Shown: positions 1-64,000 of the stretch, one piece after another | Numbering within the stretch: the first letter of the stretch is position 1 | Layout: each line of letters opens with the position of its first letter | DNA from: Escherichia phage EPFV3-03/2025 | Sequence record: PV435126.1 | Reading direction: 5' to 3' (one strand) | DNA length: 64,000 nt | The notes under the pieces: generated by a model | Told to the model about the DNA's origin: nothing | Seen by the model: the letters and a program-made list of their open reading frames with translations, nothing else | The model's database searches: none | Made by a program: the position numbers and the translations under genes

Positions 1-137
1 ATCCTATCGCTTACCGCTGCGGATTTAGCGACTACATCGACAGCTTGGATATTGAGGACGATGAAGAATATCAAGAATTGCAGGCAGAGCTGGAAGAAGT
101 GAAAGAGGAGCTTTCAGAGCTGGAAGAAAACGAGTAA
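1..137 (+). CDS. 3' end of an acidic coiled-coil-like protein (partial, start outside window)
   Basis: Open frame from window start to TAA at 135-137; translation ...EDDEEYQELQAELEEVKEELSELEENE. Confidence 0.4.
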   Translation, partial: PIAYRCGFSDYIDSLDIEDDEEYQELQAELEEVKEELSELEENE

Positions 138-200
138 AATTTATTTTTAGATGGCCTTGACTCTAGGGCCATCAATAAAGTAAACTTTACACTGTTAACA
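138..200. repeat. conserved intergenic element copy 1 (T-run + ATGGCC/GGCCAT hairpin + CAATAAAGTAAA)
   Basis: Near-identical to 3848-3910; diverged copy at 472-530; each directly follows a stop codon. Confidence 0.7.
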
Positions 201-225
201 CTGAACTGATGAGGAGTTAAAACCC

Positions 226-471
226 ATGGCAGCACTAATCACAAAATATTATGCGCCCACCAACACCAAAAGCGCCCGTATCATGGTAAAAGGCTTCGGA
301 CGTAAAAAGGTTTACGCCTGGGACTATTCCCTAGATATGGAAGACAATTATACCAACGTAATGACCGATTTTATTAATGATCTGAATAAACAGATCTTAA
401 CCGACTACAAAGTGACCGATATTGCTTACATAGGTGAAGGCGGGATCTGTTTTGTAGGCATTGTGAAATAG
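226..471 (+). CDS. hypothetical early protein (81 aa)
   Basis: ORF with GGAG RBS upstream of ATG. Confidence 0.5.
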   Translation: MAALITKYYAPTNTKSARIMVKGFGRKKVYAWDYSLDMEDNYTNVMTDFINDLNKQILTDYKVTDIAYIGEGGICFVGIVK

Positions 472-530
472 TTATTTTTTCGGTGGTCCTGGTTGCAGGG
501 CCATCTATAAAGATAATTTATTAACACCAT
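472..530. repeat. conserved intergenic element, diverged copy
   Basis: TTATTTTTT then hairpin TGGTCCTG/CAGGGCCA then TATAAAG, same layout as copies at 138 and 3848. Confidence 0.5.
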
Positions 531-547
531 GAAAGGAGAAAGTACAC

Positions 548-901
548 ATGATTAGCGGGGCTAGTTTTATTATTGGCGCTATTGCTACGGCTTTAATTGT
601 AAACAAGATCCAGGATAAAAAGGAAAGAGGAAGTACCGCCCTTGCAGAATATCCATTTTGGACATTTAACGATAACGAAGATTATATTATAAAGTATAAA
701 AATAAAGAAGGCGACCAAGTAACACCGCGACCGATCCCGGCTTACAAAATGCAGGAAACACTATACCGCTTGGAGGCGGGGGGCGCAAAAATTGTTGACT
801 TTTGGGGATACGACCACACAGATCAGGAAGTTATAAAGCGCCGTATCCGGGCTATTCAGGCCAATATTGAGGTTAACAAGGGGGGAATATATGAAAATTA
901 A
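548..901 (+). CDS. hypothetical membrane-anchored protein (117 aa)
   Basis: N-terminal hydrophobic helix SFIIGAIATALIV; RBS AAAGGAGA. Confidence 0.5.
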   Translation: MISGASFIIGAIATALIVNKIQDKKERGSTALAEYPFWTFNDNEDYIIKYKNKEGDQVTPRPIPAYKMQETLYRLEAGGAKIVDFWGYDHTDQEVIKRRIRAIQANIEVNKGGIYEN

Positions 902-1088
902 TTTCGAGAAAATTGTAAAGCGCCCTCATGATTCCGAAGAGTTGCCAGAACGCCGACAGCGCAACAATAAACTGAATAGGCCAAAAAGGTTTGGGAAGAT
1001 CTGGCGGAATCATTATGATCGTAAATTGCCCGGCCTACTTTTGGAACGTGAACGACAGGCAGAACGATACCGCCATAAAGACAAATAA
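891..1088 (+). CDS. hypothetical basic protein (66 aa)
   Basis: In-frame ATG at 891 with G-rich RBS 8 nt upstream (ORF track frame from 867); terminator follows. Confidence 0.4.
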   Translation: MKINFEKIVKRPHDSEELPERRQRNNKLNRPKRFGKIWRNHYDRKLPGLLLERERQAERYRHKDK

Positions 1089-1096
1089 CAACCAAC

Positions 1097-1124
1097 GCCC
1101 CGCCATTGTGCGGGGCTTTTTATT
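1097..1124 (+). terminator. intrinsic terminator
   Basis: GCCCCGC-cattgt-GCGGGGC stem-loop followed by TTTTT. Confidence 0.7.
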
Positions 1125-1247
1125 TCTATCCTACGAATAGCGCCCCTGGTTGGCCCTGTAAGCGCCAAAAAGGCCCCCACCTATGCAATCGCCCCCCTTT
1201 AACCTGAAAGCATCGCCTAGGGCCGTTTTATAGCGTTAAAAATATCA

Positions 1248-1275
1248 TTGACATCGTCAACAGGTTAGCTATAAT
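1248..1275 (+). promoter_or_regulatory. sigma70-like promoter
   Basis: TTGACA, 16-nt spacer, TATAAT; about 30 nt upstream of ATG 1308. Confidence 0.65.
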
Positions 1276-1307
1276 AACCACATCAAAGAGAGAAAGGAGT
1301 AAACGCC

Positions 1308-1568
1308 ATGCGTAAATTAAAAAATTTTGATAAAGTTGATGTTATCCTGAATAATTTTTACTACTGCAACAACAAGGCTATTTGGTGGCGTGATAGTTCC
1401 ACCGATAAAGTCAGGGCGCGCTTTCTCCAAGGTCACTGGCAAGGCCGCCCAGTGATTAAAATCATGGGGCAATTGGTAGCGTTTAAAAATTGCCGCCGTG
1501 TTGATGACGTTGAAGAGATTTTAAACATTTTGCGCCACAATAATTTAAAAAATAGTGTTGACAAGTAA
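1308..1568 (+). CDS. hypothetical early protein (86 aa)
   Basis: ORF with AAAGGAG RBS downstream of consensus promoter. Confidence 0.55.
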   Translation: MRKLKNFDKVDVILNNFYYCNNKAIWWRDSSTDKVRARFLQGHWQGRPVIKIMGQLVAFKNCRRVDDVEEILNILRHNNLKNSVDK

Positions 1569-1585
1569 ATCTCAATAAGTATAAT
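1558..1585 (+). promoter_or_regulatory. sigma70-like promoter
   Basis: TTGACA, 16-nt spacer, TATAAT; followed by GGCGGGA/TCCCGCC 5' hairpin and RBS. Confidence 0.6.
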
Positions 1586-1642
1586 TAAACACACAGGCGG
1601 GAAAACTTCCCGCCACTAACAAAGAAAACAGGAGAAAATATC

Positions 1643-2266
1643 ATGACCACCGTTAACATTACCACAGGTTACAATTTACCTTTCGACGTGCTGACCGACG
1701 AACAAAAAGAAAAAGCCATTGAAATGGTACGCGAAAGAGAAGAACACAGCGGGGATAATTTTTTTGCAGAAAGCGTAATTGAACACTATAAAGAATATGT
1801 CTTTCCAGAGTACGGCCTTGAAGATACCGAAGTACATTGGTCCGGCTTTTGGTGTCAAGGCGATGGCGCATCGATCAGTGCTGAAAATGTAGACTTAGAA
1901 AAATTCTTGCGTAAAGTCAAGGCCCTGACCAAGTTCAGATCAATTCGTCACTTGTTCGGCACAATGCACGATGGCGAACTATCCGCCAGTATTGAACGCG
2001 ACAAGTACAGCCATTACAGCCATGAAAACACTGTAAGCGGGTACATTGATACCACATGGCTAGATCTGACCGCTAAACAAGAAAACAAAGTGGAAGACCT
2101 GGAAGAACTGATCACCGAGACGGTACGGGAGCTATCCCGCAAGGTTTACGTAGACCTGGAGCAAGCCTATCTTGAACAATTCACTACCGAAAACCTGATC
2201 GGCCTTATCGAGGCCAATGATTGGCGGTTTGATGTGGATGAATATGGCGAGATGACTTTTTCATAA
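1643..2266 (+). CDS. hypothetical protein (207 aa)
   Basis: ORF with AGGAGA RBS; no family recognised by eye. Confidence 0.6.
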   Translation: MTTVNITTGYNLPFDVLTDEQKEKAIEMVREREEHSGDNFFAESVIEHYKEYVFPEYGLEDTEVHWSGFWCQGDGASISAENVDLEKFLRKVKALTKFRSIRHLFGTMHDGELSASIERDKYSHYSHENTVSGYIDTTWLDLTAKQENKVEDLEELITETVRELSRKVYVDLEQAYLEQFTTENLIGLIEANDWRFDVDEYGEMTFS

Positions 2267-2356
2267 ATAAAGTGTTGCAATAACCTAAAAACCTGCTATA
2301 TTAAAACTCAAGGGGGCAAGACGTTTGCCCCCACACAAAACAAAGAGGAAAACATC

Positions 2357-2737
2357 ATGAAAAACACTACTAAAGCTATTGACACCGTCATGTTTAACCT
2401 GGTTACCTTTCGCGAGGATATGAAAGATCTTCCACGTGAAACAGTGTGCGATCACATTGAAAACTATCGCAAACTAATCAAAGAGTTGCCTTTAAAACGT
2501 GATCAGTATGCGGCTAATGCCATGCTTAATGCCATGATCAAAAAGATGATCCAGTGTGATTTAACTCTGGCCTATGACTATGCGGGTGGTCGTTTTGCAG
2601 TATACAATCAGCCCGTGCCAGGTATGGGCACCACCGAAGAATTGCACGCGCTCAATCTAAAACAAGACGTGTGGGATAGTATGCCTCGCGTGGTGGTGTG
2701 GGCAGAAAGCGGAAAGATTTACGGCGATAATTTTTAA
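2357..2737 (+). CDS. hypothetical protein (126 aa)
   Basis: ORF with AAAGAGGAAAACATCATG RBS preceded by GGGGGCAA/TTGCCCCC hairpin. Confidence 0.6.
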   Translation: MKNTTKAIDTVMFNLVTFREDMKDLPRETVCDHIENYRKLIKELPLKRDQYAANAMLNAMIKKMIQCDLTLAYDYAGGRFAVYNQPVPGMGTTEELHALNLKQDVWDSMPRVVVWAESGKIYGDNF

Positions 2738-2801
2738 TCAGGTAACAGGCGGCATATTTGCCGCCTTATTGTTAAACAGAACTGCAAAAGAGGTACATAG
2801 A

Positions 2802-3173
2802 ATGGAATTTATTATTTTGGCTGTATTGGTTGCCTTGTTTAACGCCTGGATCGCTGGCAAGATGGGTAGATCCGCCTTTTTATGGTTTATTATATCTATT
2901 TTCCTGGGGGTGGTTGCAACTATTGTATTGGTTATCCTTGCAATTGTTGACAAGGGGAATAATAGAAAGGGTAAAGTATTTTCAGACCTGTACGACGCTC
3001 AAACGTTTGTCAACGCCTATTATAGTGATCTTCCGGTCTCCTTGCGTTGCAGCCTTGCACAACAAGTTTTCGATGAAGCTAAAACCAGAGATCAAGCCCA
3101 TGAGATATGTTTAACTGAGGCGGATCGCCTATTTGAGAGGAATAGAAAATATGTGGGCCAACCGTTTAAATAA
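2802..3173 (+). CDS. hypothetical membrane protein (two predicted TM helices)
   Basis: Internal ATG 2802 with AAAGAGG RBS; hydrophobic segments ILAVLVALFNAWIAG and FLWFIISIFLGVVATIVLVILAIV. Confidence 0.5.
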   Translation: MEFIILAVLVALFNAWIAGKMGRSAFLWFIISIFLGVVATIVLVILAIVDKGNNRKGKVFSDLYDAQTFVNAYYSDLPVSLRCSLAQQVFDEAKTRDQAHEICLTEADRLFERNRKYVGQPFK

Positions 3174-3396
3174 TGCCATGTTAATTAATCCCTTTAGTGA
3201 AGATTTGAAGCCAGCCGCCTGGCGTGACGGATTCAATAACGAACGCTTTATTTTCAGGCCTGATCTTGAGGAATTTTATAACAATGGATCGAACAACAGC
3301 GGAGATAATTTTTCTTGTGATGTGCGTGGTGATGGTACTCCTGGGGGCCATTGTAAACCACGTCACTACTACCAGAAGGGAAGGGGGAGACGATGA
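3151..3396 (+). CDS. hypothetical protein (81 aa)
   Basis: In-frame ATG 3151 with GAGGAA RBS; overlaps end of upstream ORF. Confidence 0.4.
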   Translation: MWANRLNNAMLINPFSEDLKPAAWRDGFNNERFIFRPDLEEFYNNGSNNSGDNFSCDVRGDGTPGGHCKPRHYYQKGRGRR

Positions 3397-3512
3397 CACC
3401 CAAGGATAAGCCCCGCACCGATAAGGTGCGCCGCGTTATGGTATGGCTTGAGATTATCGCCCTTGAAATATTGCTGGGCGTAGGGATGTACTTTATCGCT
3501 GTAAGTAACTAA
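3393..3512 (+). CDS. small membrane protein (39 aa)
   Basis: ATG overlaps upstream stop (ATGA); RBS GGGGGAG; hydrophobic core VMVWLEIIALEILLGVGMYFIAV; below ORF-track size cutoff. Confidence 0.4.
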   Translation: MTPKDKPRTDKVRRVMVWLEIIALEILLGVGMYFIAVSN

Positions 3513-3648
3513 GAACGGCCCCCGATCATGGGGGCCTATCTTTAAAAAAAATTCTTCCGGGGTGTTGCAATCCGGTCCGGAATGTGGATAATAACAATCA
3601 ACGGGGAGCTAATCCCCACCACCACAAAAACCAGAAAGGAGAAACAAA

Positions 3649-3849
3649 ATGAGCAACAATATCCGCGTTATTAACTTCAAAAAAGAAGAAAAAATTGCCG
3701 TGCTGATTGACGGTCAAGAAATCTTCAAGGGCGACTATGAAGATCATCAAACGGCGATTAGTATCACTCGCGTAATTGGTTATCATAATTTCTACCCCCA
3801 AGGCGCTGAGGCAGCAGTTAAACGAATCAAAGAGATTGTAGGCCTGTAA
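3649..3849 (+). CDS. hypothetical protein (66 aa)
   Basis: ORF with AAAGGAGAAAC RBS. Confidence 0.55.
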   Translation: MSNNIRVINFKKEEKIAVLIDGQEIFKGDYEDHQTAISITRVIGYHNFYPQGAEAAVKRIKEIVGL

Positions 3850-3910
3850 AATTTATTTTTAGATGGCCTTGACTTCAGGGCCATCAATAAAGTAAATTTA
3901 AACCCTGTTA
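3848..3910. repeat. conserved intergenic element copy 2
   Basis: AATTTATTTTTAGATGGCCTTGACTTCAGGGCCATCAATAAAGTAAA, near-identical to 138-200. Confidence 0.7.
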
Positions 3911-3940
3911 AAATAATCAGTGCAAAAAGGAGCAATGATC

Positions 3941-4240
3941 ATGTTTATACCCGCCAATAATCTTTATTTCTTTGATGGTCAGATCGTAGACGGCGTGGAA
4001 GTTGAGATCACTGGGTGCCTCGGCGGTCAGGTTATGACTTTTCGGAATAATGCCTTTGATGATTCTCGTATCGTTATGAGAATGGAAGTTACGAAGCTGG
4101 ACGACAAGAAAGTACTTATTGACTATTCTGTGAAAGATCATCCAGACTACCACATGATCTATGGTGATTTGTGCATTGTTGACCGTGACAAAGTGGGCGG
4201 CATTGTGATCGCTATTGTGAACGATGTTTTCTCTGTATAG
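3941..4240 (+). CDS. hypothetical protein (99 aa)
   Basis: ATG 3941 placed 8 nt after AGGAG; ORF track start 3920 is a GTG upstream. Confidence 0.5.
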   Translation: MFIPANNLYFFDGQIVDGVEVEITGCLGGQVMTFRNNAFDDSRIVMRMEVTKLDDKKVLIDYSVKDHPDYHMIYGDLCIVDRDKVGGIVIAIVNDVFSV

Positions 4241-4464
4241 TTCCGGCAAATGATGCAAAATAAGGCCCCTAGCAGGGCCTGCAGCGATATAATCACATAA
4301 AGGCTATGCGGTTGCATGGCCTTTATTATTTTAGCGTTACAGCGGCCCCCAAGGCGCTTAAAAATTCTTTAAAGAAGTACTTGCATCAAGCCCTACAATA
4401 TGGATAATAGGACGTGTCAGGGGGGCGGCCCCAATCATTAACCGGATAGATAGGAGTTAAAACC

Positions 4465-4749
4465 ATGGCTATTGTTACCGCTGGCGATGTAGTAGAAATG
4501 GAAGCAAAATACTTAAAAGCGGGTATGCATATCTTACGGAATGATCAAGAGTTATTATTAACGATGGTCGACTATAATCCCGGCCAGGATTATCCAAGCA
4601 TCGACTACTTTTTTGAGTATGTTGATGAAGAATTAAAAGAGGATGAGGCCTATTGCGGTGAGTTCTGCAATTTCTTTTGTCCTGATGAGGTTGTAAAGGT
4701 TATCTATCAACCTGGCGTAGCTTTCCCGCTGCACGCTATCAATAAATAA
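4465..4749 (+). CDS. hypothetical acidic protein (94 aa)
   Basis: ORF with TAGGAG RBS; promoter-like TTGCAT...GATAAT upstream. Confidence 0.55.
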   Translation: MAIVTAGDVVEMEAKYLKAGMHILRNDQELLLTMVDYNPGQDYPSIDYFFEYVDEELKEDEAYCGEFCNFFCPDEVVKVIYQPGVAFPLHAINK

Positions 4750-4814
4750 ACCTGGCGGGGCCGAAAAGGCCCCTACAGCATAAAATCATAAAAAATAAAG
4801 AGAGGCAAATCATC

Positions 4815-5048
4815 ATGATGGAACAAATTAAACGCGCTGAGGCTATTAATGGCAATGTGATCTATTTTGTCAGCAAAAACGAAAAAGGCGTACCATATGC
4901 GGCGGTAATAGTACAGCCTGACGGAGATTATTGGTTTACTGTATACGGATCTTATTCTTTTGGGCGTCCAGTGCATGATAAAATTTTGAAAGTAGCGAAC
5001 CCCACCGGGAAGAATATCACGGCAGAAAAATTTTTTGAAAAGTGTTGA
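4815..5048 (+). CDS. hypothetical protein (77 aa)
   Basis: ORF with AGAGAGG RBS. Confidence 0.5.
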   Translation: MMEQIKRAEAINGNVIYFVSKNEKGVPYAAVIVQPDGDYWFTVYGSYSFGRPVHDKILKVANPTGKNITAEKFFEKC

Positions 5049-5123
5049 CATGACCATATAAAACTGTAGTATATAAATCAAAGGGGGCAACAAGCCCCAC
5101 CAACCACAAAGAGGATAAAAATC

Positions 5124-5303
5124 ATGGCTATTATTGCAAAAACTGAGATCGTAGGCTTAGATTCTATTCTCCTCGCATATGAGGAAGCTATAGAAATGTA
5201 TGTGGTTTCCTATGGTGAGTATATCCGTGAATATAAATCTATTGATCTGGCTTTTGAATGTTATATTCGCCAGGTAAATAAAGCATATGATGATTATCGT
5301 TAA
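5124..5303 (+). CDS. hypothetical small protein (59 aa)
   Basis: ORF just under the track cutoff; TTGACA promoter-like site at about 5045, GGGGC hairpin, RBS AAAGAGGATAAAAATCATG. Confidence 0.45.
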   Translation: MAIIAKTEIVGLDSILLAYEEAIEMYVVSYGEYIREYKSIDLAFECYIRQVNKAYDDYR

Positions 5304-5394
5304 AATAGTTTGGCAACAAACAACCATCTAACAAAGCATAATACATAAGGTGGTAGAATGATCCTCCACCCGGAACAAAGAAGAGGTAAACACC

Positions 5395-5640
5395 ATGAAA
5401 AGCAATAAAGGTTATAACGGTTACAAAAACAAAACTCATTGGAATGTAAGCCTTTGGATTAATAACGATGAGTCATTGTACCGGTTGGCCCAAAGCTTTA
5501 TTAACGCTAATGCTAATCGTAATGATGCGGCGCGGGATATGATGCTTTTTCTGGAGCTAACCGGACAAGATAAGACCCCGGACGGCTTCAAGTACAGCAC
5601 TACGGCGATCCGCGCCGCTATGGTTGGAATGAAACACTAA
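5395..5640 (+). CDS. hypothetical protein (81 aa)
   Basis: ORF with AGAAGAGGTAAACACCATG RBS. Confidence 0.55.
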   Translation: MKSNKGYNGYKNKTHWNVSLWINNDESLYRLAQSFINANANRNDAARDMMLFLELTGQDKTPDGFKYSTTAIRAAMVGMKH

Positions 5641-5710
5641 TAGCCGCCTTACCCTGGGGCCGTGGCAGCGGCCCTATGAATAAGGTTACTAACAGAAGAG
5701 AATAAACACC

Positions 5711-5815
5711 ATGAAACAAAAATTAATTGATGCTGTGATCCTGGTTATTGCCCTGGGTATTGGCCTGATTGCAACCATGGCTAATGTGATCTTGTCTTCC
5801 AACGGTATCGGGTGA
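5711..5815 (+). CDS. tiny membrane protein (34 aa)
   Basis: RBS AGAAGAGAATAAACACCATG; single hydrophobic helix AVILVIALGIGLIATMANVIL. Confidence 0.35.
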   Translation: MKQKLIDAVILVIALGIGLIATMANVILSSNGIG

Positions 5816-5824
5816 GGTTGACAA

Positions 5825-6040
5825 ATGATCACTAACAAAACAGGCAAAACAGAATTTTTACGCAACTTACAGATCGGCAAGCCTGAGATCTGGTACTGCA
5901 CTAAAACACCGCGTGACGAAATGAAAGACTTCACCGCCACGCTGAAGCGGGTAAAGATATCCATTACGCAGAAAAAAGCCTTGATAGTGGTGGAAGGTGA
6001 GATCCCTCAAGCCGTTGTTATAGTTGAGCGTACAGCATAG
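5825..6040 (+). CDS. hypothetical protein (71 aa)
   Basis: ORF with GAGG RBS. Confidence 0.5.
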   Translation: MITNKTGKTEFLRNLQIGKPEIWYCTKTPRDEMKDFTATLKRVKISITQKKALIVVEGEIPQAVVIVERTA

Positions 6041-6129
6041 TTTAATCTATACCGTACGCCCCATTAACTAACAAAGCATAAACAGGCGGCGGTAACCGCC
6101 TTAAACGCAGCAGAAAGAGGATAGACAAC

Positions 6130-6414
6130 ATGAAAAAGATGATCGCAGTGGTTGCCCTGGTTATTGGACTTAATGCGCCTGTAATGGCTAAAGAGCTGGC
6201 AAAAGAGGTAGATCTAACTGATATCCATGCCGTCAATCAAATCGGTGTTACTTATCGGTTATGCCTTGCCGCAAAAACTTTCCAGGACGGCACAACAGAG
6301 TACTACGGATTCGAAGGCATCCGGTGCGGTGAGCTTGCTCGCGACCTTAAGGAAGATCCAGACCTGGAGGATCTGCCGATAACCGTAAACGGGAAAACTT
6401 ACGTGAACCGTTAA
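6130..6414 (+). CDS. hypothetical secreted/periplasmic protein (94 aa)
   Basis: Signal-peptide-like N-terminus MKKMIAVVALVIGLNAPVMA; RBS AAAGAGGATAGACAACATG. Confidence 0.55.
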   Translation: MKKMIAVVALVIGLNAPVMAKELAKEVDLTDIHAVNQIGVTYRLCLAAKTFQDGTTEYYGFEGIRCGELARDLKEDPDLEDLPITVNGKTYVNR

Positions 6415-6416
6415 CC

Positions 6417-6551
6417 ATGAGAAAGATAATTATTACCATGGGGATCGTGGCGGCAATGTTGGCGATCTTTCCCTTTATGGTTAGGTATGTGCTGATCGGT
6501 GTTGTCCTGGTAGTCAGCGATCTGGTGTTATATATTAACTCATTGTTTTAG
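6417..6551 (+). CDS. tiny membrane protein (44 aa)
   Basis: ATG 2 nt after upstream stop; hydrophobic throughout; below track cutoff. Confidence 0.35.
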   Translation: MRKIIITMGIVAAMLAIFPFMVRYVLIGVVLVVSDLVLYINSLF

Positions 6552-6559
6552 GTGCGATA

Positions 6560-6751
6560 ATGACAGCAGAAGAAGTTAAAAAAGTACTGGCGGTACTGCG
6601 TTATCATAATCATTGCAAGGTGAAGAATGATCCTGATTATCTTGATTCATCCCTTGAAGAGGATACACTACAAGCCATAAGCAACATGCAAGAATTGCTT
6701 AAGCGTATGACAGAGAAAAACCGACCGGACTATATAGGCGAAAAAGTATAA
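6560..6751 (+). CDS. hypothetical protein (63 aa)
   Basis: ORF with GGTG RBS, followed by terminator. Confidence 0.5.
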   Translation: MTAEEVKKVLAVLRYHNHCKVKNDPDYLDSSLEEDTLQAISNMQELLKRMTEKNRPDYIGEKV

Positions 6752-6761
6752 TCTTTATAAA

Positions 6762-6796
6762 CCATAAAACAGGGCTTGTAATGGTCCTGTTTTTTG
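6762..6796 (+). terminator. intrinsic terminator
   Basis: ACAGGGC...TCCTGT stem-loop followed by TTTTTTGTT. Confidence 0.6.
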
Positions 6797-6880
6797 TTAT
6801 ACTTGTTTCACGGGTGGCACCTGGCGACGGGGGGAGACAATCACCGGTGGTGCCTGTTATATAAAAAACTATAAAAACCG

Positions 6881-6909
6881 TTGACATCTGCCAGGTGGTG
6901 GGGTAACAT
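6881..6909 (+). promoter_or_regulatory. sigma70-like promoter
   Basis: TTGACA, 17-nt spacer, TAACAT. Confidence 0.5.
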
Positions 6910-6963
6910 TTATCTTGAAGGGGCAAAAGTGCCCACACAACAACCAGAAGAGAGGAAAACGCC

Positions 6964-7236
6964 GTGTCAAGCTGGATTAACCAAGAAGTCGAATCACGTT
7001 TTAATGCTATTTGGGATCTCATCGAAAAAGAGGACGGAACATCAAGCCCCTACCTTAATAATCTTGAATTCCATTTTGTGGAAGCGATGAACGCAGAACA
7101 TGATCACGAAGGCGGCGCGGATGAGTTCGCTAAAGGGTATGGCTTCACCAATGCCAACGAAATGATCGAGGCGGTTGTACTCCAGGCTGAGGAAGATTAT
7201 CAATTAAAAACACTTGAATTTTGCCGCCGTAAGTAA
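6964..7236 (+). CDS. hypothetical acidic protein (90 aa)
   Basis: GTG start with GAGAGGAAAAC RBS. Confidence 0.5.
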   Translation: MSSWINQEVESRFNAIWDLIEKEDGTSSPYLNNLEFHFVEAMNAEHDHEGGADEFAKGYGFTNANEMIEAVVLQAEEDYQLKTLEFCRRK

Positions 7237-7297
7237 TAAGATAATGACACGGGCCAAAAGGCCCACCAAACCAGAACCCCATAAAGAGGTAAACATC

Positions 7298-7561
7298 ATG
7301 AAACGTCTTGATCAGCTCAAACTAGTTCAGTACATGGCCTACAAAGTTCTTGAAGTCCAAAAAGGTAGCAAAAAAGAGGTTTGCGAGAAAGCATATAAGA
7401 TCTTTACCCGTAAAAAAGATGATTGGATGTTACGCCAGACCAAAAAGGCTGACATCTTGGGGTACCTGGAAGAAGAGATCCGGCTTGAAGAGCAAGAAGA
7501 GATCCGCCGCAGTGAGGCAGATTATCAGGCAGCTTGGGAAAGCTGGATGAGCAACAAATAA
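7298..7561 (+). CDS. hypothetical protein (87 aa)
   Basis: Internal ATG 7298 with AAAGAGGTAAACATCATG RBS. Confidence 0.5.
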   Translation: MKRLDQLKLVQYMAYKVLEVQKGSKKEVCEKAYKIFTRKKDDWMLRQTKKADILGYLEEEIRLEEQEEIRRSEADYQAAWESWMSNK

Positions 7562-7628
7562 TACAACAAGTTACGGTCAGGGGGGGCAATAAAGCCCCTT
7601 GATCACATAAAAATTATGCTATCCCTGG

Positions 7629-7657
7629 TTGACAGGGATCGGCAGTTTTGCTATATT
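7629..7657 (+). promoter_or_regulatory. sigma70-like promoter
   Basis: TTGACA, 17-nt spacer, TATATT. Confidence 0.6.
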
Positions 7658-7706
7658 CTTTTTTGAAGGGAAGTTGTAAGAAAATTAACTAAGAGGTAAA
7701 AACACC

Positions 7707-8126
7707 ATGAACATTAAATCTAATAATCCGGCATATAGCTTTGATAACGCTTTTTGTCACGGTCCGGCGGCGAAAGGATTCGAAATCGATGGTAAACTAA
7801 TTATTGTCAATGTTGACGGGGAAGAGGTTGCAGTATATCCGGTGGCAGACGTTAAAAGCCGTCTACAATGCCGCATGGATGTTACCGCCTATCAGCTTGA
7901 TCCGGTCCGCATAGTTGCCCTGGTCCTGGAAGAAGAAATTAAAGCAATGCACCACAGCAACAAGTTTATTGGTGACGCTCAAGATAATATGAAGGTATGC
8001 CGCCATAAAGTTAATGAAGTGCTTAAAGAATATGGCTTTAAAGATCTGATGATCAAACGTGAGGAAAAATTCCGCTACCGTAACGACCTGGCAAATCGGA
8101 TTTTTGAAATATACGAATCATTATAA
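7707..8126 (+). CDS. hypothetical protein (139 aa)
   Basis: ORF with TAAGAGGTAAAAACACCATG RBS; last gene of + strand block. Confidence 0.6.
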   Translation: MNIKSNNPAYSFDNAFCHGPAAKGFEIDGKLIIVNVDGEEVAVYPVADVKSRLQCRMDVTAYQLDPVRIVALVLEEEIKAMHHSNKFIGDAQDNMKVCRHKVNEVLKEYGFKDLMIKREEKFRYRNDLANRIFEIYESL

Positions 8127-8145
8127 TTTTTTAACTGAATTATCA

Positions 8146-8170
8146 AGGGGCTTAGGCCCCTTTCTTTTTG
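8146..8170 (+). terminator. intrinsic terminator
   Basis: AGGGGC-ttag-GCCCCT stem-loop followed by TTCTTTTTG. Confidence 0.7.
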
Positions 8171-8779
8171 TCTGCTCTTCCCCATACCATAAACGGCCCT
8201 ACCTGACAAGTGGAATAATTGACGAGCCATCAATCCCGCACACTGTACAAATATACATGTAAAATAGCTATTGCATAACCTTTCATTGTGTGGTAGCGGT
8301 GCTATTTTTACCCGTTTTCTCTCCCAAAATTGCACGTAATGCAGCTATTGCACAAAATTTAACCTGATGCACATCTTCAGTATACTGTCAACAATTAAAA
8401 ATCTTTATAAGTCATACACTTACACAAACCAAAAAGCGTGTCCTACGTGAAAAATCGGGTGTAACTATAGCCGACAGATCTCAGAATCCACGTACAATCA
8501 CCATTCTATAGCCTGCAAAGTATTTATTCCAACCACAGAATAACGGAATAGTCAATACTTGTATAAAATAATTATTCGTGTAAACTGCATAACATAAATC
8601 TTCTCATGTGTCAACATTTTTCGTAAACAGTCCGAAATTGTCACGATAGGTTACTATAATCAGAGAAATCTTTAGTCGTCTAATGTTTACTGTACATAAC
8701 TATACTGACTGGAATCATTAGATGACTAAGAGAAAGATAAGAAATAATTAACAATGTAATTGTTTTATCTGCAACAATA

Positions 8780-9040
8780 AGGCAACTATGCAAACGAATG
8801 GCATGGCGCGACGGAGTCGCGACATAATATAAAAGCAGTAACCATCACCCCCGTGATAGTTTGTCTGCAATCTATTAATCAGATCATAGTTGCCTTGTAT
8901 TTAGTTAATCATGACATAACAAGCAGGGCAACTATAGATCTTCTAATAGTTGCCCTGCTTTTATATTATGTCATATATTATTAACTTGTCAATTGTCACC
9001 TTGCTAATTGTTTTCATGCAAACGAATGTCATGGCTTATC
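8780..9040. repeat. cluster of inverted and direct repeats (GCAACTAT/ATAGTTGC units; GCAAACGAATGNCATGGC x2)
   Basis: 16-bp inverted repeat AAGCAGGGCAACTATA...AATAGTTGCCCTGCTT at 8921-8960; further copies at about 8782 and 8886. Confidence 0.7.
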
Positions 9041-9869
9041 ATCTCTGTGTAAACTGTCAATGTGTAAACAGTCTACGCAGGAACAATCTATACGTGAACA
9101 GTGAAACATGAAATAATAACAGTCGTTATTGTGTCGAAAGTGTCGTATTGTGTGACATTGTGTCAGACAAGTTTTTCTCCTCTTTGTCAAGTGCTGCATG
9201 GAAAATTTACAATCTGGTATGGTAGCATTTTTGCGGCCCCGTTTACATGCATGAGTGTATGTATAATCCTTGTTGTGTGGGCGTTTAGACGTCTGGACGG
9301 TCAGAAGTCCGCAGGTTAATATCTAATCTATTGGTCGCTAACTATATCCACCACAAATAATAAGAAATACAATTGTTATATTCGTAAACAGTAACCCATG
9401 TTATCAATCCCTGTATGTATCGCCAGTGGTGCGCATAATGGGTATTATGTTAAATTGCCCGTAATGATAACGATTCTCACAATGATAAGTATTCTCATTC
9501 ATCCACACAAAATAGCTTGCAAATGTTGTGCCACTGTGTGAACGGCCTCGCCTATTAATTTGCCTCACTGCCCCGATATTTGAGAATTGTTATAAGAATG
9601 AGAAGTATTCCCATTCCGTCCGCCTGGCAGCACTCCAGTCGCTACCGGCTCCTGACAGGGTAGCACTCCTGTAGGACAAGCACAAAATCTGGGCATAACT
9701 GGACCTGTTCAGATATTTCTGGCTGACTCTTCAGGTCTGTGTGGGAAAAGCCAACCTCTCCGGCGGGGCAGGGGGGGTCTGCATGGCAGATTTCACCTGG
9801 AGCGAAACCCTTAAGGGTAAGATGGGGTGGTATTACAGGAAAAATTGCAGGTCAATTAAAAAATTTACG

Positions 9870-10230
9870 TGGTGTATGAAGCCCTCTTCAGGCAGGGCGT
9901 GTATTATGGGATGAAACCCTCTTCAGGTGATGATATTTGTGGGTGTGATATTTGCTGGAAAGCCAGATATGACGGGGCTCCCGGCGGGGATGGGGTAGTA
10001 CAGGCAGGGAAAATGTGGGGATGTGGTGTGGTAAATTGATCAGGCAGGTAGGATATGGAATATGTTACAAGTATGTTAAATATGGAGGTAGGATATTTGT
10101 AAGATTTGTGTGTAAAATCAAATACTTATGTGGTGTTGTGGTATTTTCTATAAATAATTCAAGTTTAATAGGTGATATTTGTCTCCATCTACTTTGTGTG
10201 GTAAACAGATTCTAATTGAATTGGTTTACA
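9870..10230. repeat. GT-rich short direct repeat region
   Basis: Repeated GAWRCCCTCTTCAGG (x2), TGATATTTG (x3-4), GGTAGGATAT (x2); strand-asymmetric G+T composition. Confidence 0.6.
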
Positions 10231-10691
10231 AGTGTATATAAAGTATACAAATTAAAGATATAAGAAACCCCCCTCCCCCCTTCGGCTACCATTCACCTTT
10301 TCCTCTGACTGGTACTTAAACACTTATTCAGACTCTTCAGGTTATCACCCATATATCATATGGCAGTGACTGGTGTCCTCCGGCCCCTCTTTCGTCACCC
10401 GTCCGCTTCGCCATGCTAATGCCATAGCTAACTGTTCGGTTGTTCACCCTGTTCACTCAGGTGTATCTCCATACCCCTTCAAACCGAAGAGAACAGAAAA
10501 CCCGAATTACTCGGTAAAAGAAAAGAGAAGAACTTAATTTTATCAGGATAGGCAAGAATGTCAAGGCATGACTGCTCACTAAACAAGCAAACAGTCATGT
10601 GTGGGAGGTAAGTGATTGTGGTGGTAGGAAATTTAGTTGAAAGATGTGTTATAGGTGCTTCCAGCACTTTAGCCTGGCAGCTAATTGTGTG

Positions 10692-10907
10692 TCAGTCCAG
10701 CGGTTCATCCTCTACTTCACTGAAATCAATGTTCATGGTCTCTTCCCAACCATCGATCTCAGCACAAGAGTGGAGTTCTTTAGGGTTTACTCCCAAAGCC
10801 TCAGCAACAGAGTCTATATTTAACACCTCTGGCAGGTATGATTCATCGAATTCAAGGTAAATCAGGCCACGAGTGTTGTCAGCTCCACCAAATATTTCTA
10901 TCTTCAT
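10692..10907 (-). CDS. hypothetical acidic protein (71 aa)
   Basis: ORF, MKIEIF start; last gene of - strand block. Confidence 0.5.
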   Translation of the reverse strand: MKIEIFGGADNTRGLIYLEFDESYLPEVLNIDSVAEALGVNPKELHSCAEIDGWEETMNIDFSEVEDEPLD

Positions 10908-11027
10908 AAAATCTCCTCTGGGAATGAGAGTGTGAACAGGATTATACGTTCCAATGCACTGGAATTTATATACGTTTGCCTCTTCAGGCCATGCTTTAGC
11001 ATGATAAACTTGTGTGGGCTCGGTGCT

Positions 11028-11363
11028 TCATAGTCTGCCACCTCTGAACTCTTCGTTCTCAGGCATGATAGAGAACCAGATGGCTATGATGTCCTCCCAC
11101 GTCAGGTCATCAGCCTCAGGGTCCACCTGGGACGGAGATAGAGAATCCTCAGAATTGAAGTTTTTCTCTGCGGTCGCTTCTTCAGATGTCTCTTTAGGTG
11201 CATGTGTGTTGGTCATGTTCCACCCGTGAGTATTCCGGCAACAGCCGCTATGGACGTAATGATCATCAGGATCACCACCAAAACCTCGGACAATGTTTTC
11301 ATTGCGTATTCCATATTCTTCAAACGATGTGAGGATACTATCACAGGAGCTGTAATGTGTCAA
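11028..11363 (-). CDS. hypothetical acidic protein
   Basis: ORF; true start may be internal. Confidence 0.4.
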   Translation of the reverse strand: MTHYSSCDSILTSFEEYGIRNENIVRGFGGDPDDHYVHSGCCRNTHGWNMTNTHAPKETSEEATAEKNFNSEDSLSPSQVDPEADDLTWEDIIAIWFSIMPENEEFRGGRL

Positions 11364-11575
11364 CAGAAACGCCGCGAGGGTTGGTTAAAATCCGAGCGTA
11401 TGGTGATTTGGGTCAAAACGGACGTGCGTTCTCGCTACGCTCGAAATAGAGAGTTGTTTGTAAGCAGCTCTTAAACGCTCTGTAATGATATTAACTACCT
11501 AAGGTATGGAATCGTGCACCAGATAAAGAAAAGGACGCCACAGAGCGTCCTAGGTGCCTTAAATTTGATATTTTG

Positions 11576-11875
11576 CTATACCCATGAGGGCTTGTCTAGG
11601 TTGGAGTAGCTGAAGGGGGTCAAAAGGTGACTGTCAAAATCTTTCAAACTGTCCAAGTCTTTTTCCTCGTCCTGACACCATCTGTGCCTGCATTTATTGT
11701 TGTAGTGCATGGAATGCATAGCGTTCTGCAACTTAACAGGTACAAGTGATTCAGGAGTAGATAGAATTGTTGGGTATGCCAGGACTATCTCAAACAATGG
11801 AAACACATCGAAACTGAAGTCTATTTCTGCTGAGGTTGCTGGCATATAGGAGTATTTAGCTGTCGTTGTAGACAT
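11576..11875 (-). CDS. hypothetical protein (99 aa)
   Basis: ATG at 11875 with GAGGTGG RBS, 8 nt after upstream stop. Confidence 0.5.
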   Translation of the reverse strand: MSTTTAKYSYMPATSAEIDFSFDVFPLFEIVLAYPTILSTPESLVPVKLQNAMHSMHYNNKCRHRWCQDEEKDLDSLKDFDSHLLTPFSYSNLDKPSWV

Positions 11876-11883
11876 AATCCACC

Positions 11884-12210
11884 TCACACAGGCTTGATAA
11901 TACCTTCACCGAATAACTCTTCATATTTAATCTTATCAGGATCCCACTCCTGGATAATTTCGAAGACAATATCCAGCCCAGGGATAATCACTTCTCCGGT
12001 ATCAAGTCTGGCAAGAACAAAACCGGAAGGTTGAATGGTTTCCCAGTTGCGACGATTAGAATAGATAACTTCGAAAATATCGCCAACCGCAATCTGTTGA
12101 TCAAGGTGTTCAAGATTCTCTTTCATATAAACGCAGCGTATTTTCCGTGCAGGCCACAGGCCCCCTGCATCACGTTTATTTAGCTCTTTTACAGTAATCG
12201 GCATTAGCAT
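11884..12210 (-). CDS. hypothetical protein (108 aa)
   Basis: ORF in coupled array. Confidence 0.5.
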   Translation of the reverse strand: MLMPITVKELNKRDAGGLWPARKIRCVYMKENLEHLDQQIAVGDIFEVIYSNRRNWETIQPSGFVLARLDTGEVIIPGLDIVFEIIQEWDPDKIKYEELFGEGIIKPV

Positions 12211-12263
12211 TTCTGATCTTCTCCATAGATAGTAAAAAGAGGGGCCAAGACCCCTCTTCGTTG

Positions 12264-12569
12264 TTATTCTGCAGAGCGTTTGAACAGAATGTCTGCTTCA
12301 GACATGTGCTCAACCTCTTCTTCGATTTTAGCTCGACGTTTTTCAGCTTCGTAGCGGATATCGAATTCGGTAGCCACCAATGACTTGATAAACTTAGGAG
12401 AATACAGGTGATCCTGTTTCTCGACAAGAATAATATCCTTGATAGCGTCTTTCAGATCTTTAATCTGAAGCTGAAGTTCCACCAGCTCTTCAATTGTTTT
12501 ACGGAGGCGATCACGCTCTGCAGTGTCAGAAGGCAGAGAGGTGAACAGTTCAACTTTAGATTTAGCCAT
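12264..12569 (-). CDS. hypothetical coiled-coil protein (101 aa)
   Basis: ORF; heptad-like charged sequence. Confidence 0.5.
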   Translation of the reverse strand: MAKSKVELFTSLPSDTAERDRLRKTIEELVELQLQIKDLKDAIKDIILVEKQDHLYSPKFIKSLVATEFDIRYEAEKRRAKIEEEVEHMSEADILFKRSAE

Positions 12570-12597
12570 AGTAAGAGTCTCCTTATATTGTTTTAAA

Positions 12598-12915
12598 TTA
12601 ACGTTCTACAAAAATACCATTCAGTTCGATAACCAGGAATTTCTGATCTTCACTATCGTCACGTGCTAGCACCTCACAGACGTAACGGTCATCTCCGTCA
12701 TCATCACAGTCAAATACAAGGCTGAGGACTTTATCATGATAAATCTTCGACACTACTGCCTCGTAAGTATTGCCGATTGTGAATCCAAGATAATCCCCGA
12801 TGCATTTGACAACAACATGGTCGCCAGCATTTAAGTCAATCTTCGTCATTACTGTGCTCCTTGGGTGATAATATGGTATGTAAAACTTTAACCAGAGATG
12901 TGAATAACGCCCCAA
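12598..12915 (-). CDS. hypothetical protein
   Basis: ORF; probable start at internal Met (MTKIDLNAGD). Confidence 0.45.
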   Translation of the reverse strand: MGRYSHLWLKFYIPYYHPRSTVMTKIDLNAGDHVVVKCIGDYLGFTIGNTYEAVVSKIYHDKVLSLVFDCDDDGDDRYVCEVLARDDSEDQKFLVIELNGIFVER

Positions 12916-13004
12916 AACACACAGATAGCGCTAAAACGGATAAGGCCATCATTAAAGCTTCAGTAAAATCAGTCATTCCTCACCTCTTGTTAGTAACTAT
13001 ACTA

Positions 13005-13268
13005 TCATTTATCTTCGCCGTCAAGAACTTTTTTAAATATCTCAGGAATATCTCCTGTTCTTAGATAGCTCATGACCTCCCAAGGTTTCCACTTGAACTT
13101 CTTGCACAGTAAGGCAGCCGAGATCGTCTCGTTGCGAAAAGAAAGGATATTAATATCCCACTCTGAGAACCCCAATTTCCGAAGAGTGGCTATAGAAATC
13201 CTCACAGCAACCCAACAAGAGAGGCACGCAACAAACGCCACTGCCACAACCCACATCAGGATGTTCAT
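13005..13268 (-). CDS. hypothetical membrane protein (87 aa)
   Basis: N-terminal hydrophobic helix ILMWVVAVAFVACLSCWVAV. Confidence 0.5.
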   Translation of the reverse strand: MNILMWVVAVAFVACLSCWVAVRISIATLRKLGFSEWDINILSFRNETISAALLCKKFKWKPWEVMSYLRTGDIPEIFKKVLDGEDK

Positions 13269-13357
13269 ACAGCCCCCTTAATGAAATACAAGGCATAGTG
13301 TTAAGGTTGCTACCCAGCAAATAATTAACAGTGCCGTTGCAACCTTGGCAAGATTTA

Positions 13358-13645
13358 TCATAGTGTCTCTAAAATTTCATACCCTTCGGGTCGGAAAACA
13401 AGCCACTCAGGTGCTCCATTTGGTCGATACGCTTTATACAGAACAACCTGATCTCGGCACATGCACATGGCTACATAGTTTTCATCAACACCTGCCTCCT
13501 GCATTGCATCTTCTTCTCCGGCAACAGCCTTGCTTACAACTTCCTTGGTAGGCAGGTGGGCGATCAGCTCGTCACCATCGTTAATTCCAAAATGACTGAG
13601 TTCTCCATTGGTATCTTTAATCTTGATCTTAACCAAATCTTTCAT
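13358..13645 (-). CDS. small acidic protein, paralog family B (possible member)
   Basis: Stop/start coupled with next gene; C-terminal EGYEILETL tail. Confidence 0.5.
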   Translation of the reverse strand: MKDLVKIKIKDTNGELSHFGINDGDELIAHLPTKEVVSKAVAGEEDAMQEAGVDENYVAMCMCRDQVVLYKAYRPNGAPEWLVFRPEGYEILETL

Positions 13646-13974
13646 TAGTCTTCCTCCAGGTTCAAAGGTCCTAAGATTTCATATGCTAGATTAGAAGTTA
13701 CCAGAGGGTCTTCTGCATCTTTAGTATTATACCATCCGTGAATAACCAGAGTCCCACTTTGCTTCATGTCTAACTGGAACTGTTCTGCCGTTTCCTCATC
13801 CATCTCCAAGATCTCCATGAGGTATTTGATGTTAGGAAGGTATGCAGCTGTTACAGTCCCCTCTACCAGGCCTTCAGGCCAACCTACATCCGGATGACAA
13901 GTAGGGACCAGAGAGGTCAGCTTGATAGTGTATGCTTTTTCTGCACGAGCCTTCAGTAACGGATCAATTTTCAT
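13645..13974 (-). CDS. small acidic protein, paralog family B
   Basis: Coupled start/stop; C-terminal LAYEILGPL...EED. Confidence 0.55.
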   Translation of the reverse strand: MKIDPLLKARAEKAYTIKLTSLVPTCHPDVGWPEGLVEGTVTAAYLPNIKYLMEILEMDEETAEQFQLDMKQSGTLVIHGWYNTKDAEDPLVTSNLAYEILGPLNLEED

Positions 13975-14324
13975 TATTCTTCCTCCTCTTCGGTGCCTGC
14001 TTCCAGTAGTAAGTTAAGAACATCTTCAGCAGAAGGTTCGTAGAACTCTTGGCCTTCGTTGTCGATGATGCGATAGTCATCACCCCGAATAATCAGAGGA
14101 TCGTCATCAAAACCTTCAAGACCTTTAACAACGACAACACGGTCGATTGCCATCATTGTAAGAACTTTATCGACATCTTCCTCTGCTACACCATACTGCA
14201 GCAGAATGTCTTTGGTAGGAGGGACAGCATCCACCACAACACCGTTACCAAAACCTTCCGGAAGTTTAGCTAAAATATCTTCCGGAACCACATTCATATC
14301 AAAACCTGTGATCTCTACTTTCAT
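13974..14324 (-). CDS. small acidic protein, paralog family B
   Basis: LPEGFGNG motif shared with 14325-14585 and 15746-16015; poly-E C-terminus. Confidence 0.55.
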   Translation of the reverse strand: MKVEITGFDMNVVPEDILAKLPEGFGNGVVVDAVPPTKDILLQYGVAEEDVDKVLTMMAIDRVVVVKGLEGFDDDPLIIRGDDYRIIDNEGQEFYEPSAEDVLNLLLEAGTEEEEE

Positions 14325-14585
14325 TTACAGAACCTCTTCGTCAACTACTTCATAAAAATGGCTTGGGATTGCAATGGCGTTCTCGCCTTCACCTAAGAAC
14401 ACTGTCCCACTAACGATTAACATTAGAAGAACGTCTGCGATACCTTCCTCGGGGACGTTGCCAAAACCTTTAATCAGCTCGTAGGTTGGAAGATTTACCT
14501 CTAAGATGTCACCATCTTTGGAGCGGAAATCAACACCATCCTGAATCTCTGCCGTTTCAAGGTTTTTCAATTTAATCTTCATCAA
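14325..14585 (-). CDS. small acidic protein, paralog family B
   Basis: MKIKL start; KGFGNVPEEG and FYEVVDEE motifs shared with 15746-16015. Confidence 0.55.
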   Translation of the reverse strand: MMKIKLKNLETAEIQDGVDFRSKDGDILEVNLPTYELIKGFGNVPEEGIADVLLMLIVSGTVFLGEGENAIAIPSHFYEVVDEEVL

Positions 14586-14661
14586 TCAGTCTCCTGTCTT
14601 GTTAAGATGAAGGTATTATTGCACACAGGGTTGGTGTTGTCAACACCTGTGTGGAATAAAA

Positions 14662-15057
14662 TTACTGAAACAGTGCAGATAAATTACCTTCTGGTGGGAA
14701 CTTATCTGCCAAGAACGGAGTCAGAACAGTGGCCTTCTGAAGATCTGGAGTCCACTCGTTGTTCAGAACATCCCAGTAGTACGCAATGTTGCTGTGTGGG
14801 TGCCGCATTACGAACTTTTTCCCTTCGTAGTCAGTTGAAACCTCTACAGAAGAAATAACAACAGAATCTTCAAGAGTTTCTTCATAGAAAGATCCACCCT
14901 CGAATTTCCAACGAGATGCAAGAGCTCCTGCCTTAAACGCTGCAGATAACGGACTGTCGGCAAGAACATACATTTCTTGCACTCTGTCGCTACGATCTTT
15001 GCTTCTTACGTTGTATACAGTATCTGAGCTATACTCAACACGGTATAGACTTACCAT
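14662..15057 (-). CDS. hypothetical protein, paralog family C (131 aa)
   Basis: HPHSNIAYYWDVLNNEWTP resembles HPDSRVKHYWNARTKTWTP in 16860-17258. Confidence 0.55.
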   Translation of the reverse strand: MVSLYRVEYSSDTVYNVRSKDRSDRVQEMYVLADSPLSAAFKAGALASRWKFEGGSFYEETLEDSVVISSVEVSTDYEGKKFVMRHPHSNIAYYWDVLNNEWTPDLQKATVLTPFLADKFPPEGNLSALFQ

Positions 15058-15416
15058 TACCGCACCTCCTCAATAACTTCCACATCTGAACCTACCACAA
15101 ATGCAAAAGGGCAGGTTTCATGAAAGACATCCGGATCGCCGCCAAGCTTGCTAACTATTTCTCCACCACTAATAAACACAAGCTCACCGATATTCATCAG
15201 ATTGCTGAAATAGTATCCATAATGATTAAAGAATGCAGCAGGGTCAGGCAGACTAGTAGCCTCAAGCTCTACATCGGTTGAGATTACTTTCTTATCATAC
15301 CCTCTGGCCTTTTGAGATGCAAGATCTGCAGAATCCTCAGGCGACCGGAGATGCACAGGAATTGTTTCACCAATAAAGCGTACTTTCATATTCTCACCCA
15401 ACAACCATAGCTTCAA
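15057..15416 (-). CDS. small acidic protein, paralog family A
   Basis: LVFISGGEIVSKLGG and C-terminal VEVIEE resemble 17271-17742 and 21168-21401; start probably at internal MKVRF. Confidence 0.5.
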   Translation of the reverse strand: MKLWLLGENMKVRFIGETIPVHLRSPEDSADLASQKARGYDKKVISTDVELEATSLPDPAAFFNHYGYYFSNLMNIGELVFISGGEIVSKLGGDPDVFHETCPFAFVVGSDVEVIEEVR

Positions 15417-15657
15417 AAGGGGTCATAAACGAATAAACAGCATTATCATCTGCTTCAGGAAATGCCCCCAAAGACTTCATGTCTGAGCCCTTGACAAATA
15501 CAAGGTTCTGATCAAAAGCTTCTTGTGGATCAATCCGATACATATTTCGTAGGGTATCACTTACCTCATCATCAAGAGGCGAGTATGCTGTGCACGTTTT
15601 TCCAATCAAGCTTTGAGAATCAGGGTATCCACCTGAAGTTTTAAAATAAACAATCAT
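15394..15657 (-). CDS. small acidic protein, paralog family A
   Basis: LVFVKGSDMKSLGA motif. Confidence 0.5.
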   Translation of the reverse strand: MIVYFKTSGGYPDSQSLIGKTCTAYSPLDDEVSDTLRNMYRIDPQEAFDQNLVFVKGSDMKSLGAFPEADDNAVYSFMTPFEAMVVG

Positions 15658-15745
15658 ACAGTATCACCTCTGGTAAGAGATGGGGATTCCTTTCCCACAA
15701 ATAATTACAAACCTTTCTTGTCGAGGAAGTATGGCTAACCCAAGA

Positions 15746-16015
15746 TTACTCCTCTACAACCTCATACACATCCGGAGTTACAATCAACTCTTCTCCGTTG
15801 CCTGGAGCAACAAACACTACCAAACCTTCCGGTGTGTGCTTTTTAGCCATCTCGATGACATCTTCTCGCAGAGCTGGCTCCATCAAATCAAAACCTTCAC
15901 CCAGAGCATCACGAACCACCTTCATGTAGTCCACTGGTTGTGCTTCAACGATCATGCCTTCAACCAGTCCGCAGTTTTTGTCTGCCAGCTCAGTTTTGAA
16001 TAATTTAATTTTCAT
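15746..16015 (-). CDS. small acidic protein, paralog family B
   Basis: MKIKL start; GEGF motif; C-terminal DVYEVVEE. Confidence 0.55.
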   Translation of the reverse strand: MKIKLFKTELADKNCGLVEGMIVEAQPVDYMKVVRDALGEGFDLMEPALREDVIEMAKKHTPEGLVVFVAPGNGEELIVTPDVYEVVEE

Positions 16016-16152
16016 TTAGAGGTCTCCTCAATTATTTGATATTAATAGCCGTAACCTAACACATTAACTACAACTGCGATTGCAAACATAATTTCAAAGC
16101 ATGCAATCTCTACATTTGGGACTAATTTCTTAATCATACCCATTGTAGCACC

Positions 16153-16470
16153 TCAATCCCAAAAGTCAATCTTTACTTTACCTTTTCCCTTACCTTTCTT
16201 TCCACCGCATTTAGCCAACTGGCGTGCTGCAACATCCACCATACGGTCAGTTGCCTCGTAAGCATCGCTACCTTTAGCTTTGGCGATAACTTCTTTCCCA
16301 GAATTGTCAAAAATAAAAGCCATAACTTCCTGGTGATCATTTTCAACTTTTACACTCACACGTGCATAGTTGGCAGATGGGTGCAAACGCTCCAGTTTGG
16401 ACATTTTGTGGGAAATGAAAGACACCATACCTTCAGTGATCTCTACGTTGCCAGTGATTTCAATCTGCAT
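16153..16470 (-). CDS. hpf: ribosome hibernation promoting factor / RaiA-like protein
   Basis: MQIEITGNVEITEG...KLE...VKVE and ...AKGSDAYEA...ARQLAK follow my recollection of bacterial HPF/YfiA (MQLNITGNNVEITEAL...; AEGQDMYAAIDGLIDKLARQL); Lys/Gly-rich tail. Confidence 0.75.
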   Translation of the reverse strand: MQIEITGNVEITEGMVSFISHKMSKLERLHPSANYARVSVKVENDHQEVMAFIFDNSGKEVIAKAKGSDAYEATDRMVDVAARQLAKCGGKKGKGKGKVKIDFWD

Positions 16471-16551
16471 AACGTGCTCCTTTTAAAGAAGAGGGAACCA
16501 AACCCTCTTTGAAAATAATGATACTAAAGATCAAATGTTGTGTCAACAGTT

Positions 16552-16842
16552 TTACAGCTTGTCGTCGATAGTTTTTAAAATATCTACTGCAAGATCTGCC
16601 ATTTTACGAACATACTCTGCAAACTCAACAGGATCCTTGATCAATGAGTTCACAGGGTCGTACCCTAGAGCGTTCAAAATGGCTGCAGCATCTACAACCT
16701 TCTCATCATTTGCGAAGATCTCTCCGTCAAACTTGTAGGTCCATTTTGAGTCAATCTTGGCAGGGAAGGATTGGTCAACGCTTGTTACACCATCCTTTTT
16801 AAACGCTCCGGGGTTATCAGTGTCCAGAACTAAATCCATCAT
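16552..16842 (-). CDS. hypothetical protein (96 aa)
   Basis: ORF in array. Confidence 0.5.
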   Translation of the reverse strand: MMDLVLDTDNPGAFKKDGVTSVDQSFPAKIDSKWTYKFDGEIFANDEKVVDAAAILNALGYDPVNSLIKDPVEFAEYVRKMADLAVDILKTIDDKL

Positions 16843-16859
16843 GTTAGTACCTCACTGTT

Positions 16860-17258
16860 TCAGTTTAGCTTTTCTTCAACAACCCCATAACTTGGGGCAG
16901 AGTCAAGAGCTTTCTGGTTTAAAAGTGGCGTAGCAGAATCTGCAAACGGTGTCCAAGTTTTTGTTCTGGCATTCCAGTAATGCTTCACTCTAGAATCTGG
17001 ATGCACTATAACAAAAACTTTTTCACTTGTCAACACATTAATTTCTTCCACACCCTTGCTGATAATTTCTCCGTCATATCCTCCGGTCTGGTATCCTTCG
17101 TACCAGGTTCTTGCATAGGCATAGCCAGCCTGCCAGCATGCAGCCTCCTCCGAGGTGGAGACTACGTAGAAGTCTTTCTCAAATTCTGGGATACGCCCTT
17201 GCTTTACGCTCCAAGCTCCGCGAATTTTCATTGTAACTTTGAACAGTTTGTTTTTCAC
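16860..17258 (-). CDS. hypothetical protein, paralog family C (132 aa)
   Basis: Shares YW-x6-WTP region with 14662-15057. Confidence 0.55.
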   Translation of the reverse strand: MKNKLFKVTMKIRGAWSVKQGRIPEFEKDFYVVSTSEEAACWQAGYAYARTWYEGYQTGGYDGEIISKGVEEINVLTSEKVFVIVHPDSRVKHYWNARTKTWTPFADSATPLLNQKALDSAPSYGVVEEKLN

Positions 17259-17270
17259 AACGGTTACCTA

Positions 17271-17525
17271 TTACAGCTCTACAATATCTGCATCTGACCC
17301 TGCCCCAAAGGCATAATAGGACTCTTTCCCGAAATAATATTCAGGTGCACCAGCGGCGATCAGGTCTGATCCTAAGATAAACACCACGTTGTGGCCTACA
17401 TAACTATGATGTTGCCGCACAGGATCATCCCACGGTAACCCTTCAAAGTATACCGCAGGAACGACCTTTCCCTTCAGGAAGGATTGTCCCAAGTAGACGT
17501 TAGAATCAAGAATTTTAACCTTCAT
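17271..17525 (-). CDS. small acidic protein, paralog family A
   Basis: MKVKILDSNVYLGQ...GKVV...ILGSDLIAAGA closely matches 17515-17742. Confidence 0.6.
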   Translation of the reverse strand: MKVKILDSNVYLGQSFLKGKVVPAVYFEGLPWDDPVRQHHSYVGHNVVFILGSDLIAAGAPEYYFGKESYYAFGAGSDADIVEL

Positions 17526-17742
17526 GATCGTCCTCCACTATCTCTACATCCTCACCTAGGGCAAAGTTGTAGGTCCACTGACTGTCAAAGCAGTCCTGAG
17601 ATGCACCAGCGGCAATAAGATCTGCTCCTTTTATTTTTAAAAGGTCAGGGTAATCTTCGTTAGGGACAGCAGTAAACACTTTTCCTACTAAAGGCTCCTG
17701 ACCAATATAGAAGCTTGAATCTAAAACTTTAACTTTCATCAA
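17515..17742 (-). CDS. small acidic protein, paralog family A
   Basis: MKVKVLDSSFYIGQ...GKVF...IKGADLIAAGA; adjacent tandem duplicate of 17271-17525. Confidence 0.6.
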   Translation of the reverse strand: MMKVKVLDSSFYIGQEPLVGKVFTAVPNEDYPDLLKIKGADLIAAGASQDCFDSQWTYNFALGEDVEIVEDDHEG

Positions 17743-18026
17743 CGGTCTCCATCAGGTGGTTGTGGGACGTAAACACTGTTACGAATATCGTCCGCAGTAT
17801 AGTAATAAGTGTCTCCAACCCTATCTCTGGCTGCAATGTACTCTGCTATACCAATAAGTGCCATTGATTTGGTGGCGTATCTTCCCAACTCGTTAGCTCC
17901 CCAGTAGAATTTAGACCAATAGGGAATAAGACCGAACAAATATACCTTTTGACGAACTTCCCAGTAAGTGCCTTTCCCGACAAGTTTAAACTCGACTTCA
18001 CCACTGTTAATCTTTTTCATTATCAA
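17739..18026 (-). CDS. hypothetical protein (95 aa)
   Basis: Coupled ORF. Confidence 0.5.
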   Translation of the reverse strand: MIMKKINSGEVEFKLVGKGTYWEVRQKVYLFGLIPYWSKFYWGANELGRYATKSMALIGIAEYIAARDRVGDTYYYTADDIRNSVYVPQPPDGDR

Positions 18027-18319
18027 TCTCCCTCCACCGTGGTCGGATTGTCAGTAAGAAATTGAGCATTAGCTGGAGGCACACCTGACATTTTCCACAC
18101 AACCATAAGTTTGTAACCCGGAACCCTATTAAGTGCAGATCGAGTAGAGTTTGTGCACGTATACTTTCGCTTTCCAAACCCGTTCTCCATCATAATCCAG
18201 TACCCAGTATCTTTGTCACCAGGTATCGGTAGACCACCTTCATCAACCCACTGAATGGACCACGGCACGATGGCTACAGCTTTATATTTAAACTTTTTAA
18301 ACCACTCAAAAAGTTTCAT
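18023..18319 (-). CDS. hypothetical protein (98 aa)
   Basis: Coupled ORF. Confidence 0.5.
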   Translation of the reverse strand: MKLFEWFKKFKYKAVAIVPWSIQWVDEGGLPIPGDKDTGYWIMMENGFGKRKYTCTNSTRSALNRVPGYKLMVVWKMSGVPPANAQFLTDNPTTVEGD

Positions 18320-18414
18320 AATTCAGCCCCGCATAGACATAATCACTATAAACAGGCAAATAATAAATCCGAATGCCACGCCACCCATAAACGTTAATAT
18401 TGATGCAATCATAG

Positions 18415-18600
18415 TCAATCAGCCTCGCTTGGCAACTCTTCTACCTTAACATGCCGAAAAGTGTTACCGTAATGGTTGATCCATGACATCAGCTCGCTTT
18501 CTTGCTCTTCCTCTGGGATGAACTCTCGAATGCTGACAAGTTTTAAGAAAACCCAATCACAATCTGCACCCATTCTACCAGACAGGCAATAGTGCTTCAT
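18415..18600 (-). CDS. hypothetical protein (61 aa)
   Basis: ORF in array. Confidence 0.4.
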   Translation of the reverse strand: MKHYCLSGRMGADCDWVFLKLVSIREFIPEEEQESELMSWINHYGNTFRHVKVEELPSEAD

Positions 18601-18618
18601 AAAACCCTCCCGCCTGGT

Positions 18619-18813
18619 TTAGAATATTGCTTCTTCCATTGCACCTGAGAGCAACAAAGAGGTGATCTGGCTAACATTCATCTCAGACTCTACTTCCTCC
18701 CCTTTGAAAGGTTCGCGGCAGAATAGGACTGTTTCAGGACTTTTACTTCGAACAATATAATACAAATCATTCAATGTGTTGTAGTAATAAGTGTTAAAAC
18801 GTAAGTTTTTCAT
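18619..18813 (-). CDS. hypothetical protein (64 aa)
   Basis: Coupled ORF. Confidence 0.45.
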   Translation of the reverse strand: MKNLRFNTYYYNTLNDLYYIVRSKSPETVLFCREPFKGEEVESEMNVSQITSLLLSGAMEEAIF

Positions 18814-19097
18814 TTTCTAGTCCCCTTCTTAGATTTTTGTGTAGAAACGCTTTCTGCAATACGAGACAAACGTTCTTCTGAAGCCTTGCCTATTCCAGGT
18901 TTTTTGAGTGGATTATCTTTATGACCACAATCCAATTGGATATTGGATACCTCTCCAACCTTGTAAGTCAATTCTAGCAAAAGGTTGTCGTCCTTGTCAA
19001 ATGTTCTTACGATAAATTTTTTATCGTTCTCCTGAACTTCATATCTGGTACCTGCAGTATACAGCATGGTGCCATCAGCATAGGATATCCAGATCAT
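18810..19097 (-). CDS. hypothetical protein (95 aa)
   Basis: Coupled ORF. Confidence 0.5.
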   Translation of the reverse strand: MIWISYADGTMLYTAGTRYEVQENDKKFIVRTFDKDDNLLLELTYKVGEVSNIQLDCGHKDNPLKKPGIGKASEERLSRIAESVSTQKSKKGTRK

Positions 19098-19459
19098 TGA
19101 GCCTCCTTCTGCTGCAACAGCATTAACTCTTTGTTAGAGATCTTTACTGCTGTTTTTATTGTTCCGTCTTTACGGAACCACGACCAGAACTCTACAGTGT
19201 CCCCACTATCAAGCAAAGCATACCCGTGGTAGAAGTCTTTGTCCTTAGACAGTTTCTCATCTATGTCTGCATCGACACATTCGTGATCCATAGCATTTTG
19301 CCTGAATGCATCGGTTATGCCAATGCACGCCTTGCTCTCAAGACTGGTATATCCGGTATCTTTTAATTCGGTTTCCCAAACCCAGTATCCTGCAAAAGCT
19401 ACGACAGTTACCAGCCCCATAGCAGCTACCAACTTTAATACCGATTTAATCTTTGCCAT
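19094..19459 (-). CDS. hypothetical exported/membrane-anchored protein (121 aa)
   Basis: N-terminal hydrophobic segment LKLVAAMGLVTVVAFAGYWVW. Confidence 0.5.
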   Translation of the reverse strand: MAKIKSVLKLVAAMGLVTVVAFAGYWVWETELKDTGYTSLESKACIGITDAFRQNAMDHECVDADIDEKLSKDKDFYHGYALLDSGDTVEFWSWFRKDGTIKTAVKISNKELMLLQQKEAQ

Positions 19460-19519
19460 TCTCTCTACCTCTTTCTTAACTTATTTAACTATGGCACATC
19501 CTTTGTGCCTCATTGCACA

Positions 19520-19981
19520 CTACTTAAACAACAATTCAAAATAGTGAAAAATTAACAGAAGTTGAATTACGCCCAGCACAACGGCAAGTATGTTAATCTT
19601 AGAATCAAAAAACTTCTTAACTTTTACTCTAAAAGGTTCCTTAATGTCCTTTACGATCCTATCTATAGATGACCTCATATCTCTGATTACCATCCTGAAC
19701 ATTAAAGACGGATGATCCTTCTCTGTAACGGAATCGAAAACATACTCTCTTTGATCATAAGGGCCGCCAGCTCTGCGTATTAACCTCTCCACAGAGACCT
19801 CGAACGTCACACCTGTAACGTAATCATCTATGACAAGTAGTGACGGGTCTTTACCATCAAGAGGCATCAAAGTTATCTTTCCAGATTTTGTTAAAATTTC
19901 TCCTTTTTCAAGTAAGGTGTACCAATGCTCTCTGCCAAGGCTGTTGAGGCACGTTTTTACATATTTAACAAACATCGTCAC
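19520..19981 (-). CDS. hypothetical protein with C-terminal TM helix (153 aa)
   Basis: C-terminal ILAVVLGVIQLLLIF. Confidence 0.5.
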   Translation of the reverse strand: MTMFVKYVKTCLNSLGREHWYTLLEKGEILTKSGKITLMPLDGKDPSLLVIDDYVTGVTFEVSVERLIRRAGGPYDQREYVFDSVTEKDHPSLMFRMVIRDMRSSIDRIVKDIKEPFRVKVKKFFDSKINILAVVLGVIQLLLIFHYFELLFK

Positions 19982-20181
19982 CCCTCATCGCACGTCTGAT
20001 ATAACCACTCTATGAAATCTTGATACCATTCGCCCTCTGAGCGCTCCGTAGGCCAATAATCTTCACCCTCTCGTGCATTAAAATCTGAGTATTCAACTTT
20101 CCACTCCTTTACCAGCTCGTGGAGAAGGTTTTCAGCCTGCTCTAAAGATTTATTTTTTACCATTGCTGTCTCCTTTTTCAA
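19978..20181 (-). CDS. hypothetical acidic protein (67 aa)
   Basis: Coupled ORF. Confidence 0.45.
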   Translation of the reverse strand: MKKETAMVKNKSLEQAENLLHELVKEWKVEYSDFNAREGEDYWPTERSEGEWYQDFIEWLYQTCDEG

Positions 20182-20382
20182 GATAGTTATACATCAGAAC
20201 TGCACCACCTAAGATGGCTACCAGTAACAATATCCCAGATAGCATCTCAATAAACATGGCTTGAAACACTGAAAGGTCTCCCTAAATTAACGCACCATTT
20301 TAAATACATGCTCTTTTCCCATAAAGGTGCCTGGCTAAGATCTGCGTAGAACGCAATCTCTTTAAGAACAGTATAGATAGTT

Positions 20383-20610
20383 TTAGGTGCGGTCTCCATC
20401 CCTACTCTCCTTCCGGATATTCTTGTAGTAATCGACTAGGCACATTATTACGATGAAGATAACAACAGGCCAAAAAGGTGCAGCAGTGATGATGGTGATA
20501 AAATCATCAAACTTCACCCTTCGTCTGGACACGATGCATATACCTGTCAAGAATACCGCTGTTATAACGGATATTACCAAGTAACCTATTAGCACAACAT
20601 TTATACTCAT
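20383..20610 (-). CDS. hypothetical membrane protein (75 aa)
   Basis: Two hydrophobic helices. Confidence 0.5.
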   Translation of the reverse strand: MSINVVLIGYLVISVITAVFLTGICIVSRRRVKFDDFITIITAAPFWPVVIFIVIMCLVDYYKNIRKESRDGDRT

Positions 20611-20640
20611 TAGCCCTCCCTTTGTAGGTTAAATTTTATA

Positions 20641-21171
20641 CTACAGATGGTTGCTTATGGTGTCAAGAAAATTATCCCGTTCTTTCTTGGAGTTTTCACG
20701 GGTGTAGCTGAAAAACATATCTAGAATAACCTTATTGATATATTCCAGCTCCTCTGTGTTCAGGTACTTAGCAGGATCTACAATGACATCCCAAGTCTCA
20801 TACAGACCGCACTCATGATAACCCCAACGCTGCTCAATTGTCAAGCTGAGCGGCAAATCTTTACCGTCACAAACAACCTTCCATCTACAAATGCTGGTAT
20901 CTGGGCACACCTGTGTACGGTATACCTGTACAAAATCCAATCTGAATTTGAGGTACTCGTCATACAATTTAAGCACAAAGCTCTCGATTTGTGGAGACAC
21001 TTTTGCAGCAAACTGTGCGTATTTATACTTGCACTGGATGATCTTTCTGCGTTTTGCAGTTAAATTTTTTGCAGCCAGTTGTTCTTCAGTGTATCTCCAC
21101 CGATCAACAAACGCAACAGGGTCTTTGTCCCCATAAAGGTCTTCCCAGTTAATCAGAAGCATACCTGTCAC
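20641..21171 (-). CDS. hypothetical protein (176 aa)
   Basis: ORF. Confidence 0.5.
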   Translation of the reverse strand: MTGMLLINWEDLYGDKDPVAFVDRWRYTEEQLAAKNLTAKRRKIIQCKYKYAQFAAKVSPQIESFVLKLYDEYLKFRLDFVQVYRTQVCPDTSICRWKVVCDGKDLPLSLTIEQRWGYHECGLYETWDVIVDPAKYLNTEELEYINKVILDMFFSYTRENSKKERDNFLDTISNHL

Positions 21172-21401
21172 TCCTCCACAACTTCAAGACCTTTACCGCC
21201 TCGCTCTGGCAGATTACTTAAAGACAGGTAATACGTATAGTCAGGAGAGATCCTGCCAGACTCTGCACCTGCAGATAGTAAATCTTTTCCCTTAACCATG
21301 ACAACATTATCGTTTGCAGATAGTCGTTTTGCTTCCACAATTTTACCAACGCAGTCAACCAAGGAAGGGTACCCTAAATCTGTAAGAAATTTAACTTTCA
21401 T
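21168..21401 (-). CDS. small acidic protein, paralog family A
   Basis: MKVKFL...GKIV...MVKGKDLLSAGA...LEVVEE. Confidence 0.55.
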   Translation of the reverse strand: MKVKFLTDLGYPSLVDCVGKIVEAKRLSANDNVVMVKGKDLLSAGAESGRISPDYTYYLSLSNLPERGGKGLEVVEE

Positions 21402-21440
21402 GCTACCTCCTACTTCTACCGTCCCTGGTAAGATAAATTA

Positions 21441-21839
21441 TTACTGAACAAAGCGCGGAGCTGGGAAGGATAACTCTTCTAAAGAGAAGATTTCATTCCC
21501 CACAATCCATGTTGCAGGATCATCTGGGTTGACTGGATAGATAATCATCACCTCGTCAGTGTTACATACCCGCTTTTTACCTGTGGAGTCATCAGCAACC
21601 AGCATGCGCGGTTCTTCAGAAATGCACAAGTATCCTCCTCGGCCCACTGTTCCTTCCACAGGATCTTGTCCTTTGATCACGATGATTATCTTCTCTCCTG
21701 AGGCGATATTACCTTGCACACTCACCGTTTGACCAACCTTGGATGTGCCAATCTTAGTGACTTCGAACATTACATCCCGAATTACTGTTGCATAATCGCC
21801 AGACACTTTCTTACCTTCTTTAGTGATCTCAATCTTCAT
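21441..21839 (-). CDS. hypothetical protein (132 aa)
   Basis: ORF; MKIEIT start. Confidence 0.5.
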   Translation of the reverse strand: MKIEITKEGKKVSGDYATVIRDVMFEVTKIGTSKVGQTVSVQGNIASGEKIIIVIKGQDPVEGTVGRGGYLCISEEPRMLVADDSTGKKRVCNTDEVMIIYPVNPDDPATWIVGNEIFSLEELSFPAPRFVQ

Positions 21840-22075
21840 ACACTGGGCTCCTTAAATGAATCTATGTAATCAATTAAATCCCAAGCATCCCTATGACCTG
21901 TCAGAGGGTATACTTCTCCAAGAGGGATCATAGCAATAAGTCTATCAAAAACCCAGTCTGGACGCAACATTTTATGATGATATTCCCACTCACCTTCTAC
22001 AGACTTTTTCTGAGTGATCAGAATCTCTGTGTAGTGTTTTGCCTGTCTTGAGTAGATTGAAAATGACTTGTACAT
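21836..22075 (-). CDS. hypothetical protein (79 aa)
   Basis: Coupled ORF. Confidence 0.5.
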   Translation of the reverse strand: MYKSFSIYSRQAKHYTEILITQKKSVEGEWEYHHKMLRPDWVFDRLIAMIPLGEVYPLTGHRDAWDLIDYIDSFKEPSV

Positions 22076-22112
22076 AGATGACCCCCCCTCTTGTTGAAAA
22101 CAAAATACACTA

Positions 22113-22394
22113 CTACCAGGTTACTGTCAAGTAGGCAACCGTGTTATTTTTCTCCGGAGAGATGCCAACAACATCCACCTGCAGACCTCCTGCCCTCAAA
22201 TCCCCAACGATGTGTGGGAAGTAGTCTGAGAGGTGCGATGGGAGATTTATCGAAAATCCGCATCCCAGAAAGCCTGCTAACGCTTTATTTTGTATCTCCC
22301 CTACAATCGCATCATAAATGGAGTTAAGCTCGTCAGGGAGCGTTACAGGGCGTTTTAGCGCTAACTGGTGCAACTTGTCCTTAGCACTCATTTT
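22113..22394 (-). CDS. hypothetical protein
   Basis: ORF; start set at internal Met adjoining upstream stop. Confidence 0.4.
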   Translation of the reverse strand, partial: KMSAKDKLHQLALKRPVTLPDELNSIYDAIVGEIQNKALAGFLGCGFSINLPSHLSDYFPHIVGDLRAGGLQVDVVGISPEKNNTVAYLTVTW

Positions 22395-22927
22395 CATTTC
22401 AGGTCTACCTCTGGAGGTGCCAACCACATAAATGGCGGCAGGTCTAAACGGTTCTTCTTGTCCCACACAAAATATGCATATGCTTGCCCGTCAGTTCTGC
22501 CATTTGATTGGAATGATGGACGCTTAGATATTGTGATCACAGTGGTAGGTGCATTATCAAGCCACCATTCAAATCTGGCTTTGCTTTCCAGAAAATTAAG
22601 ACGCAAAAGCATAATAACTACGTCAGCATCTTTCAACGCCTTGTCTACAAACTCACGAGCCAGGCTGTACGGTGGGTTGGTGATAATACAGTCAACATGG
22701 TTGTATTCTGTATTCAGATAGTCAACACCTTCTTGGATTTCTCCCCATGCAGATCCTAACGGCATACGGGAGTAGAACACACCTGAGGCGCTATTTCTGC
22801 AAGGCTCTAGGTAGGTCCAGTCTTCTGGGAACGGAATAAGGTCATACAGCCCTTCTGCACACCACTCCGGTGTCACATACTCGTCGTAAGCGTTACGTTG
22901 TTCATCAGGTTTTCTAGCACAAGTCAT
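22394..22927 (-). CDS. putative DNA N6-adenine/N4-cytosine methyltransferase (small, NPPY type)
   Basis: Catalytic-type motif ITNPPYS. Confidence 0.5.
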   Translation of the reverse strand: MTCARKPDEQRNAYDEYVTPEWCAEGLYDLIPFPEDWTYLEPCRNSASGVFYSRMPLGSAWGEIQEGVDYLNTEYNHVDCIITNPPYSLAREFVDKALKDADVVIMLLRLNFLESKARFEWWLDNAPTTVITISKRPSFQSNGRTDGQAYAYFVWDKKNRLDLPPFMWLAPPEVDLK

Positions 22928-22978
22928 GCAAATCTCCAGATCATAAAAGCCCTCCGAAGAGGGCTTTAGAATTAATGT

Positions 22979-24028
22979 TTAAGCTTCTTCGACAATTCCT
23001 GCACCCAGGATTTTTTCATTGAGCTCTTTTGCTGTTTTAATAATATTGTCCACCAGACGCTTGCGGGTCTTATCTTTAACCTGAACTTCTTCACCTCCGT
23101 TCAGGGTGGTTTTCAATTGGGACAAAATGTCCTGAAGCTCTACCACAGAGAATCGCTGCAGATCTTCCGAGGTAATCTCACCAAGTGCAATCTTAACGGT
23201 CTCACCGCTCTCCATCTGTAGATTCAGGAACACAGTGTGAACATCACCTTTCACACCATTTGCTTTTGCAGACTCAACAGCATGAACCAGCTCGTCCAGA
23301 GATGTGCATTGGTGAATCTCTGGCAGGCCTGCTTCACCTAGCACACCTTCTTCATCACTTTTTGCCAAAAGCTTTTTCGGTTTCTGTCCATTCTGAATGC
23401 GCTGAATGTTTTCATCGTCCAGAATGATAGCACCAGTTCGAGATGCCAGCTCTTCTCCATCTAACCACACTTCGCCACCAGCTGTGATGGATGCGATTTC
23501 ATCTTCTGTTAACACCCCACCGTAGTATTTTTCAATCAGGCGTTCAAAACGTTTCTTCCAGTAGTTGATCTGGGTATTCATGTTCACACCGTTACCATAG
23601 GTGCCACCTTGATAGTAGTGGAACATAAATTCTGTGTCCGGAGCTACAGTTCGTTCTTTGCAACCCAGCCATAAGATTGTTCCTGCCGAGCAGCACATCC
23701 CTTCAGCGTGTACAACAACGCTTGCCTGAGACTCGCGGAATGCCTGCAAATACGCCATAGCAATGTGAACGCAACCACCGGGGCTGTTAATGATTACACG
23801 GATACTTTCTTCTGGCTGTGCCATACGAATTGTTTGCAAACGGGACATATGATCCTGCAAATCTTCAAGATCGTCAATATAAAGAACGTGGTCAACAACA
23901 GGTGTTGGGTAGCTGTATGTTTCCATAATACCACCCGGCATACCAAACATTTTGTTACTCATAGGTTCGAAACCGTTCTGTTTTTCTTTCATGCCGTGTA
24001 CCATGGTGCTGCGAGGTGTTAAATTCAT
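22979..24028 (-). CDS. ClpP-like serine peptidase (S14/S49 family) with C-terminal extension
   Basis: INSPGG, MCCSAG and FHYYQGG motifs parallel ClpP INSPGG / GQAASMG / HQPLGG; about 130 extra C-terminal residues. Confidence 0.65.
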   Translation of the reverse strand: MNLTPRSTMVHGMKEKQNGFEPMSNKMFGMPGGIMETYSYPTPVVDHVLYIDDLEDLQDHMSRLQTIRMAQPEESIRVIINSPGGCVHIAMAYLQAFRESQASVVVHAEGMCCSAGTILWLGCKERTVAPDTEFMFHYYQGGTYGNGVNMNTQINYWKKRFERLIEKYYGGVLTEDEIASITAGGEVWLDGEELASRTGAIILDDENIQRIQNGQKPKKLLAKSDEEGVLGEAGLPEIHQCTSLDELVHAVESAKANGVKGDVHTVFLNLQMESGETVKIALGEITSEDLQRFSVVELQDILSQLKTTLNGGEEVQVKDKTRKRLVDNIIKTAKELNEKILGAGIVEEA

Positions 24029-24088
24029 GAGAAATCCTTAATATTGGAAGTTGAAAGCTATTTATTTAAACCTGATTCACATTTACCT

Positions 24089-24448
24089 TTATTTAGCAAT
24101 CACTATAGAATACTTACGATTGTCAGAAGCATCACAGCTCAATGATTGCCAGTCTACCACATACCACGTATCATTGTCAACAATTACTTTATCGCCTGTT
24201 CTGTAGCAGGTGCTGCTTTCAATAATCCTAGACTCGATAAAGAATCTGTGTCGGCGCTCACGTAGCAACGCTAAGTTGATTATATTACCACCACTGTCCT
24301 TGGTCCACACATTCTTGGATCCTTTATTTGCCAAAATTGTCTCGCCGTTATATACAAACAGGCAGTATATTTTATTCAGTCTCTCTTGTATTGTAGCCAT
24401 ACTGTGTCCTTCTCCTTGTTTTGTCCAATAATAATATCTAAAGCTCAC
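24089..24448 (-). CDS. hypothetical protein
   Basis: ORF; start probably internal (MATIQERL). Confidence 0.45.
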   Translation of the reverse strand: MSFRYYYWTKQGEGHSMATIQERLNKIYCLFVYNGETILANKGSKNVWTKDSGGNIINLALLRERRHRFFIESRIIESSTCYRTGDKVIVDNDTWYVVDWQSLSCDASDNRKYSIVIAK

Positions 24449-24503
24449 CTGTTTGTCAACAACTGTTTTAGATATTTAAGGGTGGAATAACCACCCTTCT
24501 GTA

Positions 24504-25292
24504 TTACTCGGAAACAGGAGTCCAAATATGATTTGCACGATCCTCAATAAGATTGAGTGCAATCTGACGGCCTAACCCGGAACGAACGACATCGTCTGGA
24601 CTATCAAAGCTAATCATTCCAACCTCAGGATCTGGATGACGCGTAAAGAAATCTGTCACCCATGCAAGGCCAGATTTACCAGGGATGTCACGTTGGCTGT
24701 TATCGCCCATAATTACAAGGGTGGCCTGATCAGAGATCCTTGTGATAATTGACAACATTTCTTCAGGATTGGTTTGCTGTGCTTCATCAATAAGGACAAA
24801 GCATCGTTCATCAAAACTACGACCACGAATGCTTTCAACCTCACAAATCTCGATACGGCTGTTCTGACCGTCCCCAAGCATTGCTGCAAAAGCACCTTTG
24901 CCAACACGACGACAAATCGTGTCCATCATGCTTCTAAGATAGGGCCACAGTTTCTGCATTGCATTTCCAGGTTTAAATCCTGAAGTCTTTCCTGTCTGAA
25001 CGTAAGGGCGTGCAACAATGATCTTATCAATCTCGTTCTTGCGCAGAAGATCCCCCGCATATGCAGATGCCATGAATGTCTTACCGGATCCAAACACACC
25101 GTTTACAATGATAATCTTACGCGACCCTAGATAATCAAGATACTTTTGCTGCTTTTTATTCATTGGTCGGAGAGCTGGAGCGGTGTGCTCTCGTTCGTCA
25201 GCAAATTTTTCAGCAGCCTTACGCAGGCGATCAGATTTGCGAGCCTCTCTAGCTTCATCACGCATGCGTTTTGTTTCTTTAGCTCGACCCAT
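24504..25292 (-). CDS. phoH: PhoH-like ATPase
   Basis: Walker A GVFGSGKTF, IDEAQQ and GDNSQRD motifs. Confidence 0.85.
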   Translation of the reverse strand: MGRAKETKRMRDEAREARKSDRLRKAAEKFADEREHTAPALRPMNKKQQKYLDYLGSRKIIIVNGVFGSGKTFMASAYAGDLLRKNEIDKIIVARPYVQTGKTSGFKPGNAMQKLWPYLRSMMDTICRRVGKGAFAAMLGDGQNSRIEICEVESIRGRSFDERCFVLIDEAQQTNPEEMLSIITRISDQATLVIMGDNSQRDIPGKSGLAWVTDFFTRHPDPEVGMISFDSPDDVVRSGLGRQIALNLIEDRANHIWTPVSE

Positions 25293-25330
25293 GTTGGGAC
25301 TCCTTTCAGATTGAGATGTGCCAAGTACTT

Positions 25331-25681
25331 TTACTGCAATAGTTTTTCAATAGCCGCTTCCATGCTGCTTGCAACAGCCTGAACTCGGATATTCATCTCT
25401 TCTTGGTGGATCAGCTCCTTAAGCTCTTTAATGGTAAATTCTTTAGAGAAACCTTCCACCATAATCTTGTGTAAGGCTTCTTGCGTATCTACCTGCAAGA
25501 ACTTTTCCAGTTTGTTGGCAGAGGCTTCTAAATCAGCCCGAATACGAGGGTCATCTGTGCGATTCAGCATCAGGCGTAAGCCATCAAGATTAGTAGAAAT
25601 AGCGTCTGCATGTTGAGTAACTAACCGTGGCAAAATGAGATCTACAAACTTATTAGCCAAATCGATACGTTCTTGTGTCAC
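25331..25681 (-). CDS. hypothetical protein (116 aa)
   Basis: ORF. Confidence 0.5.
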   Translation of the reverse strand: MTQERIDLANKFVDLILPRLVTQHADAISTNLDGLRLMLNRTDDPRIRADLEASANKLEKFLQVDTQEALHKIMVEGFSKEFTIKELKELIHQEEMNIRVQAVASSMEAAIEKLLQ

Positions 25682-25853
25682 TGTTGCACCCCCTCTTCAT
25701 CCTCATGATGTTTCTTTTCACGCTTGTGTTTTTTCTTAAGCTCAAGCGCAATCTCTTTTTTGTACGCCTTCTTCAAGGCCTTTTTAGCCATTTGGCACCT
25801 CCTCTGCTTTCATTACGCTAATTATAACCAACTTAACAAGACTTTGTCAACAA

Positions 25854-26327
25854 TTAGTCAACCTGAACCCAACCGCCTGCTACCTTTTTAAACATTCTTT
25901 GGTTATCGCTGCCTCGGAATGGTTTCTTGGTTGGTAAATCTTTTACATACTTTCCATCAATGACGATATCAGCCAGTTTAAGAACATCACTAGAGATATG
26001 CTCAAATGTGAACCCAGTATACACAAGAATAGTTTTCTTGTCACCAAACTTTTCCTTAATTCTCCTCATAAGGTCAATAATACCTGGCTCATTATAAGTA
26101 GCCAAAGGCTCTCCACCAAGTAAAGAAATACCGCATACAGATTCATTGTCTAAATCCAACAAAATTTTCTGCAAATCTTCTTCGGTGAACTCTCTTCCTT
26201 TATCTTTTGACCAAAATGCTTGATTAAAGCAACCAGGACAAGCGTGTGGGCACCCAGATACCCACAAAGCTGTCCTAATACCTGGTCCCTCGGTGTAAGA
26301 TATCTCTGTATACCCGACAATATTCAT
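25854..26327 (-). CDS. nrdG: anaerobic ribonucleotide reductase activating protein (radical SAM)
   Basis: GPGIRTALWVSGCPHACPGCFN and SLLGGEPL follow the NrdG pattern; start at MNIVGY. Confidence 0.85.
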   Translation of the reverse strand: MNIVGYTEISYTEGPGIRTALWVSGCPHACPGCFNQAFWSKDKGREFTEEDLQKILLDLDNESVCGISLLGGEPLATYNEPGIIDLMRRIKEKFGDKKTILVYTGFTFEHISSDVLKLADIVIDGKYVKDLPTKKPFRGSDNQRMFKKVAGGWVQVD

Positions 26328-26440
26328 ACATACTCCGCATCGCATTTAGGACAATGCCAAATAAAATCGTCCAGTGCCTTACACCAACGAAGATTGCAAT
26401 GACAACCACACTTGCAAATTTTATAAATACCTGTAGACAT
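26324..26440 (-). CDS. small Cys-rich zinc-ribbon-like protein (38 aa)
   Basis: AGGAGG RBS; MSTGIYKICKCGCHCNLRWCKALDDFIWHCPKCDAEYV; stop overlaps nrdG ATG (ATGA); below track cutoff. Confidence 0.45.
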   Translation of the reverse strand: MSTGIYKICKCGCHCNLRWCKALDDFIWHCPKCDAEYV

Positions 26441-26503
26441 ACTGCACCTCCTAGTTTACTGTGTAACAACAATATGCCACATCCTTGTGACTTTTGTCAA
26501 GTA

Positions 26504-27496
26504 TCAGCAACCACAACTTCCGTAGTGCTTAACCCGTTCTATAACCTCCGCTTGCTTACCTTTATTGTAAGGACGAGAGTTTGGACTGGACAGATACCCG
26601 GATACGCGTCTGATCACACTGATCGTTCCTTCTTCATGGTTTCCACATTCTGGGCATACAAAGCCTTTAGCTGTTGCACTGAACTCACCAGAGAATCCAC
26701 ACTTAAGACATTTATCCACAGGCTGGTTAATACCAAAATACATAATGTGTTTATATCCGAAATCAACAAGAGCTTCCAAAGCATCTAAGTTGTTTTTCAG
26801 ATTTGGTGTCTCTATGTACCCAATGTTGCCACCAGAGGAGATCATAGCAAAACCTTCCTCATACTTCCACTTATCAAAAGGCGAGCTATTGATCCATACT
26901 GGCTGATGGAAACTGTTGGTGAGGTATTCATGCTCGTGCTTCAACACTTCTGGGTATTCACGATCCAGACAGGTTGCAGCTTTATAGCATAAACTCTCAG
27001 AAGGTGTGCCGTACAAGCTAAATGCTAGTCCACTTTCCTTCTTGTATCGCTCACAAGCATCTTTCATGTGCTGAAGGATTCCAAGAGCTAAAGCCTTGTC
27101 ACCCTCTCTGCCCAAAATCTGACAGGTTTCATACACACCAATATACCCAATACTGATGGAAGCGTACCCGTCATAGAAGAGTTTATCGATACTCTCTTCA
27201 GGATCCAGGCGAGCAAGAGCTCCTTCACACCACATGATAGGGTTCTGCCCTGCCTTTGTTCCTTTTAGACGGTTAACCCTTACAAGGTGAGCCTCATATG
27301 CCAAATCCAAATATTCGTCAAGAACTGCAAAGAAATCAACACCTTCCGTTTTAGCTTTTGCCGCAATCATTGGTAGGTTAAGGCTAACAACACCCAAGTT
27401 GAATCTGCCAAGGTATTTCTCCTCGCCTGTTACAGGGTCGCTATATTTCGATAAGAAACTTCTACACATTATGTTCAAGGTGGTTCGCAAGGCCAC
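26504..27496 (-). CDS. nrdD: anaerobic ribonucleoside-triphosphate reductase, C-terminal part
   Basis: Glycyl radical motif RVSGYL near C-terminus, Zn-ribbon CLKCG...CPECG; first codon in track is GTG, so start or splice junction is uncertain. Confidence 0.85.
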   Translation of the reverse strand: MALRTTLNIMCRSFLSKYSDPVTGEEKYLGRFNLGVVSLNLPMIAAKAKTEGVDFFAVLDEYLDLAYEAHLVRVNRLKGTKAGQNPIMWCEGALARLDPEESIDKLFYDGYASISIGYIGVYETCQILGREGDKALALGILQHMKDACERYKKESGLAFSLYGTPSESLCYKAATCLDREYPEVLKHEHEYLTNSFHQPVWINSSPFDKWKYEEGFAMISSGGNIGYIETPNLKNNLDALEALVDFGYKHIMYFGINQPVDKCLKCGFSGEFSATAKGFVCPECGNHEEGTISVIRRVSGYLSSPNSRPYNKGKQAEVIERVKHYGSCGC

Positions 27497-27616
27497 CCCC
27501 GCACCTTTACGTGCTGCTGCATGTCCCCATGCAGATCAGACTATATCTTCACACTTAGTGTGTCTACCATTTCGAGTGTCATCAGCTTACACCCTACACC
27601 GCTACATTCATCACGG

Positions 27617-28168
27617 TTAGTCGTTAGGCATTTCGTAACAGAACTCGTAATCATAGTTATTAGGTGCACCACGTTTCAGGATAGCAGATATTCTTTTTCT
27701 ATCTATTCCTAAAACATCAGCACAACATCTCAGACTCTTAAAGTGAATAACCACACCAGTTAATTTGTGGGTGGCTTTCACCCCGTGACATCTTGTGTAA
27801 AAAGCATAACAGTTGTTGTCGTATCCTTCTTGAGTATTGTCTGGGCAAGCTCCCCACTCAAGGTTGTATACGCTGTTATCTTTCCTGTTGTCACCTTTGT
27901 GCTTAACATATGGTAAATTGTCTGGATTTGGTAAAAACGCTTCAGCAACAAGTCTGTGAACCCTTAGGCAAACAGTCTTTTTGTTCTTGCGTATCCTGAC
28001 AAGACGGTAACCTGTGTTTATCTCTTCCCACGAATGAATAATTCTTTCATTTTCGTATCGGGTGCAATAAACATTGCCCATCTCGTCAATTTCATAACCT
28101 TCAAAATCACGAATTTGTTTTCTCATTTCAGGACTCCTCTTAGTCAGGAGTTCTGTTACGTTTAGCAC
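27617..28168 (-). mobile_element. HNH homing endonuclease gene inserted within nrdD
   Basis: HNH/AP2-like signature GYRLVRI...VHRLVAEAF...HKGDNRKDNSVYNLEWG; lies between the two nrdD halves. Confidence 0.8.
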
Positions 28169-28219
28169 GGGATTGTCCGTTCTGGAGTTTCCCCGTTTAG
28201 ATAGATTTTACATGAGCAG

Positions 28220-29389
28220 TTATAGTTTACCCATGCTTGTTACTTTGCCGTCTGTTGAACCTGTCACTTTACGATTCAGCGGAACAGAAACAAAGTCAGG
28301 ATAAATCCGCTCTGCAGAACATTCTAGAGCCAATCGTTTCAAATCGTAGTTAGGATCCCCAGGGTTCATGTTGACACCCTCCTCTAAGAAGAACAGCACT
28401 TTAGGGAACACAGGTGTGATCCGTTCTTCACCAAGACCCATTTTGTGAACTTTCAAGTAGTTTTTGGTAATCATTCTACCAAAGACCGAGGTATCTAGCC
28501 CTAAACTTAATGTGATGAATGGAGTTTGCCCGTTGACAGAAGTTAACGTATTGATTTGGTAGAGCAAAGTTTGCATACTATCAAACACGTCTTTATCTGT
28601 CATTTGCATTGCAACAGTCTCAGCATCTGGCAACCAATGTTCCTGACAAAATTTAAGGTTCTTCTCGTAGGTTGCTTCAGCATACTGTGCCAGATAATGA
28701 TCAATATGGCTCATGGTCTGACCACCATATTGAGCACTAGCTACTGCACTAGAGATTTGGCTAAGGATTGTTGTTGCAACCCCTATTGACTTCGGCTTAC
28801 TGACATGGGCGTTGCCAATGTTGAATCCGTTTTCCAGCATATCCGGATAATTTACCAAACAACAGTTTGTTAACGGACTGATCAGGTAGTCAAGATCATG
28901 CACATGGATGAAGCCTTTGTTGTGCTCTTCGGAGACACGGTCTGGCAGGATCTGTGTTGATGCAAGATGTTTGCTAAGGATTCCTGCAAGCAGGTCACGA
29001 TGAGTGTGTACATGATTAGTAGGCTTATTTGCGTTTTCTTTTGTAAATTCATCACAAGTACGATCCAAGAAGCCGCTAATATCTGCAAGCAGTTTTCCAC
29101 CTGCCTCTCTGTTATTATCCCTTGTCTGTCTATACTGGATGTATTCTCTGGCTGCACATTTTAAACCCATATCCATAAGAGCATCTTCAACAAGGATATG
29201 GATATTTTTTACAGAGATCGTGCACTGGTCAGTTGGCAGATTGTTGGCAACAACTTCATTAACCGCACAGGCAATCCGGTAAGCTTCTTCTTCAGTATGT
29301 CCAGACTCAAGTAAGGCGGACTCTGCCGCCTTGATCACCTTAATTCCGTTATAAAACTCTTCTCTACCGTCCCGTTTTACAACTTTCAC
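28220..29389 (-). CDS. nrdD: anaerobic ribonucleoside-triphosphate reductase, N-terminal part (ATP-cone)
   Basis: ATP-cone-like N-terminus MKVVKRDGREEFYNGIKV; halves total 719 aa, near full-length NrdD. Confidence 0.85.
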   Translation of the reverse strand: MKVVKRDGREEFYNGIKVIKAAESALLESGHTEEEAYRIACAVNEVVANNLPTDQCTISVKNIHILVEDALMDMGLKCAAREYIQYRQTRDNNREAGGKLLADISGFLDRTCDEFTKENANKPTNHVHTHRDLLAGILSKHLASTQILPDRVSEEHNKGFIHVHDLDYLISPLTNCCLVNYPDMLENGFNIGNAHVSKPKSIGVATTILSQISSAVASAQYGGQTMSHIDHYLAQYAEATYEKNLKFCQEHWLPDAETVAMQMTDKDVFDSMQTLLYQINTLTSVNGQTPFITLSLGLDTSVFGRMITKNYLKVHKMGLGEERITPVFPKVLFFLEEGVNMNPGDPNYDLKRLALECSAERIYPDFVSVPLNRKVTGSTDGKVTSMGKL

Positions 29390-29664
29390 TTTTTCTCTCC
29401 AAAACCATTCTTAACAAAAGAGATGAAATCGTCAGCACCACCTATGTGGATACTGTCAAGGTTGCTTTCCAAGAAGATCTGAGGCAACGTTCTGGGAACA
29501 AATGGGCTACACTTCTCGATAAGCTCTTCTTTTGTGTATCCTTCACCTAGCGTCTTGTATACGAAAGGTATGCCTTTACTGACTGCAAATTCTTTTGCTC
29601 TTACACAATGTGGGCAGTTATCCTTACCGTAAATGATGATGAAAAAAGATTTTTCGCAGCTCAT
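29386..29664 (-). CDS. glutaredoxin-like protein
   Basis: IIIYGKDNCPHCVRAK active-site context; coupled to nrdB. Confidence 0.7.
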   Translation of the reverse strand: MSCEKSFFIIIYGKDNCPHCVRAKEFAVSKGIPFVYKTLGEGYTKEELIEKCSPFVPRTLPQIFLESNLDSIHIGGADDFISFVKNGFGEKK

Positions 29665-29667
29665 ATA

Positions 29668-30756
29668 TTAAAACTCCCAAATTTCTTCTTCAGCGTCGTT
29701 AACAGTTGTGTTGACGCGGTAGTCAGTGTTCGACATTTCTTGGTTCGCCGTCTGTTGCAATGAAGGTTTCATCCACACCTGCATAAACGGTAGCGGGTCC
29801 TTTGTTGGCGGCACAAAGTCTTTGTCGATGTCGTAATAATCATAAATCGGTGAGCAGTTATAGTCAACCCATTCTTTAAGCAACGGTGAATTAAGACCTA
29901 TAATCGCTCTTCCTTCGCTGAAAATATAGTCACTCCAACCGTACTCCTTGGTCCGCACTTCGTCAAGAATTTCTTTTAACTCACCCTTAATCTCAAGAAA
30001 GCTTTGCTCCCATGCAGGATCATCAAGCAGGATATCGATGATAGCAAAATCACCTTTCGAATGCAGCATTTCATCAAGCATAATTTTTTGAACAAGTTGT
30101 GCCACTTGAACAAAAATACCTTGCTCAGCTACTGCGAACGTACATGCAAAACTTGCAATAAACTCAATACTTTCTAGAGCTAAAAGTGCAAAAAGTGCTC
30201 TAAGGATACATTTCCGTACAACATCTTCTTCAACACTGGAAGGATCCAGTCGGTATTTTGCACCAATAACCTCAAGCTCTTGCATATATTTGACAATAAC
30301 TCCAGATCTGCTCAGCACGTTCTGGTTTTCCTGAATCTCTTCTATAATCTCGCGAGCATTAGGAAGGCATTGTCTAACAATCTCTGAGTAAGTTAGTGCA
30401 TGAAGAACCTCAATCTCAGACTGCTTCATCAACAAGGTGAAAAGCTCACTGTTGGTGATAAATGGTGAAAACAGACAAATGATAGATCTTGCTGCAACAC
30501 TGTCTGCCTCCCATTGCCACATCAGTGTCTGCACCATCACATCGTAAGTTGACTTTGAGCATGTTACGAAATCAGAAATAGACTGTGACAAATCTACTTC
30601 GTCCTCTGCCCAATCTTGTTCTTTTTGTTTTTTGTATAGTTCAAACAGCTGTGGATACTTTTTGTTAATAGAGTCGTACATCCCCATCTGCTGTCCTAGA
30701 AACAGCGGATAATCACCAGTTTTATGAGCAGTGTTCTCAGTATTAAATACGGACAT
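29668..30756 (-). CDS. nrdB: ribonucleotide reductase class Ia beta subunit
   Basis: LESIEFIASFACTFAVAE...DEMLH resembles the NrdB di-iron/tyrosyl region. Confidence 0.9.
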   Translation of the reverse strand: MSVFNTENTAHKTGDYPLFLGQQMGMYDSINKKYPQLFELYKKQKEQDWAEDEVDLSQSISDFVTCSKSTYDVMVQTLMWQWEADSVAARSIICLFSPFITNSELFTLLMKQSEIEVLHALTYSEIVRQCLPNAREIIEEIQENQNVLSRSGVIVKYMQELEVIGAKYRLDPSSVEEDVVRKCILRALFALLALESIEFIASFACTFAVAEQGIFVQVAQLVQKIMLDEMLHSKGDFAIIDILLDDPAWEQSFLEIKGELKEILDEVRTKEYGWSDYIFSEGRAIIGLNSPLLKEWVDYNCSPIYDYYDIDKDFVPPTKDPLPFMQVWMKPSLQQTANQEMSNTDYRVNTTVNDAEEEIWEF

Positions 30757-30794
30757 TATTCTACCTCTAAAATGGGGCCGAAGCCCCTTTTAAA

Positions 30795-33110
30795 TTACAG
30801 TGCACAACTTTCGCAATACGGATCTTCAACTGAACTATCTGCAATCAAAGGATAGTTCTTTCTTGTTTCATCTTCAGCCTGTTTCTTCGCGTGAAGCTCC
30901 TCTGTCAAAGAGTCACCAGCACCAACCCTAGAGTTTAAGTAATACCATGTCTTCATCCCGAATTTAGTAGCACGGATAAGATACCCAAGCTGCTCCTTCA
31001 TTGAAATTTTACCATCTTTCAACTTGGTGTAATCAATATATAGGTCAGCACTGATTGCCTGTCCTGTGAATTTTTGAATCACAGCATACATATCAATCAT
31101 GTCGTTAGTATCAACGTCCCAAGCCGAGGTATAATACTCTTTCAGTTCATCATATTCAGGAACGATAAACAGCACCTGTCCTTGTGGCGACTTTTTAAAG
31201 ATAATGTGCTCACGGACAGGATAAACCCCGTTAGTTGTGTTTGTTGCCAACGAGGAGCTTTCATTAGGCATATATGCTTCAAGAACGCTATTACGTAGTC
31301 CACCGTTTTCAATAATTTCTTTACGTAACCCTTCCCAATCCTGCTTAAGAGAAGGATCTTTCACCACACTATCGACCTCTTTGTTATAAGTGTCGATTGG
31401 TAACCAACCCTCTGGGTATTTTGTTTTATGCATCCACTCGCAGACACCACGCTCTTTTGCCAATCGTAAACTTGCCTTATGCAAGCTGTAGCTGTGAAGC
31501 TCTGCAAGATCGTGAACAAGCTGTTTACTTTCAGGAGACCCGTAAGCAACCTTGTGGCTGGCAATAAAATGTGCAATATTGGTAAGGCCAACCCCGATGG
31601 ATCTGCGTTTTTTAACAGTGCTCTCCATATTTTCATACGGATATGTCATGATTTCCATAACATTGTCAATCATAAGCACAGTGTAGTATGCAACATCCTC
31701 ATACTCCTCTGGGGTAACCCTTCCAGCTACAAGGGATGATAGGAAGCACAATGCAACCTCACCATCATCAGCATCGTACTTGAAGATATTACGCATATCT
31801 GAATAGCCTTTTGTCGGAAGGGCTATCTCTGCACACAGATTACTTGAATAGATTACATCTTTAAAAGGTGTATGCCTATTCATCTCATCTGTCCAGTACA
31901 CATACAGCCTGCCTACCTCGGTACGCTGCGTGATCAGTTCAACAGCAAGGTCTCTAGCACGGATCCATGTTTTAGGAATGCTGTCATCTTTAGCGATACG
32001 ATCAACCTCTGCATCAAACTCCTCCATAGACATGGTGAAGATACCCTCGTGCAGTTGAGGTGCGTGCTTATAAGAAACAAGCATCCAATCTAAATTCTTA
32101 GCCACACGGTTGATAAATGATCTATTAATACCTATAGAGTAGTCCATAGTGTTGATTCTTTTTGAAGCAACAGTCATAGGGTTTCTCAAACGGATCAGTT
32201 CATCAATCTGTGGATCTAGCGCAAGGAATGATACCGTTGCCGAACCTCCACGTGATTGTTGTCTATTCTCCTTAACCCCAGCATCAATACCTCGATAATA
32301 TGGAAGCTTGCCCATATGTTTAATAGTGTTACCACGAACACCATCACCTGCAGATCTTGATGATAGATAGTAGCCAATACCTGCTTGGTTAACCGTCATT
32401 GTGTACGCAACTTCACGTGCCACACCAATAGATTTTGCTGTATCGTCAGCTTTTATTACGCAACAAGATGCATACCCTGTCTTACCTGTGCGTAGACCGT
32501 TTAAGTACGGTGTCGGGGCATTAATCTTCAAGTCCGACAGATAAGTGTATAATTTTACAACATCGTTGATACGACGTTCTTTCGGCATATTCTTCATGAC
32601 AGCCATTGCTATCCCCATAAACATCATCTGGGGAGATTCAAACAGGGTGTCTTTAAGAGTATCCTTGATCCCGTATTTGTCGCGAAACTGTTTAAGGACT
32701 GCATAGCCATAACCGAGATCTTTACTGTGATCAACAACAGCGTCTAAAGTGTTTAACTCGGTAAAGCTATAACCCATATCCTCCCAATACCCTTTATCAA
32801 CCATGGTATTGTAAAATGAGGGTAAGGAAGGGATCTTTGTAAATCCTCCAAAAGCCTCTTTATAAATCTGACCGATAAGAACACGACCAGCCATACGAGA
32901 ATGAGCTTCGTCTTTACGGCTAACACAGGAGTCTATGATAGCTTGGTTAACTTCTTTGGTTGTACACCCATCATACAGCCGTTTGTATGCATCAAGTGCA
33001 ATATGTGACCAATTGCCGTTACCGTCGTCACCGAAAATAGCTGCCTTATTTAAACGTTCTGGGTCGAATGCCACTTCACATCCGTTGCTTTTAATTACCT
33101 TGGTGATCAA
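30795..33110 (-). CDS. nrdA: ribonucleotide reductase class Ia alpha subunit
   Basis: 771 aa; NLCAEI active-site motif; C-terminal CESCAL. Confidence 0.95.
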   Translation of the reverse strand: MITKVIKSNGCEVAFDPERLNKAAIFGDDGNGNWSHIALDAYKRLYDGCTTKEVNQAIIDSCVSRKDEAHSRMAGRVLIGQIYKEAFGGFTKIPSLPSFYNTMVDKGYWEDMGYSFTELNTLDAVVDHSKDLGYGYAVLKQFRDKYGIKDTLKDTLFESPQMMFMGIAMAVMKNMPKERRINDVVKLYTYLSDLKINAPTPYLNGLRTGKTGYASCCVIKADDTAKSIGVAREVAYTMTVNQAGIGYYLSSRSAGDGVRGNTIKHMGKLPYYRGIDAGVKENRQQSRGGSATVSFLALDPQIDELIRLRNPMTVASKRINTMDYSIGINRSFINRVAKNLDWMLVSYKHAPQLHEGIFTMSMEEFDAEVDRIAKDDSIPKTWIRARDLAVELITQRTEVGRLYVYWTDEMNRHTPFKDVIYSSNLCAEIALPTKGYSDMRNIFKYDADDGEVALCFLSSLVAGRVTPEEYEDVAYYTVLMIDNVMEIMTYPYENMESTVKKRRSIGVGLTNIAHFIASHKVAYGSPESKQLVHDLAELHSYSLHKASLRLAKERGVCEWMHKTKYPEGWLPIDTYNKEVDSVVKDPSLKQDWEGLRKEIIENGGLRNSVLEAYMPNESSSLATNTTNGVYPVREHIIFKKSPQGQVLFIVPEYDELKEYYTSAWDVDTNDMIDMYAVIQKFTGQAISADLYIDYTKLKDGKISMKEQLGYLIRATKFGMKTWYYLNSRVGAGDSLTEELHAKKQAEDETRKNYPLIADSSVEDPYCESCAL

Positions 33111-33337
33111 TTTGCTTCCTCCACTTCATCAACGTATTTATCAAGGCAGGTATCAGTATCTTGTTGGATAAAGGTATCCTCTTCTACAGAGATATTTATA
33201 ATTTTACCTGTATATTCATCATAATAAACATCATCATACATTTTAATATCGTTTGTCAGACCGTTGAACCAAAGCCAACCAACATACTCTGCCCGACTTG
33301 CAAAACCAAGATCCTTCCACTTGGAGTTATGACTCAT
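33107..33337 (-). CDS. hypothetical protein
   Basis: ORF ending 4 nt into nrdA start; start at internal MSHNSKW. Confidence 0.45.
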   Translation of the reverse strand: MSHNSKWKDLGFASRAEYVGWLWFNGLTNDIKMYDDVYYDEYTGKIINISVEEDTFIQQDTDTCLDKYVDEVEEAN

Positions 33338-33347
33338 CTTCACCACC

Positions 33348-33848
33348 TTAGCTTTCAATACCGAATAATTTTTCCAGGCGATGCAGATCTTCAAAATTGA
33401 AAGGTTCATCAACAATATGAATATCTTCAGCCTTTTCAGATTGTTTTGTATACTTTCTCACATTAACACGATCTTCTACTGGGATATCATACGGAAGATC
33501 TTGAACAAGCATTGCCTCACCGGGTGCTTTATCTACATCTAAAATATCTACACCGTTATACATCTGCGGGTATCTAAAGTCTGCACGCATGACACCAGCA
33601 AATACATCTGCCTTTCGATAATGGGTTGGCTTATTTTTGCATCTAACGTTTTTTCCACGAAGAACATCAATATTTTTTAAATCAAACCCTACGGCGAAGA
33701 GTGCAGCTCGGAGACCGTTTCGTGTGCGAACGTTAAATCCGGGAACAGTAGATAGGAAATCTAAAGTAACTGAAATAAATGTCTTTTTAGGAATCATAAC
33801 ATTACTCATATCTGTCTCCATTTCTGGCTCACCAACAAAGTGAGCCAT
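33348..33848 (-). CDS. hypothetical protein (166 aa)
   Basis: ORF within nucleotide-metabolism block. Confidence 0.5.
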   Translation of the reverse strand: MAHFVGEPEMETDMSNVMIPKKTFISVTLDFLSTVPGFNVRTRNGLRAALFAVGFDLKNIDVLRGKNVRCKNKPTHYRKADVFAGVMRADFRYPQMYNGVDILDVDKAPGEAMLVQDLPYDIPVEDRVNVRKYTKQSEKAEDIHIVDEPFNFEDLHRLEKLFGIES

Positions 33849-33907
33849 TATTATAGATTATCTGATGCTATTAGTCAACACAAAAGTTACCTATCGCTGT
33901 GATAGGA

Positions 33908-34891
33908 TTAACCTTTCATGAAGTGGTTATTAAGCAGCTGTCTGTGCTGAACCCACCCACAAAAGTTGGCAGACCAGAATTTACCATCACGGTCTTGATG
34001 GGTTACACCTTCCTGCCAAACACAGCTGTCCTGTGTGATTTCACATGAAGACAGGTAGTAGTTTAAACGTTCCATTGCGTTATCGTGATCCATAGGTGTT
34101 GCCTGATGCTCGTAAGGGCTTGCATGAATACGATCCCCACCGATCAATTTTTTAGCCACACTGTCTGCCTTTTCAAACGTGCTGTCAATATTGCGATAAG
34201 ATACTTGTGCACAGCAACTAGCACTAATAGACAGAGCTTCTCCAGTGTCGAGAATACATAGCTTCCCTTCTGTGTCACGTACAGCATAGTTAAACTCACC
34301 GTCCAAATAAACGTGCTCCACATATGGGGTGTGCCATTGACCCGGTTTAAGGATTTCAGGAGTGCTATTTACAAGAGCCTCCCACATACAATTAGCCAAC
34401 ATCTGAATCGTAGGATCCGCATCGTGCCAGCAACGGAGGTGGAAAAAATTATTCCACTCGGTGCTTGTTACAACTGTTTTCATGCGTTGAAACGGCTCTA
34501 CTAGGCGGTTACATACTTGCTTATGGTAACCAGCAAGGGCGAACTTCTCTGCATGCCAAGCGGCGTTTTTTGCAGCTTCTTTCCAAAACTCTTCAGGGGT
34601 TAGCTCCATGTCAGTGTATTCTACACGGATCTTTTGATCGTGTTCCCCTCCATCTTCCATTCCTCGCTTATTTACACCGAAGCGAACTGGCATTGCCGGA
34701 TTCTCCACAATCTGCTGCAGCATCTTGCTGACAGGCACTGCACGAGAAGACATAGCGTTTCGGCTGAACATTCGATGTGTCATAAGCTCTGAGTGAATAA
34801 TTCGAGGATATTCTAGCTCAAAAGTGGTGATACGCTTACCTTTCTCTGAAATGCTGTCGGCAATAATCTTTGCAGTGCACAGTTTTAGCAT
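33908..34891 (-). CDS. thyX: flavin-dependent thymidylate synthase (ThyX-like)
   Basis: THRMFSRNAMSSRA resembles ThyX RHR-x7-S signature; 327 aa, longer than typical. Confidence 0.55.
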   Translation of the reverse strand: MLKLCTAKIIADSISEKGKRITTFELEYPRIIHSELMTHRMFSRNAMSSRAVPVSKMLQQIVENPAMPVRFGVNKRGMEDGGEHDQKIRVEYTDMELTPEEFWKEAAKNAAWHAEKFALAGYHKQVCNRLVEPFQRMKTVVTSTEWNNFFHLRCWHDADPTIQMLANCMWEALVNSTPEILKPGQWHTPYVEHVYLDGEFNYAVRDTEGKLCILDTGEALSISASCCAQVSYRNIDSTFEKADSVAKKLIGGDRIHASPYEHQATPMDHDNAMERLNYYLSSCEITQDSCVWQEGVTHQDRDGKFWSANFCGWVQHRQLLNNHFMKG

Positions 34892-35091
34892 TATTTAGCT
34901 CTCCTTGTTTTAATTTTGGAAATTTCGTCTGGGTTTATGTTGGCCTTAAATGCGAGGTATCTGTTAAACATATCGGAGCACATATCTTGGGTGATCCTAG
35001 AGGCATACACCAGCTTACCGCCCAGATCATACACCTCTAGCCAGTCACCGTATCTGACTACAGGATCGCCACCTTTAGAACATCTGCCCAT
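34891..35091 (-). CDS. hypothetical protein (66 aa)
   Basis: Coupled ORF. Confidence 0.45.
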   Translation of the reverse strand: MGRCSKGGDPVVRYGDWLEVYDLGGKLVYASRITQDMCSDMFNRYLAFKANINPDEISKIKTRRAK

Positions 35092-35092
35092 T

Positions 35093-35686
35093 TCAAATAC
35101 CTTCTAAAAACTTCCCTATTTTATACCAGCTGTTAGCGGTATAGTCAACACTAACCTTCAACTCCTCGAATTGCTCATAAGGAGTGTCTTTTAAGATTTT
35201 AATAACTTCAGGACGTGAAGCGAATTGGTTCAGGTATTCATGCCTGTCGTCAATTATAACATCTACAGCCACATTACCTTTGAAATGTGTGGCGTAGAAG
35301 CCGTGACCCTGGGTGTGATCGTCCAGATCCATAAAATCGCTGGTCCAACGCTTTAAGAACCTTGATTTAGATGCAAGGTGACCTTTCTTACATACAGAGA
35401 TAAATGCAAGCTTGTGACCACGAGCCACCAAATCTTTCATAACCTCAATAGCCCCCTCTTCAGGCTTAAGAAAGTCGTAGAGGAACGGGTCACTCCAGAA
35501 ATCAAAAGGCCCTATGATGTTTTCTTTGGGGCGATCAGGCCAATACTTTGACAGATCGTAATACATCAGTCCGTTAGAAGGTTTAGCGACTGTCTTGCTG
35601 GCTGGACCATATAAACGCTCTAGCCACTCCCACCATGCTGTTCCTGAGTCTACCAGTGTTAAATCTACATCAATTCCGATCAGCAT
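35093..35686 (-). CDS. HAD-superfamily hydrolase, putative nucleotidase
   Basis: N-terminal GIDVDLTLVD (DxDxT motif I). Confidence 0.45.
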   Translation of the reverse strand: MLIGIDVDLTLVDSGTAWWEWLERLYGPASKTVAKPSNGLMYYDLSKYWPDRPKENIIGPFDFWSDPFLYDFLKPEEGAIEVMKDLVARGHKLAFISVCKKGHLASKSRFLKRWTSDFMDLDDHTQGHGFYATHFKGNVAVDVIIDDRHEYLNQFASRPEVIKILKDTPYEQFEELKVSVDYTANSWYKIGKFLEGI

Positions 35687-35691
35687 TGTTC

Positions 35692-36294
35692 TCAGCCCTC
35701 TTTAGCATCAATATACTTGCACACAATCTCAGATGCGCACTCCCAAGGAGCTCCCTCAGGGTTAATAACATCAAACTCGATACCTTTTATCCCGTTCTTC
35801 TCTAGGCTAAGGTAAGTTCTGGAATCATTTCCCCAATCATATCCTGCACGGTGGATACGGAACAGTAGAAGATCGCCACCTGTGCTGTATGCGTACTCGC
35901 CAAGGCATGCCAGCTCCTCTTTGAAGCCACCATCGGAGTAAACAACAACCCCTTTACCTTCAGGGAAATCTTTCTTCAAGGATGCGACTGCGGCCTTACC
36001 GAAAGCATCTTCACCAAAGATAGGTTTAATCAGATTTTCACTACAATGGATCATCCATTCTCGCGGAGAAACATGCTTGCCGTCTATAATTAAGAACGGG
36101 CACGGTTCTTCTTTGTAGCGGCGATCATAAAGTGCATTCCACAACTGTGGTGAAATACCAGCTGCCTTAATTGCCACACTGAATAGCATTTCCTTTACCT
36201 CGCGGTGATGCGAGTTTGGAATGGCTTCCAACAAAAGATCTGCGATATGGTCTTTTCCAGAACTTGGTGGAGCATTAAGAACAATAATATCCAT
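35692..36294 (-). CDS. P-loop NTPase, putative (deoxy)nucleotide kinase
   Basis: N-terminal Walker A LNAPPSSGKD. Confidence 0.45.
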   Translation of the reverse strand: MDIIVLNAPPSSGKDHIADLLLEAIPNSHHREVKEMLFSVAIKAAGISPQLWNALYDRRYKEEPCPFLIIDGKHVSPREWMIHCSENLIKPIFGEDAFGKAAVASLKKDFPEGKGVVVYSDGGFKEELACLGEYAYSTGGDLLLFRIHRAGYDWGNDSRTYLSLEKNGIKGIEFDVINPEGAPWECASEIVCKYIDAKEG

Positions 36295-36497
36295 TAAAAA
36301 CCTCCGTGGTATTCTTCAACTGCATCAATAATACTTTTACACTTATCTACCAGCTCGTTAGCTACTACAGCATCGTCTTCCCAAACAGCCTCCTCAATCT
36401 GATCAAGCAATGATCGCATCTTATTCATCATTTCTGGGATAAAGCTTTCTGAAAAGCTGTCTGGAATTGTTAACTCTGGTGTCATTGCGGTCTCCAA
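36294..36497 (-). CDS. hypothetical acidic protein (67 aa)
   Basis: Coupled ORF. Confidence 0.45.
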   Translation of the reverse strand: METAMTPELTIPDSFSESFIPEMMNKMRSLLDQIEEAVWEDDAVVANELVDKCKSIIDAVEEYHGGF

Positions 36498-36512
36498 TCA
36501 TACTGTGCGTTA

Positions 36513-36971
36513 TTAGAAGTTTGTTTTTACACGTCCCTTTTCATCTACTTCGTTGTTAGCTAAAAGCGTTACAAAGTCTGTAAAACGAACATGAAGAACT
36601 CTTTTCTTATCCAGGTATCCTAAAGCCACACCTGAGAAATTTACCATCAAAGGTGCTAAAGAAGCTCTAGCACTGAAATGCTGCTGTTCCACTCTTCCAA
36701 CACCCTTAGTATAAGAAGGGTTGAGATTGTAAGTTCTGAATCCAAGTTTTGTTGGGGCTTTAGAATTAAAAACAACTTTATAACGTTTCTTACTCAACTT
36801 ATGTTCCAGAATAAGCATACCCTTTTCACCACGGATAAGCTGAAAATCTGTAAAATGCTCTTTTAAGACAAAAGGTAGTGCCAGCCCCATAGCCTGTCCC
36901 CTTTGCACGGCTGTTTCACCAAAAGCCTTTGCATCAGTAAGCTCTTTAGTCAAGTCTATACTTTTGATCAT
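36513..36971 (-). CDS. hypothetical protein (152 aa)
   Basis: ORF. Confidence 0.5.
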   Translation of the reverse strand: MIKSIDLTKELTDAKAFGETAVQRGQAMGLALPFVLKEHFTDFQLIRGEKGMLILEHKLSKKRYKVVFNSKAPTKLGFRTYNLNPSYTKGVGRVEQQHFSARASLAPLMVNFSGVALGYLDKKRVLHVRFTDFVTLLANNEVDEKGRVKTNF

Positions 36972-37752
36972 ACCTGGTCTCCAAAATGTATTGTAGTTCT
37001 TTCTTGCCTATACTCTTCATTCCAGCAGTCTTACCTGCTTCTTCTTGAAAAGAAGAATAGCATTCAGCAAACACTCTGTCAACACCCTCAACTAAAGATT
37101 TTATGAAATATGTTGATTCTTCAGATTTTGGGTCATCATCTCCCAATACTTTTCCAGCATTATACCCAACACGTCTTATGCAGAAGTCGTAGTCATCCGG
37201 TGTGCTAAAAGAAAATAGCTTATTCTCTCCAATCTCTACAGGATCCCTATTGCACACCTTTTTCTCCCAAATTTGGAAAACACATGGCACGTCATAAGGT
37301 TTGTCGTTAAGTAAAAACGAGTTCTTGGGGCACCTTTCGCTGTAGATAAGGTGCATTGACATGTCCAACTTGTTTGCAAAAAATATTTTTTCAAATGTCC
37401 GTGGCAAGATGAAGGCTATAGCCCCGCCAGGCTCTAGCAATGATGCACAGTGGTTAAAGAACTTGCAAGCTAAAGACGAATTTTTGCCGAATGGAGGATT
37501 ACCTATGAAGACATCAGCCTTAGGGTACACCTCTAAGAAGTTTGCCTTAATACACGGTGTTGGGCCTTCAAATTCAGGATCTGGTACCAAATCGTACGAC
37601 AGTATCTCTGAAAATAGTTTTGAAAAAGAACCCTTTCCAGCAGAAGGCTCAACGTATGCACAATTCCCATACCTAGCTTTTACTTTACCAACAAGATATT
37701 CTGCATACTCAGGGTCTGTGTAATATTTGTCGTTGGACTCTTTCTTGCTCAA
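36946..37752 (-). CDS. DNA methyltransferase (amino-MTase, NPPF type)
   Basis: SAM-binding-like EPSAGKGSF followed by catalytic GNPPFG. Confidence 0.65.
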   Translation of the reverse strand: MSKKESNDKYYTDPEYAEYLVGKVKARYGNCAYVEPSAGKGSFSKLFSEILSYDLVPDPEFEGPTPCIKANFLEVYPKADVFIGNPPFGKNSSLACKFFNHCASLLEPGGAIAFILPRTFEKIFFANKLDMSMHLIYSERCPKNSFLLNDKPYDVPCVFQIWEKKVCNRDPVEIGENKLFSFSTPDDYDFCIRRVGYNAGKVLGDDDPKSEESTYFIKSLVEGVDRVFAECYSSFQEEAGKTAGMKSIGKKELQYILETRYDQKYRLD

Positions 37753-37798
37753 GGTGCCTCCAAAATGAAAAGGGGAGGCGCAAGCCTCCCTCTACTTG

Positions 37799-38782
37799 TC
37801 AGATTATCTGAATCAGGGTGTTTTTCATCTCTTCTCGGGTACGGATGTTGTTACGATCACGAACAACAGATCCACAACCTTCGCAGCGGTAGGTTTTAAA
37901 TGCACTCAGTTGAGTATACGCCAAAGCCTCTTCCTCGTGAAGGTGTTCTCCACCACAACGTGGGCAACGAACTTTTGACTCCTCATCTTGGTAGTACAAC
38001 GACATGTTGGGGTGCTGCTTAGCAAACGGACGCGCCAGCAAATACAGACCTTCCAGAGACAAGATGTCCCCAACATTATACTCCCGCATCTGTTTAAACG
38101 CCTCAAGATCACCATGAACACACTTGATCCACATTTCAAATGTGTGGTCAATTAGTTTCTGTCGGGCCAGCTGGAAGTATTTACATGCATACTCTAACGT
38201 GTTTGCATTCAAACGGAATGCCTTTTTAATCATCTTGAGGGTGTCAACCTCTTTGTATGGGCTTGTTGGCGGCAAACCGTGAAATGCAAATCGTTGGTTG
38301 GCCCACCCACAGTCAAAACCAGAGTTGTGTGCTACTGCGACATCACATTTATCCAGATAATACCACAAATCTTGAATCAGCTCAAGATCGTTGTGGATAT
38401 CCTCGCCCCACATTTTGTAATCAGGAAGAGCACAGTCAACCACACTGGGGCTGTCTAACCATTTACCTGCGAAAGTTAGCATATAGGGCATAATTTCAAT
38501 ACCGCAGGTTTGAATGTTGGTCTTATAATGCCCAAAGAACCAGCCGTTTGTTGGGGATGTCTCTGTATCATACACCCAAACTTTAGCACCTTTGTGTTCT
38601 TCAAGGAAGCGCTCCGTTGCCTCTCCTACAATCTCTGACATATTCTCTTGTGCACGTTTAAGCTGTAGCCGGATCCAGCTCTCACGTGACTCACGACCTA
38701 GAAATTCACGAGCAATTTGTCTATTGGTGTATCCTTGTTGCTTTAGTGTTAAAATTTGCTCAAGAGTTAACTTTGTCATCAT
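37799..38782 (-). CDS. DEDD-type 3'-5' exonuclease with N-terminal HTH and C-terminal Zn-ribbon
   Basis: Exo I-like VYDTETS, Exo II-like AHNSGFD; C-terminal CPRCGG...CEGCG. Confidence 0.6.
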   Translation of the reverse strand: MMTKLTLEQILTLKQQGYTNRQIAREFLGRESRESWIRLQLKRAQENMSEIVGEATERFLEEHKGAKVWVYDTETSPTNGWFFGHYKTNIQTCGIEIMPYMLTFAGKWLDSPSVVDCALPDYKMWGEDIHNDLELIQDLWYYLDKCDVAVAHNSGFDCGWANQRFAFHGLPPTSPYKEVDTLKMIKKAFRLNANTLEYACKYFQLARQKLIDHTFEMWIKCVHGDLEAFKQMREYNVGDILSLEGLYLLARPFAKQHPNMSLYYQDEESKVRCPRCGGEHLHEEEALAYTQLSAFKTYRCEGCGSVVRDRNNIRTREEMKNTLIQII

Positions 38783-38794
38783 CGTTAAGATTCC

Positions 38795-39016
38795 TTAGTA
38801 AAACTGAAGAATGTCTTTTAAAGCGAAGTCACGATATTCGCCCTTGTCTACATCAAATGCATGCATCAACCACTGCTCTTCTTTATGATACTCTGTAGAT
38901 CCAAACCATAAACTAGGCTCAGTAACGCAGCGATCTGCAACAACACCTTTCCAGTTACGGTATTTCATTCTGATCAGAACTGAATCGCAAGGATTGAATA
39001 CCTTTTTCATCCCCAT
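38795..39016 (-). CDS. hypothetical protein (73 aa)
   Basis: ORF. Confidence 0.45.
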   Translation of the reverse strand: MGMKKVFNPCDSVLIRMKYRNWKGVVADRCVTEPSLWFGSTEYHKEEQWLMHAFDVDKGEYRDFALKDILQFY

Positions 39017-39560
39017 AGAAATCTCTCTCCTCAGTTTTCTTTATAAACTCCTGCATGTATGCCTCAATAGCCTCATGCTTGGTGTACTCTGAATTAATGA
39101 CAAGATCGAGATCCGATTCTGCCCGTGCAATAATCGTAGCCTTAGAGCATCTCCTCAAGAACTTTGTCATATCATCTCTGTAGTTTTTGTGGAGCGGGAA
39201 GTCGCTGTAGTCTTTCTCCAGATAGTCAGCCATCCGGCGCAACGCCTCTGATAAACTGCAATCTGTATACTCGTTACAGTATTTCATCCAGTATTTAAGC
39301 ACATACCCCTCAAAGGTATTAGTGCATTGGGACAAAACACCTCTACAACGACCAGTCAGATGATCATGATCTAAACAAGGCTTACGAAGTGGTTCGCACA
39401 AGATCGGATCAAGACCATCCTGCTCTTCTGACAATTCTTTCCGAAAGTTGGCTATGTCCTTAGAATCTTTTAGCCACCCTCTATTAACGGGGGCTTTGAC
39501 AGCTTTCTTTCTTATTTTACGCTTTGCGATAATCCCTCCAGATGCGCCCTGCCTATCCAA
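38955..39560 (-). CDS. recombination endonuclease VII-like Holliday junction resolvase
   Basis: CLDHDHLTGRCRGVLSQCTN matches Endo VII His-Cys box. Confidence 0.7.
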   Translation of the reverse strand: MDRQGASGGIIAKRKIRKKAVKAPVNRGWLKDSKDIANFRKELSEEQDGLDPILCEPLRKPCLDHDHLTGRCRGVLSQCTNTFEGYVLKYWMKYCNEYTDCSLSEALRRMADYLEKDYSDFPLHKNYRDDMTKFLRRCSKATIIARAESDLDLVINSEYTKHEAIEAYMQEFIKKTEERDFYGDEKGIQSLRFSSDQNEIP

Positions 39561-40141
39561 TAAGCATCTGCGAGATCGGCCTTACCTTGTACCAAATTGA
39601 TCCCATCTAGGAACCCAGGTTCAGATACTTCACAGGCCTTAACCATCAACTTTTTATCCATCGTAACAGGCTTCTTCACAGTATGCTCTTTACCCGTCCT
39701 TTTGTCAAGCTTTTTCTTCTCCTCAAAAGCAAGTTCTTCAGGAAGATGACTACGAGCAAACTTTTTGGCAGTTGTTGGTGTCACTGTGTGGACCTTAAAC
39801 AGGCCGTCATTTTCACAATCAGCTAAGGCATCCCAAAGCATAACTTCAAGACCGTAAAACAACCCAGCCAGTTCACGTGTGGCATCCCCGCGTGATCCAA
39901 AGGAAAGCCCTTCCATAACTACGGTGTCAACGCCGTGCGTGTGGATATAATATCTGACCTGTTTGCAGATCCAGTCAATACGCTCAGCAGCTGTTGCAAA
40001 AGAAACCGTCCCTGGTTTCTTCTCTTTTGCAGATGAGCTTTGAGTTCGTAACACAACCTTATGAACAGGCTTTCCATCGTCCCATACAACGCAAGCTGTG
40101 TGTGTCAACGACTGGTCTATGGATAATAGACGCTCTCTCAT
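39512..40141 (-). CDS. RuvC/YqgF-fold nuclease, putative junction resolvase
   Basis: LSIDQSLTHTACVV and VVMEGLSFGSRGD resemble RuvC-family acidic motifs. Confidence 0.4.
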   Translation of the reverse strand: MRERLLSIDQSLTHTACVVWDDGKPVHKVVLRTQSSSAKEKKPGTVSFATAAERIDWICKQVRYYIHTHGVDTVVMEGLSFGSRGDATRELAGLFYGLEVMLWDALADCENDGLFKVHTVTPTTAKKFARSHLPEELAFEEKKKLDKRTGKEHTVKKPVTMDKKLMVKACEVSEPGFLDGINLVQGKADLADAYWIGRAHLEGLSQSVK

Positions 40142-40473
40142 GCTTCCTCATCCTCCTCTCCTTCATCAGGAGCATAAGCCTTATCTTTGAACAAGACGAG
40201 AGAGCAAAGCTTAACATCTGTTTCCACACTGGTGAACATGCATAACCGCTCGCCCTCAATCAGCTCACAATCCTCTTTTAAAACAGCAGACCATACACGG
40301 TCATCTGCGTAATCATCAGTGTACAGGATGTATGAAATGGTGTCATCTTCATACAACCGCCACATACCTGTGGCAACAACGAATGTGTTTTTTGTTTTAA
40401 GTGTCCCTGTTGTATGATCATCCTCAAAAACAGCTTCCATAATTGCGTTATCTACAGCATTTTTAGTCATCAA
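40138..40473 (-). CDS. hypothetical acidic protein (111 aa)
   Basis: Coupled ORF. Confidence 0.5.
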   Translation of the reverse strand: MMTKNAVDNAIMEAVFEDDHTTGTLKTKNTFVVATGMWRLYEDDTISYILYTDDYADDRVWSAVLKEDCELIEGERLCMFTSVETDVKLCSLVLFKDKAYAPDEGEEDEEA

Positions 40474-41609
40474 ATTGCTCCAACATTTCTAAGAACGTTA
40501 ACAAGTTTTGTTTGATCATTGAATGTTCGCTTCATATACAAACAGTCAAAAATTATACTCATCCATTGACCTACGGAAATTCTGCGATCAATACCATTGA
40601 AGTCAGTATACTTAACAACACCTTTCGGGAACCACTTCTTGTACTGATCAATAATAGCCACCCACATCTCCTTTGGAGTGCTGCACTGAGACAGTAGGTA
40701 GAATGCTGAGGCATCCCCGAACTTACCCTTACCGATAAGTCCTTGATACGGCTTGATATTGTCAGCAGAGTCACCACACAGCATTTGGTATCCGAAGAAC
40801 AGCATCCCGTAACCACCAACCTCTCCATTAGGCTTCATGAAGATGTTCCCCATACCGTTATCGATCAGCATAGGGGTTTCCCTTACAAAATCTCCCTTAT
40901 CGTTTCGCATGGGATCGAACACAAGCCCCGGTAGTGTTCTTTGGTCCTTATCAATAGAGATAATAAACTTGTTGAACTTACCCGTTTTTTGGTAGTGGTT
41001 CCAACCTTCAAATTGCTGGATAGCTAACCAGTCGTCAGCCTCGATACCGTTGATCACTTGAGCATTATACTGCTTTTGGAGATACTGTCTTGCATCTCCA
41101 AGCAGCAGTGGTCGAAGAGTATTGTTACGGTTGGCTTTATATCTTTCCGGCATGGGAAGATCTAGTCTGAAATTACCTGTGCCTCCAAGTACCCCCACGC
41201 ACCGATCTTCCGGAATACCGAGATAATTAAGGACTGCATTAGCTTTACACTTAATTGTGTGCAAGCAGTTCTCTACAGGATCAGGGGTTTGGATATCCAA
41301 GACATCGAAATCTTCTCGTGTCCACGGAATAAACTCCTTGCCAGCCTTTTTACATGCAGCTTCACGGTTGGTATTCTCAGCTTTTAACCAACCACCAACG
41401 GTGTTCTTCTGCCGCCCCCAGAACTCTGTTCGTGTTTTAAACATCTTCTTACGTCCGGAGGCTTTGTGTGTTACCTCAATTGTCCTTTTTTCACAACTTG
41501 CTGCAGCTTGATATGCAACCTGATCGAAGTCATAATAAACTATAGCGTCAGGTTCAAGAAGATCAGCCAGACAATCTATGGACTCAATAAGTGGATATTC
41601 TCTACTCAA
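40470..41609 (-). CDS. 5'-3' exonuclease / flap endonuclease (FEN/RNase H family)
   Basis: NGIEADDWLA (EADD) and SIDKDQ motifs typical of phage 5' nucleases. Confidence 0.55.
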   Translation of the reverse strand: MSREYPLIESIDCLADLLEPDAIVYYDFDQVAYQAAASCEKRTIEVTHKASGRKKMFKTRTEFWGRQKNTVGGWLKAENTNREAACKKAGKEFIPWTREDFDVLDIQTPDPVENCLHTIKCKANAVLNYLGIPEDRCVGVLGGTGNFRLDLPMPERYKANRNNTLRPLLLGDARQYLQKQYNAQVINGIEADDWLAIQQFEGWNHYQKTGKFNKFIISIDKDQRTLPGLVFDPMRNDKGDFVRETPMLIDNGMGNIFMKPNGEVGGYGMLFFGYQMLCGDSADNIKPYQGLIGKGKFGDASAFYLLSQCSTPKEMWVAIIDQYKKWFPKGVVKYTDFNGIDRRISVGQWMSIIFDCLYMKRTFNDQTKLVNVLRNVGAI

Positions 41610-41910
41610 AGACCCTCCTGTTAGTTATTCTGCAAGATGGTTGGATGCTGTAATGGAATGCATCATCACTCTCTGCAATAAGTGACTCAACATCCCAATA
41701 CTTTTCAAAAAGGAACGGATTAGACCCCCAGTGGTGGGTTATTTTCATCAAGGAGTCTGGTATCATATAACCACAGATCTTAATTACATCGCCAGGTTGA
41801 ATTGTGTTTTCATGAAGGTTGCTTGCCTTCTTCAGAATCATACCTTTATGATTCTCGTTTGCATACAACTGGACAATATCTTTATCTTCAACAATAAAAA
41901 TTTTAAGCAT
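41602..41910 (-). CDS. hypothetical protein (102 aa)
   Basis: Coupled ORF. Confidence 0.5.
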   Translation of the reverse strand: MLKIFIVEDKDIVQLYANENHKGMILKKASNLHENTIQPGDVIKICGYMIPDSLMKITHHWGSNPFLFEKYWDVESLIAESDDAFHYSIQPSCRITNRRVFE

Positions 41911-41969
41911 ATCTAGTTCTCCTAGTTTATAGATATCTGACCGATAATATCAGATTAATAACACTTTTG

Positions 41970-42263
41970 TCAAGACTTTTTAGTCTTTCTTGGAGAGCTT
42001 TTTGTTGATCTTTTCCTTTTGTGGTAGATTCCAAGTGCAGCGTTTTCTTGGGCGCACGTTTTAACAGTTCTCAGACAAGAACTTTCAGCTTTAGGCAGGT
42101 TTAACTCCCACCAACCAAGCCAGTAAAGTTCTGATTCAGACAACTGCTCAGATTCAGCCTTACGATACAAGGCTTGCATACCTCTGATGATATCGTCCAG
42201 AGGTGTATCGAATACAAAAGCTGTCTTATCGAATTTCTCTTTTACAGGTTTCTTAGCCATCAA
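41970..42263 (-). CDS. hypothetical protein with basic C-terminus (97 aa)
   Basis: ORF. Confidence 0.45.
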   Translation of the reverse strand: MMAKKPVKEKFDKTAFVFDTPLDDIIRGMQALYRKAESEQLSESELYWLGWWELNLPKAESSCLRTVKTCAQENAALGIYHKRKRSTKSSPRKTKKS

Positions 42264-42717
42264 GGTAACCCTCTATCCACGAAAAGTCAGTCTTCCATTC
42301 TGGAACTTTACTAAGCTCGCGCCACTCTGCAAAGCAGTCTCGGTAATACGCCTCTGCCATACCTCTGGTGATCTTATTCACCTTAGCCAACTGATTAACT
42401 GCCTGAGCATACTTTCCACGGATATTTGCTAACCCAGGATGCACCGATGTGTGACAATCTGGGCACAACGCTATCAGTCCGACAAGCCGGATCACTCCCT
42501 CTTCGAAAGTGTAAAGTTCATGACACTCCACTGGGTGTTTGCTGCCTTTACCGCCGCACACCTCACAAGTGTAGTTGGCTTCTCTATAGCACTTCTTGCG
42601 GATCTTATCCCACTCACTCTTCTTCACAGCGTTTCGGAGGTTATTATACCAAGCTGTTTCTGGGATCAGTTGTACGATAAGCCTGCGTTCAGACTTCATT
42701 AAACGTCCGTCTTCCAC
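42253..42717 (-). CDS. HNH-like zinc-finger nuclease
   Basis: CEVCGG...HPVECHELY...CPDCH pattern. Confidence 0.45.
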   Translation of the reverse strand: MEDGRLMKSERRLIVQLIPETAWYNNLRNAVKKSEWDKIRKKCYREANYTCEVCGGKGSKHPVECHELYTFEEGVIRLVGLIALCPDCHTSVHPGLANIRGKYAQAVNQLAKVNKITRGMAEAYYRDCFAEWRELSKVPEWKTDFSWIEGYLDG

Positions 42718-42726
42718 GTATCCTCC

Positions 42727-42933
42727 TCATTCAAAGAAATGGGTGCGAGGGCAGGAACCTGCCTCACCTTGTTTCACAAGCTCATATAGCTCACCTTGGC
42801 TTGTCTCATAAAGGCAAATACGTTTACCATTGTCCCGATATACATCCACAAGATACGCTGTTTCACCTGCAAACACGACACCACAGACAAGGCATGCTGC
42901 CATGAACAAAATTGCCAACAGAAAATCTTTCAT
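42727..42933 (-). CDS. small membrane/lipoprotein-like protein downstream of endolysin
   Basis: N-terminal hydrophobic segment LLAILFMAACLVCGVVFA with Cys residues. Confidence 0.45.
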   Translation of the reverse strand: MKDFLLAILFMAACLVCGVVFAGETAYLVDVYRDNGKRICLYETSQGELYELVKQGEAGSCPRTHFFE

Positions 42934-42996
42934 GGTTAAACCCTCCTGAACATTCTATGAGGCAACAATACCACGTCCGTGTGGTTATGTCAATGA

Positions 42997-43467
42997 TTAA
43001 TCCAGGACAACGCCGCCTGACTTTTTGAACACCTCGATCAACTTTTCAATCTTCTGTTCGTGCTGACCGTACCCTGCACCTGGAAGGCTTGCCCATCGGG
43101 ATCGGCAAAGATGGATGGCCTGGTGAATACGACCTTCATCAATATCATCGAGCGCCTTACACTCACGGATCAGTTGCAACGCAATCTTGTCCTGACTGGT
43201 AGGGCCAAAATCTGGTAATCCTAACTGCTCCATATAGTGTTTAGCAAACTTCTCCAAAATCTGGTAACGCCCAGCAGCAGAGGAGGTAAGTTTAGCATTT
43301 AACTTAACGTAAACACCTGGATGCTTACTGTAATCGCTAAACAGCTTGCCACCGACTATGACATCATAGCCCCGATCCTTGGTAGGTTGTCTACCGTTAT
43401 CTGTACCTTCTGAATATGCGATCATATCCAAGAAAGCTTTTCGTTGAACATTTTTATCAAGTTTCAT
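42997..43467 (-). CDS. endolysin, lambda R-like lytic transglycosylase
   Basis: QRKAFLDMIAYSEGTDNGRQPTKDRGYDVIVGG...ASLPGAGYGQHE closely parallels lambda R as recalled. Confidence 0.9.
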   Translation of the reverse strand: MKLDKNVQRKAFLDMIAYSEGTDNGRQPTKDRGYDVIVGGKLFSDYSKHPGVYVKLNAKLTSSAAGRYQILEKFAKHYMEQLGLPDFGPTSQDKIALQLIRECKALDDIDEGRIHQAIHLCRSRWASLPGAGYGQHEQKIEKLIEVFKKSGGVVLD

Positions 43468-43618
43468 TTTTCATACTCTCCAGTTCACTCATAACGAGCC
43501 CGATCAGCACCACTACATAGTGTGGCTATGTTGCACAGTGCATACATCAGAGCATATGTAGGTGCCAATTGAAAACACTCATTCAATTGGCTACCGTTAT
43601 CTACTAAACATACCTACA

Positions 43619-44902
43619 CTATTCCAGAACCTCCCAAGTGTCTGGATTAACATTTCGGACGCAGATACCGACAGGGAATTGGTAGTTGTTGTCTTCTGTC
43701 CTTGCTTGATATTTAAAGGTGACAAACTTGCCGATCATTTCCTGCATCCTGCCATAGCTACGCTCCTCGTGCGTGCCTTTCATCTTCATTTTAACAACGA
43801 TGCCTTCCTTGTCAACGCAGATAAGAACACCCTCATCATTCTTATCTTTCTCAACGTCAATAACTTTCACCTCTGCGTCGTTGAACTTTTTCCATTTCAA
43901 TGCTTCAGATGTTCGCTGACCGTATTCGTATTTACCACAGAAGTTACGCATGATAGTACCTTCATACCCTTCGGACATGAATACACCAACAGATTCTTCG
44001 CAATGATCAACTGTGTACGCAATCTCTGCGTCAACAACCCTGATATGGTCAAGCATCAGAGTGGTAATGGTATCTTCTGCATCCATAAGATCCTTGCAGC
44101 GTCCAGACTCTGTTTCTGGATCCCACCACACCTTGTCACTAGGGATATCAAAAATGTGATACTCTAAGTCATAGCTACAGTACCCTCCGTAACGCAAATC
44201 ATCACGAACAGGCTCAACATCAACAGGAATATCTACCTTATTGAAGTTTTTGTATGTTGATAAGCCTGCCTTAATTGCGGCATGACGGCGTTTTTTATCT
44301 GCCTCGTAGTCTTTATCGATCTCGGCCTGAATCTCTTCCTGTGTGCGCCACCGTTTAGCAAGAGACACTATTTTCTGCAGAGGCAGACCATGAATATAGA
44401 TCTCTCCGTCGAGCTGTTTAATCCCGGTGGTGAAGTGGAAAGAACGAAGTTGCTCCAGAAGCTTTCCTTGAATAGGGTAGGACTTATTACCACGGGAAAT
44501 AAATTTAGGCTCCCCATTTTGGAAAACAACAAGTAGACGAAGGCCATCTAACTTACGCAAGATCCAGCAAGGTAATTTAAGTGCCTTTCCACGCTTCAGG
44601 TAGTCATGCACCAGCATGGGTAAAAGGTCAACGCCCTGCTCGCAATCTTCCATATTTTCAACATACCCCAGACGGACTTGTTTTTCCCACTTACTGATCG
44701 CTTCCAGCTCAGCCTGTTGCTCAGCTGTAGTTTCATTGGCACGACCCACGTTCTTAGGTGTGCAGATCGTCTCTTTGTATTGCAGTTTACCATCAAGCTT
44801 GCCAAACTCTACGATAACCTTATCACCATCCGTGAATACTTTCCACTGTTGGTAGCTGTCATCTTTGTTCAGTGCGTACAGTGTTGTTTTGATCTGATGC
44901 AT
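43619..44902 (-). CDS. ATP-dependent DNA ligase
   Basis: Motif I RKLDGLR (KxDGxR), motif IV-like EGYEGTIMR, motif V-like LKWKKF, about 90 aa OB-like tail. Confidence 0.6.
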   Translation of the reverse strand: MHQIKTTLYALNKDDSYQQWKVFTDGDKVIVEFGKLDGKLQYKETICTPKNVGRANETTAEQQAELEAISKWEKQVRLGYVENMEDCEQGVDLLPMLVHDYLKRGKALKLPCWILRKLDGLRLLVVFQNGEPKFISRGNKSYPIQGKLLEQLRSFHFTTGIKQLDGEIYIHGLPLQKIVSLAKRWRTQEEIQAEIDKDYEADKKRRHAAIKAGLSTYKNFNKVDIPVDVEPVRDDLRYGGYCSYDLEYHIFDIPSDKVWWDPETESGRCKDLMDAEDTITTLMLDHIRVVDAEIAYTVDHCEESVGVFMSEGYEGTIMRNFCGKYEYGQRTSEALKWKKFNDAEVKVIDVEKDKNDEGVLICVDKEGIVVKMKMKGTHEERSYGRMQEMIGKFVTFKYQARTEDNNYQFPVGICVRNVNPDTWEVLE

Positions 44903-45171
44903 TACTCAGCCTCTTCCTTAAAAATTTTAAACATCTCTTCTTTGCTCATTACCAACCAGTCTCCCATAAAGTCAACTAACCAATCCCCTTGGTACAAGAC
45001 CAGGTTACCAAACGGCTCGACAAGCTCACACATGCGAAGAATATCTCTGGTTCGAACAGGTGACGATGTAAACACACCTGTATCAATCCACCGTTGCAGA
45101 TCAGATACTGATGAAGAGCTTCCGTCAAACTGGTGTGCTTCTACAGGTTTAGCAAGATTAAATAACGGCAT
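44902..45171 (-). CDS. hypothetical protein (89 aa)
   Basis: Coupled ORF. Confidence 0.5.
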   Translation of the reverse strand: MPLFNLAKPVEAHQFDGSSSSVSDLQRWIDTGVFTSSPVRTRDILRMCELVEPFGNLVLYQGDWLVDFMGDWLVMSKEEMFKIFKEEAE

Positions 45172-45466
45172 TGCAGTCCTCCTTCTCTAATAGGTCTTTT
45201 ATCGGGTAAACAAGCAGGTGCGGATCGTAATAACTTATAGTCTTATTCTGCCACACTATGAACTTAATTACAACTAAATTTACCACATCTTTATCCCCAT
45301 GTAGTCCAACACACAAATTTGTCCATATTTTGTGGTTGAATACTTTGCTGTCGATGTAGATCTTAGTGTCAAACTTATCCTCTATCCTACCTATAAGTTT
45401 AACCAATTCTTTCATCTGATCACCAAACACAGCATCGTTTTCAAGATCTCTAGAGTGCTTGTACAT
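45158..45466 (-). CDS. hypothetical protein (102 aa)
   Basis: Coupled ORF. Confidence 0.5.
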   Translation of the reverse strand: MYKHSRDLENDAVFGDQMKELVKLIGRIEDKFDTKIYIDSKVFNHKIWTNLCVGLHGDKDVVNLVVIKFIVWQNKTISYYDPHLLVYPIKDLLEKEDCNAVI

Positions 45467-45530
45467 AACTTTCTACCTCACTTGCATACTTTCCGAAACA
45501 AGTAAAGCCGGGATCGCCCCGGCTATGTTA

Positions 45531-46244
45531 TTAAATATATTCTGTTACATCCTTGAAGCTCGAAGGCTTCATAATCTTACCTTTACTGTCGAGGAATATG
45601 ATAACTTTATTTCCGTTGTAGAATTCTTCTTTAGCAACAAAACCTTCATAGCGACCATCAAAGCGTCGCTCAAGATCTTTAATCTCCAACTCGATGAGTT
45701 GTTCAGCAGGCATATCTGCACTGGCACCGTGTGAATACCGCAGATGGTTGACGCGTGCAAACTTGCTGTCATTAGATTTTAGAACCTTCCGCATCATCCC
45801 GCACACATCACCGCGAAGCTGGAACAGCAAAGCTGTTGACAACTCTGCTAAGCGGTAAGCAGACGCTCTTTGCTTAGAGGTATTTTTCGCAGCGATCAGT
45901 GTATCATAAAATTCACCGATCTTAAACTTAAGACCTCGCGGATTATCAAACAGGTTTGACCACTTTTCATGGTTATCGTTAACAAGATAAGCGGCATAAC
46001 TTGTGACAACGTGAAGATCGCAGGCCTCTTTTAGGAGATGATCCCCACCATCACCTTTCTCCAACTCTTCCAAAACTTCATTGAACTCTTCCTCAATGAA
46101 ACTCAGCTGAAGTTCGAATGGTGTGTATGATTTTTTCACTTTAGCTGCTACACGGTTCCAATTTTCCACCCAGTTGGCAGACCAAAGGTAGTTTTCAGGC
46201 TGAGACAGTTTTTCCAGGTTGTCGATCAGTTTAGTATTCAGCAT
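45531..46244 (-). CDS. MazG-like nucleotide pyrophosphohydrolase (putative)
   Basis: Acidic helical motif EEEFNEVLEELEKGD...EACDL. Confidence 0.4.
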   Translation of the reverse strand: MLNTKLIDNLEKLSQPENYLWSANWVENWNRVAAKVKKSYTPFELQLSFIEEEFNEVLEELEKGDGGDHLLKEACDLHVVTSYAAYLVNDNHEKWSNLFDNPRGLKFKIGEFYDTLIAAKNTSKQRASAYRLAELSTALLFQLRGDVCGMMRKVLKSNDSKFARVNHLRYSHGASADMPAEQLIELEIKDLERRFDGRYEGFVAKEEFYNGNKVIIFLDSKGKIMKPSSFKDVTEYI

Positions 46245-46258
46245 TAAAAGGCCTCCGC

Positions 46259-47020
46259 TTACAGTTCCATAAAGTTTTCTACGATGTCAATAAATGTTTT
46301 ATCAGAGAAAGCGTCAACCGCCCCGTTAAACCAAACTGGGATGCCGCGATCCTCATACTGGTAAATGTCACTACGTGAAATGCCATTCTCCCCTAAATGC
46401 TGTGAGTCGTATTTGTTAACGATCAGTAGTTTAGTCCCCTTATTACAGGCAGGGAATAGCTCCCAGTTAAAATTGATAACTGTGTTGGAGCACCCTACAA
46501 GGATAACCATATCATTGCTCGTCAGAGAAGTCAACAGGTCATACATGTCTACATACTTTGGAGCTACTTCTCCGAAGAACACTACATTAGGCTTGACCCA
46601 AGTATACTCGCTTGCATCTACCTCAGAGTATCCAATGTCTTTAATTACGTCATTCCCTTCATCATCCTCATAAACTATTTCTGGCAAATACCCGTGGACA
46701 TGCAAAATATCTTCATGTTTTACACCAGCACGCTCCAGCAAATCATCTACATTGGTGGTCAGGTTGATCACACGACCAGACCAGCGGGAATACCACTCAG
46801 CGATCCGGAGATGTGCAAGGTTAGGCTCAACACTCCCCAAAGCTACACGCCGTGCATTGTAAAAGTCATGTACCTTATAGTAGTTCTTGGCAAAGGTGTG
46901 GATGTTACACACCTCATCGATGCTGAAATTCTCCCACATTGCAGTGCCACCAGATCGGAAAGTTGGGATACCAGATTCAGCGCTCAAACCAGCACCGGAG
47001 ATAATGATCAGTCGTCGCAT
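46259..47020 (-). CDS. Sir2-family (sirtuin-like) NAD-binding protein, apparently lacking Zn-ribbon
   Basis: GAGLSAESGIPTFR, TNVDDL, HVHG and VVFFGE motifs; no CxxC pairs. Confidence 0.7.
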   Translation of the reverse strand: MRRLIIISGAGLSAESGIPTFRSGGTAMWENFSIDEVCNIHTFAKNYYKVHDFYNARRVALGSVEPNLAHLRIAEWYSRWSGRVINLTTNVDDLLERAGVKHEDILHVHGYLPEIVYEDDEGNDVIKDIGYSEVDASEYTWVKPNVVFFGEVAPKYVDMYDLLTSLTSNDMVILVGCSNTVINFNWELFPACNKGTKLLIVNKYDSQHLGENGISRSDIYQYEDRGIPVWFNGAVDAFSDKTFIDIVENFMEL

Positions 47021-47028
47021 AAGTGTCC

Positions 47029-47379
47029 TCAGTAGATGTTTTGTTTAATCTCTATTCCAAACTTTTTAAACGAGTCAGCAGCAAGCATGAATTTACGAGC
47101 CGCTGATGGGTTAGAAGTATGCACGAAAATCTTCACGTTGTCAACTACAGGAGGCTTACCAAATACAAATTTTTCTTCCAGCATAGATAGGCAATCGTAC
47201 CCTTCAAATACCTCTCCAAGGTCGTTGTCCATGTGCCACTCAGAAACGCGCCTGTAGAGCTTTCCCTTATCGTTAATAAAATCAATAAACTCAGAGGAAT
47301 TCTTTAGCCAAAGAGCATCTGGGAGCCCATAATTTGACGGATCTCTCAAGTCATCCAGCCACACAATCAACTTCTTCAT
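47029..47379 (-). CDS. hypothetical protein (116 aa)
   Basis: Coupled between RNA ligase and Sir2-like genes. Confidence 0.5.
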   Translation of the reverse strand: MKKLIVWLDDLRDPSNYGLPDALWLKNSSEFIDFINDKGKLYRRVSEWHMDNDLGEVFEGYDCLSMLEEKFVFGKPPVVDNVKIFVHTSNPSAARKFMLAADSFKKFGIEIKQNIY

Positions 47380-48311
47380 TGCATATAGTCCTCGTTGTGG
47401 AAATAGCAGTCAAGTATCTCACGGCGTTCCTGCTCCAGGAGGCAATTCCACACATCTTCTGTGTAGTTTCTACGAATGAAGTTTACCATGCCGTAAAACT
47501 CTTCGTCAACACGTTTAAAGATATCATCATCCCAAATCTTCCAAGCTCTACCCCTCATTACGACCTTCCGTGCCAGATAGTAGGGAGACTTGATCTTTAG
47601 TTGCAGGTCATAAGGGTAGTAAGACTTACGGATCATATACCCTTCGCCCCTTGTTTCTGCAGCCAACTCTTTTGCATAGCTGAACGGAATTTCACGCACA
47701 GTGTGAGGACGTTTTGCACCAAGGTATTTGGCAATACCGTCTAAAGCTGCTTCTGGTAGCATTATTCCAGAATCATTGTATCGGCAACCGATCAAATAGG
47801 CACCATGATCTTCCTGAACAATATGCGGGTCTGAAGGGTGACAAATTTCAAACATGAATGTCATGTTTTCATGGCCCATAACCTTCTTGATAAGATCTAA
47901 ATTACCACATTGCTCCTGGATTGTTTCCTTTGCGAGGTTACAATATGGAGAATCAAGAGACCCTGTTGTTGAGAACAACAGTTCACCTTTGTGAGATGAT
48001 ACCACACCAAGGAATCCGTTCTTTTTCTCTACCGCCGTCACAAGTTTATTGTCAGGCAGGTTGGTGGAATTTTCTCCCAAGTTAAATACTTTTGTGAAGG
48101 GCCATGCCACAACATTTCCTTCATTACCGACAACAATTCCTCGGCACTCTAGTAAACGCGGAGACAAATGCCATAGATTGTTGTAAAATACTTTTCTGGC
48201 ATATTTATAGATCTTTAACCCAAGATCTGGATAATACCGACTGGTTACAAGACCTTTATCCACTAAATCATCTGCATTAAAATACTTCATCATACATTCC
48301 TCGTTTGTCAT
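47376..48311 (-). CDS. ATP-dependent RNA ligase (nucleotidyltransferase ligase without OB domain)
   Basis: Motif I EKKNG, motif IV EGYMIRK, motif V LKIKS; divergent from PNK kinase/phosphatase genes. Confidence 0.55.
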   Translation of the reverse strand: MTNEECMMKYFNADDLVDKGLVTSRYYPDLGLKIYKYARKVFYNNLWHLSPRLLECRGIVVGNEGNVVAWPFTKVFNLGENSTNLPDNKLVTAVEKKNGFLGVVSSHKGELLFSTTGSLDSPYCNLAKETIQEQCGNLDLIKKVMGHENMTFMFEICHPSDPHIVQEDHGAYLIGCRYNDSGIMLPEAALDGIAKYLGAKRPHTVREIPFSYAKELAAETRGEGYMIRKSYYPYDLQLKIKSPYYLARKVVMRGRAWKIWDDDIFKRVDEEFYGMVNFIRRNYTEDVWNCLLEQERREILDCYFHNEDYMQ

Positions 48312-48411
48312 TTTGTCACTCTATCTTGCCACACAAATAAACTAGTGTCAACACTTGAAATGAACAAAAGAGTTATGTATACTACCATTAAAATTAAAAC
48401 GGAGGATTACT

Positions 48412-48822
48412 ATGTCTAAAATGCTGTATATCGTGCGTGGTCTACCAGGTTCTGGCAAATCAACACTGGCAAATGCACTATCTTTAGAGGGGCTGTACCC
48501 ACATTTTGAGAACGACATGTTCTGGTACGACGACGATGGAAATTACAACTGGGATGCAAGTAAAGTAACACTTGCAGCAAAATGGTGCAAAGATAACGTA
48601 GAAGATATGATGCGTATGGGATACGACCGTGTCGTGGTAAGTAATACGTTTACAAAAGAAAAACATGTGCAAGAATATGTTGACATGGCAATCAGTCATG
48701 GGTATAGTTATACTGTGATCGTGGTTGAAAACCGCCACGGTAATAAGAGCATTCATGATGTTCCAGATAGGGTTGTGGACCGTATGGAGCGTGAGCTTAA
48801 AAACTGCATTAAACTAAAATGA
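48412..48822 (+). CDS. polynucleotide 5'-kinase-like P-loop kinase
   Basis: Walker A VRGLPGSGKSTLA resembles T4 Pnk kinase domain; no fused phosphatase. Confidence 0.6.
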   Translation: MSKMLYIVRGLPGSGKSTLANALSLEGLYPHFENDMFWYDDDGNYNWDASKVTLAAKWCKDNVEDMMRMGYDRVVVSNTFTKEKHVQEYVDMAISHGYSYTVIVVENRHGNKSIHDVPDRVVDRMERELKNCIKLK

Positions 48823-48829
48823 GGGATGT

Positions 48830-49384
48830 ATGAAATATTTTGTAACAAGCGATACACACTTTCTCCACCAGCGAGTCATGGAGTTTGATTCATGTCAAAA
48901 ACACAGATCTCAGTATGATCACAATCTTGACAGTATGAACGAAGGAATCATTGCAGAGTGGAACTCTGTTGTATCACCAGAAGACACTGTGTTTCACTTG
49001 GGCGATATTGCATGCACTAAGGATAAGAATATCAACAACTTATTTCCAGATATTCTAAATATGTTGAACGGACATATTATTCTTGTTCGTGGTAACCATG
49101 ACACAAGGACGACTGTCAGAATTATGAAAGAGTTCGGTCATGAGGTTGTAGATTATTACGAGCTTCGCCACAACAAGAATTTGATCTGTATGAGCCATTA
49201 CCAGTTTGCAAAGTGGAACAGAAAGCCTCACGGATCAGTCCAACTGTTCGGTCATGCTCACGGAACCACACAGCAGTTGTTTGGCAGGCAGTTTGATGTC
49301 GGTTGGGATGTGTGGGGGAGACTCTTACCATTAGAAGAGGCATACCGTATTGCAATGAGTCTTGCTATTGACAGCGGGGAGTAA
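48830..49384 (+). CDS. calcineurin-like metallophosphoesterase
   Basis: SDTHF (DxH), GDIACTKD, GNHD, GHAHG motifs. Confidence 0.7.
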   Translation: MKYFVTSDTHFLHQRVMEFDSCQKHRSQYDHNLDSMNEGIIAEWNSVVSPEDTVFHLGDIACTKDKNINNLFPDILNMLNGHIILVRGNHDTRTTVRIMKEFGHEVVDYYELRHNKNLICMSHYQFAKWNRKPHGSVQLFGHAHGTTQQLFGRQFDVGWDVWGRLLPLEEAYRIAMSLAIDSGE

Positions 49385-49431
49385 TCCCTGCTATTTTAAA
49401 GAAAATTGCCACACAAGGAGAATCAGGAGAT

Positions 49432-49782
49432 ATGAAAGAGGAGGATAAGCTGCCATACCTTAAAGTCCCATTTGGAATACTGTCTATGTCAAAAGTTTTG
49501 AATGATACAACTGGAGAGGTTGTTGTTCTTGACTTGTATGACAAGATCGTATACTGCTACCTGCACAACTGGTATAAGCTTGGAGGAAATTCACGCTTCA
49601 CACCCAGCACAAGGAAAATTGCAGCAGATGTTGGGATAAAGAAAACAAAAGCAGCAGCGTGCGTTAAAACTTTAGAATGTGCAGGCGTGGTTGAAATATC
49701 CACACAAGGGAGAGGTAAAAGATGCACATTTTCCAAAGTTTTGCCACCAGAAGAGGTTATTCGAATGTCAACAACTGGTTAG
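49432..49782 (+). CDS. putative winged-helix DNA-binding protein
   Basis: 116-aa ORF; wHTH-like segment STRKIAADVGIKKTKAAACVKTLECAGVVE; directly upstream of iterons. Confidence 0.45.
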   Translation: MKEEDKLPYLKVPFGILSMSKVLNDTTGEVVVLDLYDKIVYCYLHNWYKLGGNSRFTPSTRKIAADVGIKKTKAAACVKTLECAGVVEISTQGRGKRCTFSKVLPPEEVIRMSTTG

Positions 49783-49857
49783 ACCAGTAAAAACTTAAAT
49801 ATCTGTACTATAAGGATTCGTATGTTTTATGTCCATCCAAGAGCAGAGGGTAGTAAC

Positions 49858-49945
49858 TGTCCGTAATACGGACACTACTGCCCGTCACGCGGACACATCT
49901 GCCCGTAATACGGACACTAACTGTCCGCAATACGGACACATAAAG
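49858..49945. repeat. four tandem iterons of about 21-22 bp, each with palindrome CCGTAATACGG + ACAC
   Basis: TCCGTAATACGGACACTACTG / CCCGTCACGCGGACACATCTG / CCCGTAATACGGACACTAACTG / TCCGCAATACGGACACATAAAG. Confidence 0.8.
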
Positions 49946-50443
49946 AATATAACTAAAATAACTAAATAATAAAAAATAAAAGATCTAGTACTTATGGTAC
50001 TAAAGTACATATACTTAACTTATGTAGAATATACTAGATCCTAAGTACCATGTTTTAAATTTATTACTTACTATTGGTAGTGTCGGCCCTTCATTGGCAC
50101 TCGCCTACGAGGGGCGAGATGCCGGGCCTCCATAGTGCACACAATAACAGGAGTGCATACATGCAGGACTGTTAACATGTGTGGGAGCGAAGCGATAGCG
50201 CAGGCCAAAGGCCGAGCACTAATGTGGACCACCGACGAAAGCTTGCCAGCGCCGTAAGGAGTCGGTTGAGAGCCTCCCGCGAGAGTTTAGTTAAAGTTTA
50301 TGTGTGGAAACGGACAGGAAGGCCCCTAAATCGCCACACAGCTGCGTAAACTATACCAAGTAAGGCAATCGCACCAGTTTGATAGAAAAGCTCGTTACAA
50401 AGCGATACAGTGAGTTTTTCTATAACTTGAAGAGGAGGCAGTT

Positions 50444-51022
50444 ATGAGTTCACGCAAAGATGACCGCGAAAAGATTGCAAAACGTTATCAGAATGAAGAA
50501 CAGATGGAGAAAACTTTCAAGTGGAAGCCAGGTTTCCAGCGTAATCATTCTAACGCTCGTGATCGTAAGCATCCGGATAAGTGGCTAACACCGCCAAATG
50601 ATGGCATGCAGGTTGGTGATGAGAAGGAGCTATCGCCTGGAAAAGATGGCAACTACATTCGCACTAAGGACGCTGGTCCAAAGGATGACAGCTATCTTGT
50701 AGATAAGGTTCTTGATGGTATTGATGTAGATGTTGACACCACACGGAACTTTTTTCTTGGGTGGTATCGCACAGGTTTTTTCGACATCAAGGCCATTCGT
50801 CGTGTTTGTGATATTAAAAAGTCTGCATATGATGACGACTCGTTACATCGCACCCTGAGGCAATATTCAGAAAGATATGGTCATCCGGTTATCACTCTTG
50901 ACGATGTTGACGAAGTGATGTATCATGCAGAGGTTGTTGCAGGCAGATTTGGTGATGCATATCTTGATATCCTTTCTGCAAACGATGAGGTAATGTTGAA
51001 TAAGATTTACTACGAACGTTGA
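50444..51022 (+). CDS. hypothetical protein (192 aa)
   Basis: ORF with GAGGAGG RBS. Confidence 0.55.
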   Translation: MSSRKDDREKIAKRYQNEEQMEKTFKWKPGFQRNHSNARDRKHPDKWLTPPNDGMQVGDEKELSPGKDGNYIRTKDAGPKDDSYLVDKVLDGIDVDVDTTRNFFLGWYRTGFFDIKAIRRVCDIKKSAYDDDSLHRTLRQYSERYGHPVITLDDVDEVMYHAEVVAGRFGDAYLDILSANDEVMLNKIYYER

Positions 51023-51032
51023 GGAGAGCTTA

Positions 51033-51221
51033 ATGAACAATCCGGTAGCAAAGAACTGTAATAAGTTCAACAAGTCTGCAATTCACACTGACAGGAAAAA
51101 GAGCTGGTCACCGGACATTGACGAGGAGCTTGAGAATTACTTTGAAGATCTGGTTACCAATGCAGGTGAGGTTGCGATTAAAGAATACGCAGACAGGAGG
51201 GATAAGGCCGGAATCTGTTGA
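51033..51221 (+). CDS. hypothetical protein (62 aa)
   Basis: ORF with GAGGAG RBS. Confidence 0.45.
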   Translation: MNNPVAKNCNKFNKSAIHTDRKKSWSPDIDEELENYFEDLVTNAGEVAIKEYADRRDKAGIC

Positions 51222-51297
51222 CAAAAATAATGTTACCTGATAAGATCTGCAATATGATGTGATACAATTTTAACTTACGAGGTCTACAGGTAATGCT

Positions 51298-51540
51298 ATG
51301 TTTAAGGTTAAGCTCGTTTTCCGTTCCATGAATGAGGATTATTTAGAAGATGAAGGTGAATTTCGTGCACTAGATGATGCAATAGATTTTGCCAACGACT
51401 TAGCTTGTATGAACACGGGTTATGGGTTGTGTTGTTGGGACGGTGGTATTCAGATCGGTGATAGCAAAATCTTCTACTTCTACCCTGAGCCGGATAACAA
51501 ACAAATTAAGTATGTTTTATTTATTTGTGCTTTACAATGA
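51298..51540 (+). CDS. hypothetical protein (80 aa)
   Basis: ORF. Confidence 0.45.
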   Translation: MFKVKLVFRSMNEDYLEDEGEFRALDDAIDFANDLACMNTGYGLCCWDGGIQIGDSKIFYFYPEPDNKQIKYVLFICALQ

Positions 51541-51884
51541 GGTTGTTTTCGTGTATCATGATGAATATCCAATTTAAAGATGAATTTGATGGCTTTATCT
51601 CCGGATGCTTTGAAACAGGGTTCGGAGAATGCTGAGTTCCCCTTAGAGGGCTTGATAGTGCACCACACTTAAAATGGTAGGGGCAGCCAGCACATGACGA
51701 TGTGACCCCAGCCAACCTGTAATAAGGTCGAGCCAAAGCGCGGTAATGGGTCTCTGGTAACCCACTTGTTGGGTCTTGTGGTCCAGGACGCTGGGCAAGT
51801 CGCAGGGAATACCACCCTGCGGCGAACTTGACAATCAGTATTTGCCGTGATAAAATCCACCTATCACGTGATAATGGAGGAAAC

Positions 51885-52223
51885 ATGGCGGATACAACTA
51901 AAAAGCGTCGCCGTAGAGGCAGACCTCTGAAAGAGGAGTCCAACGCCATTCAGCTAGAGAAGAACATTCTTGATATGAAGGAATCTTTTATAGCGATGGT
52001 TCCAGAAGCTCACAAAGTTTTAAGAGAGCTGATGTTGGATCCGAAAACCAAGCAAAATATTCGTCAAAGCATTGCAGAGTATGTCCTTGATAAGGCAGAC
52101 CGAATGCAGGAAGAATATGATGAGATGTTTGGTGAAGAGGAAGAGGTAGTAGTAGAAGAGGCTGAAAAACCAGCACCTTTTATGCCATTTACCACAGAGA
52201 TACAGCCTGTTGGCAATAGTTAA
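51885..52223 (+). CDS. hypothetical DNA-binding protein with basic AT-hook-like N-terminus
   Basis: ATG 51885 with GGAGGAAAC RBS and TTGACA promoter-like site upstream; KKRRRRGRP then acidic tail; small terminase is one possibility. Confidence 0.4.
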   Translation: MADTTKKRRRRGRPLKEESNAIQLEKNILDMKESFIAMVPEAHKVLRELMLDPKTKQNIRQSIAEYVLDKADRMQEEYDEMFGEEEEVVVEEAEKPAPFMPFTTEIQPVGNS

Positions 52224-52319
52224 AATATTTTCTTGACAAACTTTGCTTAACAGTGTAATATTGTAAACATGGTCTCCCACCTTTTCTGGCGGCTCAGGTG
52301 TAAAAGAAAGCCACCCAGT

Positions 52320-52394
52320 GCCCTGTTAGCTTAGTGGATAAAGCAGCGGCCTTCTAAGCCGTTGACACTGGTTCGAGTCCAGTACGGGGTGCCA
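52320..52394 (+). tRNA. tRNA-Arg (anticodon TCT)
   Basis: Manual cloverleaf: 7-bp acceptor GCCCTGT/ACGGGGT, 4-bp D-stem, anticodon loop CTTCTAA, T-loop TTCGAGT, CCA encoded. Confidence 0.75.
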
Positions 52395-52398
52395 AATT

Positions 52399-52485
52399 GG
52401 GGAGTTATCCCGTAGAGGTAGCGGTGTAGACTGTAAATCTATTGTCATTGCGACTCGGGTGGTTCGACTCCACCACTCCCCACCA
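52399..52485 (+). tRNA. tRNA-Tyr (anticodon GTA), long variable arm
   Basis: Acceptor GGGGAGT/ACTCCCC, anticodon loop CTGTAAA, T-arm GGTGG-TTCGACT-CCACC, CCA encoded. Confidence 0.7.
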
Positions 52486-52599
52486 AATTTATATTTTTAA
52501 ATGCATAAATCATACAGATAATGACATTGATATTTATCGTCGTTTATACTAGTCACTAACTGCTCGAAAATCAGTGTCATTATCAGTGTAATTTATAAA

Positions 52600-52690
52600 G
52601 GAGGGTAGGGAGCAATGGTGCTCAAGCGGTCTTGAAAACCGTCCCGTTGAGGATGACTCGATGATGGTTCGATTCCATTACTCTCCGCCA
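52600..52690 (+). tRNA. tRNA-Ser (anticodon TGA), long variable arm
   Basis: Acceptor GGAGGGT/ACTCTCC, anticodon stem GCGGT/ACCGT with loop CTTGAAA, T-loop TTCGATT, CCA encoded. Confidence 0.7.
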
Positions 52691-52788
52691 CATTGTTGAC
52701 CTTGTAATTAAGCGAAAGCCGGAAGCAGAACCGGATTATCAAATGTTACAGTCGTCATCGCCGACTAGCCACATGGTCAACATATTGC

Positions 52789-52887
52789 GCTAGGTAAGCC
52801 CTTTGGCAAGGGCGAGGATTTTTAATCCTGAAAATAGACGAGGTAGTCGTTGAATACATAGGTGGTTCGATTCCATCACCTAGCACC
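52789..52887 (+). tRNA. atypical tRNA-like gene (possible anticodon TTT) with about 30-nt insertion before T-arm
   Basis: Perfect 7-bp acceptor GCTAGGT/ACCTAGC, D-arm GCCC-TTTGGCAA-GGGC, T-arm GGTGG-TTCGATT-CCATC, but 4-bp anticodon stem and over-long variable region; CCA not fully encoded. Confidence 0.45.
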
Positions 52888-52892
52888 TTTTT

Positions 52893-52968
52893 GCTGATGT
52901 AGCACAATTGGCAGTGCAATTGATTTGTAATCAATAGGTTGCAGGTTCGAGTCCTGCCATCAGCACCA
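52893..52968 (+). tRNA. tRNA-Thr (anticodon TGT)
   Basis: Acceptor GCTGATG/CATCAGC, D-stem GCAC/GTGC, anticodon stem ATTGA/TCAAT loop TTTGTAA, T-loop TTCGAGT, CCA. Confidence 0.8.
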
Positions 52969-52969
52969 T

Positions 52970-53044
52970 GGCCCTGTAGCTGGAAGGTTCAAGCAAGCGA
53001 CTCATAATCGCCAGACGGTGGTTCAATTCCACCCAGGGCCACCA
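52970..53044 (+). tRNA. tRNA-Met (anticodon CAT; Ile-lysidine type not excluded)
   Basis: Acceptor GGCCCTG/CAGGGCC, anticodon loop CTCATAA, T-arm GGTGG-TTCAATT-CCACC, CCA. Confidence 0.7.
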
Positions 53045-53055
53045 AATAATAAATA

Positions 53056-53132
53056 CTCCGCGTAGCTCAGCTTGGTAGAGCGCCTGATTTGGGATCAGGA
53101 GGTCGAGTGTTCGAATCACTCCGTGGAGACCA
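53056..53132 (+). tRNA. tRNA-Pro (anticodon TGG)
   Basis: C1-G72 acceptor CTCCGCG/CGTGGAG, D-arm GCTC-AGCTTGGTA-GAGC, anticodon stem CCTGA/TCAGG loop TTTGGGA, T-loop TTCGAAT, CCA. Confidence 0.8.
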
Positions 53133-53178
53133 CCTTTAGTTATACTTTAAATATATACACACAAAAGGAACCTTTAAA

Positions 53179-53448
53179 ATGTATACACTTAAAATTGTAG
53201 AGCGTGTAAATCCAACCCATACTGTAGATTTTCGTGACGATTTCAACCCTCTTGCTGTAAATCTTCGAGAGTCGTATCATGAACTAAGCTGCGATGCAGT
53301 TGTGGTCTTCTTTGAAGACAACTCTGAAGGGGCAGTGGCTTGTGTTGTTGATAGCGAGCAGAAGTTTTATATTTACAGAGATGTGGATGCTTACTTGATG
53401 AATGAGAATGCGGTTACTGTCAGAATCATCCACCGAGTGCCTCGATAA
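53179..53448 (+). CDS. hypothetical protein (89 aa)
   Basis: ORF with AAAGGAAC RBS after tRNA cluster. Confidence 0.5.
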   Translation: MYTLKIVERVNPTHTVDFRDDFNPLAVNLRESYHELSCDAVVVFFEDNSEGAVACVVDSEQKFYIYRDVDAYLMNENAVTVRIIHRVPR

Positions 53449-53501
53449 GTATTAGTCTCCTTTTAGTTAGTTTCGATCTATTTAGGTTACTCAATTTTAA
53501 C

Positions 53502-53537
53502 CCGCCCCGTTAGCTGTATAGCTGCGGGGTTTTTTCG
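53502..53537 (+). terminator. putative intrinsic terminator
   Basis: GCCCCG...CGGGG stem with long loop followed by TTTTTT. Confidence 0.45.
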
Positions 53538-53553
53538 TTTCTGGAGCCTTAAA

Positions 53554-53952
53554 ATGATTTCAGTTTTAACATTGATGAGTAAATACAGAGGGATCATAAA
53601 AGGTTTAGTTTTTGCAGCTGCTCTAGGCACAGCATACTTGGGGGCCGTGTATTGGTTTAACTCTAAGCTCAACGCTGCTTATCAGGAAGGCGTAACAGCA
53701 ACAGAGTTAAAGTGGGAACGGATCCTTGACCAGCAACAAAAGCAGGCCGACAAAATTAAAATGGGCCACGCAGAGGAGGTTAAAAACCTTGAAAAATCTC
53801 TTTCTGACCTACAGGATAAATTAAATATGGCTGAGAAGGCAGGTAAAGAAAAGCAGATTATCTACCTCCAATCACCTGAAGGTAAGAAGTCAACACTCCC
53901 TGACCAGCTTATAGATATCTATAATGAGAGCATTAATCAGGAGGGCAGATGA
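53554..53952 (+). CDS. i-spanin (Rz-like inner-membrane spanin)
   Basis: N-terminal TM LVFAAALGTAYLGAVYWF then charged coiled-coil periplasmic domain; 3' end overlaps next gene. Confidence 0.65.
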   Translation: MISVLTLMSKYRGIIKGLVFAAALGTAYLGAVYWFNSKLNAAYQEGVTATELKWERILDQQQKQADKIKMGHAEEVKNLEKSLSDLQDKLNMAEKAGKEKQIIYLQSPEGKKSTLPDQLIDIYNESINQEGR

Positions 53953-54236
53953 GAGCCACCGTATTATTAGTTGCTTGCTTGCTGCTGTGCGGGTGTGCGA
54001 CAAGTGTCGAAAAAGAATACAAGATTGACCCTCCGGATGTAGGAAGGTTGATTGTTAAACCTCCCGAGGGTGCTATGAAACCACCTGCTAAAGCTATCCC
54101 TTTGAAGAAAGGTGCGCCAGATGCGGTGAATTCTGGCATTATGAGGGATAATAACCTGTCTTGTAGTAATGATAGAGCTAAATTGATCATTTTGCAAGAC
54201 TATATAAGAACACTGTTTCCAAAGGAGAGAGGTTAA
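53949..54236 (+). CDS. o-spanin (Rz1-like outer-membrane lipoprotein)
   Basis: Signal peptide with lipobox-like LLLCGCA; Pro-rich mature part; ATG overlaps i-spanin stop. Confidence 0.65.
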   Translation: MRATVLLVACLLLCGCATSVEKEYKIDPPDVGRLIVKPPEGAMKPPAKAIPLKKGAPDAVNSGIMRDNNLSCSNDRAKLIILQDYIRTLFPKERG

Positions 54237-55783
54237 TGTCTAAGATTTACGGACCGTGTTCTGAAAAGCAGAAGATGATCCTTGAGAACGATGCAGATAT
54301 TTTGGTGATCGGAGGTGCAGCAGGTTCTGGCAAGTCGTTCCTCTTGCAGCTAATGCCACTTAAAATTATTGATGACCCACACAGCTCTGTGGTTATGTTC
54401 CGAAGAACAACTCCACAGTTGGAAGGTGAGGGTGGGCTATGGCCTAAAGCAGTAGCTATTTACAGTGATCTGCCTGAAAACATTAAACCAAAGTTCAGAG
54501 AGAAGGATCATAAGTTTATTTTTCCACGGTTTGATCCGAGCACTGGCAAGTGGGACAGGAGCAAAAAAGGGGCCGTTGTAAAATACTGCCACATGGAGTA
54601 TGTCCAAGATAAGCTTAACCATCAAGGCCTTGAGTACACCATGGTTTGCTTCGATGAAGGCACGCAATTCGAATGGGAGCAGATAGACTATTTGATGTCT
54701 CGTCTGCGATCTCAGTCAAAGTATCCATCAAGAATGGTTATCAGTTGTAACCCCGACTCAGAACACATGCTTGCCAAACTGGTTAGGTGGTGGTTGGACG
54801 ATGAAGGGTATCCAGATCCGGAGAAATGTGGTAAGAAAAGATATTTTATCCGACGCGACGGTGAGTTTATCTGGGGAGACTCTAAAGAGGAGTTAATAGA
54901 GAAATACACCACGGTTAACGGACTGGGTGTGGAGATCAAGCCAAGACCGTTGTCATTCTCGTTTATAGGTGCAACAATTTTCGATAATCCTGTCTGCTTG
55001 AGAGACAACCCAGAATACCTTGCTTTCCTTGAAGGTCTACCAGAGCTTGAAAAAGCCCAGCTTCTTCATGGCAACTGGTTTGCCAAACCTGAGGGTGCAA
55101 ACTATTTCCAAAGATCTTTCCTTCGTGATGCCGATAGAGTACCTCTTGGATCAGTATCTTGCAGGGCATGGGATAAGGCAGGAACCGAGAGAACTTCCGG
55201 TAATAAATTTCCTGACTTTACTGCCAGTGTTAAGGTAAGTAAAGATAGCGACGGTTTTTATTACCTGTCCGGGGATTATTGTCCTGAGAACGTGGATGAC
55301 GGTAGGTATTCCACAGGTCTGGAAGGTAAGTTCTGTAAAAAGGCTGGGGAACGAGATGTGATCATCAGGAAACAGGCGCAGTTTGATGGAGATGATTGCA
55401 TAATCGTATTTTCTGTGGACCCCGGTCAGGCAGGTAAGAGTGAGTTCTTAACCTCGTCCAGATCCTTGCTCGCCGAAGGGTTCAGGGTTGAAGAAGATCC
55501 GATGCCTTCCAACAAATCTAAACTGACAAGGTTCTCACCTTTTGCCAATCTTGCCCAACAAGGAATGGTGAGGATTGTAAAATCCAGTTTCCATCCTGAC
55601 ACTCTGGAAGCATTTCTGACTGAACTTGAAAAGTTCAACGGGGAAAGATCAACATTTAACAGAAAAGACGACTGGGCCGACTGTGTAGCTTCTGCGATTA
55701 ATTTCTTGGAGAAAGAGGAGGTAGCACTGCCTTGTGTGATTCCATCAATCTCATCACCTTCTATGTTCAAGCGTTTTATCTAA
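54236..55783 (+). CDS. terL: terminase large subunit
   Basis: 515 aa; Walker A ILVIGGAAGSGKSF, Walker B-like MVCFDEGTQ; directly upstream of portal-sized gene. Confidence 0.85.
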   Translation: MSKIYGPCSEKQKMILENDADILVIGGAAGSGKSFLLQLMPLKIIDDPHSSVVMFRRTTPQLEGEGGLWPKAVAIYSDLPENIKPKFREKDHKFIFPRFDPSTGKWDRSKKGAVVKYCHMEYVQDKLNHQGLEYTMVCFDEGTQFEWEQIDYLMSRLRSQSKYPSRMVISCNPDSEHMLAKLVRWWLDDEGYPDPEKCGKKRYFIRRDGEFIWGDSKEELIEKYTTVNGLGVEIKPRPLSFSFIGATIFDNPVCLRDNPEYLAFLEGLPELEKAQLLHGNWFAKPEGANYFQRSFLRDADRVPLGSVSCRAWDKAGTERTSGNKFPDFTASVKVSKDSDGFYYLSGDYCPENVDDGRYSTGLEGKFCKKAGERDVIIRKQAQFDGDDCIIVFSVDPGQAGKSEFLTSSRSLLAEGFRVEEDPMPSNKSKLTRFSPFANLAQQGMVRIVKSSFHPDTLEAFLTELEKFNGERSTFNRKDDWADCVASAINFLEKEEVALPCVIPSISSPSMFKRFI

Positions 55784-55885
55784 GTGTTGCCAATCTTAAT
55801 TAGATGTGGTAGAATAGAGTAATCGGAGATACTAGCCCTCTGACACGAGGGCTATTTTGTTATACTGTTTTGAGGGGTAAAGCTT

Positions 55886-57442
55886 GTGTCCAAAAAGAAC
55901 CGCAGGAAACACAACGCCACAGCCAAAACTGTGAATAAATCTGGGAACGCAGGCGCACCAACTCATAATGTTCGTATGAGTGAGATCGGTTCTGGCGCAC
56001 TTTCCCAAATTATGGCAGAATCACAATCTATGATGGTTGAGGAATTGCGTTGGCCTCAGCTGATTGCCACAGTGGAGACTATGAAATGTGATTCCACAGT
56101 TGCTACTGCCTTAGATACAAAATATGTTTTCATCACGAAAGCATTTAATGATTTTAAGATCCTTTATAATGTTAAAAGTGAAGACTCTAAGAAAGCTGCC
56201 GAGCTTATAGAGTATTCTTTGCGTAATTTGGCAAACCAGCAAACTCTTCGAGATATTGCAAGAAGCGCAGCTACCTTTAACGAGTATGGTTTTTCACTGT
56301 TTGAGAAAGTATACCGCAGAGAGAAAGAAGGTAAATATGCCGGGATGCTTCTTATTGATAAAATTGCATTCCGACCTCAGGCCAGTTTGTCCAGATCAGA
56401 GCCGTTTGTCTTTGACAAGAATAGTAGAACACTGACAGGTATTTATCAATCACCTAATGCATTTCTAAACACGCAGAATGCACGCTGGGCTGGCCCTCTT
56501 GCTGCAATGCCTTCAAAAGGCTTTAATGAGCCTGAAATTTTCATCCCTGCCAAGAAGCTTATGCTCATGACCTTGTCAGGAACAGAGTCTAATCCTGCAG
56601 GTGTGTCACCGATGATAGGTTGCTACAGATCTTTCCGTGAGAAAGTTCTGATTGAAAACCTTGAGGTTGTTGGCTGCTCCAAAGACCTTGGTGGTGTGCT
56701 TGAGCTGAAAATTCCTTCCAATATTCTGAACAAGGCCAGCATTGACCCGAATTCAATGGAAGGGAGAATGGTTGCAGATCTTATGCTTGACGCAGCAAAT
56801 GCCCACAGTGGGGAGCAAAGTTTCTTTATACTTCCGTCTGATAGAGATAAGTCTGGTAAAGAGCTTTACTCCATGACCCTGAAGGGGGTTGACGGCATGG
56901 GTAAGCAGTATTCCACTAAAGATTTGATTGATGCCCGTAAGAAGGCGATTCTTGACCGTTTCGGTGCTGGCTTTATTAACCTCGGTAACGATAACGTTGG
57001 ATCCTTCTCTCTGTCTGAGTCAAAACAATCTATCCATGGTCATTTTGTTCAGCGTGATATAGATATTATCACTGAGGCCTTCAATAAAGATCTTATTCCA
57101 CAGCTTCTGGCATTGAATGGTATCATCCTTGAAGATGATGATATGCCTAAACTGAAACCTGGTCTGATTGAAGAAGTGGACATGGAGAGCTTCTCCAAGT
57201 TTGTCCAGAGGATCGGTGCTGTAGGTTACTTGCCAAAAACTCCTGCAGTAATTAATAAGATTCTTGAAGTAGGCGGGTTTGATGAAAGATTTGACGAAGA
57301 CATGGATCAGGAAGAGCTGATGAAGCTCTTGGGCCAGGATATCAGCAGGGCTGGTGATGGTATGGCTGCAGGATCCACTGGCAACGGCACTTCTAAGATG
57401 TCATCAACCAGAGATAATTCCATATCTAACATGGAAAATTAA
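55886..57442 (+). CDS. portal protein (putative)
   Basis: 518-aa ORF after terL; GTG start with GAGGGG RBS; call from size and synteny. Confidence 0.6.
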   Translation: MSKKNRRKHNATAKTVNKSGNAGAPTHNVRMSEIGSGALSQIMAESQSMMVEELRWPQLIATVETMKCDSTVATALDTKYVFITKAFNDFKILYNVKSEDSKKAAELIEYSLRNLANQQTLRDIARSAATFNEYGFSLFEKVYRREKEGKYAGMLLIDKIAFRPQASLSRSEPFVFDKNSRTLTGIYQSPNAFLNTQNARWAGPLAAMPSKGFNEPEIFIPAKKLMLMTLSGTESNPAGVSPMIGCYRSFREKVLIENLEVVGCSKDLGGVLELKIPSNILNKASIDPNSMEGRMVADLMLDAANAHSGEQSFFILPSDRDKSGKELYSMTLKGVDGMGKQYSTKDLIDARKKAILDRFGAGFINLGNDNVGSFSLSESKQSIHGHFVQRDIDIITEAFNKDLIPQLLALNGIILEDDDMPKLKPGLIEEVDMESFSKFVQRIGAVGYLPKTPAVINKILEVGGFDERFDEDMDQEELMKLLGQDISRAGDGMAAGSTGNGTSKMSSTRDNSISNMEN

Positions 57443-57509
57443 AAATTATCAACACAGGGGGTTGCAAAACCTCCTTTGGCGTGATAAAATAATCCACATG
57501 GGGAATAAG

Positions 57510-57929
57510 ATGCCACAGGAAGAAATGATTTCCTACGAAATCATCTACGAACCTGACACTAAAGATGCTCACGGTGAGTGGATGAGTAAAGACACCATCA
57601 AAAAGGCTAAAGATAACTGGGACGCAGCATACGCCGCAGGCCTAGTTTCTGAAAACCTTTTTCACTTGACCTCTACAGATGCTTTCACCATTGAAAAGAC
57701 GTGGATTCAAGAAGAGTTTGATGTTGTAGTGATTGGCACTGAGCAGGTCATCAAGGCTGGCTCTTGGGTTGCTAAAGTTAAATACAATAATCCTGAATTA
57801 TGGGAAGCTAAGAAGGCTGGCATTGTTGGTGGCCTAAGCATTCAGGCAACAGGTAATGTTGATGAAGAGACTGGTGAAATTACCAACGTAAACTTCGGAA
57901 TCAGTGTTGTAGAAGAGGGCAATGAATAA
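57510..57929 (+). CDS. head morphogenesis protein (possible XkdF-like prohead protease)
   Basis: ATG 57510 with GGGGAATAAG RBS; between portal and scaffold; DAHGEW motif; assignment tentative. Confidence 0.35.
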   Translation: MPQEEMISYEIIYEPDTKDAHGEWMSKDTIKKAKDNWDAAYAAGLVSENLFHLTSTDAFTIEKTWIQEEFDVVVIGTEQVIKAGSWVAKVKYNNPELWEAKKAGIVGGLSIQATGNVDEETGEITNVNFGISVVEEGNE

Positions 57930-58906
57930 TGTCTGAAAAAACGATTACTATTAAAGAGAAGGGGATTGCCCTGTGCCATAAGGCGCAAGGCTATAGCGCT
58001 AACAACAGACCTGTATCTCTTTTGATGAAGAGTGATCTTCAGCCTGAGCAGTTAACAGAAGATATTGTTAAGGCACTTCGCCAAGTTACTGTGGAGCTTA
58101 GTTTTGAAGAATACCTGCGTCGTTTCTTCGATATGTGGTATGACGATGCCAAGGCACTTGCACACATGCTTGGTTTTGAGGTTGAAGAGGAAGCTTGGGC
58201 TAAAGAGCATCCTGATTGGGAATGGGCGCAAGCTGACGCAGAGTCTTGTATTGCATGGCTGGAAGAGCGTTGTGATAACGTGACCATTCATAAAGCTGCA
58301 AAAGAAGGCAAGCAGCTTAGTGTGGTAGATCAGTACAGCCTGTTAAAAACACAACAGATTTTTGAACAAGTAACCGCTGATCTCTTCGATAAAGAAGGGA
58401 ACCTGATCAAGGCGGTACAGGAACCTACTGAGGTAGATAAAACTACCGAGGTGGATGATGTTGCAAAATCCGCAAATACCGAGGAGAATCCGGTGGACGT
58501 AACCAAAACTAAAGAGTATCTGGATCTGCTGAAGCAAGTAGAAGAGCTGAAAGCAACCCAGAGTAAAGCTGAAGAAATCATCAAGGCCCAGGTTGAAGTT
58601 GAAAAAGCTAAAATGCTGACTAAAGCTCAAGCTTTAAGCTTTGTTGGTGAAGAAGATCATGCAACCCTGGTTGACTTCATGCTGGAAAAAGCTAACGAAC
58701 CTATTGTAGCTATGCTGGAGAAAGCTCAAGCCAAAATTGAAGAGCTGGAAGCAGAGGTGCATAAAACCAAAGAAGAGTTTGCCACCACTGAACATGGTAA
58801 TGATGGCGAACCTGTTGTGGATGATATTGCAAAATCCGCAGAAGAAATTCTTGCTGAAAACGTTGCAAAAGCACTTGCTCGTGCACGTGCAGAATCTACC
58901 AAATAA
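57929..58906 (+). CDS. scaffolding protein (putative)
   Basis: 325 aa, acidic and helical; between portal and capsid genes. Confidence 0.5.
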   Translation: MSEKTITIKEKGIALCHKAQGYSANNRPVSLLMKSDLQPEQLTEDIVKALRQVTVELSFEEYLRRFFDMWYDDAKALAHMLGFEVEEEAWAKEHPDWEWAQADAESCIAWLEERCDNVTIHKAAKEGKQLSVVDQYSLLKTQQIFEQVTADLFDKEGNLIKAVQEPTEVDKTTEVDDVAKSANTEENPVDVTKTKEYLDLLKQVEELKATQSKAEEIIKAQVEVEKAKMLTKAQALSFVGEEDHATLVDFMLEKANEPIVAMLEKAQAKIEELEAEVHKTKEEFATTEHGNDGEPVVDDIAKSAEEILAENVAKALARARAESTK

Positions 58907-58926
58907 GACATTAACGGGGGAAATAA

Positions 58927-59316
58927 ATGATTACCGCTCAATATTCTGATATCGTGCTCGGCAAAGTTGATTCTAGCGATGCTGGCTACAATTTTAAAGA
59001 GATGGAAATTACACTGACAGAGCATCACCACGCTGGCACGGTTGTGACCAAAGATGGTAGCATTGCCAATCAGGACGGTTCAGACGCTTACGGCGTTCTG
59101 GTGGATCGTGCTTTAATTCCAGACTCTGCTGGTAAAGTGCATATCGCTGAACCTCTTGGCACAAAGAAATATAAACTGGTTGTTGCCGTGCGTGGTGTTA
59201 CTTTTGCCAAGGATAAATTGCTGGCAACTGGTGGCGCTAAAGCAGCACAGGCTGTGTTAGACAAGCTTGAGGCTCTGGGTAACAAGGTTCAAGTCCAGAC
59301 CCTTGGTGATGAGTAA
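58927..59316 (+). CDS. head protein (decoration/accessory, putative)
   Basis: 129-aa ORF directly upstream of major capsid gene. Confidence 0.4.
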   Translation: MITAQYSDIVLGKVDSSDAGYNFKEMEITLTEHHHAGTVVTKDGSIANQDGSDAYGVLVDRALIPDSAGKVHIAEPLGTKKYKLVVAVRGVTFAKDKLLATGGAKAAQAVLDKLEALGNKVQVQTLGDE

Positions 59317-59364
59317 GCCCTAAATTGTTCGGGAAAATATTTAAGTTTTACTTTGGAGAAATAA

Positions 59365-60375
59365 ATGATTACTCGTAAAGATGAATTTGGCATTGTTGAT
59401 TTAGGTGCTACTCTGGACCTTGTTCCGCGTCAATTTCGCCTGATCACTGGTATGGATCTGTTCGAAACCCGTCTCGGCACCTCAACAATTGCTCAGATCG
59501 AGCGTGTTGATGAAGTTGTAACCGACATTCCGGCACGCCGTCGTGGTGGTGAGCGTAACTACGTTGGTAGTGAACGTGCTCAGGTTAAAAACCTGAACAT
59601 CCCGTTCTTCCCTCTGGACAAAGGCATCACTGCCGCAGATGTTCAGAACTTCCGTCGTTACTTCACCCCTGATGCTCCGAAAACTGTTCAGGACGTAGTA
59701 ACCCGCGTTGTTCGCCGTATCCGTGTTTCTCATGAAGCACTGCGTGAGAAAGCGCTGTTCCAGGCTATTCTGGGTAAATCCTATGCACCGGGTGACACAA
59801 CCTGTCAGTATGACTATTACACTCTGTGGGGTGTGACTCAGAAGTCTGTTGAGATTGACCCTGCAAAAGCAGATCAGGATCCTATGGAGGTTCTGGAAGA
59901 AGCTCGTCTGCACATCGCACTGCAAGCTGGTGATAACGCAGCTGGCTATCGTATTGTAGCTCTGTGCTCACCAGAGTTCTTCAGCGCTATTACCCATCAC
60001 CCGCTGGTAGAACTGGCATACACCTACTACGGCTCTGCTCAGGAACCTCTGCGTCGCCGTCTGGGTGCTGGCGGTCAAGACAGCGTATACCGTGTGTTTG
60101 AACATAAAGGTATCACCTTTATCGAAGATATCTCTGGCAATATTCCTAAGAAAGAAGCTCGCATTCTGCCGATGGGTATTGATCAGATGTTCCAGCTGCA
60201 CTTTGCTCCGGCAGATGATGTTAACGAAGCAAACACCCCAGCACAGGAACTGTACATGTGGTATAAACACTCTGCATACCTGCGTGAAGAGAAGATTGAA
60301 TCTGAAACTTCCATGCTGGCAGTTAACACCCGTCCAGAGCTGGTTGTTAAAGTAACTCTGAAAAACGGTGGCTAA
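59365..60375 (+). CDS. major capsid protein (putative)
   Basis: 336 aa; synteny; strong bias to high-expression codons (CTG, CGT, GGT, GAA); strong terminator follows. Confidence 0.6.
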   Translation: MITRKDEFGIVDLGATLDLVPRQFRLITGMDLFETRLGTSTIAQIERVDEVVTDIPARRRGGERNYVGSERAQVKNLNIPFFPLDKGITAADVQNFRRYFTPDAPKTVQDVVTRVVRRIRVSHEALREKALFQAILGKSYAPGDTTCQYDYYTLWGVTQKSVEIDPAKADQDPMEVLEEARLHIALQAGDNAAGYRIVALCSPEFFSAITHHPLVELAYTYYGSAQEPLRRRLGAGGQDSVYRVFEHKGITFIEDISGNIPKKEARILPMGIDQMFQLHFAPADDVNEANTPAQELYMWYKHSAYLREEKIESETSMLAVNTRPELVVKVTLKNGG

Positions 60376-60399
60376 TCACTAAGGTGATTCATCCCATAT

Positions 60400-60430
60400 G
60401 GGGAGGGGGTTCTCCCCCTCCCCTTTTTAT
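60400..60430 (+). terminator. intrinsic terminator
   Basis: GGGGAGGGGG-ttct-CCCCCTCCCC perfect 10-bp stem followed by TTTTT. Confidence 0.85.
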
Positions 60431-60456
60431 TTATTAGGGTTTAACAGGAGTGTCCC

Positions 60457-61272
60457 GTGAAGAGAGCCGTATATCCAGTTGAGTATGATCCTCTATTAAG
60501 AGTTTTCAACAATCAGTTAAGTTTCTATCAATTTTTAGCACAATATAACCCAGAAATCAATGTTGGTTTATCAGCCCTGCTGCCACCAACAGAATTCGTT
60601 ATTGGCAGTGTTCACTATCCGTGCAGAACTATTGTAGACTTCTTCGAGAAGATTGCAAAACATACAGGCCTGCCAATTGATACTGGTATTTCAACTATCC
60701 GTATGGGTGTTATTCTTCTGTTCTTCACAGAGAACCTTGATGAAAGCACTTTAACACTGCAAAGCGGGGATGTCAATATCACACTCACTCCGTCAGTGTT
60801 TAAAGAGGTAGATGCTGCTTTCAAAGTTTCCGTGGCAGAGGGACATCTGTGGGACCCTGTAGGGATGCCTAAAAAAGTGACCATAAACGATGAGCAATGC
60901 AGCATTGTTTATGAAGAAGATACTCAAACTTTCACTATTGAGTGGCCTAAGAAACGTTCTCAGGTTGTAAATCTTGGACTGACCTCTACAGTGGCTCCAG
61001 AGCCTGAACCTGAAGTGCCGGAACCACCTCTTGAGGGTGACAGTGAAGGTCCTGTAGCAGATCCACAAGATGTGGCTGTAGCCTCTTTCGCATCTGCAGC
61101 TGTTGAGAATAAGGATGAAATCCTTAAACAGGCCGCAGCTCTTAACAACGAAGATGACAAAAGTGGTTCAAAAGATGCACTCCAAACCTTTGCTAAAGAG
61201 TACGGTGTTACCTTAAGTAAGGCAAAAACTTTCCAAAATATGATGAAAGATTTTGAGGCTGCACTGGCATAA
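60457..61272 (+). CDS. structural protein (putative head/neck) with Pro/Glu-rich linker
   Basis: 271-aa ORF; VAPEPEPEVPEPPLEGD linker. Confidence 0.45.
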   Translation: MKRAVYPVEYDPLLRVFNNQLSFYQFLAQYNPEINVGLSALLPPTEFVIGSVHYPCRTIVDFFEKIAKHTGLPIDTGISTIRMGVILLFFTENLDESTLTLQSGDVNITLTPSVFKEVDAAFKVSVAEGHLWDPVGMPKKVTINDEQCSIVYEEDTQTFTIEWPKKRSQVVNLGLTSTVAPEPEPEVPEPPLEGDSEGPVADPQDVAVASFASAAVENKDEILKQAAALNNEDDKSGSKDALQTFAKEYGVTLSKAKTFQNMMKDFEAALA

Positions 61273-61331
61273 TTTTGTTAAGGCCCCTTCCAAATCAGGA
61301 ATGGGGCTTTATTTTTACGAGGTATTTTCAA

Positions 61332-61952
61332 ATGGCATGGTATGAAGATGAAGAGATTATCCCGTCCCCGCCTAACCAGGATGGTGTAGTCGATACCCCA
61401 GAAGAACCACCAAAAGAAGATCCTGCACCTTCTGAACCTGATCCAGACCAACCTCTTATTGATATTATGAGGTTATTGCTTGGCAATGTTGATGAGGAAA
61501 CACTTCCTGATGAGGTAATTAAAACATTCCTTGACATGGAGAAGCTGAAACTAAATTATCCGGCAGATCCTGATAAGCTACCTCTTCTTAAATACAATGT
61601 GCTTGTGCAGCTTGTGCGGTGGCTGATGATGCAGGAAGTGTCCAGCGGTAATGCAAGTATAACTTCTCGTCTGGAAAAAATAGGTGATGAGACCATAGAG
61701 ATTCGTGGCGGGTCTTCTTACGCCCAGTGGAAAGATTTCCTTGATTGGCTGCTGGCACATCCGGATTATGTAGACTCTGAGCTAGACGCTTACAGCAGAA
61801 TGATTATCATCGGTGGTGTTCGTGTAGACGAAGGTATTCGGGTTAAATTTAATGAAAACAGTAACGGCCCGTTCGATGTTCAGGGAATTACACCTATCAG
61901 TGGTCTAAATAATCAACCTCCTCGCCACCCAAGACGCAAACGCAGTTTTTAA
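61332..61952 (+). CDS. structural protein (putative head-tail joining)
   Basis: ORF starting MAWYEDEEI; acidic Pro-rich N-terminus. Confidence 0.4.
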   Translation: MAWYEDEEIIPSPPNQDGVVDTPEEPPKEDPAPSEPDPDQPLIDIMRLLLGNVDEETLPDEVIKTFLDMEKLKLNYPADPDKLPLLKYNVLVQLVRWLMMQEVSSGNASITSRLEKIGDETIEIRGGSSYAQWKDFLDWLLAHPDYVDSELDAYSRMIIIGGVRVDEGIRVKFNENSNGPFDVQGITPISGLNNQPPRHPRRKRSF

Positions 61953-62005
61953 AAATTGTTGCTTTTGATGTATCTTTGTGGTAAAATACATTAGTGAGGA
62001 ATATA

Positions 62006-62470
62006 ATGCTAAAGGTTAAATGTCAAACCAGGTTCAACCTAAAGCGTTTAGATCGCTTTTACAAAGACCTTGTGAAACTCGAAAGCAAAACAATAACCTA
62101 CGGCTTTTATGATGAACCTCACCCGTCAGGCTTAAATATGGCAACATTGGCAGCTATTCACAACTTCGGTTGGAACGGACTGCCTGTTCGCAATTTCATG
62201 GAGACGGCCTTTGCATTTCACAGCACGCAACTGCAGACCTTGACAGAAAAATTGTTGAGAGCTATGGCTAGAGGATCAAGTGCAGAGGCTGTTCTTAAGC
62301 AGATGGGAGACACAGGGGCCAAAGCTATCCAGTTTGTTATTGAGGCTGGGCAGTTTAGTAACCCTACTGTTAGTGAGCAGTGGGCACAAGAGAAGGGCTT
62401 CAACGAGGCTATGCGGCATTACGATGTGCTGCTGGAATCTGCAACCTTTAAAATTGGACAGCAAAAATAA
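62006..62470 (+). CDS. structural protein (putative head-tail adaptor/completion)
   Basis: ORF with GAGGAATATA RBS; late-module synteny. Confidence 0.4.
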   Translation: MLKVKCQTRFNLKRLDRFYKDLVKLESKTITYGFYDEPHPSGLNMATLAAIHNFGWNGLPVRNFMETAFAFHSTQLQTLTEKLLRAMARGSSAEAVLKQMGDTGAKAIQFVIEAGQFSNPTVSEQWAQEKGFNEAMRHYDVLLESATFKIGQQK

Positions 62471-62479
62471 GGGGGTTGA

Positions 62480-62905
62480 GTGGCAGCAGGTTATAAGCTG
62501 ATAGGAAAGAACAGGCTAATACCCCGTAAAACATTCAAAGGTCGCCACAGAGTGTATAACAAAACAGTTGGTGGTCCTTTTGCTAACGAGGGGTTAGAAC
62601 TTGAGTATGAAGAGTTTGATGTCTTAGAGTGTGTTGTGCAGCCGTTGACAGGAAGGGCAGCTAAAGACTACTCCTCTCAAATAAATCCTGAAGGTGACAG
62701 ACAGTACGAGGCTTTTACGGTTTACTCCTCAACCAAGTTGTATAGTCCAGATGAAGGAACATATGCAATGGCTGATCAAATTCAACTACCTGACATCCGT
62801 GGTGACTTGAAATGGTTTACCGTTTTAAAATGCGATGCATATGTCACGTCTGGTGGTGGAAGATATAGATTTTTTGTGGTAGAAGAGCCTGAAGGAGAAA
62901 ACTGA
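62480..62905 (+). CDS. structural protein (putative)
   Basis: 141-aa ORF coupled to next gene. Confidence 0.4.
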   Translation: MAAGYKLIGKNRLIPRKTFKGRHRVYNKTVGGPFANEGLELEYEEFDVLECVVQPLTGRAAKDYSSQINPEGDRQYEAFTVYSSTKLYSPDEGTYAMADQIQLPDIRGDLKWFTVLKCDAYVTSGGGRYRFFVVEEPEGEN

Positions 62906-63456
62906 TGGAAGCTTTCGAAAAAGTTTTTTCTGATCTTGAAACAACCATTGCTAAGCTTGTCAAGGTTGCCACAGGAAGAACTGTAGTTCTGGCAGAAAGC
63001 TCTACCATACCGAAGCCGGAAGGTGAGTTTGTACTTTTACAAACCTTGGCGATCAATCCCACCACTTGGGAAGATAATGAGTTTCAAGATGCGGAGGGTA
63101 ATGCTTACGTAACACACAGTTACACTGTTACCTATCTGTTAACAGCTTATCGTGGCAGGGCACATGCTGCACTTAGCAGAGTATTGCAAGCAATAAATCT
63201 TCCAATGTTTTATGACAAGTATTTCCCTCTGGGATCGTGCTTTGCTTACTCTAACAATTCAACAATCTCCCCTCAAAGGGTGCCGTTGAATAAGCAGACG
63301 TATGAAAATAGAGCCACGGTAATGCTGACATTTAACGTAAGGTTTGTTGAGACAGACATTGGGGCTTTTGAGGATCTTCAGGGAATTAAGGCTGAAATAA
63401 CCACGCACTTCCCTTCACCCAATTCTGATAAATCGGTTACAGACAGTGGTCAGTAA
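62905..63456 (+). CDS. structural protein (putative tail completion/neck)
   Basis: 183-aa ORF. Confidence 0.4.
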   Translation: MEAFEKVFSDLETTIAKLVKVATGRTVVLAESSTIPKPEGEFVLLQTLAINPTTWEDNEFQDAEGNAYVTHSYTVTYLLTAYRGRAHAALSRVLQAINLPMFYDKYFPLGSCFAYSNNSTISPQRVPLNKQTYENRATVMLTFNVRFVETDIGAFEDLQGIKAEITTHFPSPNSDKSVTDSGQ

Positions 63457-63528
63457 TCGTTATAATTGTGTAGTGTAATGATTACACTGCGTGTTTGATA
63501 TCCGTGCACAGATATTAAGAGGAAACAA

Positions 63529-64000
63529 ATGCCATATTTAGATAAAGTGGTAGATGTTACAGTTAACCTCGGAACCCAGCCTATTGACACTGTAGGTTTC
63601 GAAACCCCGCTGTTCATCGCTATCCACAACAACTTTACTGAGCGAGCTCGCGTATATGCTGAGCTGGATCAGATGGTGGAAGACGGTTTCGCACAAGGCT
63701 CTGCAGCGTATGAGTTTGCAGCAAAAGCTTTTGGTGGTGTATTCCCTCCACAATACGTTATAATCGGCAGACAGGCTAAAGAAAAAACCACTGTAGATTT
63801 TAAAGGTATTGCTGCCGCAGCTGATACCGATGTCGTAATGACTATTGCAAAAGGTAGCTACAATACTTCTCTGATAGTGCCTATCTCTGGTGGAACAGGT
63901 GCAACTCAGATTGCAGAGTCAATGAAGACTAAAATTGAAGCAGATGATAGCTTGAACGATATCACTGTAGCGGCTGAAGACGGTGTTCTCACCATCACGG
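63529..64000 (+). CDS. putative tail sheath/major tail protein, N-terminal fragment (continues past window)
   Basis: Frame open from ATG 63529 to window end (157 codons); RBS AAGAGGAAAC; high-expression codon bias. Confidence 0.4.
   Translation, partial: MPYLDKVVDVTVNLGTQPIDTVGFETPLFIAIHNNFTERARVYAELDQMVEDGFAQGSAAYEFAAKAFGGVFPPQYVIIGRQAKEKTTVDFKGIAAAADTDVVMTIAKGSYNTSLIVPISGGTGATQIAESMKTKIEADDSLNDITVAAEDGVLTIT

What the first reader, a model, noticed from the sequence alone, without database searches (positions are those of the whole stretch)
26324..26440. Unannotated Cys-rich mini-ORF translationally coupled to nrdG
A 38-codon ORF with a strong AGGAGG RBS encodes eight cysteines arranged like a zinc ribbon (CKCGCHC...C...HCPKC). 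Its stop overlaps the nrdG ATG in an ATGA arrangement. It is below the ORF-track cutoff and may be an accessory factor for the anaerobic reductase or its activase.
Basis: seen in the sequence. Interest (0 to 1): 0.4.

Follow-up and report, generated by a model that had tools for sequence, protein, structure and literature searches.

The report
Conserved portable seven-cysteine phage mini-gene
The 38-codon cysteine-rich ORF in front of nrdG is a real, strongly conserved small gene of rV5-like coliphages, already catalogued elsewhere as a hypothetical protein, and it behaves as a portable mini-gene inserted between nrdD and nrdG rather than a dedicated helper of the anaerobic ribonucleotide reductase.

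Summary
The ORF exists at 26324..26440 on the minus strand. It has an AGGAGG ribosome-binding site 6 nt upstream, and its TGA overlaps the nrdG ATG (ATGA). It has seven cysteines, not eight.

It is a genuine gene. pN/pS is 0.09 over 13 distinct alleles and all seven Cys are invariant. It is present in about 120 Vequintavirus records and in a metagenomic sister lineage with 41- to 54-aa forms. It matches phrog_20137 and is annotated in many relatives, but missed or mis-framed in FV3 and rV5.

The "NrdG/NrdD accessory" reading is weakly supported:
- T2, Justusliebigvirus and a Salmonella phage have nrdD overlapping nrdG directly, with no such ORF.
- rV5-type genomes uncouple it from nrdG (TAA stop, 150-nt spacer, another small gene, a 53%-identical nrdG allele).
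- The SP6-like podovirus ACG-C91 has no RNR genes but carries it ATGA-coupled to DNA ligase, at a site where relatives hold other mini-ORFs or none.

There is no Pfam, NCBIfam or PDB relative. The structure model is low-confidence and zinc-ribbon-like.

Best reading: a stand-alone metal-binding mini-protein on a plug-in cassette, target unknown. Interest is low to moderate.

The parts
26324..26440 (-). Mini-ORF CDS, 38 aa plus stop: MSTGIYKICKCGCHCNLRWCKALDDFIWHCPKCDAEYV. Seven invariant Cys at positions 9, 11, 13, 15, 20, 30 and 33.
   Evidence: sequence; pN/pS 0.09 and codon-position variability 9/3/19; phrog_20137 at E = 6e-30; homologues.
26447..26452 (-). Shine-Dalgarno AGGAGG for the mini-ORF, with a 6-nt spacer to the ATG.
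   Evidence: An SD (TAGGAGG / TAGGAGA / TAAGGAG) is conserved in all lineages.
26471..26500 (-). Sigma-70-like promoter candidate, TTGACA-18-(TG)CATATT, in the 63-nt nrdD/mini-ORF spacer.
   Evidence: 10 of 12 matches, TG extension. Conserved across Vequintavirus loci. This is a consensus match only; function was not tested.
26333..26336 (-). GGAG inside the mini-ORF (codons A35-E36), 5 nt upstream of the nrdG ATG. It is a likely SD for the downstream gene and travels with the cassette.
   Evidence: The same GGAG-N5-ATGA is present before DNA ligase in ACG-C91 and in all alleles.
26324..26327 (-). ATGA overlap: the mini-ORF stop TGA and the nrdG start ATG.
   Evidence: The same junction occurs in WIN-type and long-form lineages (GTGA in L006). 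It is replaced by TAA with no overlap in rV5-type genomes.
25854..26327 (-). nrdG (class III RNR activase), 157 aa, from the MNIVGYTE start.
   Evidence: Homologues in T2, PD06 and rV5 align from residue 1. The longer start at 26345 used in the FV3 record lies inside the mini-ORF and has no SD.
26504..27466 (-). nrdD exon 2, the C-terminal part with the Zn(Cys)4 ribbon and the glycyl-radical motif RVSGY. It is the upstream neighbour of the mini-ORF.
   Evidence: alignment to the uninterrupted rV5 nrdD.

Best explanation
The ORF encodes a genuine, independently acting, roughly 4-kDa cysteine-rich (Cys7) protein. It is most likely a metal-binding mini-protein with zinc-ribbon-like topology. It is carried on a small 'plug-in' cassette that was inserted into the ancestrally overlapping nrdD|nrdG junction of rV5-like phages.

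The cassette brings its own strong SD and ends in GGAG-N5-ATGA. The gene behind it therefore keeps an SD and a coupled start, so insertion need not disturb downstream translation. This design would explain how the same mini-gene could be transplanted in front of DNA ligase in an unrelated SP6-like podovirus.

The protein is therefore more likely to act on something common to E. coli infection, such as a host factor or a nucleic acid, than to be a subunit or chaperone of phage NrdG. It would be expressed together with the DNA and nucleotide metabolism genes.

Shown: coding status and purifying selection, invariant cysteines, junction architecture, narrow distribution, presence/absence pattern, alternative contexts.

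Inferred: metal binding, the fold, translational coupling actually operating, the insertion history, and the nature of the target, which remains unknown.
For: - Coding status: pN/pS = 0.09 with pS up to 0.78. All 7 Cys codons are retained with TGT/TGC swaps.
- Strong SD in every lineage.
- The ancestral state without the ORF (nrdD and nrdG overlapping by 4 nt) is seen in T2, Justusliebigvirus PD06 and VEcB, and Salmonella phage R7.
- The mini-ORF is retained at 89-95% identity where nrdG is swapped for a 53%-identical allele and uncoupled by a 150-nt spacer plus ORF116.
- Against the long-form lineage, NrdG is 52-56% identical and PhoH 48-50%, but the mini-ORF is 81-85%.
- ACG-C91 has no RNR genes but holds the ORF with all 7 Cys, ATGA-coupled to ligase. 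Its allele is closest (85% nt) to short-form Vequintavirus alleles.
- The same kinase|ligase junction holds nothing in LL11, a different 38-aa CxxC..CxxC ORF in SHAK7163, and a 57-aa ORF in K1E and vB_EcoP_B. Each inserted ORF ends with an SD plus ATGA on ATGAATAT.
- The AF2 model shows three short strands. The Foldseek list is dominated by zinc ribbons, although none is significant.
Against: - In every genome except ACG-C91 the ORF sits in the nrdD-nrdG slot, in roughly 120 phage records plus metagenomic lineages. Position therefore does associate it with class III RNR.
- ACG-C91 is a single transfer event, and the ORF's function there is unproven.
- E. coli itself has NrdDG, so an RNR-directed role remains possible even in ACG-C91.
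- Metal binding and fold are unverified: pLDDT is 62, and there is no significant structural or sequence match.
- No expression data were found.
- No target is identified.
Confidence: 0.6

Rival explanations
1. It is a dedicated accessory of the anaerobic (class III) ribonucleotide reductase. It could be a rubredoxin- or zinc-ribbon-like redox or metal partner that reduces or loads the NrdG [4Fe-4S] cluster, or one that assists the NrdD C-terminal Zn(Cys)4 / glycyl-radical domain. It could act on phage or host NrdDG.
For: - Constant position directly after nrdD, and usually ATGA-coupled to nrdG, in two lineages.
- A W-x-CPxC knuckle, and in long forms CxxCG, reminiscent of rubredoxin and zinc-ribbon knuckles.
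- hhalign lines up its two knuckles with the NrdD Zn ribbon.
- A glutaredoxin gene directly precedes nrdD.
Against: - The hhalign probability is only 10%, and there is no Pfam hit to rubredoxin or any other family.
- Most nrdD-nrdG phages lack it.
- It is uncoupled in rV5-type genomes and insensitive to an nrdG allele swap to 53% identity.
- It is present next to ligase in a phage with no RNR genes.
Confidence: 0.2
2. It is a selfish or hitch-hiking cassette linked to the homing-endonuclease traffic at the nrd locus. It would be a remnant or passenger that spreads by co-conversion and gives the phage little benefit.
For: - The locus is a hot spot for homing-endonuclease genes. There is an HNH ORF in the nrdD intervening sequence. 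A DUF723 endonuclease-like ORF is inserted immediately upstream of the mini-ORF in typing phage 14 and in L006.
- Within Vequintavirus the mini-ORF and nrdG are far more variable (78-95% identity) than their neighbours (97-100%).
Against: - Strong purifying selection on the peptide and invariant Cys.
- No similarity to the DUF723 protein (hhalign probability 2%).
- The ORF is present in essentially all genomes of the genus whether or not an endonuclease gene is nearby.
Confidence: 0.08
3. It is a small zinc-finger regulator in the manner of phage Mu Com. In this reading it binds mRNA or DNA at or near its own cassette and controls translation or transcription of the gene behind it.
For: - It is encoded immediately upstream of, and overlapping, the start of the next gene in two unrelated contexts. 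The downstream SD lies inside its own coding sequence.
- Long forms carry a Lys/Glu-rich N-terminal extension.
Against: - The downstream genes (nrdG, ligase) share only ATGAATAT.
- In rV5-type genomes nothing is coupled to it.
- No similarity to Com/Ogr or any nucleic-acid-binding family was found.
Confidence: 0.07
4. The peptide is irrelevant. The ORF would serve only as a leader that delivers ribosomes to nrdG, or it would be a chance ORF.
For: - The ATGA overlap.
- Cys-rich short ORFs also arise by chance in this window.
Against: - pN/pS = 0.09 with near-invariant amino-acid sequence at saturating synonymous divergence.
- It is conserved where it is not coupled to anything.
- It is conserved in a different genome context.
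Confidence: 0.03

Closest known systems
phrog_20137 (PHROGs v4, labelled 'ribonucleotide reductase') and the GenBank/RefSeq 'hypothetical protein' entries such as JES2013 ORF108 (YP_008530353.1)
   Same: Full-length match at E = 6e-30. The annotated ORFs sit in the same place in relatives.
   Different: The label is guilt by adjacency. A 38-aa protein has no RNR, glycyl-radical or radical-SAM domain. The analogous SHAK7163 mini-ORF next to ligase falls in a PHROG labelled 'DNA ligase'. No member has been characterised.
Zinc-ribbon modules (for example Rpb9/TFIIS-type ribbons, the PolD DP2 zinc finger, the small zinc-finger protein ZifS, the NrdR N-terminal ribbon)
   Same: It has two Cys knuckles (CxC or CxxC, then W-x-CPxC) about 17-18 residues apart. 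The model predicts three short beta strands. Zinc ribbons dominate the non-significant Foldseek and PDB lists.
   Different: It has seven rather than four Cys. The first knuckle is CxC in the 38-aa form. No match reaches significance (best E = 0.33 by sequence and 2.3 by structure), and the model is low-confidence.
C-terminal Zn(Cys)4 site of class III RNR NrdD (described for T4 NrdD; from my own knowledge of the literature)
   Same: A CxxCG ... CPxC pattern, encoded about 150 nt upstream in the same operon. hhalign aligns the knuckles.
   Different: The hhalign probability is only 10%. The spacing differs by 4 residues, and there is no glycyl-radical segment. There is no evidence of common descent.
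Rubredoxin / desulforedoxin (small Fe(Cys)4 electron carriers)
   Same: Small size, and CxxCG and W-x-CPxC knuckles in the long forms.
   Different: No Pfam hit. The inter-knuckle spacing is shorter, there are three extra Cys, and the second knuckle lacks the Gly.
Small accessory ORFs of T7/SP6-like phages and 'morons' (small genes slotted between essential genes)
   Same: It is tiny, tightly packed and translationally coupled, with presence, absence and replacement polymorphism at a fixed junction. It is exchanged between unrelated phages.
   Different: No sequence relationship to any characterised example. No host target is known.
Phage Mu Com (small zinc-finger translational activator encoded just upstream of, and overlapping, mom; from my own knowledge)
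   Same: A small Cys-rich protein whose gene overlaps the start of the next gene.
   Different: No homology. The downstream genes differ between contexts. It is uncoupled in rV5-type genomes.

Membership tests
phrog_20137 (uncharacterised small phage protein family) | Full-length match to the 38-position family profile | tested here: met
   E = 6.3e-30, positions 1-38 of 38. The long form also matches.
Ribonucleotide reductase (as the PHROG and RefSeq name implies) | Presence of an RNR catalytic, glycyl-radical or activase (radical SAM) domain | tested here: not met
   no Pfam family even at E <= 10; no NCBIfam match. 38 aa is too short for any such domain.
Zinc ribbon (structural class) | Two zinc knuckles (CxxC / CPxC type) supplying four ligands | tested here: inconclusive
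   The second knuckle, CPKC, is present and invariant. The first is CxC here and CxxC in the 41- to 54-aa forms. Which of the 7 Cys are ligands is unknown.
Zinc ribbon (structural class) | Three-stranded antiparallel sheet carrying the knuckles | tested here: inconclusive
   The AF2 model has strands 16-20, 25-30 and 35-37 but a pLDDT of 62. Foldseek top hits are zinc ribbons at E >= 2.3.
Zinc ribbon (structural class) | Bound Zn(II) | not testable with these tools
   Needs metal analysis of purified protein.
Rubredoxin (PF00301) | Match to the family profile, with CxxCG...CPxCG about 29 residues apart | tested here: not met
   no hit. The spacing is 17-18 residues and the second knuckle is followed by D or G.
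   Absent in T2, PD06, VEcB and Salmonella R7, where nrdD overlaps nrdG. It is restricted to Vequintavirus and one sister lineage.
   Coupled in WIN-type and long-form lineages. In rV5-type genomes there is a TAA stop, a 150-nt spacer and ORF116.
   ACG-C91 has the ORF but no NrdD, NrdG, NrdB or Grx.
   Needs co-purification or an activity assay.

The most novel reading that the evidence does not exclude
The Cys7 mini-protein could be a previously unrecognised dedicated partner of glycyl-radical (class III) ribonucleotide reduction. One version is a minimal rubredoxin-like electron donor or metal-delivery factor for the activase NrdG or the NrdD zinc site. Another is an antagonist of a host regulator of nrd genes. 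Such a partner could work on host NrdDG as well, which would explain its presence in an RNR-less podovirus.
Probability: 0.12. Interest if true: 0.65.

Novelty: new member of a known kind. Interest (0 to 1): 0.3.

Why it matters
The practical value lies mainly in annotation.
- The gene is real and should be called in FV3-like genomes.
- nrdG should start at MNIV, not at the upstream ATG inside the mini-ORF.
- The rV5 gp109 call is in the wrong frame.
- The database name 'ribonucleotide reductase' for this 38-aa protein is an artefact of adjacency.

Biologically it is a tidy example of how very small phage genes move. The ORF-sized cassette ends in an SD plus ATGA. It therefore slots in front of another gene's start codon and leaves that gene an SD and a coupled start, even across unrelated phage families.

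The protein is unusually constrained and has no detectable relatives among 1.8 billion representative proteins. That makes it a reasonable candidate for a small-protein/host-target screen, but nothing here points to a new kind of system.

Tried and rejected
- Pfam, NCBIfam and PDB sequence searches of the peptide or its profile gave nothing significant.
- An exhaustive HMMER profile search of 1.84 billion representatives returned only the family itself, in two clusters.
- A genome-contig scan found no bacterial or prophage copy.
- The metagenome hit L015 is a chance match in a non-coding frame of a high-GC bacterial contig.
- Descent from the NrdD C-terminal Zn ribbon is unsupported: hhalign probability is 10%, a generic knuckle alignment only.
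- A remnant of the neighbouring DUF723 endonuclease is unsupported: probability 2%.
- AF2 on the shallow alignment gave pLDDT 62. Foldseek against the PDB gave no hit below E = 2, so the fold assignment stays a pattern-level inference.
- Rfam found no RNA family over the ORF.
- The terminator-like hairpin at 26491..26476 overlaps the promoter-like spacer and is weak.
- Two literature searches found nothing about this ORF. The Certrevirus paper PMC7344957 lists NrdG and NrdD under consecutive gene numbers (CB7_187, CB7_188).
- The first homologous-protein run failed because the query was under 40 aa. I repeated it with the five in-frame upstream codons added.
- The alternative Vectrevirus cassettes and rV5 ORF116 have no copy in this window.

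Full report
**1. What is in the sequence.**

The ORF is on the minus strand at 26324..26440. It encodes MSTGIYKICKCGCHCNLRWCKALDDFIWHCPKCDAEYV.
- AGGAGG lies at 26452..26447, 6 nt before the ATG.
- The stop TGA (26326..26324) overlaps an ATG (26327..26325) that opens nrdG as MNIVGYTE... (157 aa, 25854..26327).
- A GGAG at 26336..26333, inside codons A35-E36 of the mini-ORF, lies 5 nt before that ATG.
- The peptide has seven cysteines (positions 9, 11, 13, 15, 20, 30, 33), not eight, and two histidines.
- Cysteine richness is not decisive by itself. The window contains six ORFs of 30-70 aa with at least 7 Cys, mostly in antisense frames. Mononucleotide shuffles give 0.11 ORFs of 30-45 aa with at least 7 Cys per window.

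**2. Where the window comes from and how the ORF is annotated.**

The region is 98% identical to the Vequintavirus phages SYGMH1 and FV3.
- The local gene order is nrdB, glutaredoxin, nrdD, mini-ORF, nrdG, two small ORFs, phoH, clpP-like.
- JES2013 annotates the mini-ORF as ORF108, with the RefSeq name 'ribonucleotide reductase'. Many other records call it 'hypothetical protein'.
- FV3 omits it and starts nrdG at an upstream in-frame ATG, MRCGVCMNIV.... That ATG is created by the K32-C33 codons (AAA TGC) and has no SD. NrdG of T2, PD06 and rV5 aligns from the MNI/MNV/MNY start.
- rV5 itself annotates a 75-aa ORF in a different frame over the same DNA (gp109).
- The peptide matches phrog_20137 over its full length at E = 6e-30. 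It has no Pfam or NCBIfam match.

**3. Is it a gene? Yes.**

tblastn finds it full-length in about 120 phage records. I compared 13 distinct nucleotide alleles of the 28-codon core.
- Variable sites fall 9/3/19 on codon positions 1/2/3.
- Mean pN/pS is 0.09, with pS up to 0.78.
- All seven Cys codons are retained, with frequent TGT/TGC exchanges.
- The histidines are not conserved: H14 varies R/S/K/E and H29 varies to Y.
- Invariant residues cover most of the core: K7, C9, K10, C11, G12, C13, C15, N16-L-R-W-C20-K21, L23-D-D, I27-W28, C30-P31, C33, E36-Y37.

**4. Family breadth.**

The family is very narrow.
- The 5.8-billion-protein word-indexed search found nine clusters. These are 38-aa forms and 53- to 54-aa forms. 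The longer forms have a Lys/Glu-rich N-terminal extension and one extra residue that makes the first Cys pair CxxC.
- A 41-aa intermediate occurs in O157 typing phage 14 and in P0010.
- An exhaustive HMMER profile search of 1.84 billion representatives returned only two clusters, both from the family itself.
- IMG/VR, the JGI/ENA metagenome contigs and the GTDB genomes added nothing beyond Vequintavirus-like contigs and one chance hit.

**5.

(a) The long-form lineage consists of metagenomic phage contigs, the longest 133-136 kb. NrdG there is 52-56% identical and PhoH 48-50% identical to the window's proteins. The ORF sits between nrdD and nrdG with a 4-nt overlap, as here.

(b) In rV5-type vequintaviruses (rV5, isim, L012, L013) the ORF ends in TAA. 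About 150 nt of spacer follows, then a 78-aa gene (rV5 ORF116, phrog_3249). That gene is itself ATGA-coupled to a different nrdG allele, 53% identical to the window's. The mini-protein stays 89-95% identical.

(c) In T2, Justusliebigvirus PD06 and VEcB, and Salmonella phage R7, nrdD overlaps nrdG directly by 4 nt with no intervening ORF. The Certrevirus paper likewise lists NrdG and NrdD as consecutive genes (PMC7344957). The mini-ORF therefore looks like a lineage-specific insertion into an ancestrally coupled nrdD|nrdG junction.

(d) The SP6-like podovirus vB_EcoP_ACG-C91 (Vectrevirus) carries an unannotated homologue, MSVFKICKCGCRCNLRWCKALDDVIWYCPKCNTEYL. It is 74% identical and keeps all 7 Cys.
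- It lies between the nucleotide-kinase gene and the DNA-ligase gene, and its TGA overlaps the ligase ATG.
- The whole ACG-C91 genome has no NrdD, NrdG, NrdB or glutaredoxin homologue.
- Its allele is closest (85% nt) to short-form Vequintavirus alleles. Homology runs from the ATG to ...ATGAATAT, which is also the start of the ligase (MNIF) and of nrdG (MNIV).

**6. A cassette site.**

The Vectrevirus kinase|ligase junction is polymorphic.
- LL11 has no insert (gatatttgatATGAATATC).
- ACG-C91 has the Cys7 ORF.
- SHAK7163 and others have an unrelated 38-aa CxxC...CxxC ORF.
- K1E and vB_EcoP_B have a 57-aa non-Cys ORF (phrog_15259).

Each insert starts at the ATG that follows the kinase stop. 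Each ends with an SD-like motif plus ATGA on the ligase start. In Vequintavirus the corresponding slot also accepts other small genes (ORF116) and a DUF723 endonuclease-like ORF (typing phage 14, L006).

Within the genus the neighbours are 97-100% identical, while the mini-ORF (78-95%) and nrdG (53-94%) vary. This is consistent with recombination and homing traffic at the site.

**7. Structure and chemistry.**

- AF2 on the shallow alignment gives a low-confidence model (pLDDT 62) with three short strands.
- Foldseek against the PDB gives nothing below E = 2. The list is dominated by zinc ribbons: Rpb9, a NUDIX N-terminal ribbon, ZifS and NrdR.
- The best PDB sequence match is a PolD DP2 zinc finger at E = 0.33.
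- hhalign against the NrdD C-terminal Zn ribbon aligns the knuckles, but at 10% probability.

The 'zinc-ribbon-like' description is therefore reasonable at the level of pattern. It is not demonstrated, and three of the seven invariant Cys are unaccounted for. They could form a second metal site, a bridged binuclear site, or intermolecular ligation. All of that is inference.

**8. Most likely mechanism.**

Shown:
- It is a real, strongly constrained mini-gene.
- Its architecture is SD - ORF - (GGAG-N5-ATGA).
- It is dispensable for nrdD-nrdG systems in general.
- Its coupling to nrdG is not conserved.
- It can live in an RNR-less phage.

Inferred:
- The product is a stand-alone metal-binding module. 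It would be expressed with the DNA and nucleotide metabolism genes, possibly from the conserved TTGACA-18-CATATT site at 26500..26471.
- It binds a target common to E. coli infection rather than phage NrdG.
- Because the cassette carries the SD and coupled start for whatever gene follows, it can be inserted or exchanged without an obvious cost to downstream translation.

I put 0.6 on this reading. I put 0.2 on an RNR-directed accessory role, for which gene position is the only evidence. Smaller weights go to a homing-associated passenger, to a Com-like regulator, and to a mere leader ORF; the substitution pattern excludes the last.

**9. Novelty and verdict.**

The ORF is already catalogued (a PHROG family and many GenBank records), but it is uncharacterised and partly mis-annotated. 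It belongs to the familiar class of tiny Cys-rich phage proteins. The portable-cassette behaviour and the extreme constraint are neat but not surprising to a phage genomicist. Interest is 0.3.

Noticed in passing
window 27467..28228 (-); HNH ORF 27617..28168 (-); Rfam hit 27517..27751 (-): nrdD is interrupted by a 762-nt intervening sequence carrying an HNH endonuclease ORF. Alignment to the uninterrupted rV5 nrdD puts the junction between ...TSMG and CRSF..., with synonymous recoding just after it. Rfam RF00028 (group I intron) matches at E = 8.8e-6 but only 32.9 bits, below the gathering score of 50. It is probably a group I intron with a homing endonuclease. FV3 annotates it as two NrdD CDSs.
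   Followed up: partly
window 26327 vs 26345 (-); FV3 NC_019517 FV3_00109: The closest RefSeq relative starts nrdG 18 nt too far upstream (MRCGVCMNIV...), inside the mini-ORF and without an SD, and so hides the mini-ORF. Homologues support the MNIV start.
   Followed up: yes
L018 (rV5 NC_011041) 2936..3163, and 3001..3117: rV5 gp109 (ORF114) is annotated in a different frame over the mini-ORF. The conserved 38-aa frame is not annotated in the type phage.
   Followed up: yes
L018/L019 3118..3975 compared with window 25854..26323: There are two nrdG allele classes within Vequintavirus, 53% identical over roughly the first 130 residues with an identical C-terminal 24 aa. This indicates a mosaic replacement. 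The rV5 type brings a 78-aa gene (ORF116, phrog_3249, mis-named 'minor capsid protein') that is ATGA-coupled to it.
   Followed up: partly
L020 773..889, L021 773..946, L022 773, L003 4998..5108: The kinase|ligase junction of Vectrevirus phages is a swap site for at least three unrelated mini-ORFs, or none. Each mini-ORF ends in an SD plus ATGA on the ligase start. The SHAK7163 38-aa zinc-ribbon ORF falls in phrog_13972, labelled 'DNA ligase', which is another adjacency-derived name.
   Followed up: partly
L004 1279..2439 (O157 typing phage 14); L006 45..1259: A 386- to 404-aa protein containing DUF723 and DUF4379, probably a free-standing homing endonuclease, is inserted between nrdD and the mini-ORF in some genomes. 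There it is accompanied by the 41- or 53-aa CxxC form of the mini-ORF.
   Followed up: partly
window 25678..25791 (-): A 37-aa Lys/Glu-rich ORF (MAKKALKKAYKKEIALELKKKHKREKKHHEDEEGVQQ) lies just after nrdG, preceded by a perfect TTGACA-18-TATAAT at 25850..25821. It is conserved at 97-100% in relatives (rV5 ORF118). Its composition resembles the N-terminal extension of the long-form mini-ORFs.
   Followed up: no
search results: Eighteen GenBank records named 'Campylobacter phage' (MG0656xx) are about 91% identical to this E. coli Vequintavirus region. They look like rV5-like coliphages deposited under a Campylobacter host label.
   Followed up: no

What the first reader, a model, noticed from the sequence alone, without database searches (positions are those of the whole stretch)
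26504..29389. nrdD split in two by an HNH homing-endonuclease gene
The ATP-cone half (28220-29389) and the glycyl-radical half (26504-27496) are separate ORFs flanking a 552-bp HNH gene (27617-28168). The lower ORF has no ATG at its 5' end; the first in-frame ATG lies 9 codons in. Only 51 and 120 bp of non-ORF sequence flank the endonuclease gene. Either this is a group I intron with an embedded homing endonuclease, or a free-standing endonuclease has fragmented nrdD into two polypeptides.
Basis: partly seen in the sequence, partly recalled or inferred. Interest (0 to 1): 0.6.

Follow-up and report, generated by a model that had tools for sequence, protein, structure and literature searches.

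The report
Group I intron with HNH gene in nrdD
The phage's anaerobic ribonucleotide reductase gene (nrdD) is interrupted, just before its catalytic cysteine codon, by a 762-base self-splicing group I intron that carries its own HNH homing-endonuclease gene; this is a well-known kind of mobile element and a close relative of the classic phage T4 nrdD intron.

Summary
In detail: the three ORFs lie where stated on the minus strand.

**What it is.** The window comes from an rV5/FV3-like (Vequintavirus) E. coli phage. nrdD is interrupted by a 762-nt group I intron (window 28228-27467).
- Removing the intron joins ...SMG|CRSFL... into a 707-aa NrdD. This is the same length as the uninterrupted gene of a sister phage.
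- The 5' splice site follows a U that forms a U·G pair in P1. The intron ends in G.

**Structure.** P1-P9, including P7.1/P7.2, is supported by covariation across seven related introns. 99.4% of cells are paired, 21 of 48 pairs change on both sides, and 0 of 500 shuffles reach that.
- ORF-less 252-290-nt versions sit at the same codon in other phages and pass Rfam's group I threshold.

**The HNH gene.** The true start is ATG 28126 (169 aa). It lies in the P6 loop, is I-HmuI-like and is under purifying selection (dN/dS 0.05).
- Its last codons double as P6, J6/7 and P7.
- Its ribosome-binding site is held in a conserved hairpin.

**Relation to T4.** The ribozyme and guide sequence are nearly those of the T4 nrdD intron. 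The insertion site, the endonuclease family and the ORF position all differ.

Splicing was not tested experimentally. Verdict: a new, unannotated member of a known kind.

The parts
28229..29389 (-). nrdD exon 1 (codons 1-387: ATP-cone and N-terminal half of the barrel); last bases ...CAUGGGU form the 5' strand of P1
   Evidence: Pfam ATP-cone and NRDD positions 1-263. Alignment to the intron-less allele L001 ends exactly at 28229. T4 NrdD alignment.
27467..28228 (-). Group I intron, 762 nt, T4-like with P7.1/P7.2
   Evidence: The size difference to intron-less alleles is 762 nt. Rfam RF00028 3' core hit, E=8e-6. Covariation. ORF-less homologues at the same site pass the Rfam gathering score.
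26504..27466 (-). nrdD exon 2 (codons 388-707 plus stop), starting with the catalytic-loop Cys codon (CRSFL) and containing the glycyl-radical domain and Zn ribbon
   Evidence: Pfam NRDD positions 263-562 and Gly_radical. T4 NrdD residues 288-604 align. Spliced translation.
28211..28217 (-). Internal guide sequence GCUCAUG (P1 3' strand); pairs with exon bases 28235-28229 CAUGGGU, including the U·G pair at the splice site
   Evidence: All 7 pairs are kept in 7 introns; the IGS is identical to T4's.
28167..28205 (-). P3 5' strand (28205-28200), P4 (28196-28192 with 28171-28167) and P5 (28186-28184 with 28178-28176)
   Evidence: Compensatory changes in P3 (4 pairs), P4 (2) and P5 (2). Coordinates.
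28148..28160 (-). P6 5' strand CGUAACAGAACUC; pairs perfectly (13 bp) with 27646-27634. The HNH ORF is in the P6 loop
   Evidence: The two strands are exact reverse complements. ORF-less homologues have a short P6 hairpin in the same place.
28129..28155 (-). Hairpin that encloses the HNH Shine-Dalgarno sequence (AGGAG); its 5' arm overlaps the distal P6 5' strand
   Evidence: Found by the scan. MFE folds of the window, nepoznato and F89 all enclose the SD despite sequence differences.
27617..28126 (-). HNH homing-endonuclease gene (169 aa plus stop), I-HmuI-like
   Evidence: PDB 1u3e, E=6e-8 over the full length. PHROG 59, E=4.5e-32. Pfam HNH_3 and I-HmuI NUMOD-like, both sub-threshold. dN/dS 0.046.
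27618..27646 (-). Dual-coding stretch: P6 3' strand, J6/7 and P7 5' strand (GACUA) also encode the last residues ...EFCYEMPND and the stop codon of the HNH protein
   Evidence: Coordinates. There are zero nucleotide differences from nepoznato in the last 9 codons, against dS of 1.09 for the whole ORF and 1.18 for codons 1-160. F89's HNH, only 50% identical, ends in the same EMPND.
27574..27617 (-). P7.1 (ACCG/CGGU) and P7.2 (GGGUGU/ACACUC), the extra helices typical of subgroup IA
   Evidence: Four pairs in each helix show changes on both sides.
27539..27568 (-). P3 3' strand (27568-27563), P8 (27562-27550), J8/7 and P7 3' strand UAGUC (27543-27539)
   Evidence: Rfam alignment. Covariation in P3, P8 and P7.
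27467..27534 (-). P9 (27534-27517), P9.1 (27514-27501), P9.2 (27497-27479) and the terminal G (27467)
   Evidence: Coordinates and 3' tails of six site-B introns, with compensatory changes in P9.1 and P9.2, for example in F89.
27428..27466 (-). First 39 nt of exon 2: a hypervariable tract next to the insertion site, and the likely endonuclease recognition and co-conversion zone
   Evidence: 16 of 39 differences from Pr121LW, against 11 of 120 upstream and 5 of 81 downstream. The first 14 nt are identical in all E. coli-phage intron-plus alleles. None of 135 intron-less alleles carries the window's version.

Best explanation
nrdD is one gene interrupted by a mobile, self-splicing group I intron (window 28228-27467, minus strand). 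After transcription the intron RNA folds into a T4-like IA-type ribozyme. Its guide sequence GCUCAUG pairs with the last exon-1 bases CAUGGGU (P1). An external guanosine attacks after U28229. The freed exon-1 end then attacks after the terminal G27467. This joins ...AUG GGU|UGU AGA... and gives mRNA for a single 707-aa NrdD in which the catalytic-loop cysteine follows Gly387 (inferred from sequence; not shown experimentally). The P6 loop carries a 169-aa I-HmuI-type HNH endonuclease gene. By analogy with I-HmuI, the protein would nick intron-less nrdD alleles of co-infecting phages close to the insertion site, probably reading mostly exon-2 sequence. Repair from the intron-bearing genome would then copy the intron and adjacent exon bases into the recipient (homing with co-conversion; inferred). 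Translation of the endonuclease is probably held back by a hairpin that buries its Shine-Dalgarno sequence. That would protect the ribozyme, because the ORF's 3' end runs through P6, J6/7 and P7 and ribosomes there would unfold the core (inferred, by analogy with the T4 intron endonucleases).
For: Boundaries: intron-less sister alleles are exactly 762 nt shorter, and the alignment breaks at 28229. The spliced ORF is 707 aa, the same length as and colinear with Pr121LW NrdD, and contiguous on T4 NrdD. Ribozyme: the Rfam group I 3' core hit has E=8e-6. My P1-P9 model on 7 homologous introns gives 99.4% pairing against 31-45% for slid controls, 21 of 48 pairs with double changes, and 0 of 500 shuffles reaching that. 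ORF-less 252-290-nt copies at the identical codon score 70-80 bits against a gathering score of 50, and T4's nrdD intron scores 105 bits. The core is about 80% identical to T4's nrdD intron and has the same IGS. P6 is a perfect 13-bp stem bracketing the ORF. Endonuclease: full-length match to I-HmuI and to an HNH PHROG. dN/dS is 0.046. A 50%-identical orthologue sits in the same loop of the same-site intron in Vibrio phage F89. SD hairpin: conserved in three divergent introns. [quoted passage not shown] Mobility signature: presence is patchy, with 28 phage records carrying at least 80% of the intron and 135 lacking it at this site. The intron occurs in Vequintavirus, Phapecoctavirus, Justusliebigvirus, Avunavirus and a Vibrio phage. 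The exon-2 tract beside the site is hypervariable. [quoted passage not shown]
Against: No experiment shows splicing or endonuclease activity for this element. The window's own Rfam score (32.9 bits) is below the gathering score of 50, and the 5' half of that Rfam alignment was forced into the ORF and is an artefact. Both follow from the 500-nt ORF splitting the core. Pfam HNH_3 (20.1 bits, cut-off 24.8) and the NUMOD-like domain (18.3 bits, cut-off 27) are sub-threshold. The residue before the catalytic His is Lys (Cys in F89), where, from my memory of the I-HmuI structure, I-HmuI has a metal-binding Asp. I could not identify a convincing P10. The hypervariable exon-2 tract also differs between two intron-less alleles (FV3 and Pr121LW), so it is not simply a marker of intron carriage.
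Confidence: 0.92

Rival explanations
1. Genes-in-pieces: the insertion does not splice, and NrdD is made as two polypeptides (a 389-aa N-half and a roughly 321-aa C-half) that assemble into an active enzyme, as reported for NrdA split by mobE in Aeromonas phage Aeh1.
For: Both halves are intact ORFs. An ATG immediately precedes the Cys codon of exon 2, and GenBank annotators start the downstream CDS there. A non-splicing HNH-associated interruption has been reported in phage CB7, and the Aeh1 case is cited in the same paper (PMC7344957).
Against: A complete ribozyme supported by covariation surrounds the ORF. ORF-less 252-nt copies at the same codon cannot be explained by a free-standing endonuclease gene. 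There is no Shine-Dalgarno sequence in the roughly 12 nt before ATG 27469, which lies just 3' of the P9.2 hairpin. The break falls directly before the catalytic-loop cysteine inside the barrel.
Confidence: 0.04
2. Decayed element: the intron has lost splicing ability or the HNH gene is dead, so nrdD is effectively a pseudogene in this phage and tolerated because aerobic NrdAB suffices.
For: Class III reductase is dispensable under aerobic laboratory growth. Some relatives carry degenerate, ORF-deleted versions of the intron. The putative metal-binding Asp is not conserved.
Against: Every core helix is intact in the window copy and identical or compensated relative to T4. Both exons are free of stops or frameshifts and about 95% identical to the intron-less alleles. 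The HNH ORF shows dN/dS of 0.046.
Confidence: 0.03
3. Intein: the insert is removed at the protein level.
For: The intron length is a multiple of 3, and the HNH ORF is in the same frame as both exons.
Against: There are two in-frame stop codons between exon 1 and the HNH start, and several between the HNH stop and exon 2. No intein (Hint) domain hit was found.
Confidence: 0

Closest known systems
Phage T4 nrdD (sunY) group I intron carrying I-TevII
   Same: Same host gene. The ribozyme is nearly the same: the 3' core is about 80% identical, the internal guide sequence GCUCAUG is identical, and the P3-P9 architecture with P7.1/P7.2 is shared. An RBS-sequestering hairpin sits in front of the endonuclease gene (PMC2988022).
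   Different: T4's intron sits at codon 180, phase 1 (exon ...UAUGAGU|). This one sits between codons 387 and 388, which is T4 Gly289|Cys290. T4's ORF is a GIY-YIG enzyme placed 3' of P9. Here the ORF is an HNH enzyme in the P6 loop. T4's intron is 1033 nt, this one 762 nt.
I-HmuI / I-HmuII / I-BasI: HNH nicking endonucleases of group I introns in Bacillus phage DNA polymerase genes
   Same: Full-length sequence similarity to I-HmuI (1u3e, E=6e-8), covering the N-terminal HNH part and the C-terminal NUMOD-like DNA-binding part, with similar size (169 versus 174 aa). Both are encoded in phage group I introns.
   Different: The host gene and host phage lineage differ. Identity is low. The residue preceding the catalytic His differs. 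Nicking activity and cleavage position are untested here.
T4 td intron / I-TevI and RB3 nrdB intron / I-TevIII
   Same: These are phage group I introns in nucleotide-metabolism genes. The core is about 72% identical to the td intron. I-TevIII is also an HNH enzyme (PMC2988022). From memory, those ORFs are likewise looped out of P6.
   Different: The genes differ. I-TevI is a GIY-YIG enzyme. I-TevIII is a dimeric double-strand cutter with zinc-finger modules (PMC1865063) and is not the closest relative of this protein.
Aeh1 nrdA split by the free-standing HNH gene mobE (genes in pieces)
   Same: An HNH gene sits between two halves of a ribonucleotide reductase gene. A hairpin sequesters the endonuclease RBS (PMC2988022).
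   Different: As described in the papers read here, mobE does not splice and the two halves are translated separately. Here a full ribozyme is present and the downstream half lacks its own RBS.
Same-site introns in other phages (Escherichia phages nepoznato, AMO3598, cardinal, 19-1-2; Vibrio phage F89)
   Same: Identical insertion point...(S/Y)MG|CRS... The ribozyme is the same. nepoznato and F89 carry orthologous HNH genes in P6, at 91% and 50% aa identity.
   Different: AMO3598, cardinal and 19-1-2 have lost the ORF, or never had it, and are 252-290 nt long. The database records annotate all of them as two separate NrdD CDSs, not as an intron.

Membership tests
Group I intron (Rfam RF00028) | The 5' splice site follows a U that forms a U·G wobble with the internal guide sequence in P1 | tested here: met
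   Exon CAUGGGU pairs with IGS GCUCAUG. The U·G pair is invariant in 7 of 7 introns.
Group I intron (Rfam RF00028) | The intron ends in a G (omega G), and precise excision restores the host reading frame | tested here: met
   G27467 is the last base. The spliced ORF is 707 aa and colinear with the intron-less allele.
Group I intron (Rfam RF00028) | Conserved core helices P3-P8 with the P3/P7 pseudoknot and the J6/7 and J8/7 junctions, supported by covariation | tested here: met
   99.4% paired, 21 of 48 pairs with changes on both sides, 0 of 500 shuffles, slid controls 31-45%. J8/7 plus P7, AAGAUAUAGUC, is identical to T4's.
Group I intron (Rfam RF00028) | Covariance-model score at or above the curated gathering score (50 bits) | tested here: inconclusive
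   The window copy scores 32.9 bits, E=8e-6, because the 500-nt ORF in P6 splits the core. ORF-less copies with near-identical cores score 70.4-79.8 bits and T4 scores 105.3 bits.
Group I intron (Rfam RF00028) | Guanosine-dependent self-splicing | not testable with these tools
   Needs in vitro transcription with GTP labelling, or RT-PCR from infected cells.
Subgroup IA (T4-type) group I introns | Extra helices P7.1/P7.2 between P7 and the P3 3' strand (criterion from my knowledge of the Michel-Westhof classification) | tested here: met
   Both helices are present, each with 4 covarying pairs.
HNH homing endonuclease, I-HmuI-like | Sequence membership in the HNH family | tested here: met
   PHROG 59 'HNH endonuclease', E=4.5e-32. 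I-HmuI structure 1u3e, E=6e-8, residues 3-166 against 4-172. Pfam HNH_3 is below its cut-off (20.1 against 24.8 bits).
HNH homing endonuclease, I-HmuI-like | Catalytic His and the Asn residues of the HNH motif present | tested here: inconclusive
   His (VKH) and Asn (YNLEW) align with I-HmuI's VDH and TNLRW. The preceding Asp is Lys here and Cys in F89. The importance of that Asp rests on my memory of the I-HmuI structure.
HNH homing endonuclease, I-HmuI-like | Site-specific nicking or cleavage of the intron-less allele, and homing in mixed infection | not testable with these tools
   There is indirect support only: purifying selection, patchy distribution and a hypervariable flank.
Genes-in-pieces (free-standing endonuclease gene splitting a gene, Aeh1 mobE type) | No self-splicing element around the endonuclease gene, and the downstream fragment has its own translation start signals | tested here: not met
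   A ribozyme is present. No SD precedes ATG 27469, which is the last three intron bases.
Intein | An uninterrupted in-frame fusion with the host protein | tested here: not met
   In-frame stops lie on both sides of the HNH ORF.

The most novel reading that the evidence does not exclude
The same ribozyme chassis with the same guide sequence (GCUCAUG) occupies two different nrdD sites. One is T4 codon 180 (...AUGAGU|) and the other is this site at the catalytic Cys (...AUGGGU|). The two copies carry unrelated endonucleases (GIY-YIG after P9, HNH in P6). This fits ectopic transposition of the intron to a new site chosen by guide-sequence pairing, for example by reverse splicing, followed by capture of a different endonuclease gene. 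The 23-of-26 match between the intron's 5' end and Vequintavirus nrdB could be a scar of ectopic repair between nrdB and the intron. If so, the present form of the intron would have originated in a Vequintavirus genome before spreading to other genera.
Probability: 0.15. Interest if true: 0.55.

Novelty: new member of a known kind. Interest (0 to 1): 0.3.

Why it matters
For annotation: the six intron-bearing phage records I inspected list nrdD here as two (in JEP1, three) separate 'NrdD' CDSs. In the record I checked (SYGMH1) the second CDS starts at an ATG that is really the end of the intron. One record (JEP1) notes 'Phage intron' on the HNH gene, but none annotates an intron feature or a joined CDS. 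Recognising the intron gives the correct single 707-aa enzyme.

For biology: this is one more clear case of a mobile intron aimed at the codons of a catalytic residue. It also shows modular evolution, with a T4-type ribozyme and guide sequence combined with a different endonuclease family at a different site of the same gene.

The overlap of the endonuclease's last codons with P6, J6/7 and P7, and the conserved RBS hairpin, illustrate how such ORFs are fitted into a ribozyme.

Intron endonucleases have been reported to mediate competition between co-infecting phages (PMC11620839; abstract seen only). That could matter for rV5-like phages used in cocktails. None of this is conceptually new.

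Tried and rejected
1. The 5' half of the Rfam alignment places P1-P6 inside the HNH ORF (27751-27620). I rejected it as an artefact. The true 5' half is at 28228-28148, as shown by the ORF-less homologues and by covariation.

2. MAFFT put P6 out of register for 19-1-2, T4 and SHSML, so I left P6 out of the formal count. By eye these sequences form CGGU/ACCG, CAGC/GCUG and GUUC/GAAC, which also covary.

3. I found no convincing P10. Only weak 4-bp options exist (UAUA/UGUA or AACU/AGUU), so I make no claim.

4. The sigma-70 promoter scan in and around the intron was at chance level, with 2 found against 1.7 expected. I propose no internal promoter. The promoter types of rV5-like phages are not covered by that scan.

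5. I first read the diverged exon-2 tract as a simple co-conversion or immunity marker of intron-plus alleles. I weakened this after seeing that two intron-less alleles (FV3 and Pr121LW) also differ strongly there, and that FV3 has a one-codon indel. The tract is a general hotspot. Only its first 14 nt are shared by all E. coli-phage intron-plus alleles.

6. The idea that the nrdB 26-mer is an exonised intron remnant was rejected. More distant nrdB genes encode the same K-E/D-W-V/T-D/Y-Y/W motif with no length change.

7. A literature search found no description of this nrdD site in rV5-like phages. The rV5 genome paper reports introns only in the terminase gene.

8. A whole-window Rfam scan found no other intron.
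Full report
**1. Source and layout**

The region is 99.1% identical to Escherichia phage vB_EcoM_SYGMH1, and 94-98% identical to other rV5/FV3-like phages of the genus Vequintavirus. On the minus strand the gene order is nrdA, nrdB, glutaredoxin, nrdD, nrdG.

- 28220-29389 (389 aa) carries an ATP-cone and positions 1-263 of the Pfam NRDD profile.
- 27617-28168 is an HNH-like ORF.
- 26504-27496 (330 aa) carries NRDD positions 263-562 and the glycyl-radical domain.

The two halves therefore meet at one and the same profile position. The gaps of 51 and 120 nt are also correct, as is the remark that the first ATG of the lower ORF lies 9 codons in.

**2. Exact boundaries**

Many sister phages have an uninterrupted nrdD. 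In phage Pr121LW the matching stretch is 2,639 bp against 3,401 bp here, a difference of 762 bp.
- The pairwise alignment runs up to window 28229 and resumes in exon 2.
- Joining 28229 to 27466 gives a 2,124-nt ORF for a 707-aa protein. This is the same length as Pr121LW NrdD and colinear with it across ...GKVTSMG|CRSFLSKY....
- Against the T4 NrdD crystal-structure sequence, exon 1 aligns up to residue 282 and exon 2 from residue 288 (MGCRSFL), so nothing is missing or duplicated.

The intervening sequence is window 28228-27467 (762 nt). It follows a U (28229) and ends in a G (27467), which is the group I intron rule.

The insertion lies between codons 387 and 388, which correspond to T4 Gly289|Cys290. 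From my knowledge of class III reductases, Cys290 is the cysteine that carries the thiyl radical at the active site.

The exon-1 ORF reads two extra codons (K, L, stop) into the intron. The lower ORF begins 10 codons inside the intron, and its first ATG is the last three intron bases.

**3. The ribozyme**

Rfam finds the group I 3' core (J6/7, P7, P3', P8, P7', P9) at 27517-27751 with 32.9 bits and E=8e-6, below the gathering score of 50. The 5' half of that alignment was forced into the HNH ORF and is not real.

The true layout came from homologues. Introns at exactly the same codon (...MG|CRS...) occur in five other phages:
- Escherichia phage nepoznato (Phapecoctavirus), with the HNH gene
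- AMO3598 (no genus given in its record) and cardinal (Justusliebigvirus), 290 and 280 nt, without the ORF
- 19-1-2 (Avunavirus), 252 nt, without the ORF
- Vibrio phage F89, with an HNH gene

Aligning them shows that the ORF lies in the loop of P6.
- CGUAACAGAACUC (28160-28148) is the perfect complement of GAGUUCUGUUACG (27646-27634).
- The ORF-less 19-1-2 intron has a 4-bp hairpin in the same place.

I derived a full model by hand; all coordinates are.

| Element | Sequence |
|---|---|
| P1 | CAUGGGU / GCUCAUG |
| P3 | UCUAUC / GGUAGA |
| P4 | ACGGG / CCCGU |
| P5 | UCC / GGA |
| P6 | see above |
| P7 | GACUA / UAGUC |
| P7.1 | ACCG / CGGU |
| P7.2 | GGGUGU / ACACUC |
| P8 | CACAC / GUGUG |
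| P9 | CUGCAUG / CAUGCAG |
| P9.1 | GCAC / GUGC |
| P9.2 | GGUGG / CCACC |

I tested the model on an alignment of seven introns with only the distal P6 and ORF trimmed: the window, nepoznato, cardinal, 19-1-2, T4, SHSML-52-1 and F89.
- 99.4% of 331 cells form standard pairs. With partners slid by 1-3 columns the figure is 31-45%.
- 21 of 48 pairs show changes on both sides, and 0 of 500 shuffles reach that.
- P3 alone has four different sequence versions, all of them paired.

P6 was left out of this count because MAFFT misplaced it in three sequences. By eye those form CGGU/ACCG, CAGC/GCUG and GUUC/GAAC, which also covary.

The ORF-less homologues, whose cores are near-identical to the window's, score 70-80 bits and so pass the Rfam gathering score. 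T4's nrdD intron scores 105 bits. The presence of P7.1 and P7.2 places the intron with the T4-type IA introns; that classification criterion is from memory.

**4. Relation to the T4 nrdD intron**

The window's core is about 80% identical to T4's nrdD intron and about 72% identical to the td intron. The segments covering P1(3'), P3, P4 and P5 are almost the same, and the guide sequence GCUCAUG is identical.

The differences are as follows.

| Feature | T4 nrdD intron | This intron |
|---|---|---|
| Insertion site | Codon 180, phase 1 (exon ...UAUGAGU\|) | Between codons 387 and 388 (exon ...CAUGGGU\|) |
| Length | 1033 nt | 762 nt |
| Endonuclease | I-TevII, GIY-YIG family | I-HmuI-like HNH |
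| ORF position | 3' of P9 | P6 loop |

Both exon ends pair with the same guide sequence, one through an A-U pair and the other through a G·U pair.

A third, unrelated intron with its own HNH gene (28% identical) occupies yet another nrdD site in FV3 and JEP1. That site, Gly287|Gln288, corresponds to window 28529|28528 after shifting the ambiguous alignment break at 28530|28529 one base onto a U. It is empty in this window.

**5. The endonuclease gene**

The best start is ATG 28126, with AGGAG 8 nt upstream. This gives 169 aa, as annotated in SYGMH1.
- The protein matches an HNH-endonuclease PHROG (E=4.5e-32).
- Over its whole length it matches I-HmuI, the nicking HNH endonuclease of the SPO1 DNA polymerase intron (PDB 1u3e, E=6e-8).
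- Pfam HNH_3 and the I-HmuI NUMOD-like domain are hit below their cut-offs.
- The catalytic His and the Asn of ...NLEW align. The residue before the His is Lys rather than Asp.

The gene is 91% identical in protein to nepoznato's copy but only 85% identical in DNA. dN/dS is 0.046, so it is maintained by selection. F89's copy is 50% identical and sits in the same loop of the same-site intron.

The last codons (...EFCYEMPND, stop) are at the same time the P6 3' strand, J6/7 and the P7 5' strand.
- The last 9 codons show no nucleotide difference from nepoznato, although dS is 1.09 over the whole ORF (1.18 over codons 1-160).
- Even F89 ends in EMPND.

**6. Control of the endonuclease (inferred)**

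A hairpin at 28155-28129 (9 pairs and one mismatch) encloses the Shine-Dalgarno sequence and ends 2 nt before the ATG. Its 5' arm is the distal part of the P6 5' strand, so the hairpin and the outer 8 bp of P6 exclude each other.

Equivalent SD-enclosing hairpins fold in nepoznato, with compensatory changes, and in the much more divergent F89.

A review of T4 mobile elements describes the same device for I-TevI, I-TevII, I-TevIII and mobE (PMC2988022). It would limit ribosome traffic through the ORF's 3' end, which is part of the catalytic core.

**7. Signs of mobility**

- In the phage collection, 28 records hold at least 80% of this intron.
- 135 records have an uninterrupted junction.
- The intron occurs in at least four named genera and a Vibrio phage.
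- ORF-less forms in AMO3598 and cardinal still keep part of the ORF's 3' end. This fits the usual cycle of invasion, decay and loss.

The 39 nt of exon 2 next to the site are unusually variable.
- There are 16 of 39 differences from Pr121LW, against 11 of 120 in exon 1 and 5 of 81 further downstream.
- Over the first 13 codons (39 nt), 3 of the 16 changes alter the amino acid (S/N, P/L, V/E); the rest are synonymous.
- All E. coli-phage intron-plus alleles share the first 14 nt, TGTAGAAGTTTCTT.
- No intron-less allele exceeds 89.2% identity to the window's spliced junction.
- However, FV3 and Pr121LW, both intron-less at this site, also differ strongly in this tract. It is a general hotspot and not a clean marker of carriage.

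[quoted passage not shown] I-HmuI and I-HmuII cut intron-plus as well as intron-less DNA (PMC3428280). A hotspot on the exon-2 side is what recurrent attack, co-conversion and escape would produce. This last step is inference.

**8. Rivals**

- *Genes-in-pieces (Aeh1 nrdA/mobE type).* Contradicted by the ribozyme, by the ORF-less copies at the same codon, and by the lack of an SD before ATG 27469.
- *Intein.* Excluded by in-frame stops on both sides of the ORF, even though the ORF shares the exons' frame and the intron length is a multiple of 3.
- *Decayed, non-splicing intron.* Cannot be excluded without experiment. It is unlikely given intact helices, intact exons and purifying selection.

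**9. Comparison with what is known, and verdict**

I found no paper describing this nrdD site in rV5-like phages. The rV5 genome paper reports introns only in the terminase gene. A survey of phage ribonucleotide reductases notes that nrdD is the most often split reductase gene (PMC3653736).

GenBank records annotate the locus as two NrdD CDSs plus an endonuclease.

The element is thus an unannotated member of a thoroughly known kind: a mobile phage group I intron with a homing-endonuclease gene in a nucleotide-metabolism gene. Four points are of modest interest:
- the position directly before the catalytic cysteine codon
- the reuse of the T4 nrdD ribozyme and guide sequence at a new site with a different endonuclease
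- the dual-coding 3' end of the ORF
- the conserved RBS hairpin

Interest is 0.3.

**10. Unexplained side observation**

A 26-nt stretch of nrdB coding sequence (29876-29851) matches the exon-1/intron junction (28238-28213) at 23 of 26 positions, including the P1 loop and the start of the guide sequence.
- None of 100 shuffles of the window gave a second hit at 3 or fewer mismatches.
- The same 26-mer is present in an intron-less phage.
- The nrdB stretch is native coding sequence. More distant nrdB genes encode the same motif but match less well.

I cannot tell whether this is coincidence or a trace of ectopic repair between nrdB and the intron.

Noticed in passing
window 29851-29876 (minus strand, inside nrdB) versus 28213-28238: nrdB coding sequence AAGAATGGGTTGACTATAACTGCTCA matches the nrdD exon-1/intron junction (the last 10 exon bases plus intron bases 1-16, covering the P1 loop and the start of the guide sequence) at 23 of 26 positions. 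None of 100 shuffles of the window gave a second hit. The 26-mer is also present in an intron-less sister phage. More distant nrdB genes encode the same peptide motif but match less well. It could form a P1-like hairpin in nrdB mRNA. The cause is unknown.
   Followed up: partly
window 28528/28529 (nrdD codons 287/288, VNG|QTP; the BLAST break at 28530|28529 shifts one base to follow a U); loci L003 1472-2269 and L004: Phages FV3 and JEP1 carry a second, unrelated group I-like intron with a different HNH gene (28% identical) at this position. Its P1 is CAACGGU/GCCGUUG and it ends in G. The site is empty in this window. With the T4 site (codon 180), E. coli phages have at least three distinct nrdD intron sites.
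   Followed up: partly
locus L004 (phage JEP1) 4362-5297, between nrdD and nrdG; the equivalent spacer is window 26346-26503: JEP1 has an extra 311-aa hypothetical ORF inserted between nrdD and nrdG, possibly a free-standing homing endonuclease. The window has only a 158-nt spacer there.
   Followed up: no
loci L005 (AMO3598) 401-690 and L006 (cardinal) 401-680: These ORF-less copies of the same intron still keep the P6 stem and part of the 3' end of the HNH ORF (...YDYEFCYEMPND in AMO3598). They look like deletion derivatives of an ORF-bearing intron.
   Followed up: partly
GenBank records of near-identical phages (e.g. SYGMH1, locus L002 2532-3497): The downstream NrdD CDS is annotated as starting at an ATG that is really the last three bases of the intron (MCRSFL...). 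nrdD is listed as two (or three) separate proteins, and no intron feature is annotated.
   Followed up: yes
one search hit list (MG0656xx records): About 25 records named 'Campylobacter phage' with host Campylobacter jejuni are 94% identical to this E. coli rV5-like region. The host label looks doubtful for a Vequintavirus.
   Followed up: no
window 52320-53129 (+ strand): A cluster of tRNA genes: five Rfam tRNA hits plus two weak tRNA-Sec-like hits that are probably long-arm tRNAs.
   Followed up: no
window 27467-28228: The intron length (762) is a multiple of 3, and the HNH ORF is in the same reading frame as both exons. Only stop codons in the flanking ribozyme segments prevent read-through.
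   Followed up: yes

What the first reader, a model, noticed from the sequence alone, without database searches (positions are those of the whole stretch)
42727..54236. Lysis functions are split across the genome and no holin is evident
The lambda-R-like endolysin (42997-43467) is on the - strand among DNA-metabolism genes, while the overlapping i-/o-spanin pair (53554-54236) is on the + strand directly upstream of the terminase, 10 kb away. The only holin-like candidate is a 68-aa membrane/lipoprotein-like ORF downstream of the endolysin (42727-42933).
Basis: partly seen in the sequence, partly recalled or inferred. Interest (0 to 1): 0.4.

Follow-up and report, generated by a model that had tools for sequence, protein, structure and literature searches.

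The report
Scattered lysis genes of an rV5-like phage
This is the ordinary, already published lysis gene layout of an rV5-like E. coli phage: the cell-wall enzyme and the outer-membrane-breaking pair sit 10 kb apart, the small neighbouring gene is an exported protein and not the missing pore-former, and that pore-former is most likely encoded outside this window.

Summary
The window is a Vequintavirus (rV5/FV3-like myovirus), 98% identical to phage SYGMH1. The coordinates are exact:

- a lambda R-type endolysin at 42997-43467(-)
- an overlapping i-/o-spanin pair at 53554-54236(+), whose stop codon overlaps the terminase start

The literature already describes this split layout and the unidentified holin (rV5 2013, LL12 2019, CB7 2020).

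The 68-aa ORF (rV5 ORF90) is not holin-like:

- Its hydrophobic N-terminus is the least conserved part and ends in an AXA-type cleavage site.
- The conserved part is a 46-residue, two-cysteine beta domain.
- It has its own sigma70-type promoter.
- Its homologues in PVP-SE1 and ABPH49 occupy the same locus with no endolysin nearby.

It is also not the only candidate. About 20 small membrane ORFs lie on the coding strands, including the published rV5 "putative holin" homologue at 20383-20610(-).

A better lead lies outside the window. The rV5 gp029 family (phrog_1322) is conserved across the whole rV5-like supergroup in the tail-fibre module. In unrelated phages it fills the holin slot of endolysin-X-Rz-Rz1 cassettes.

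The finding itself is known and ordinary. The holin lead is new but untested.

The parts
42997..43467 (-). Endolysin. A soluble lambda R-type lytic transglycosylase homologue (rV5 ORF89) with no signal or SAR (signal-anchor-release) sequence.
   Evidence: PDB 1AM7/3D3D E=9e-56 with the catalytic Glu conserved. phrog_90 at 9.5e-55. Maximum KD19 0.34. Outside the genus, the closest relatives are lambdoid and P2-like endolysins at 56-67% identity, which there sit next to holin S.
42965..42993 (-). Sigma70-type promoter (TTGACA-17-TATTGT, TG-extended) between the endolysin stop and the 68-aa ORF.
   Evidence: Annotated as 'Sigma70-type promoter P90' in the rV5 record. An equivalent TTGACA-17-TATACT is present in relatives at 60% identity.
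42727..42933 (-). Small exported protein (rV5 ORF90 family, phrog_4641). It has a variable signal peptide (residues 1-22) and a conserved 46-residue beta domain with two invariant Cys. It is not a holin.
   Evidence: Alignment A1 and per-region identity. AF2 gives helix 2-17 plus four strands with pLDDT 86-93. There is no significant fold match. PVP-SE1 gp118 and the ABPH49 homologue lie at the syntenic locus without an endolysin.
53504..53535 (+). Terminator-like GC-rich hairpin followed by U6, ending 18 nt before the i-spanin ATG.
   Evidence: Sequence. Fold dG -17 kcal/mol, z-score only -1.4.
53554..53952 (+). i-spanin (Rz-like): an N-terminal TMD followed by a charged, helix-rich periplasmic domain.
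   Evidence: phrog_4297 at 7.5e-49. TMD at residues 14-32. Annotated as i-spanin in inoa and rV5. Listed as the rv5 family in the spanin database paper.
53949..54236 (+). o-spanin (Rz1-like outer-membrane lipoprotein). Its start overlaps the i-spanin stop, and its stop overlaps the TerL start.
   Evidence: phrog_1267 at 4.3e-22. Lipobox with Cys16 and a Pro-rich mature part. rv5 o-spanin family of 7 phages.
54236..55783 (+). Large terminase subunit, translationally coupled to the o-spanin. It places the spanins at the head of the late packaging operon.
20383..20610 (-). 75-aa two-TMD protein with a charged C-terminus. It is the homologue of rV5 ORF129, the published but untested 'putative holin'. 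It is in the window but outside the finding's span.
   Evidence: 88% identical to rV5 94058-94294. Proposal in PMC3606486. phrog_10061, function unknown. Restricted to the genus, and left as 'hypothetical' by the CPT and BASEL annotators. Alignment A3.

Best explanation
The span holds two of the three standard lysis functions of an rV5-like (Vequintavirus) myovirus. They are dispersed as in T4 rather than grouped as in lambda.

**Shown**
- The endolysin is a cytoplasmic lambda R-type transglycosylase. Its closest relatives outside the genus are endolysins of temperate lambdoid and P2-like phages.
- The spanin pair is an overlapped Rz/Rz1 equivalent fused to the front of the terminase operon.
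- The 68-aa ORF is a separately promoted, Sec-exported small periplasmic protein. It is ancestral to that locus in the subfamily.
- No member of any recognised holin family lies in the span or in the window.

**Inferred**
- The endolysin was acquired from temperate phages without their holin and inserted among DNA-metabolism genes, so its adjacency to the 68-aa ORF is an accident of insertion.
- Lysis follows the standard three steps. A membrane protein encoded elsewhere permeabilises the inner membrane late in infection. This releases the soluble transglycosylase to the peptidoglycan. The i-/o-spanin complex then disrupts the outer membrane.
- The most likely holin is the homologue of rV5 gp029 (phrog_1322), in the tail-fibre module outside this window.
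- The in-window alternative is the ORF129 homologue at 20383-20610.
For: **Identity of the phage and its genes:**

**Known layout:**

**68-aa ORF as an exported protein:**

**Endolysin origin:** one search shows the nearest non-Vequintavirus relatives at 56-67% identity are temperate-phage endolysins adjacent to 'holin S'.

**gp029 family**
- It is found in 373 phage records across Vequintavirus, Seunavirus, Mydovirus, Certrevirus, Phapecoctavirus and Aeromonas phages. ORF129 is found in 115 records, all Vequintavirus-like.
- There is exactly one copy each in rV5, PVP-SE1 and Phapecoctavirus DIJ07P2, always inside the tail-fibre/baseplate late module.
- The helical core is conserved and the charged C-tail varies in length.
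- An exhaustive profile search finds 64 cluster representatives, and all 63 that were scanned fall in phrog_1322.
- Of 11 distant members inspected:
  - five sit directly after an endolysin gene: phrog_315 (one member), Peptidase_M15_4/VanY (three members), GH108 (one member)
  - one sits two genes after a Hydrolase_2 enzyme
  - four sit directly before an Rz-like spanin, two of which also follow an endolysin
.
- In L028 and L026 the order is endolysin, family member, i-spanin, o-spanin or lipoprotein. The endolysins lack any signal sequence, so the family member is the only candidate pore-former.
Against: - No experiment exists for any holin candidate.
- The two hydrophobic segments of gp029 are weak (KD 1.05 and 0.85). 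TMHMM-type tools miss them, and the AF2 model has low confidence (pLDDT 60).
- A lysis-cassette position would equally fit an antiholin or another lysis regulator.
- I chose the 11 contexts myself. Several are short contigs, and the spanin PHROG hits there are weak (E from 1e-4 to 8e-7).
- The link to Pfam DUF2644 rests on 3 of 63 members in my scan (best E 2e-4) and on precomputed hits that I could not reproduce for L028.
- One member (P0074) sits in a T4-like replication module with no lysis neighbour.
- The endolysin lies in a block that looks early or middle, and its timing is unknown.
- The lineage also encodes a signal-peptide-bearing SleB-like hydrolase. The R-type enzyme may therefore not be the main endolysin.
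Confidence: 0.75

Rival explanations
1. The 68-aa ORF downstream of the endolysin is the holin, or a T4 RI-like antiholin with a signal-anchor-release (SAR) N-terminus. Together with the endolysin it forms a minimal two-gene lysis cassette.
For: - In this phage the N-terminal segment is strongly hydrophobic (KD 2.86).
- The endolysin/small-ORF adjacency is kept in Vequintavirus and in relatives at 60-64% identity, despite rearranged flanks.
- The topology (N-in, small periplasmic domain) resembles T4 RI.
Against: - The hydrophobic segment is the least conserved part. In relatives it is a weak, cleavable-looking signal peptide.
- The conserved part is a soluble beta domain.
- It has its own sigma70 promoter.
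- The PVP-SE1 and ABPH49 homologues occupy the same locus with the endolysin 17 kb away or not nearby.
- There is no match to a holin family.
Confidence: 0.07
2. The holin is the 75-aa two-TMD protein at 20383-20610(-), the rV5 ORF129 homologue, as Kropinski et al. 2013 proposed. It would be separated from the endolysin as T4 t is from e.
For: - It has two strong TMDs (KD 2.5) and a short, highly charged C-terminus.
- It was the only rV5 protein called with two TMDs by both TMHMM and Phobius.
- Like the R-type endolysin at this locus, it is found only in Vequintavirus-like genomes.
- It diverges fast between close relatives (57% identity in SYGMH1, whose lysis region is 98% identical in DNA), as holins often do.
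Against: - It has no homology to any holin family.
- It lies in a cluster of small, probably early genes with other membrane ORFs.
- It has no detectable homologue in PVP-SE1 or Phapecoctavirus, which share the spanins or the rest of the module.
- The inter-TMD loop carries four positive charges (RRRVK), which does not suit the N-in/C-in class II topology.
- The lysis specialists at CPT left it 'hypothetical' and stated that the holin could not be identified.
Confidence: 0.2
3. No canonical holin is needed. The lineage lyses through the Sec-exported SleB-like hydrolase (rV5 gp002, next to rIIA, outside the window). Its activity would be triggered by membrane depolarisation, in a pinholin-like or Mu-like holin-less scheme. 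The cytoplasmic R-type enzyme would be an accessory released only when the cell bursts.
For: - A Hydrolase_2 enzyme with an N-terminal signal peptide is conserved in rV5, PVP-SE1 and Phapecoctavirus.
- It is reported as the only endolysin in a Phapecoctavirus.
- The other endolysins differ in type and position between genera.
- Holin-less lysis has a precedent in Mu.
- The weak hydrophobicity of gp029 resembles SAR or pinholin helices.
Against: - Secretion of gp002 is inferred from sequence only.
- Members of the gp029 family are paired with signal-less endolysins in other phages, which argues for large-hole function.
- An R-type enzyme kept at 95-99% identity across the genus suggests that it matters.
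Confidence: 0.15

Closest known systems
Escherichia phage rV5 / FV3 / LL12 (genus Vequintavirus) lysis genes: ORF89 lysin, ORF90, ORF66/67 spanins
   Same: The genes, order, strands and spacing are the same, at 92-99% protein identity. [quoted passage not shown]
   Different: TerL is uninterrupted here, whereas rV5 and inoa have intron/HNH-split terminase genes. The ORF129 allele is 88% identical to rV5 but only 57% identical to the otherwise closest relative, SYGMH1.
Phage T4 lysis genes (e, t, pseT.3/pseT.2, rI, rIIA/rIIB), from established knowledge
   Same: In a large virulent myovirus, the endolysin, holin and overlapped spanin pair sit at separate loci. rIIA/rIIB homologues are present in the lineage. 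The candidate holin lies beside tail-fibre genes, as t lies beside gene 38.
   Different: The endolysin is lambda R-type, not a T4 e-type lysozyme. There is no homologue of the T holin. The spanins are fused to the terminase operon.
Lambda S-R-Rz/Rz1 cassette
   Same: The endolysin is a clear R homologue (about 60% identity, catalytic Glu kept). The spanins are functional analogues of Rz/Rz1, with a TMD, a lipobox and Pro-rich Rz1-like features.
   Different: There is no S-type holin upstream. Rz1 is overlapped rather than embedded. The genes are 10 kb apart on opposite strands and not under one late promoter.
Phage Mu holin-less lysis (SAR endolysin gp22 plus releasin gp25, PMC9239132)
   Same: It is a precedent for a Gram-negative phage with no recognisable holin. 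Mu-like phages are where phrog_1322 members sit between the endolysin and the spanin.
   Different: The endolysin here has no SAR domain. No DUF2730 match was found for any candidate.

Membership tests
Lambda R-type endolysin (lytic transglycosylase) | Full-length sequence homology to lambda R | tested here: met
   phmmer against PDB 1AM7/3D3D gives E=9e-56 over residues 4-154.
Lambda R-type endolysin (lytic transglycosylase) | Catalytic glutamate in the N-terminal (W/Y)SEGTD motif (lambda R Glu19) | tested here: met
   YSEGTD aligns with lambda WSEGTD. That this residue is catalytic comes from established knowledge.
Lambda R-type endolysin (lytic transglycosylase) | Soluble and cytoplasmic: no signal peptide or SAR domain, hence dependent on a holin | tested here: met
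   Maximum 19-residue hydropathy is 0.34, and the N-terminus MKLDKNVQRK is polar.
Lambda R-type endolysin (lytic transglycosylase) | Transglycosylase activity on peptidoglycan | not testable with these tools
   Needs an enzyme assay.
Two-component spanin (Rz/Rz1 equivalents) | i-spanin: an N-terminal TMD with a periplasmic helical domain | tested here: met
   TMD at residues 14-32. phrog_4297 at 7.5e-49.
Two-component spanin (Rz/Rz1 equivalents) | o-spanin: a lipoprotein signal with a lipobox Cys and a small Pro-rich mature domain | tested here: met
   MRATVLLVACLLLCG|C. The mature part has 80 aa, 9 Pro and 2 Cys. The residue at +2 is Ala. phrog_1267 at 4.3e-22.
Two-component spanin (Rz/Rz1 equivalents) | Adjacent, overlapped or embedded gene pair | tested here: met
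   4-nt overlap at 53949-53952. Listed as the rv5 spanin families in Kongari et al. 2018.
Two-component spanin (Rz/Rz1 equivalents) | Required for outer-membrane disruption | not testable with these tools
   Needs complementation of lambda Rz/Rz1 mutants.
Holin (tested on the 68-aa ORF 42727-42933) | Conserved transmembrane domain(s) as the functional core | tested here: not met
   The hydrophobic segment shows mean identity 48% (minimum 19%), against 85% for the soluble part. KD is 1.2-1.6 in relatives, and the segment ends in an AXA-like cleavage site.
Holin (tested on the 68-aa ORF 42727-42933) | Short, charged, hydrophilic cytoplasmic C-terminus | tested here: not met
   The C-terminal 46 residues form a conserved four-strand beta domain with two invariant Cys.
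Holin (tested on the 68-aa ORF 42727-42933) | Genetic linkage with the endolysin across relatives, or late co-expression | tested here: not met
   It has its own sigma70 promoter. The PVP-SE1 gp118 and ABPH49 homologues have no adjacent endolysin.
Holin (tested on the 68-aa ORF 42727-42933) | Lethal membrane permeabilisation on induction | not testable with these tools
   Needs an experiment.
Holin (tested on the ORF129 homologue 20383-20610) | At least one TMD, small size and a charged C-terminus | tested here: met
   Two TMDs (KD 2.5) and the C-terminus DYYKNIRKESRDGDRT.
Holin (tested on the ORF129 homologue 20383-20610) | Homology to a described holin family, or linkage to lysis genes | tested here: not met
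   Only phrog_10061, function unknown, and no Pfam family. Its neighbours are small hypothetical genes.
phrog_1322 / DUF2644-like membrane protein (candidate holin family of the lineage) | A member encoded in this window | tested here: not met
   hmmsearch of the family profiles against the six-frame translation of the window gave no credible hit (the best is E=0.0018 on an alternative-frame ORF). The positive controls were found once each in rV5, PVP-SE1 and DIJ07P2.

The most novel reading that the evidence does not exclude
The missing holin of the whole rV5-like supergroup (Vequintavirinae, Phapecoctavirus, Certrevirus-like phages) may be an unrecognised holin family. This is the phrog_1322 / DUF2644-like protein: rV5 gp029, 70-150 aa, with two weakly hydrophobic helices and a variable charged tail. 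In these myoviruses it is hidden in the tail-fibre module. In Mu-like and other phages it fills the holin slot between signal-less endolysins and the Rz/Rz1 genes. A smaller possibility is that the 68-aa periplasmic protein next to the endolysin modulates murein hydrolysis or superinfection in the manner of T4 Spackle.
Probability: 0.4. Interest if true: 0.55.

Novelty: already known. Interest (0 to 1): 0.27.

Why it matters
rV5-like phages are widely used in phage therapy and biocontrol cocktails, and their endolysins are being developed as antimicrobials. Their lysis timing gene has nevertheless stayed unidentified since 2013.

The finding adds nothing to that record. What this analysis changes:

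- It removes one false candidate, the 68-aa ORF.
- It shows that the published candidate (ORF129) is weakly supported.
- It points to a specific, testable family (phrog_1322) that would also annotate the holin slot in many Mu-like prophages.

Tried and rejected
1. **Late-promoter motifs as a timing test.** T4-type TATAAATA gave 5 hits against 2.8 expected, none upstream of a lysis gene. The rV5 motif TGGTAAAATA with up to 1 mismatch gave 18 hits against 7 expected, but none immediately upstream of the endolysin, the 68-aa ORF or the spanins. Timing therefore remains unknown.
2. **Fold of the 68-aa protein.** Foldseek against the PDB gave nothing below E=0.017, only generic small beta-barrel hits. 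No function can be assigned.
3. **Pfam on the small ORFs tested.** Only sub-threshold noise appeared.
4. **rV5 gp031 / PVP-SE1 gp043 (N-terminal TMD plus coiled coil) as a Mu-type releasin.** There was no DUF2730 hit. BLASTP against the similarly placed 92-aa protein of a Mu-like cassette gave E=0.48. Dropped.
5. **The small ORF after the SleB-like gene as a pinholin, as proposed for CB7.** PVP-SE1 gp244 is not hydrophobic, and rV5 has no such ORF.
6. **Literature.** No transcriptome of a Vequintavirus was found, and no paper mentions DUF2644.
7. **AF2 model of gp029.** Confidence was low (pLDDT 60). I used it only for helix boundaries.
8. **Lipoprotein reading of the 68-aa ORF.** The window copy matches a loose lipobox (FMAAC14), but that Cys is absent from half the family.

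Full report
**What the window is.** Megablast of 42000-55000 finds 747 phage records. The best is Escherichia phage SYGMH1 at 98.0% identity and full coverage, followed by FV3, ECP32 and others, all of genus Vequintavirus (rV5-like myoviruses of about 137 kb). By coordinate matching, the window corresponds to roughly 51-115 kb of rV5, reverse-complemented. GC skew and ORF orientation give three blocks:
- plus strand up to about 10 kb
- minus strand from about 10 to 48.3 kb
- plus strand from 48.4 kb onward

**Checking the observation.**
- The 156-aa product of 42997-43467(-) matches lambda lysozyme R (PDB 1AM7, 3D3D) at E=9e-56 across its whole length. The SEGTD catalytic motif is kept. It matches phrog_90 'endolysin' at 9.5e-55. 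It has no hydrophobic segment at all (maximum 19-residue Kyte-Doolittle (KD) hydropathy 0.34). It is therefore a soluble, cytoplasmic, holin-dependent type of enzyme.
- 53554-53952(+) matches phrog_4297 'Rz-like spanin' at 7.5e-49 and has a single N-terminal TMD.
- 53949-54236(+) matches phrog_1267 at 4.3e-22. It has the lipobox LLCG|C16 and a Pro-rich 80-residue mature part.
- The two spanin genes overlap by ATGA. The o-spanin stop overlaps the TerL ATG at 54236.
- The same ORFs are annotated as lysin, i-spanin and o-spanin in phages inoa, NHEP1 and rV5.

**It is already in the literature.**
- Kropinski et al. 2013 (PMC3606486) describe the rV5 lysin (ORF89). They note that no holin homologue exists. 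[quoted passage not shown]
- The LL12 genome announcement from the Center for Phage Technology identifies the endolysin and the i- and o-spanins. [quoted passage not shown]
- Buttimer et al. 2020 note that in CB7, rV5 and PVP-SE1 the spanin pair is not in a classic cassette but lies next to the large terminase.
- Kongari et al. 2018 list the rv5 i- and o-spanin families.
- Other papers on this subfamily report the same failure to find a holin.

**The 68-aa ORF is not a holin.** It is rV5 ORF90 ('contains transmembrane domain'), phrog_4641, function unknown.
- *Conservation pattern.* A search of 5.8 billion proteins finds only 11 clusters. In their alignment, the N-terminal hydrophobic stretch (residues 1-22) has mean pairwise identity 48% (minimum 19%). 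Residues 23-68 have 85% (minimum 74%) and two invariant cysteines.
- *Signal-peptide features.* In the more distant members the stretch reads MKTLWAVFISAMMFASGSAWS|GD. It is weakly hydrophobic (KD 1.2-1.6) and ends in an AXA-type site. That is the signature of a cleavable signal peptide. A holin shows the reverse pattern, with the TMD as the conserved core.
- *Structure.* AlphaFold2 predicts an N-terminal helix followed by a four-strand beta domain with pLDDT 86-93. That domain has no significant match in the PDB.
- *Own promoter.* Between the endolysin stop and this ORF lies TTGACA-17-TATTGT with a TG extension. The rV5 record annotates it as sigma70 promoter P90. Relatives at 60% identity have TTGACA-17-TATACT at the same place.
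- *Synteny without an endolysin.* PVP-SE1 gp118 (37% identity, E=7e-6) lies at the syntenic position just upstream of the HNH endonuclease and exonuclease genes. The PVP-SE1 endolysin gp146 lies 17 kb away, between gp144 and PhoH. An unannotated homologue in Acinetobacter phage ABPH49 lies between the DNA ligase and the HNH/exonuclease genes, again with no endolysin.

The small exported protein is therefore ancestral to that locus. The R-type endolysin was inserted next to it in Vequintavirus. Outside the genus, the closest relatives of that endolysin are temperate lambdoid and P2-like endolysins at 56-67% identity, which there sit beside holin S. The window copy happens to match a loose lipobox (FMAAC14), but that cysteine is missing from half of the family. 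Either way the protein is exported. Its function is unknown.

**It is not the only candidate.** A hydropathy scan of coding-strand ORFs finds about 20 small predicted membrane or secreted proteins in the window. Several have two hydrophobic segments. The one at 20383-20610(-) is the homologue of rV5 ORF129, at 88% identity.
- *For.* It has two strong TMDs and a charged tail.
- *Against.*
  - It matches no holin family.
  - It is confined to Vequintavirus-like genomes.
  - It sits in a cluster of small hypothetical genes.
  - It has four positive charges in the inter-TMD loop.
  - Both CPT (Mangalyan) and BASEL (bas50_0169) annotate it as hypothetical.

It remains a possible holin, but a weakly supported one.

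**A better lead outside the window.** The rV5 record shows an 88-aa 'membrane protein', gp029, between two tail-fibre genes.
- *Breadth.* tblastn finds it in 373 phage records spanning Vequintavirus, Seunavirus, Mydovirus, Certrevirus, Phapecoctavirus and Aeromonas phages. This is far wider than ORF129 (115 records) or ORF90 (122 records).
- *Copy number and position.* rV5, PVP-SE1 and Phapecoctavirus DIJ07P2 each have exactly one copy, always in the tail-fibre/baseplate late module. The window has none.
- *Holin-like conservation.* The core is nearly invariant (W26 to G74), and the charged C-tail varies in length. The positive-inside rule gives N-in/C-in.
- *Family size.* An exhaustive HMMER search of 1.84 billion representatives with the family profile returns 64 clusters. 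All 63 that were scanned belong to phrog_1322 'membrane protein', and a few carry Pfam DUF2644.
- *Genomic context.* I looked at 11 distant members.
  - Five lie directly downstream of an endolysin gene: phrog_315 (one member), VanY/Peptidase_M15_4 in Mu-like phages (three members) and GH108 with PG_binding_3 (one member).
  - One lies two genes after a Hydrolase_2 enzyme.
  - Four lie directly upstream of an Rz-like spanin, and two of these also follow an endolysin.
  - One has the same layout as one of those, but no DNA was available.
  - One lies in a T4-like replication module.
  - One is uninformative.

- *Complete cassettes.* In L028 and L026 the order is endolysin, family member, i-spanin, then o-spanin or lipoprotein. 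The endolysins have no signal or SAR sequence. The family member is therefore the only protein in the cassette that could let the endolysin out.

Association with at least four enzymatic classes of endolysin is the classic signature of a holin. The caveats are real:
- The helices are weakly hydrophobic (KD 1.05 and 0.85).
- The AF2 model is poor.
- I chose the sampled contexts myself.
- The spanin hits are weak.
- An antiholin or another lysis regulator would show the same linkage.

**A further complication.** rV5 gp002 is a SleB-like cell-wall hydrolase (PF07486) beside rIIA. It has a clear N-terminal signal peptide (MKIKIFAIILSAFLSLPVVAAP). So do its homologues in PVP-SE1 and Phapecoctavirus. 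In one Phapecoctavirus it is reported as the sole endolysin. The lineage may therefore have a conserved Sec-exported endolysin, with the R-type enzyme a genus-specific addition. This is inference only.

**How it most likely works.** Late in infection a holin encoded elsewhere permeabilises the inner membrane. My estimates for its identity are:
- the gp029 homologue outside the window, about 0.4
- the ORF129 homologue, about 0.2
- no canonical holin, about 0.15
- the 68-aa ORF, under 0.1

The soluble R-type transglycosylase then reaches the murein. The i-spanin and o-spanin, made from the head of the terminase operon, fuse or disrupt the outer membrane. The gene identities are shown. The order of events follows from established knowledge of lambda and T4 lysis. 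The identity of the holin and the timing of expression are inferred. A GC-rich hairpin followed by U6 ends 18 nt before the i-spanin ATG. The spanin-TerL transcript must therefore arise by read-through or from an unrecognised promoter.

**Verdict.** Its central interpretive claim about the 68-aa ORF is wrong. The overall layout is ordinary for this genus and already published. Interest is low (0.27). The most novel reading not excluded is that phrog_1322 is an unrecognised holin family (probability about 0.4).

Noticed in passing
window 53504-53535 (+): An intrinsic-terminator-like hairpin (11-bp GC-rich stem followed by U6, dG -17 kcal/mol) ends only 18 nt before the i-spanin start. There is no room for a promoter in between. 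The spanin-TerL operon must therefore be read through it or be driven from further upstream.
   Followed up: partly
outside the window: rV5 (NC_011041.1) 20937-21203; PVP-SE1 27748-28017; L009 (DIJ07P2) 27245-27487; loci L017, L018, L020-L022, L025, L026, L028: The phrog_1322 / DUF2644-like small membrane protein is conserved in the tail-fibre module of all the rV5-like genomes examined. In Mu-like and other phages it sits between signal-less endolysins and the Rz/Rz1 genes. It is a candidate unrecognised holin family.
   Followed up: yes
outside the window: rV5 1980-2480(-), PVP-SE1 145232-145774, DIJ07P2 51940-52461: The SleB-like cell-wall hydrolase (PF07486) next to rIIA carries an N-terminal signal peptide in all three genera. 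This suggests a lineage-conserved, Sec-exported muralytic enzyme in addition to the genus-specific endolysins.
   Followed up: partly
window 19094-20610 (-): This is a cluster of small membrane ORFs (homologues of rV5 ORF129-134). One is a 153-aa protein with a C-terminal TMD, homologous to rV5 gp133, which mass spectrometry found to be one of the predominant virion proteins.
   Followed up: partly
window 20383-20610 versus L016 (SYGMH1): The ORF129 homologue is only 57% identical to that of SYGMH1, although the two phages are 98% identical in DNA over the lysis region. This is a local mosaic or fast-evolving spot.
   Followed up: partly
window 49856-49939: There are four tandem copies of a 21-bp unit (ACTGCCCGTAATACGGACACT) in an ORF-poor stretch of about 650 bp (49.8-50.44 kb). 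The stretch lies just after the gene annotated as transcriptional regulator or replication initiation protein. The repeats look like iterons, and phage inoa annotates them as repeat_region.
   Followed up: no
window 52789-52887 (+): ARAGORN calls a 99-nt 'tRNA-???' with a four-base anticodon (atcc) inside the seven-gene tRNA cluster. Phage inoa annotates it as tRNA-OTHER, and the rV5 record does not annotate it.
   Followed up: no
window about 8000-10300: This is an ORF-poor region where the coding strand and GC skew switch. It corresponds to the rV5 stretch 104013-106618 described as having no ORFs.
   Followed up: no
window 54236-55783 (+): The large terminase gene is uninterrupted here (515 aa). 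In rV5 and inoa it is split by introns and a homing endonuclease.
   Followed up: no
phage database hits: About 20 GenBank records named 'Campylobacter phage' (MG0656xx) carry near-identical Vequintavirus genes. They look like mislabelled or contaminating coliphage sequences.
   Followed up: no
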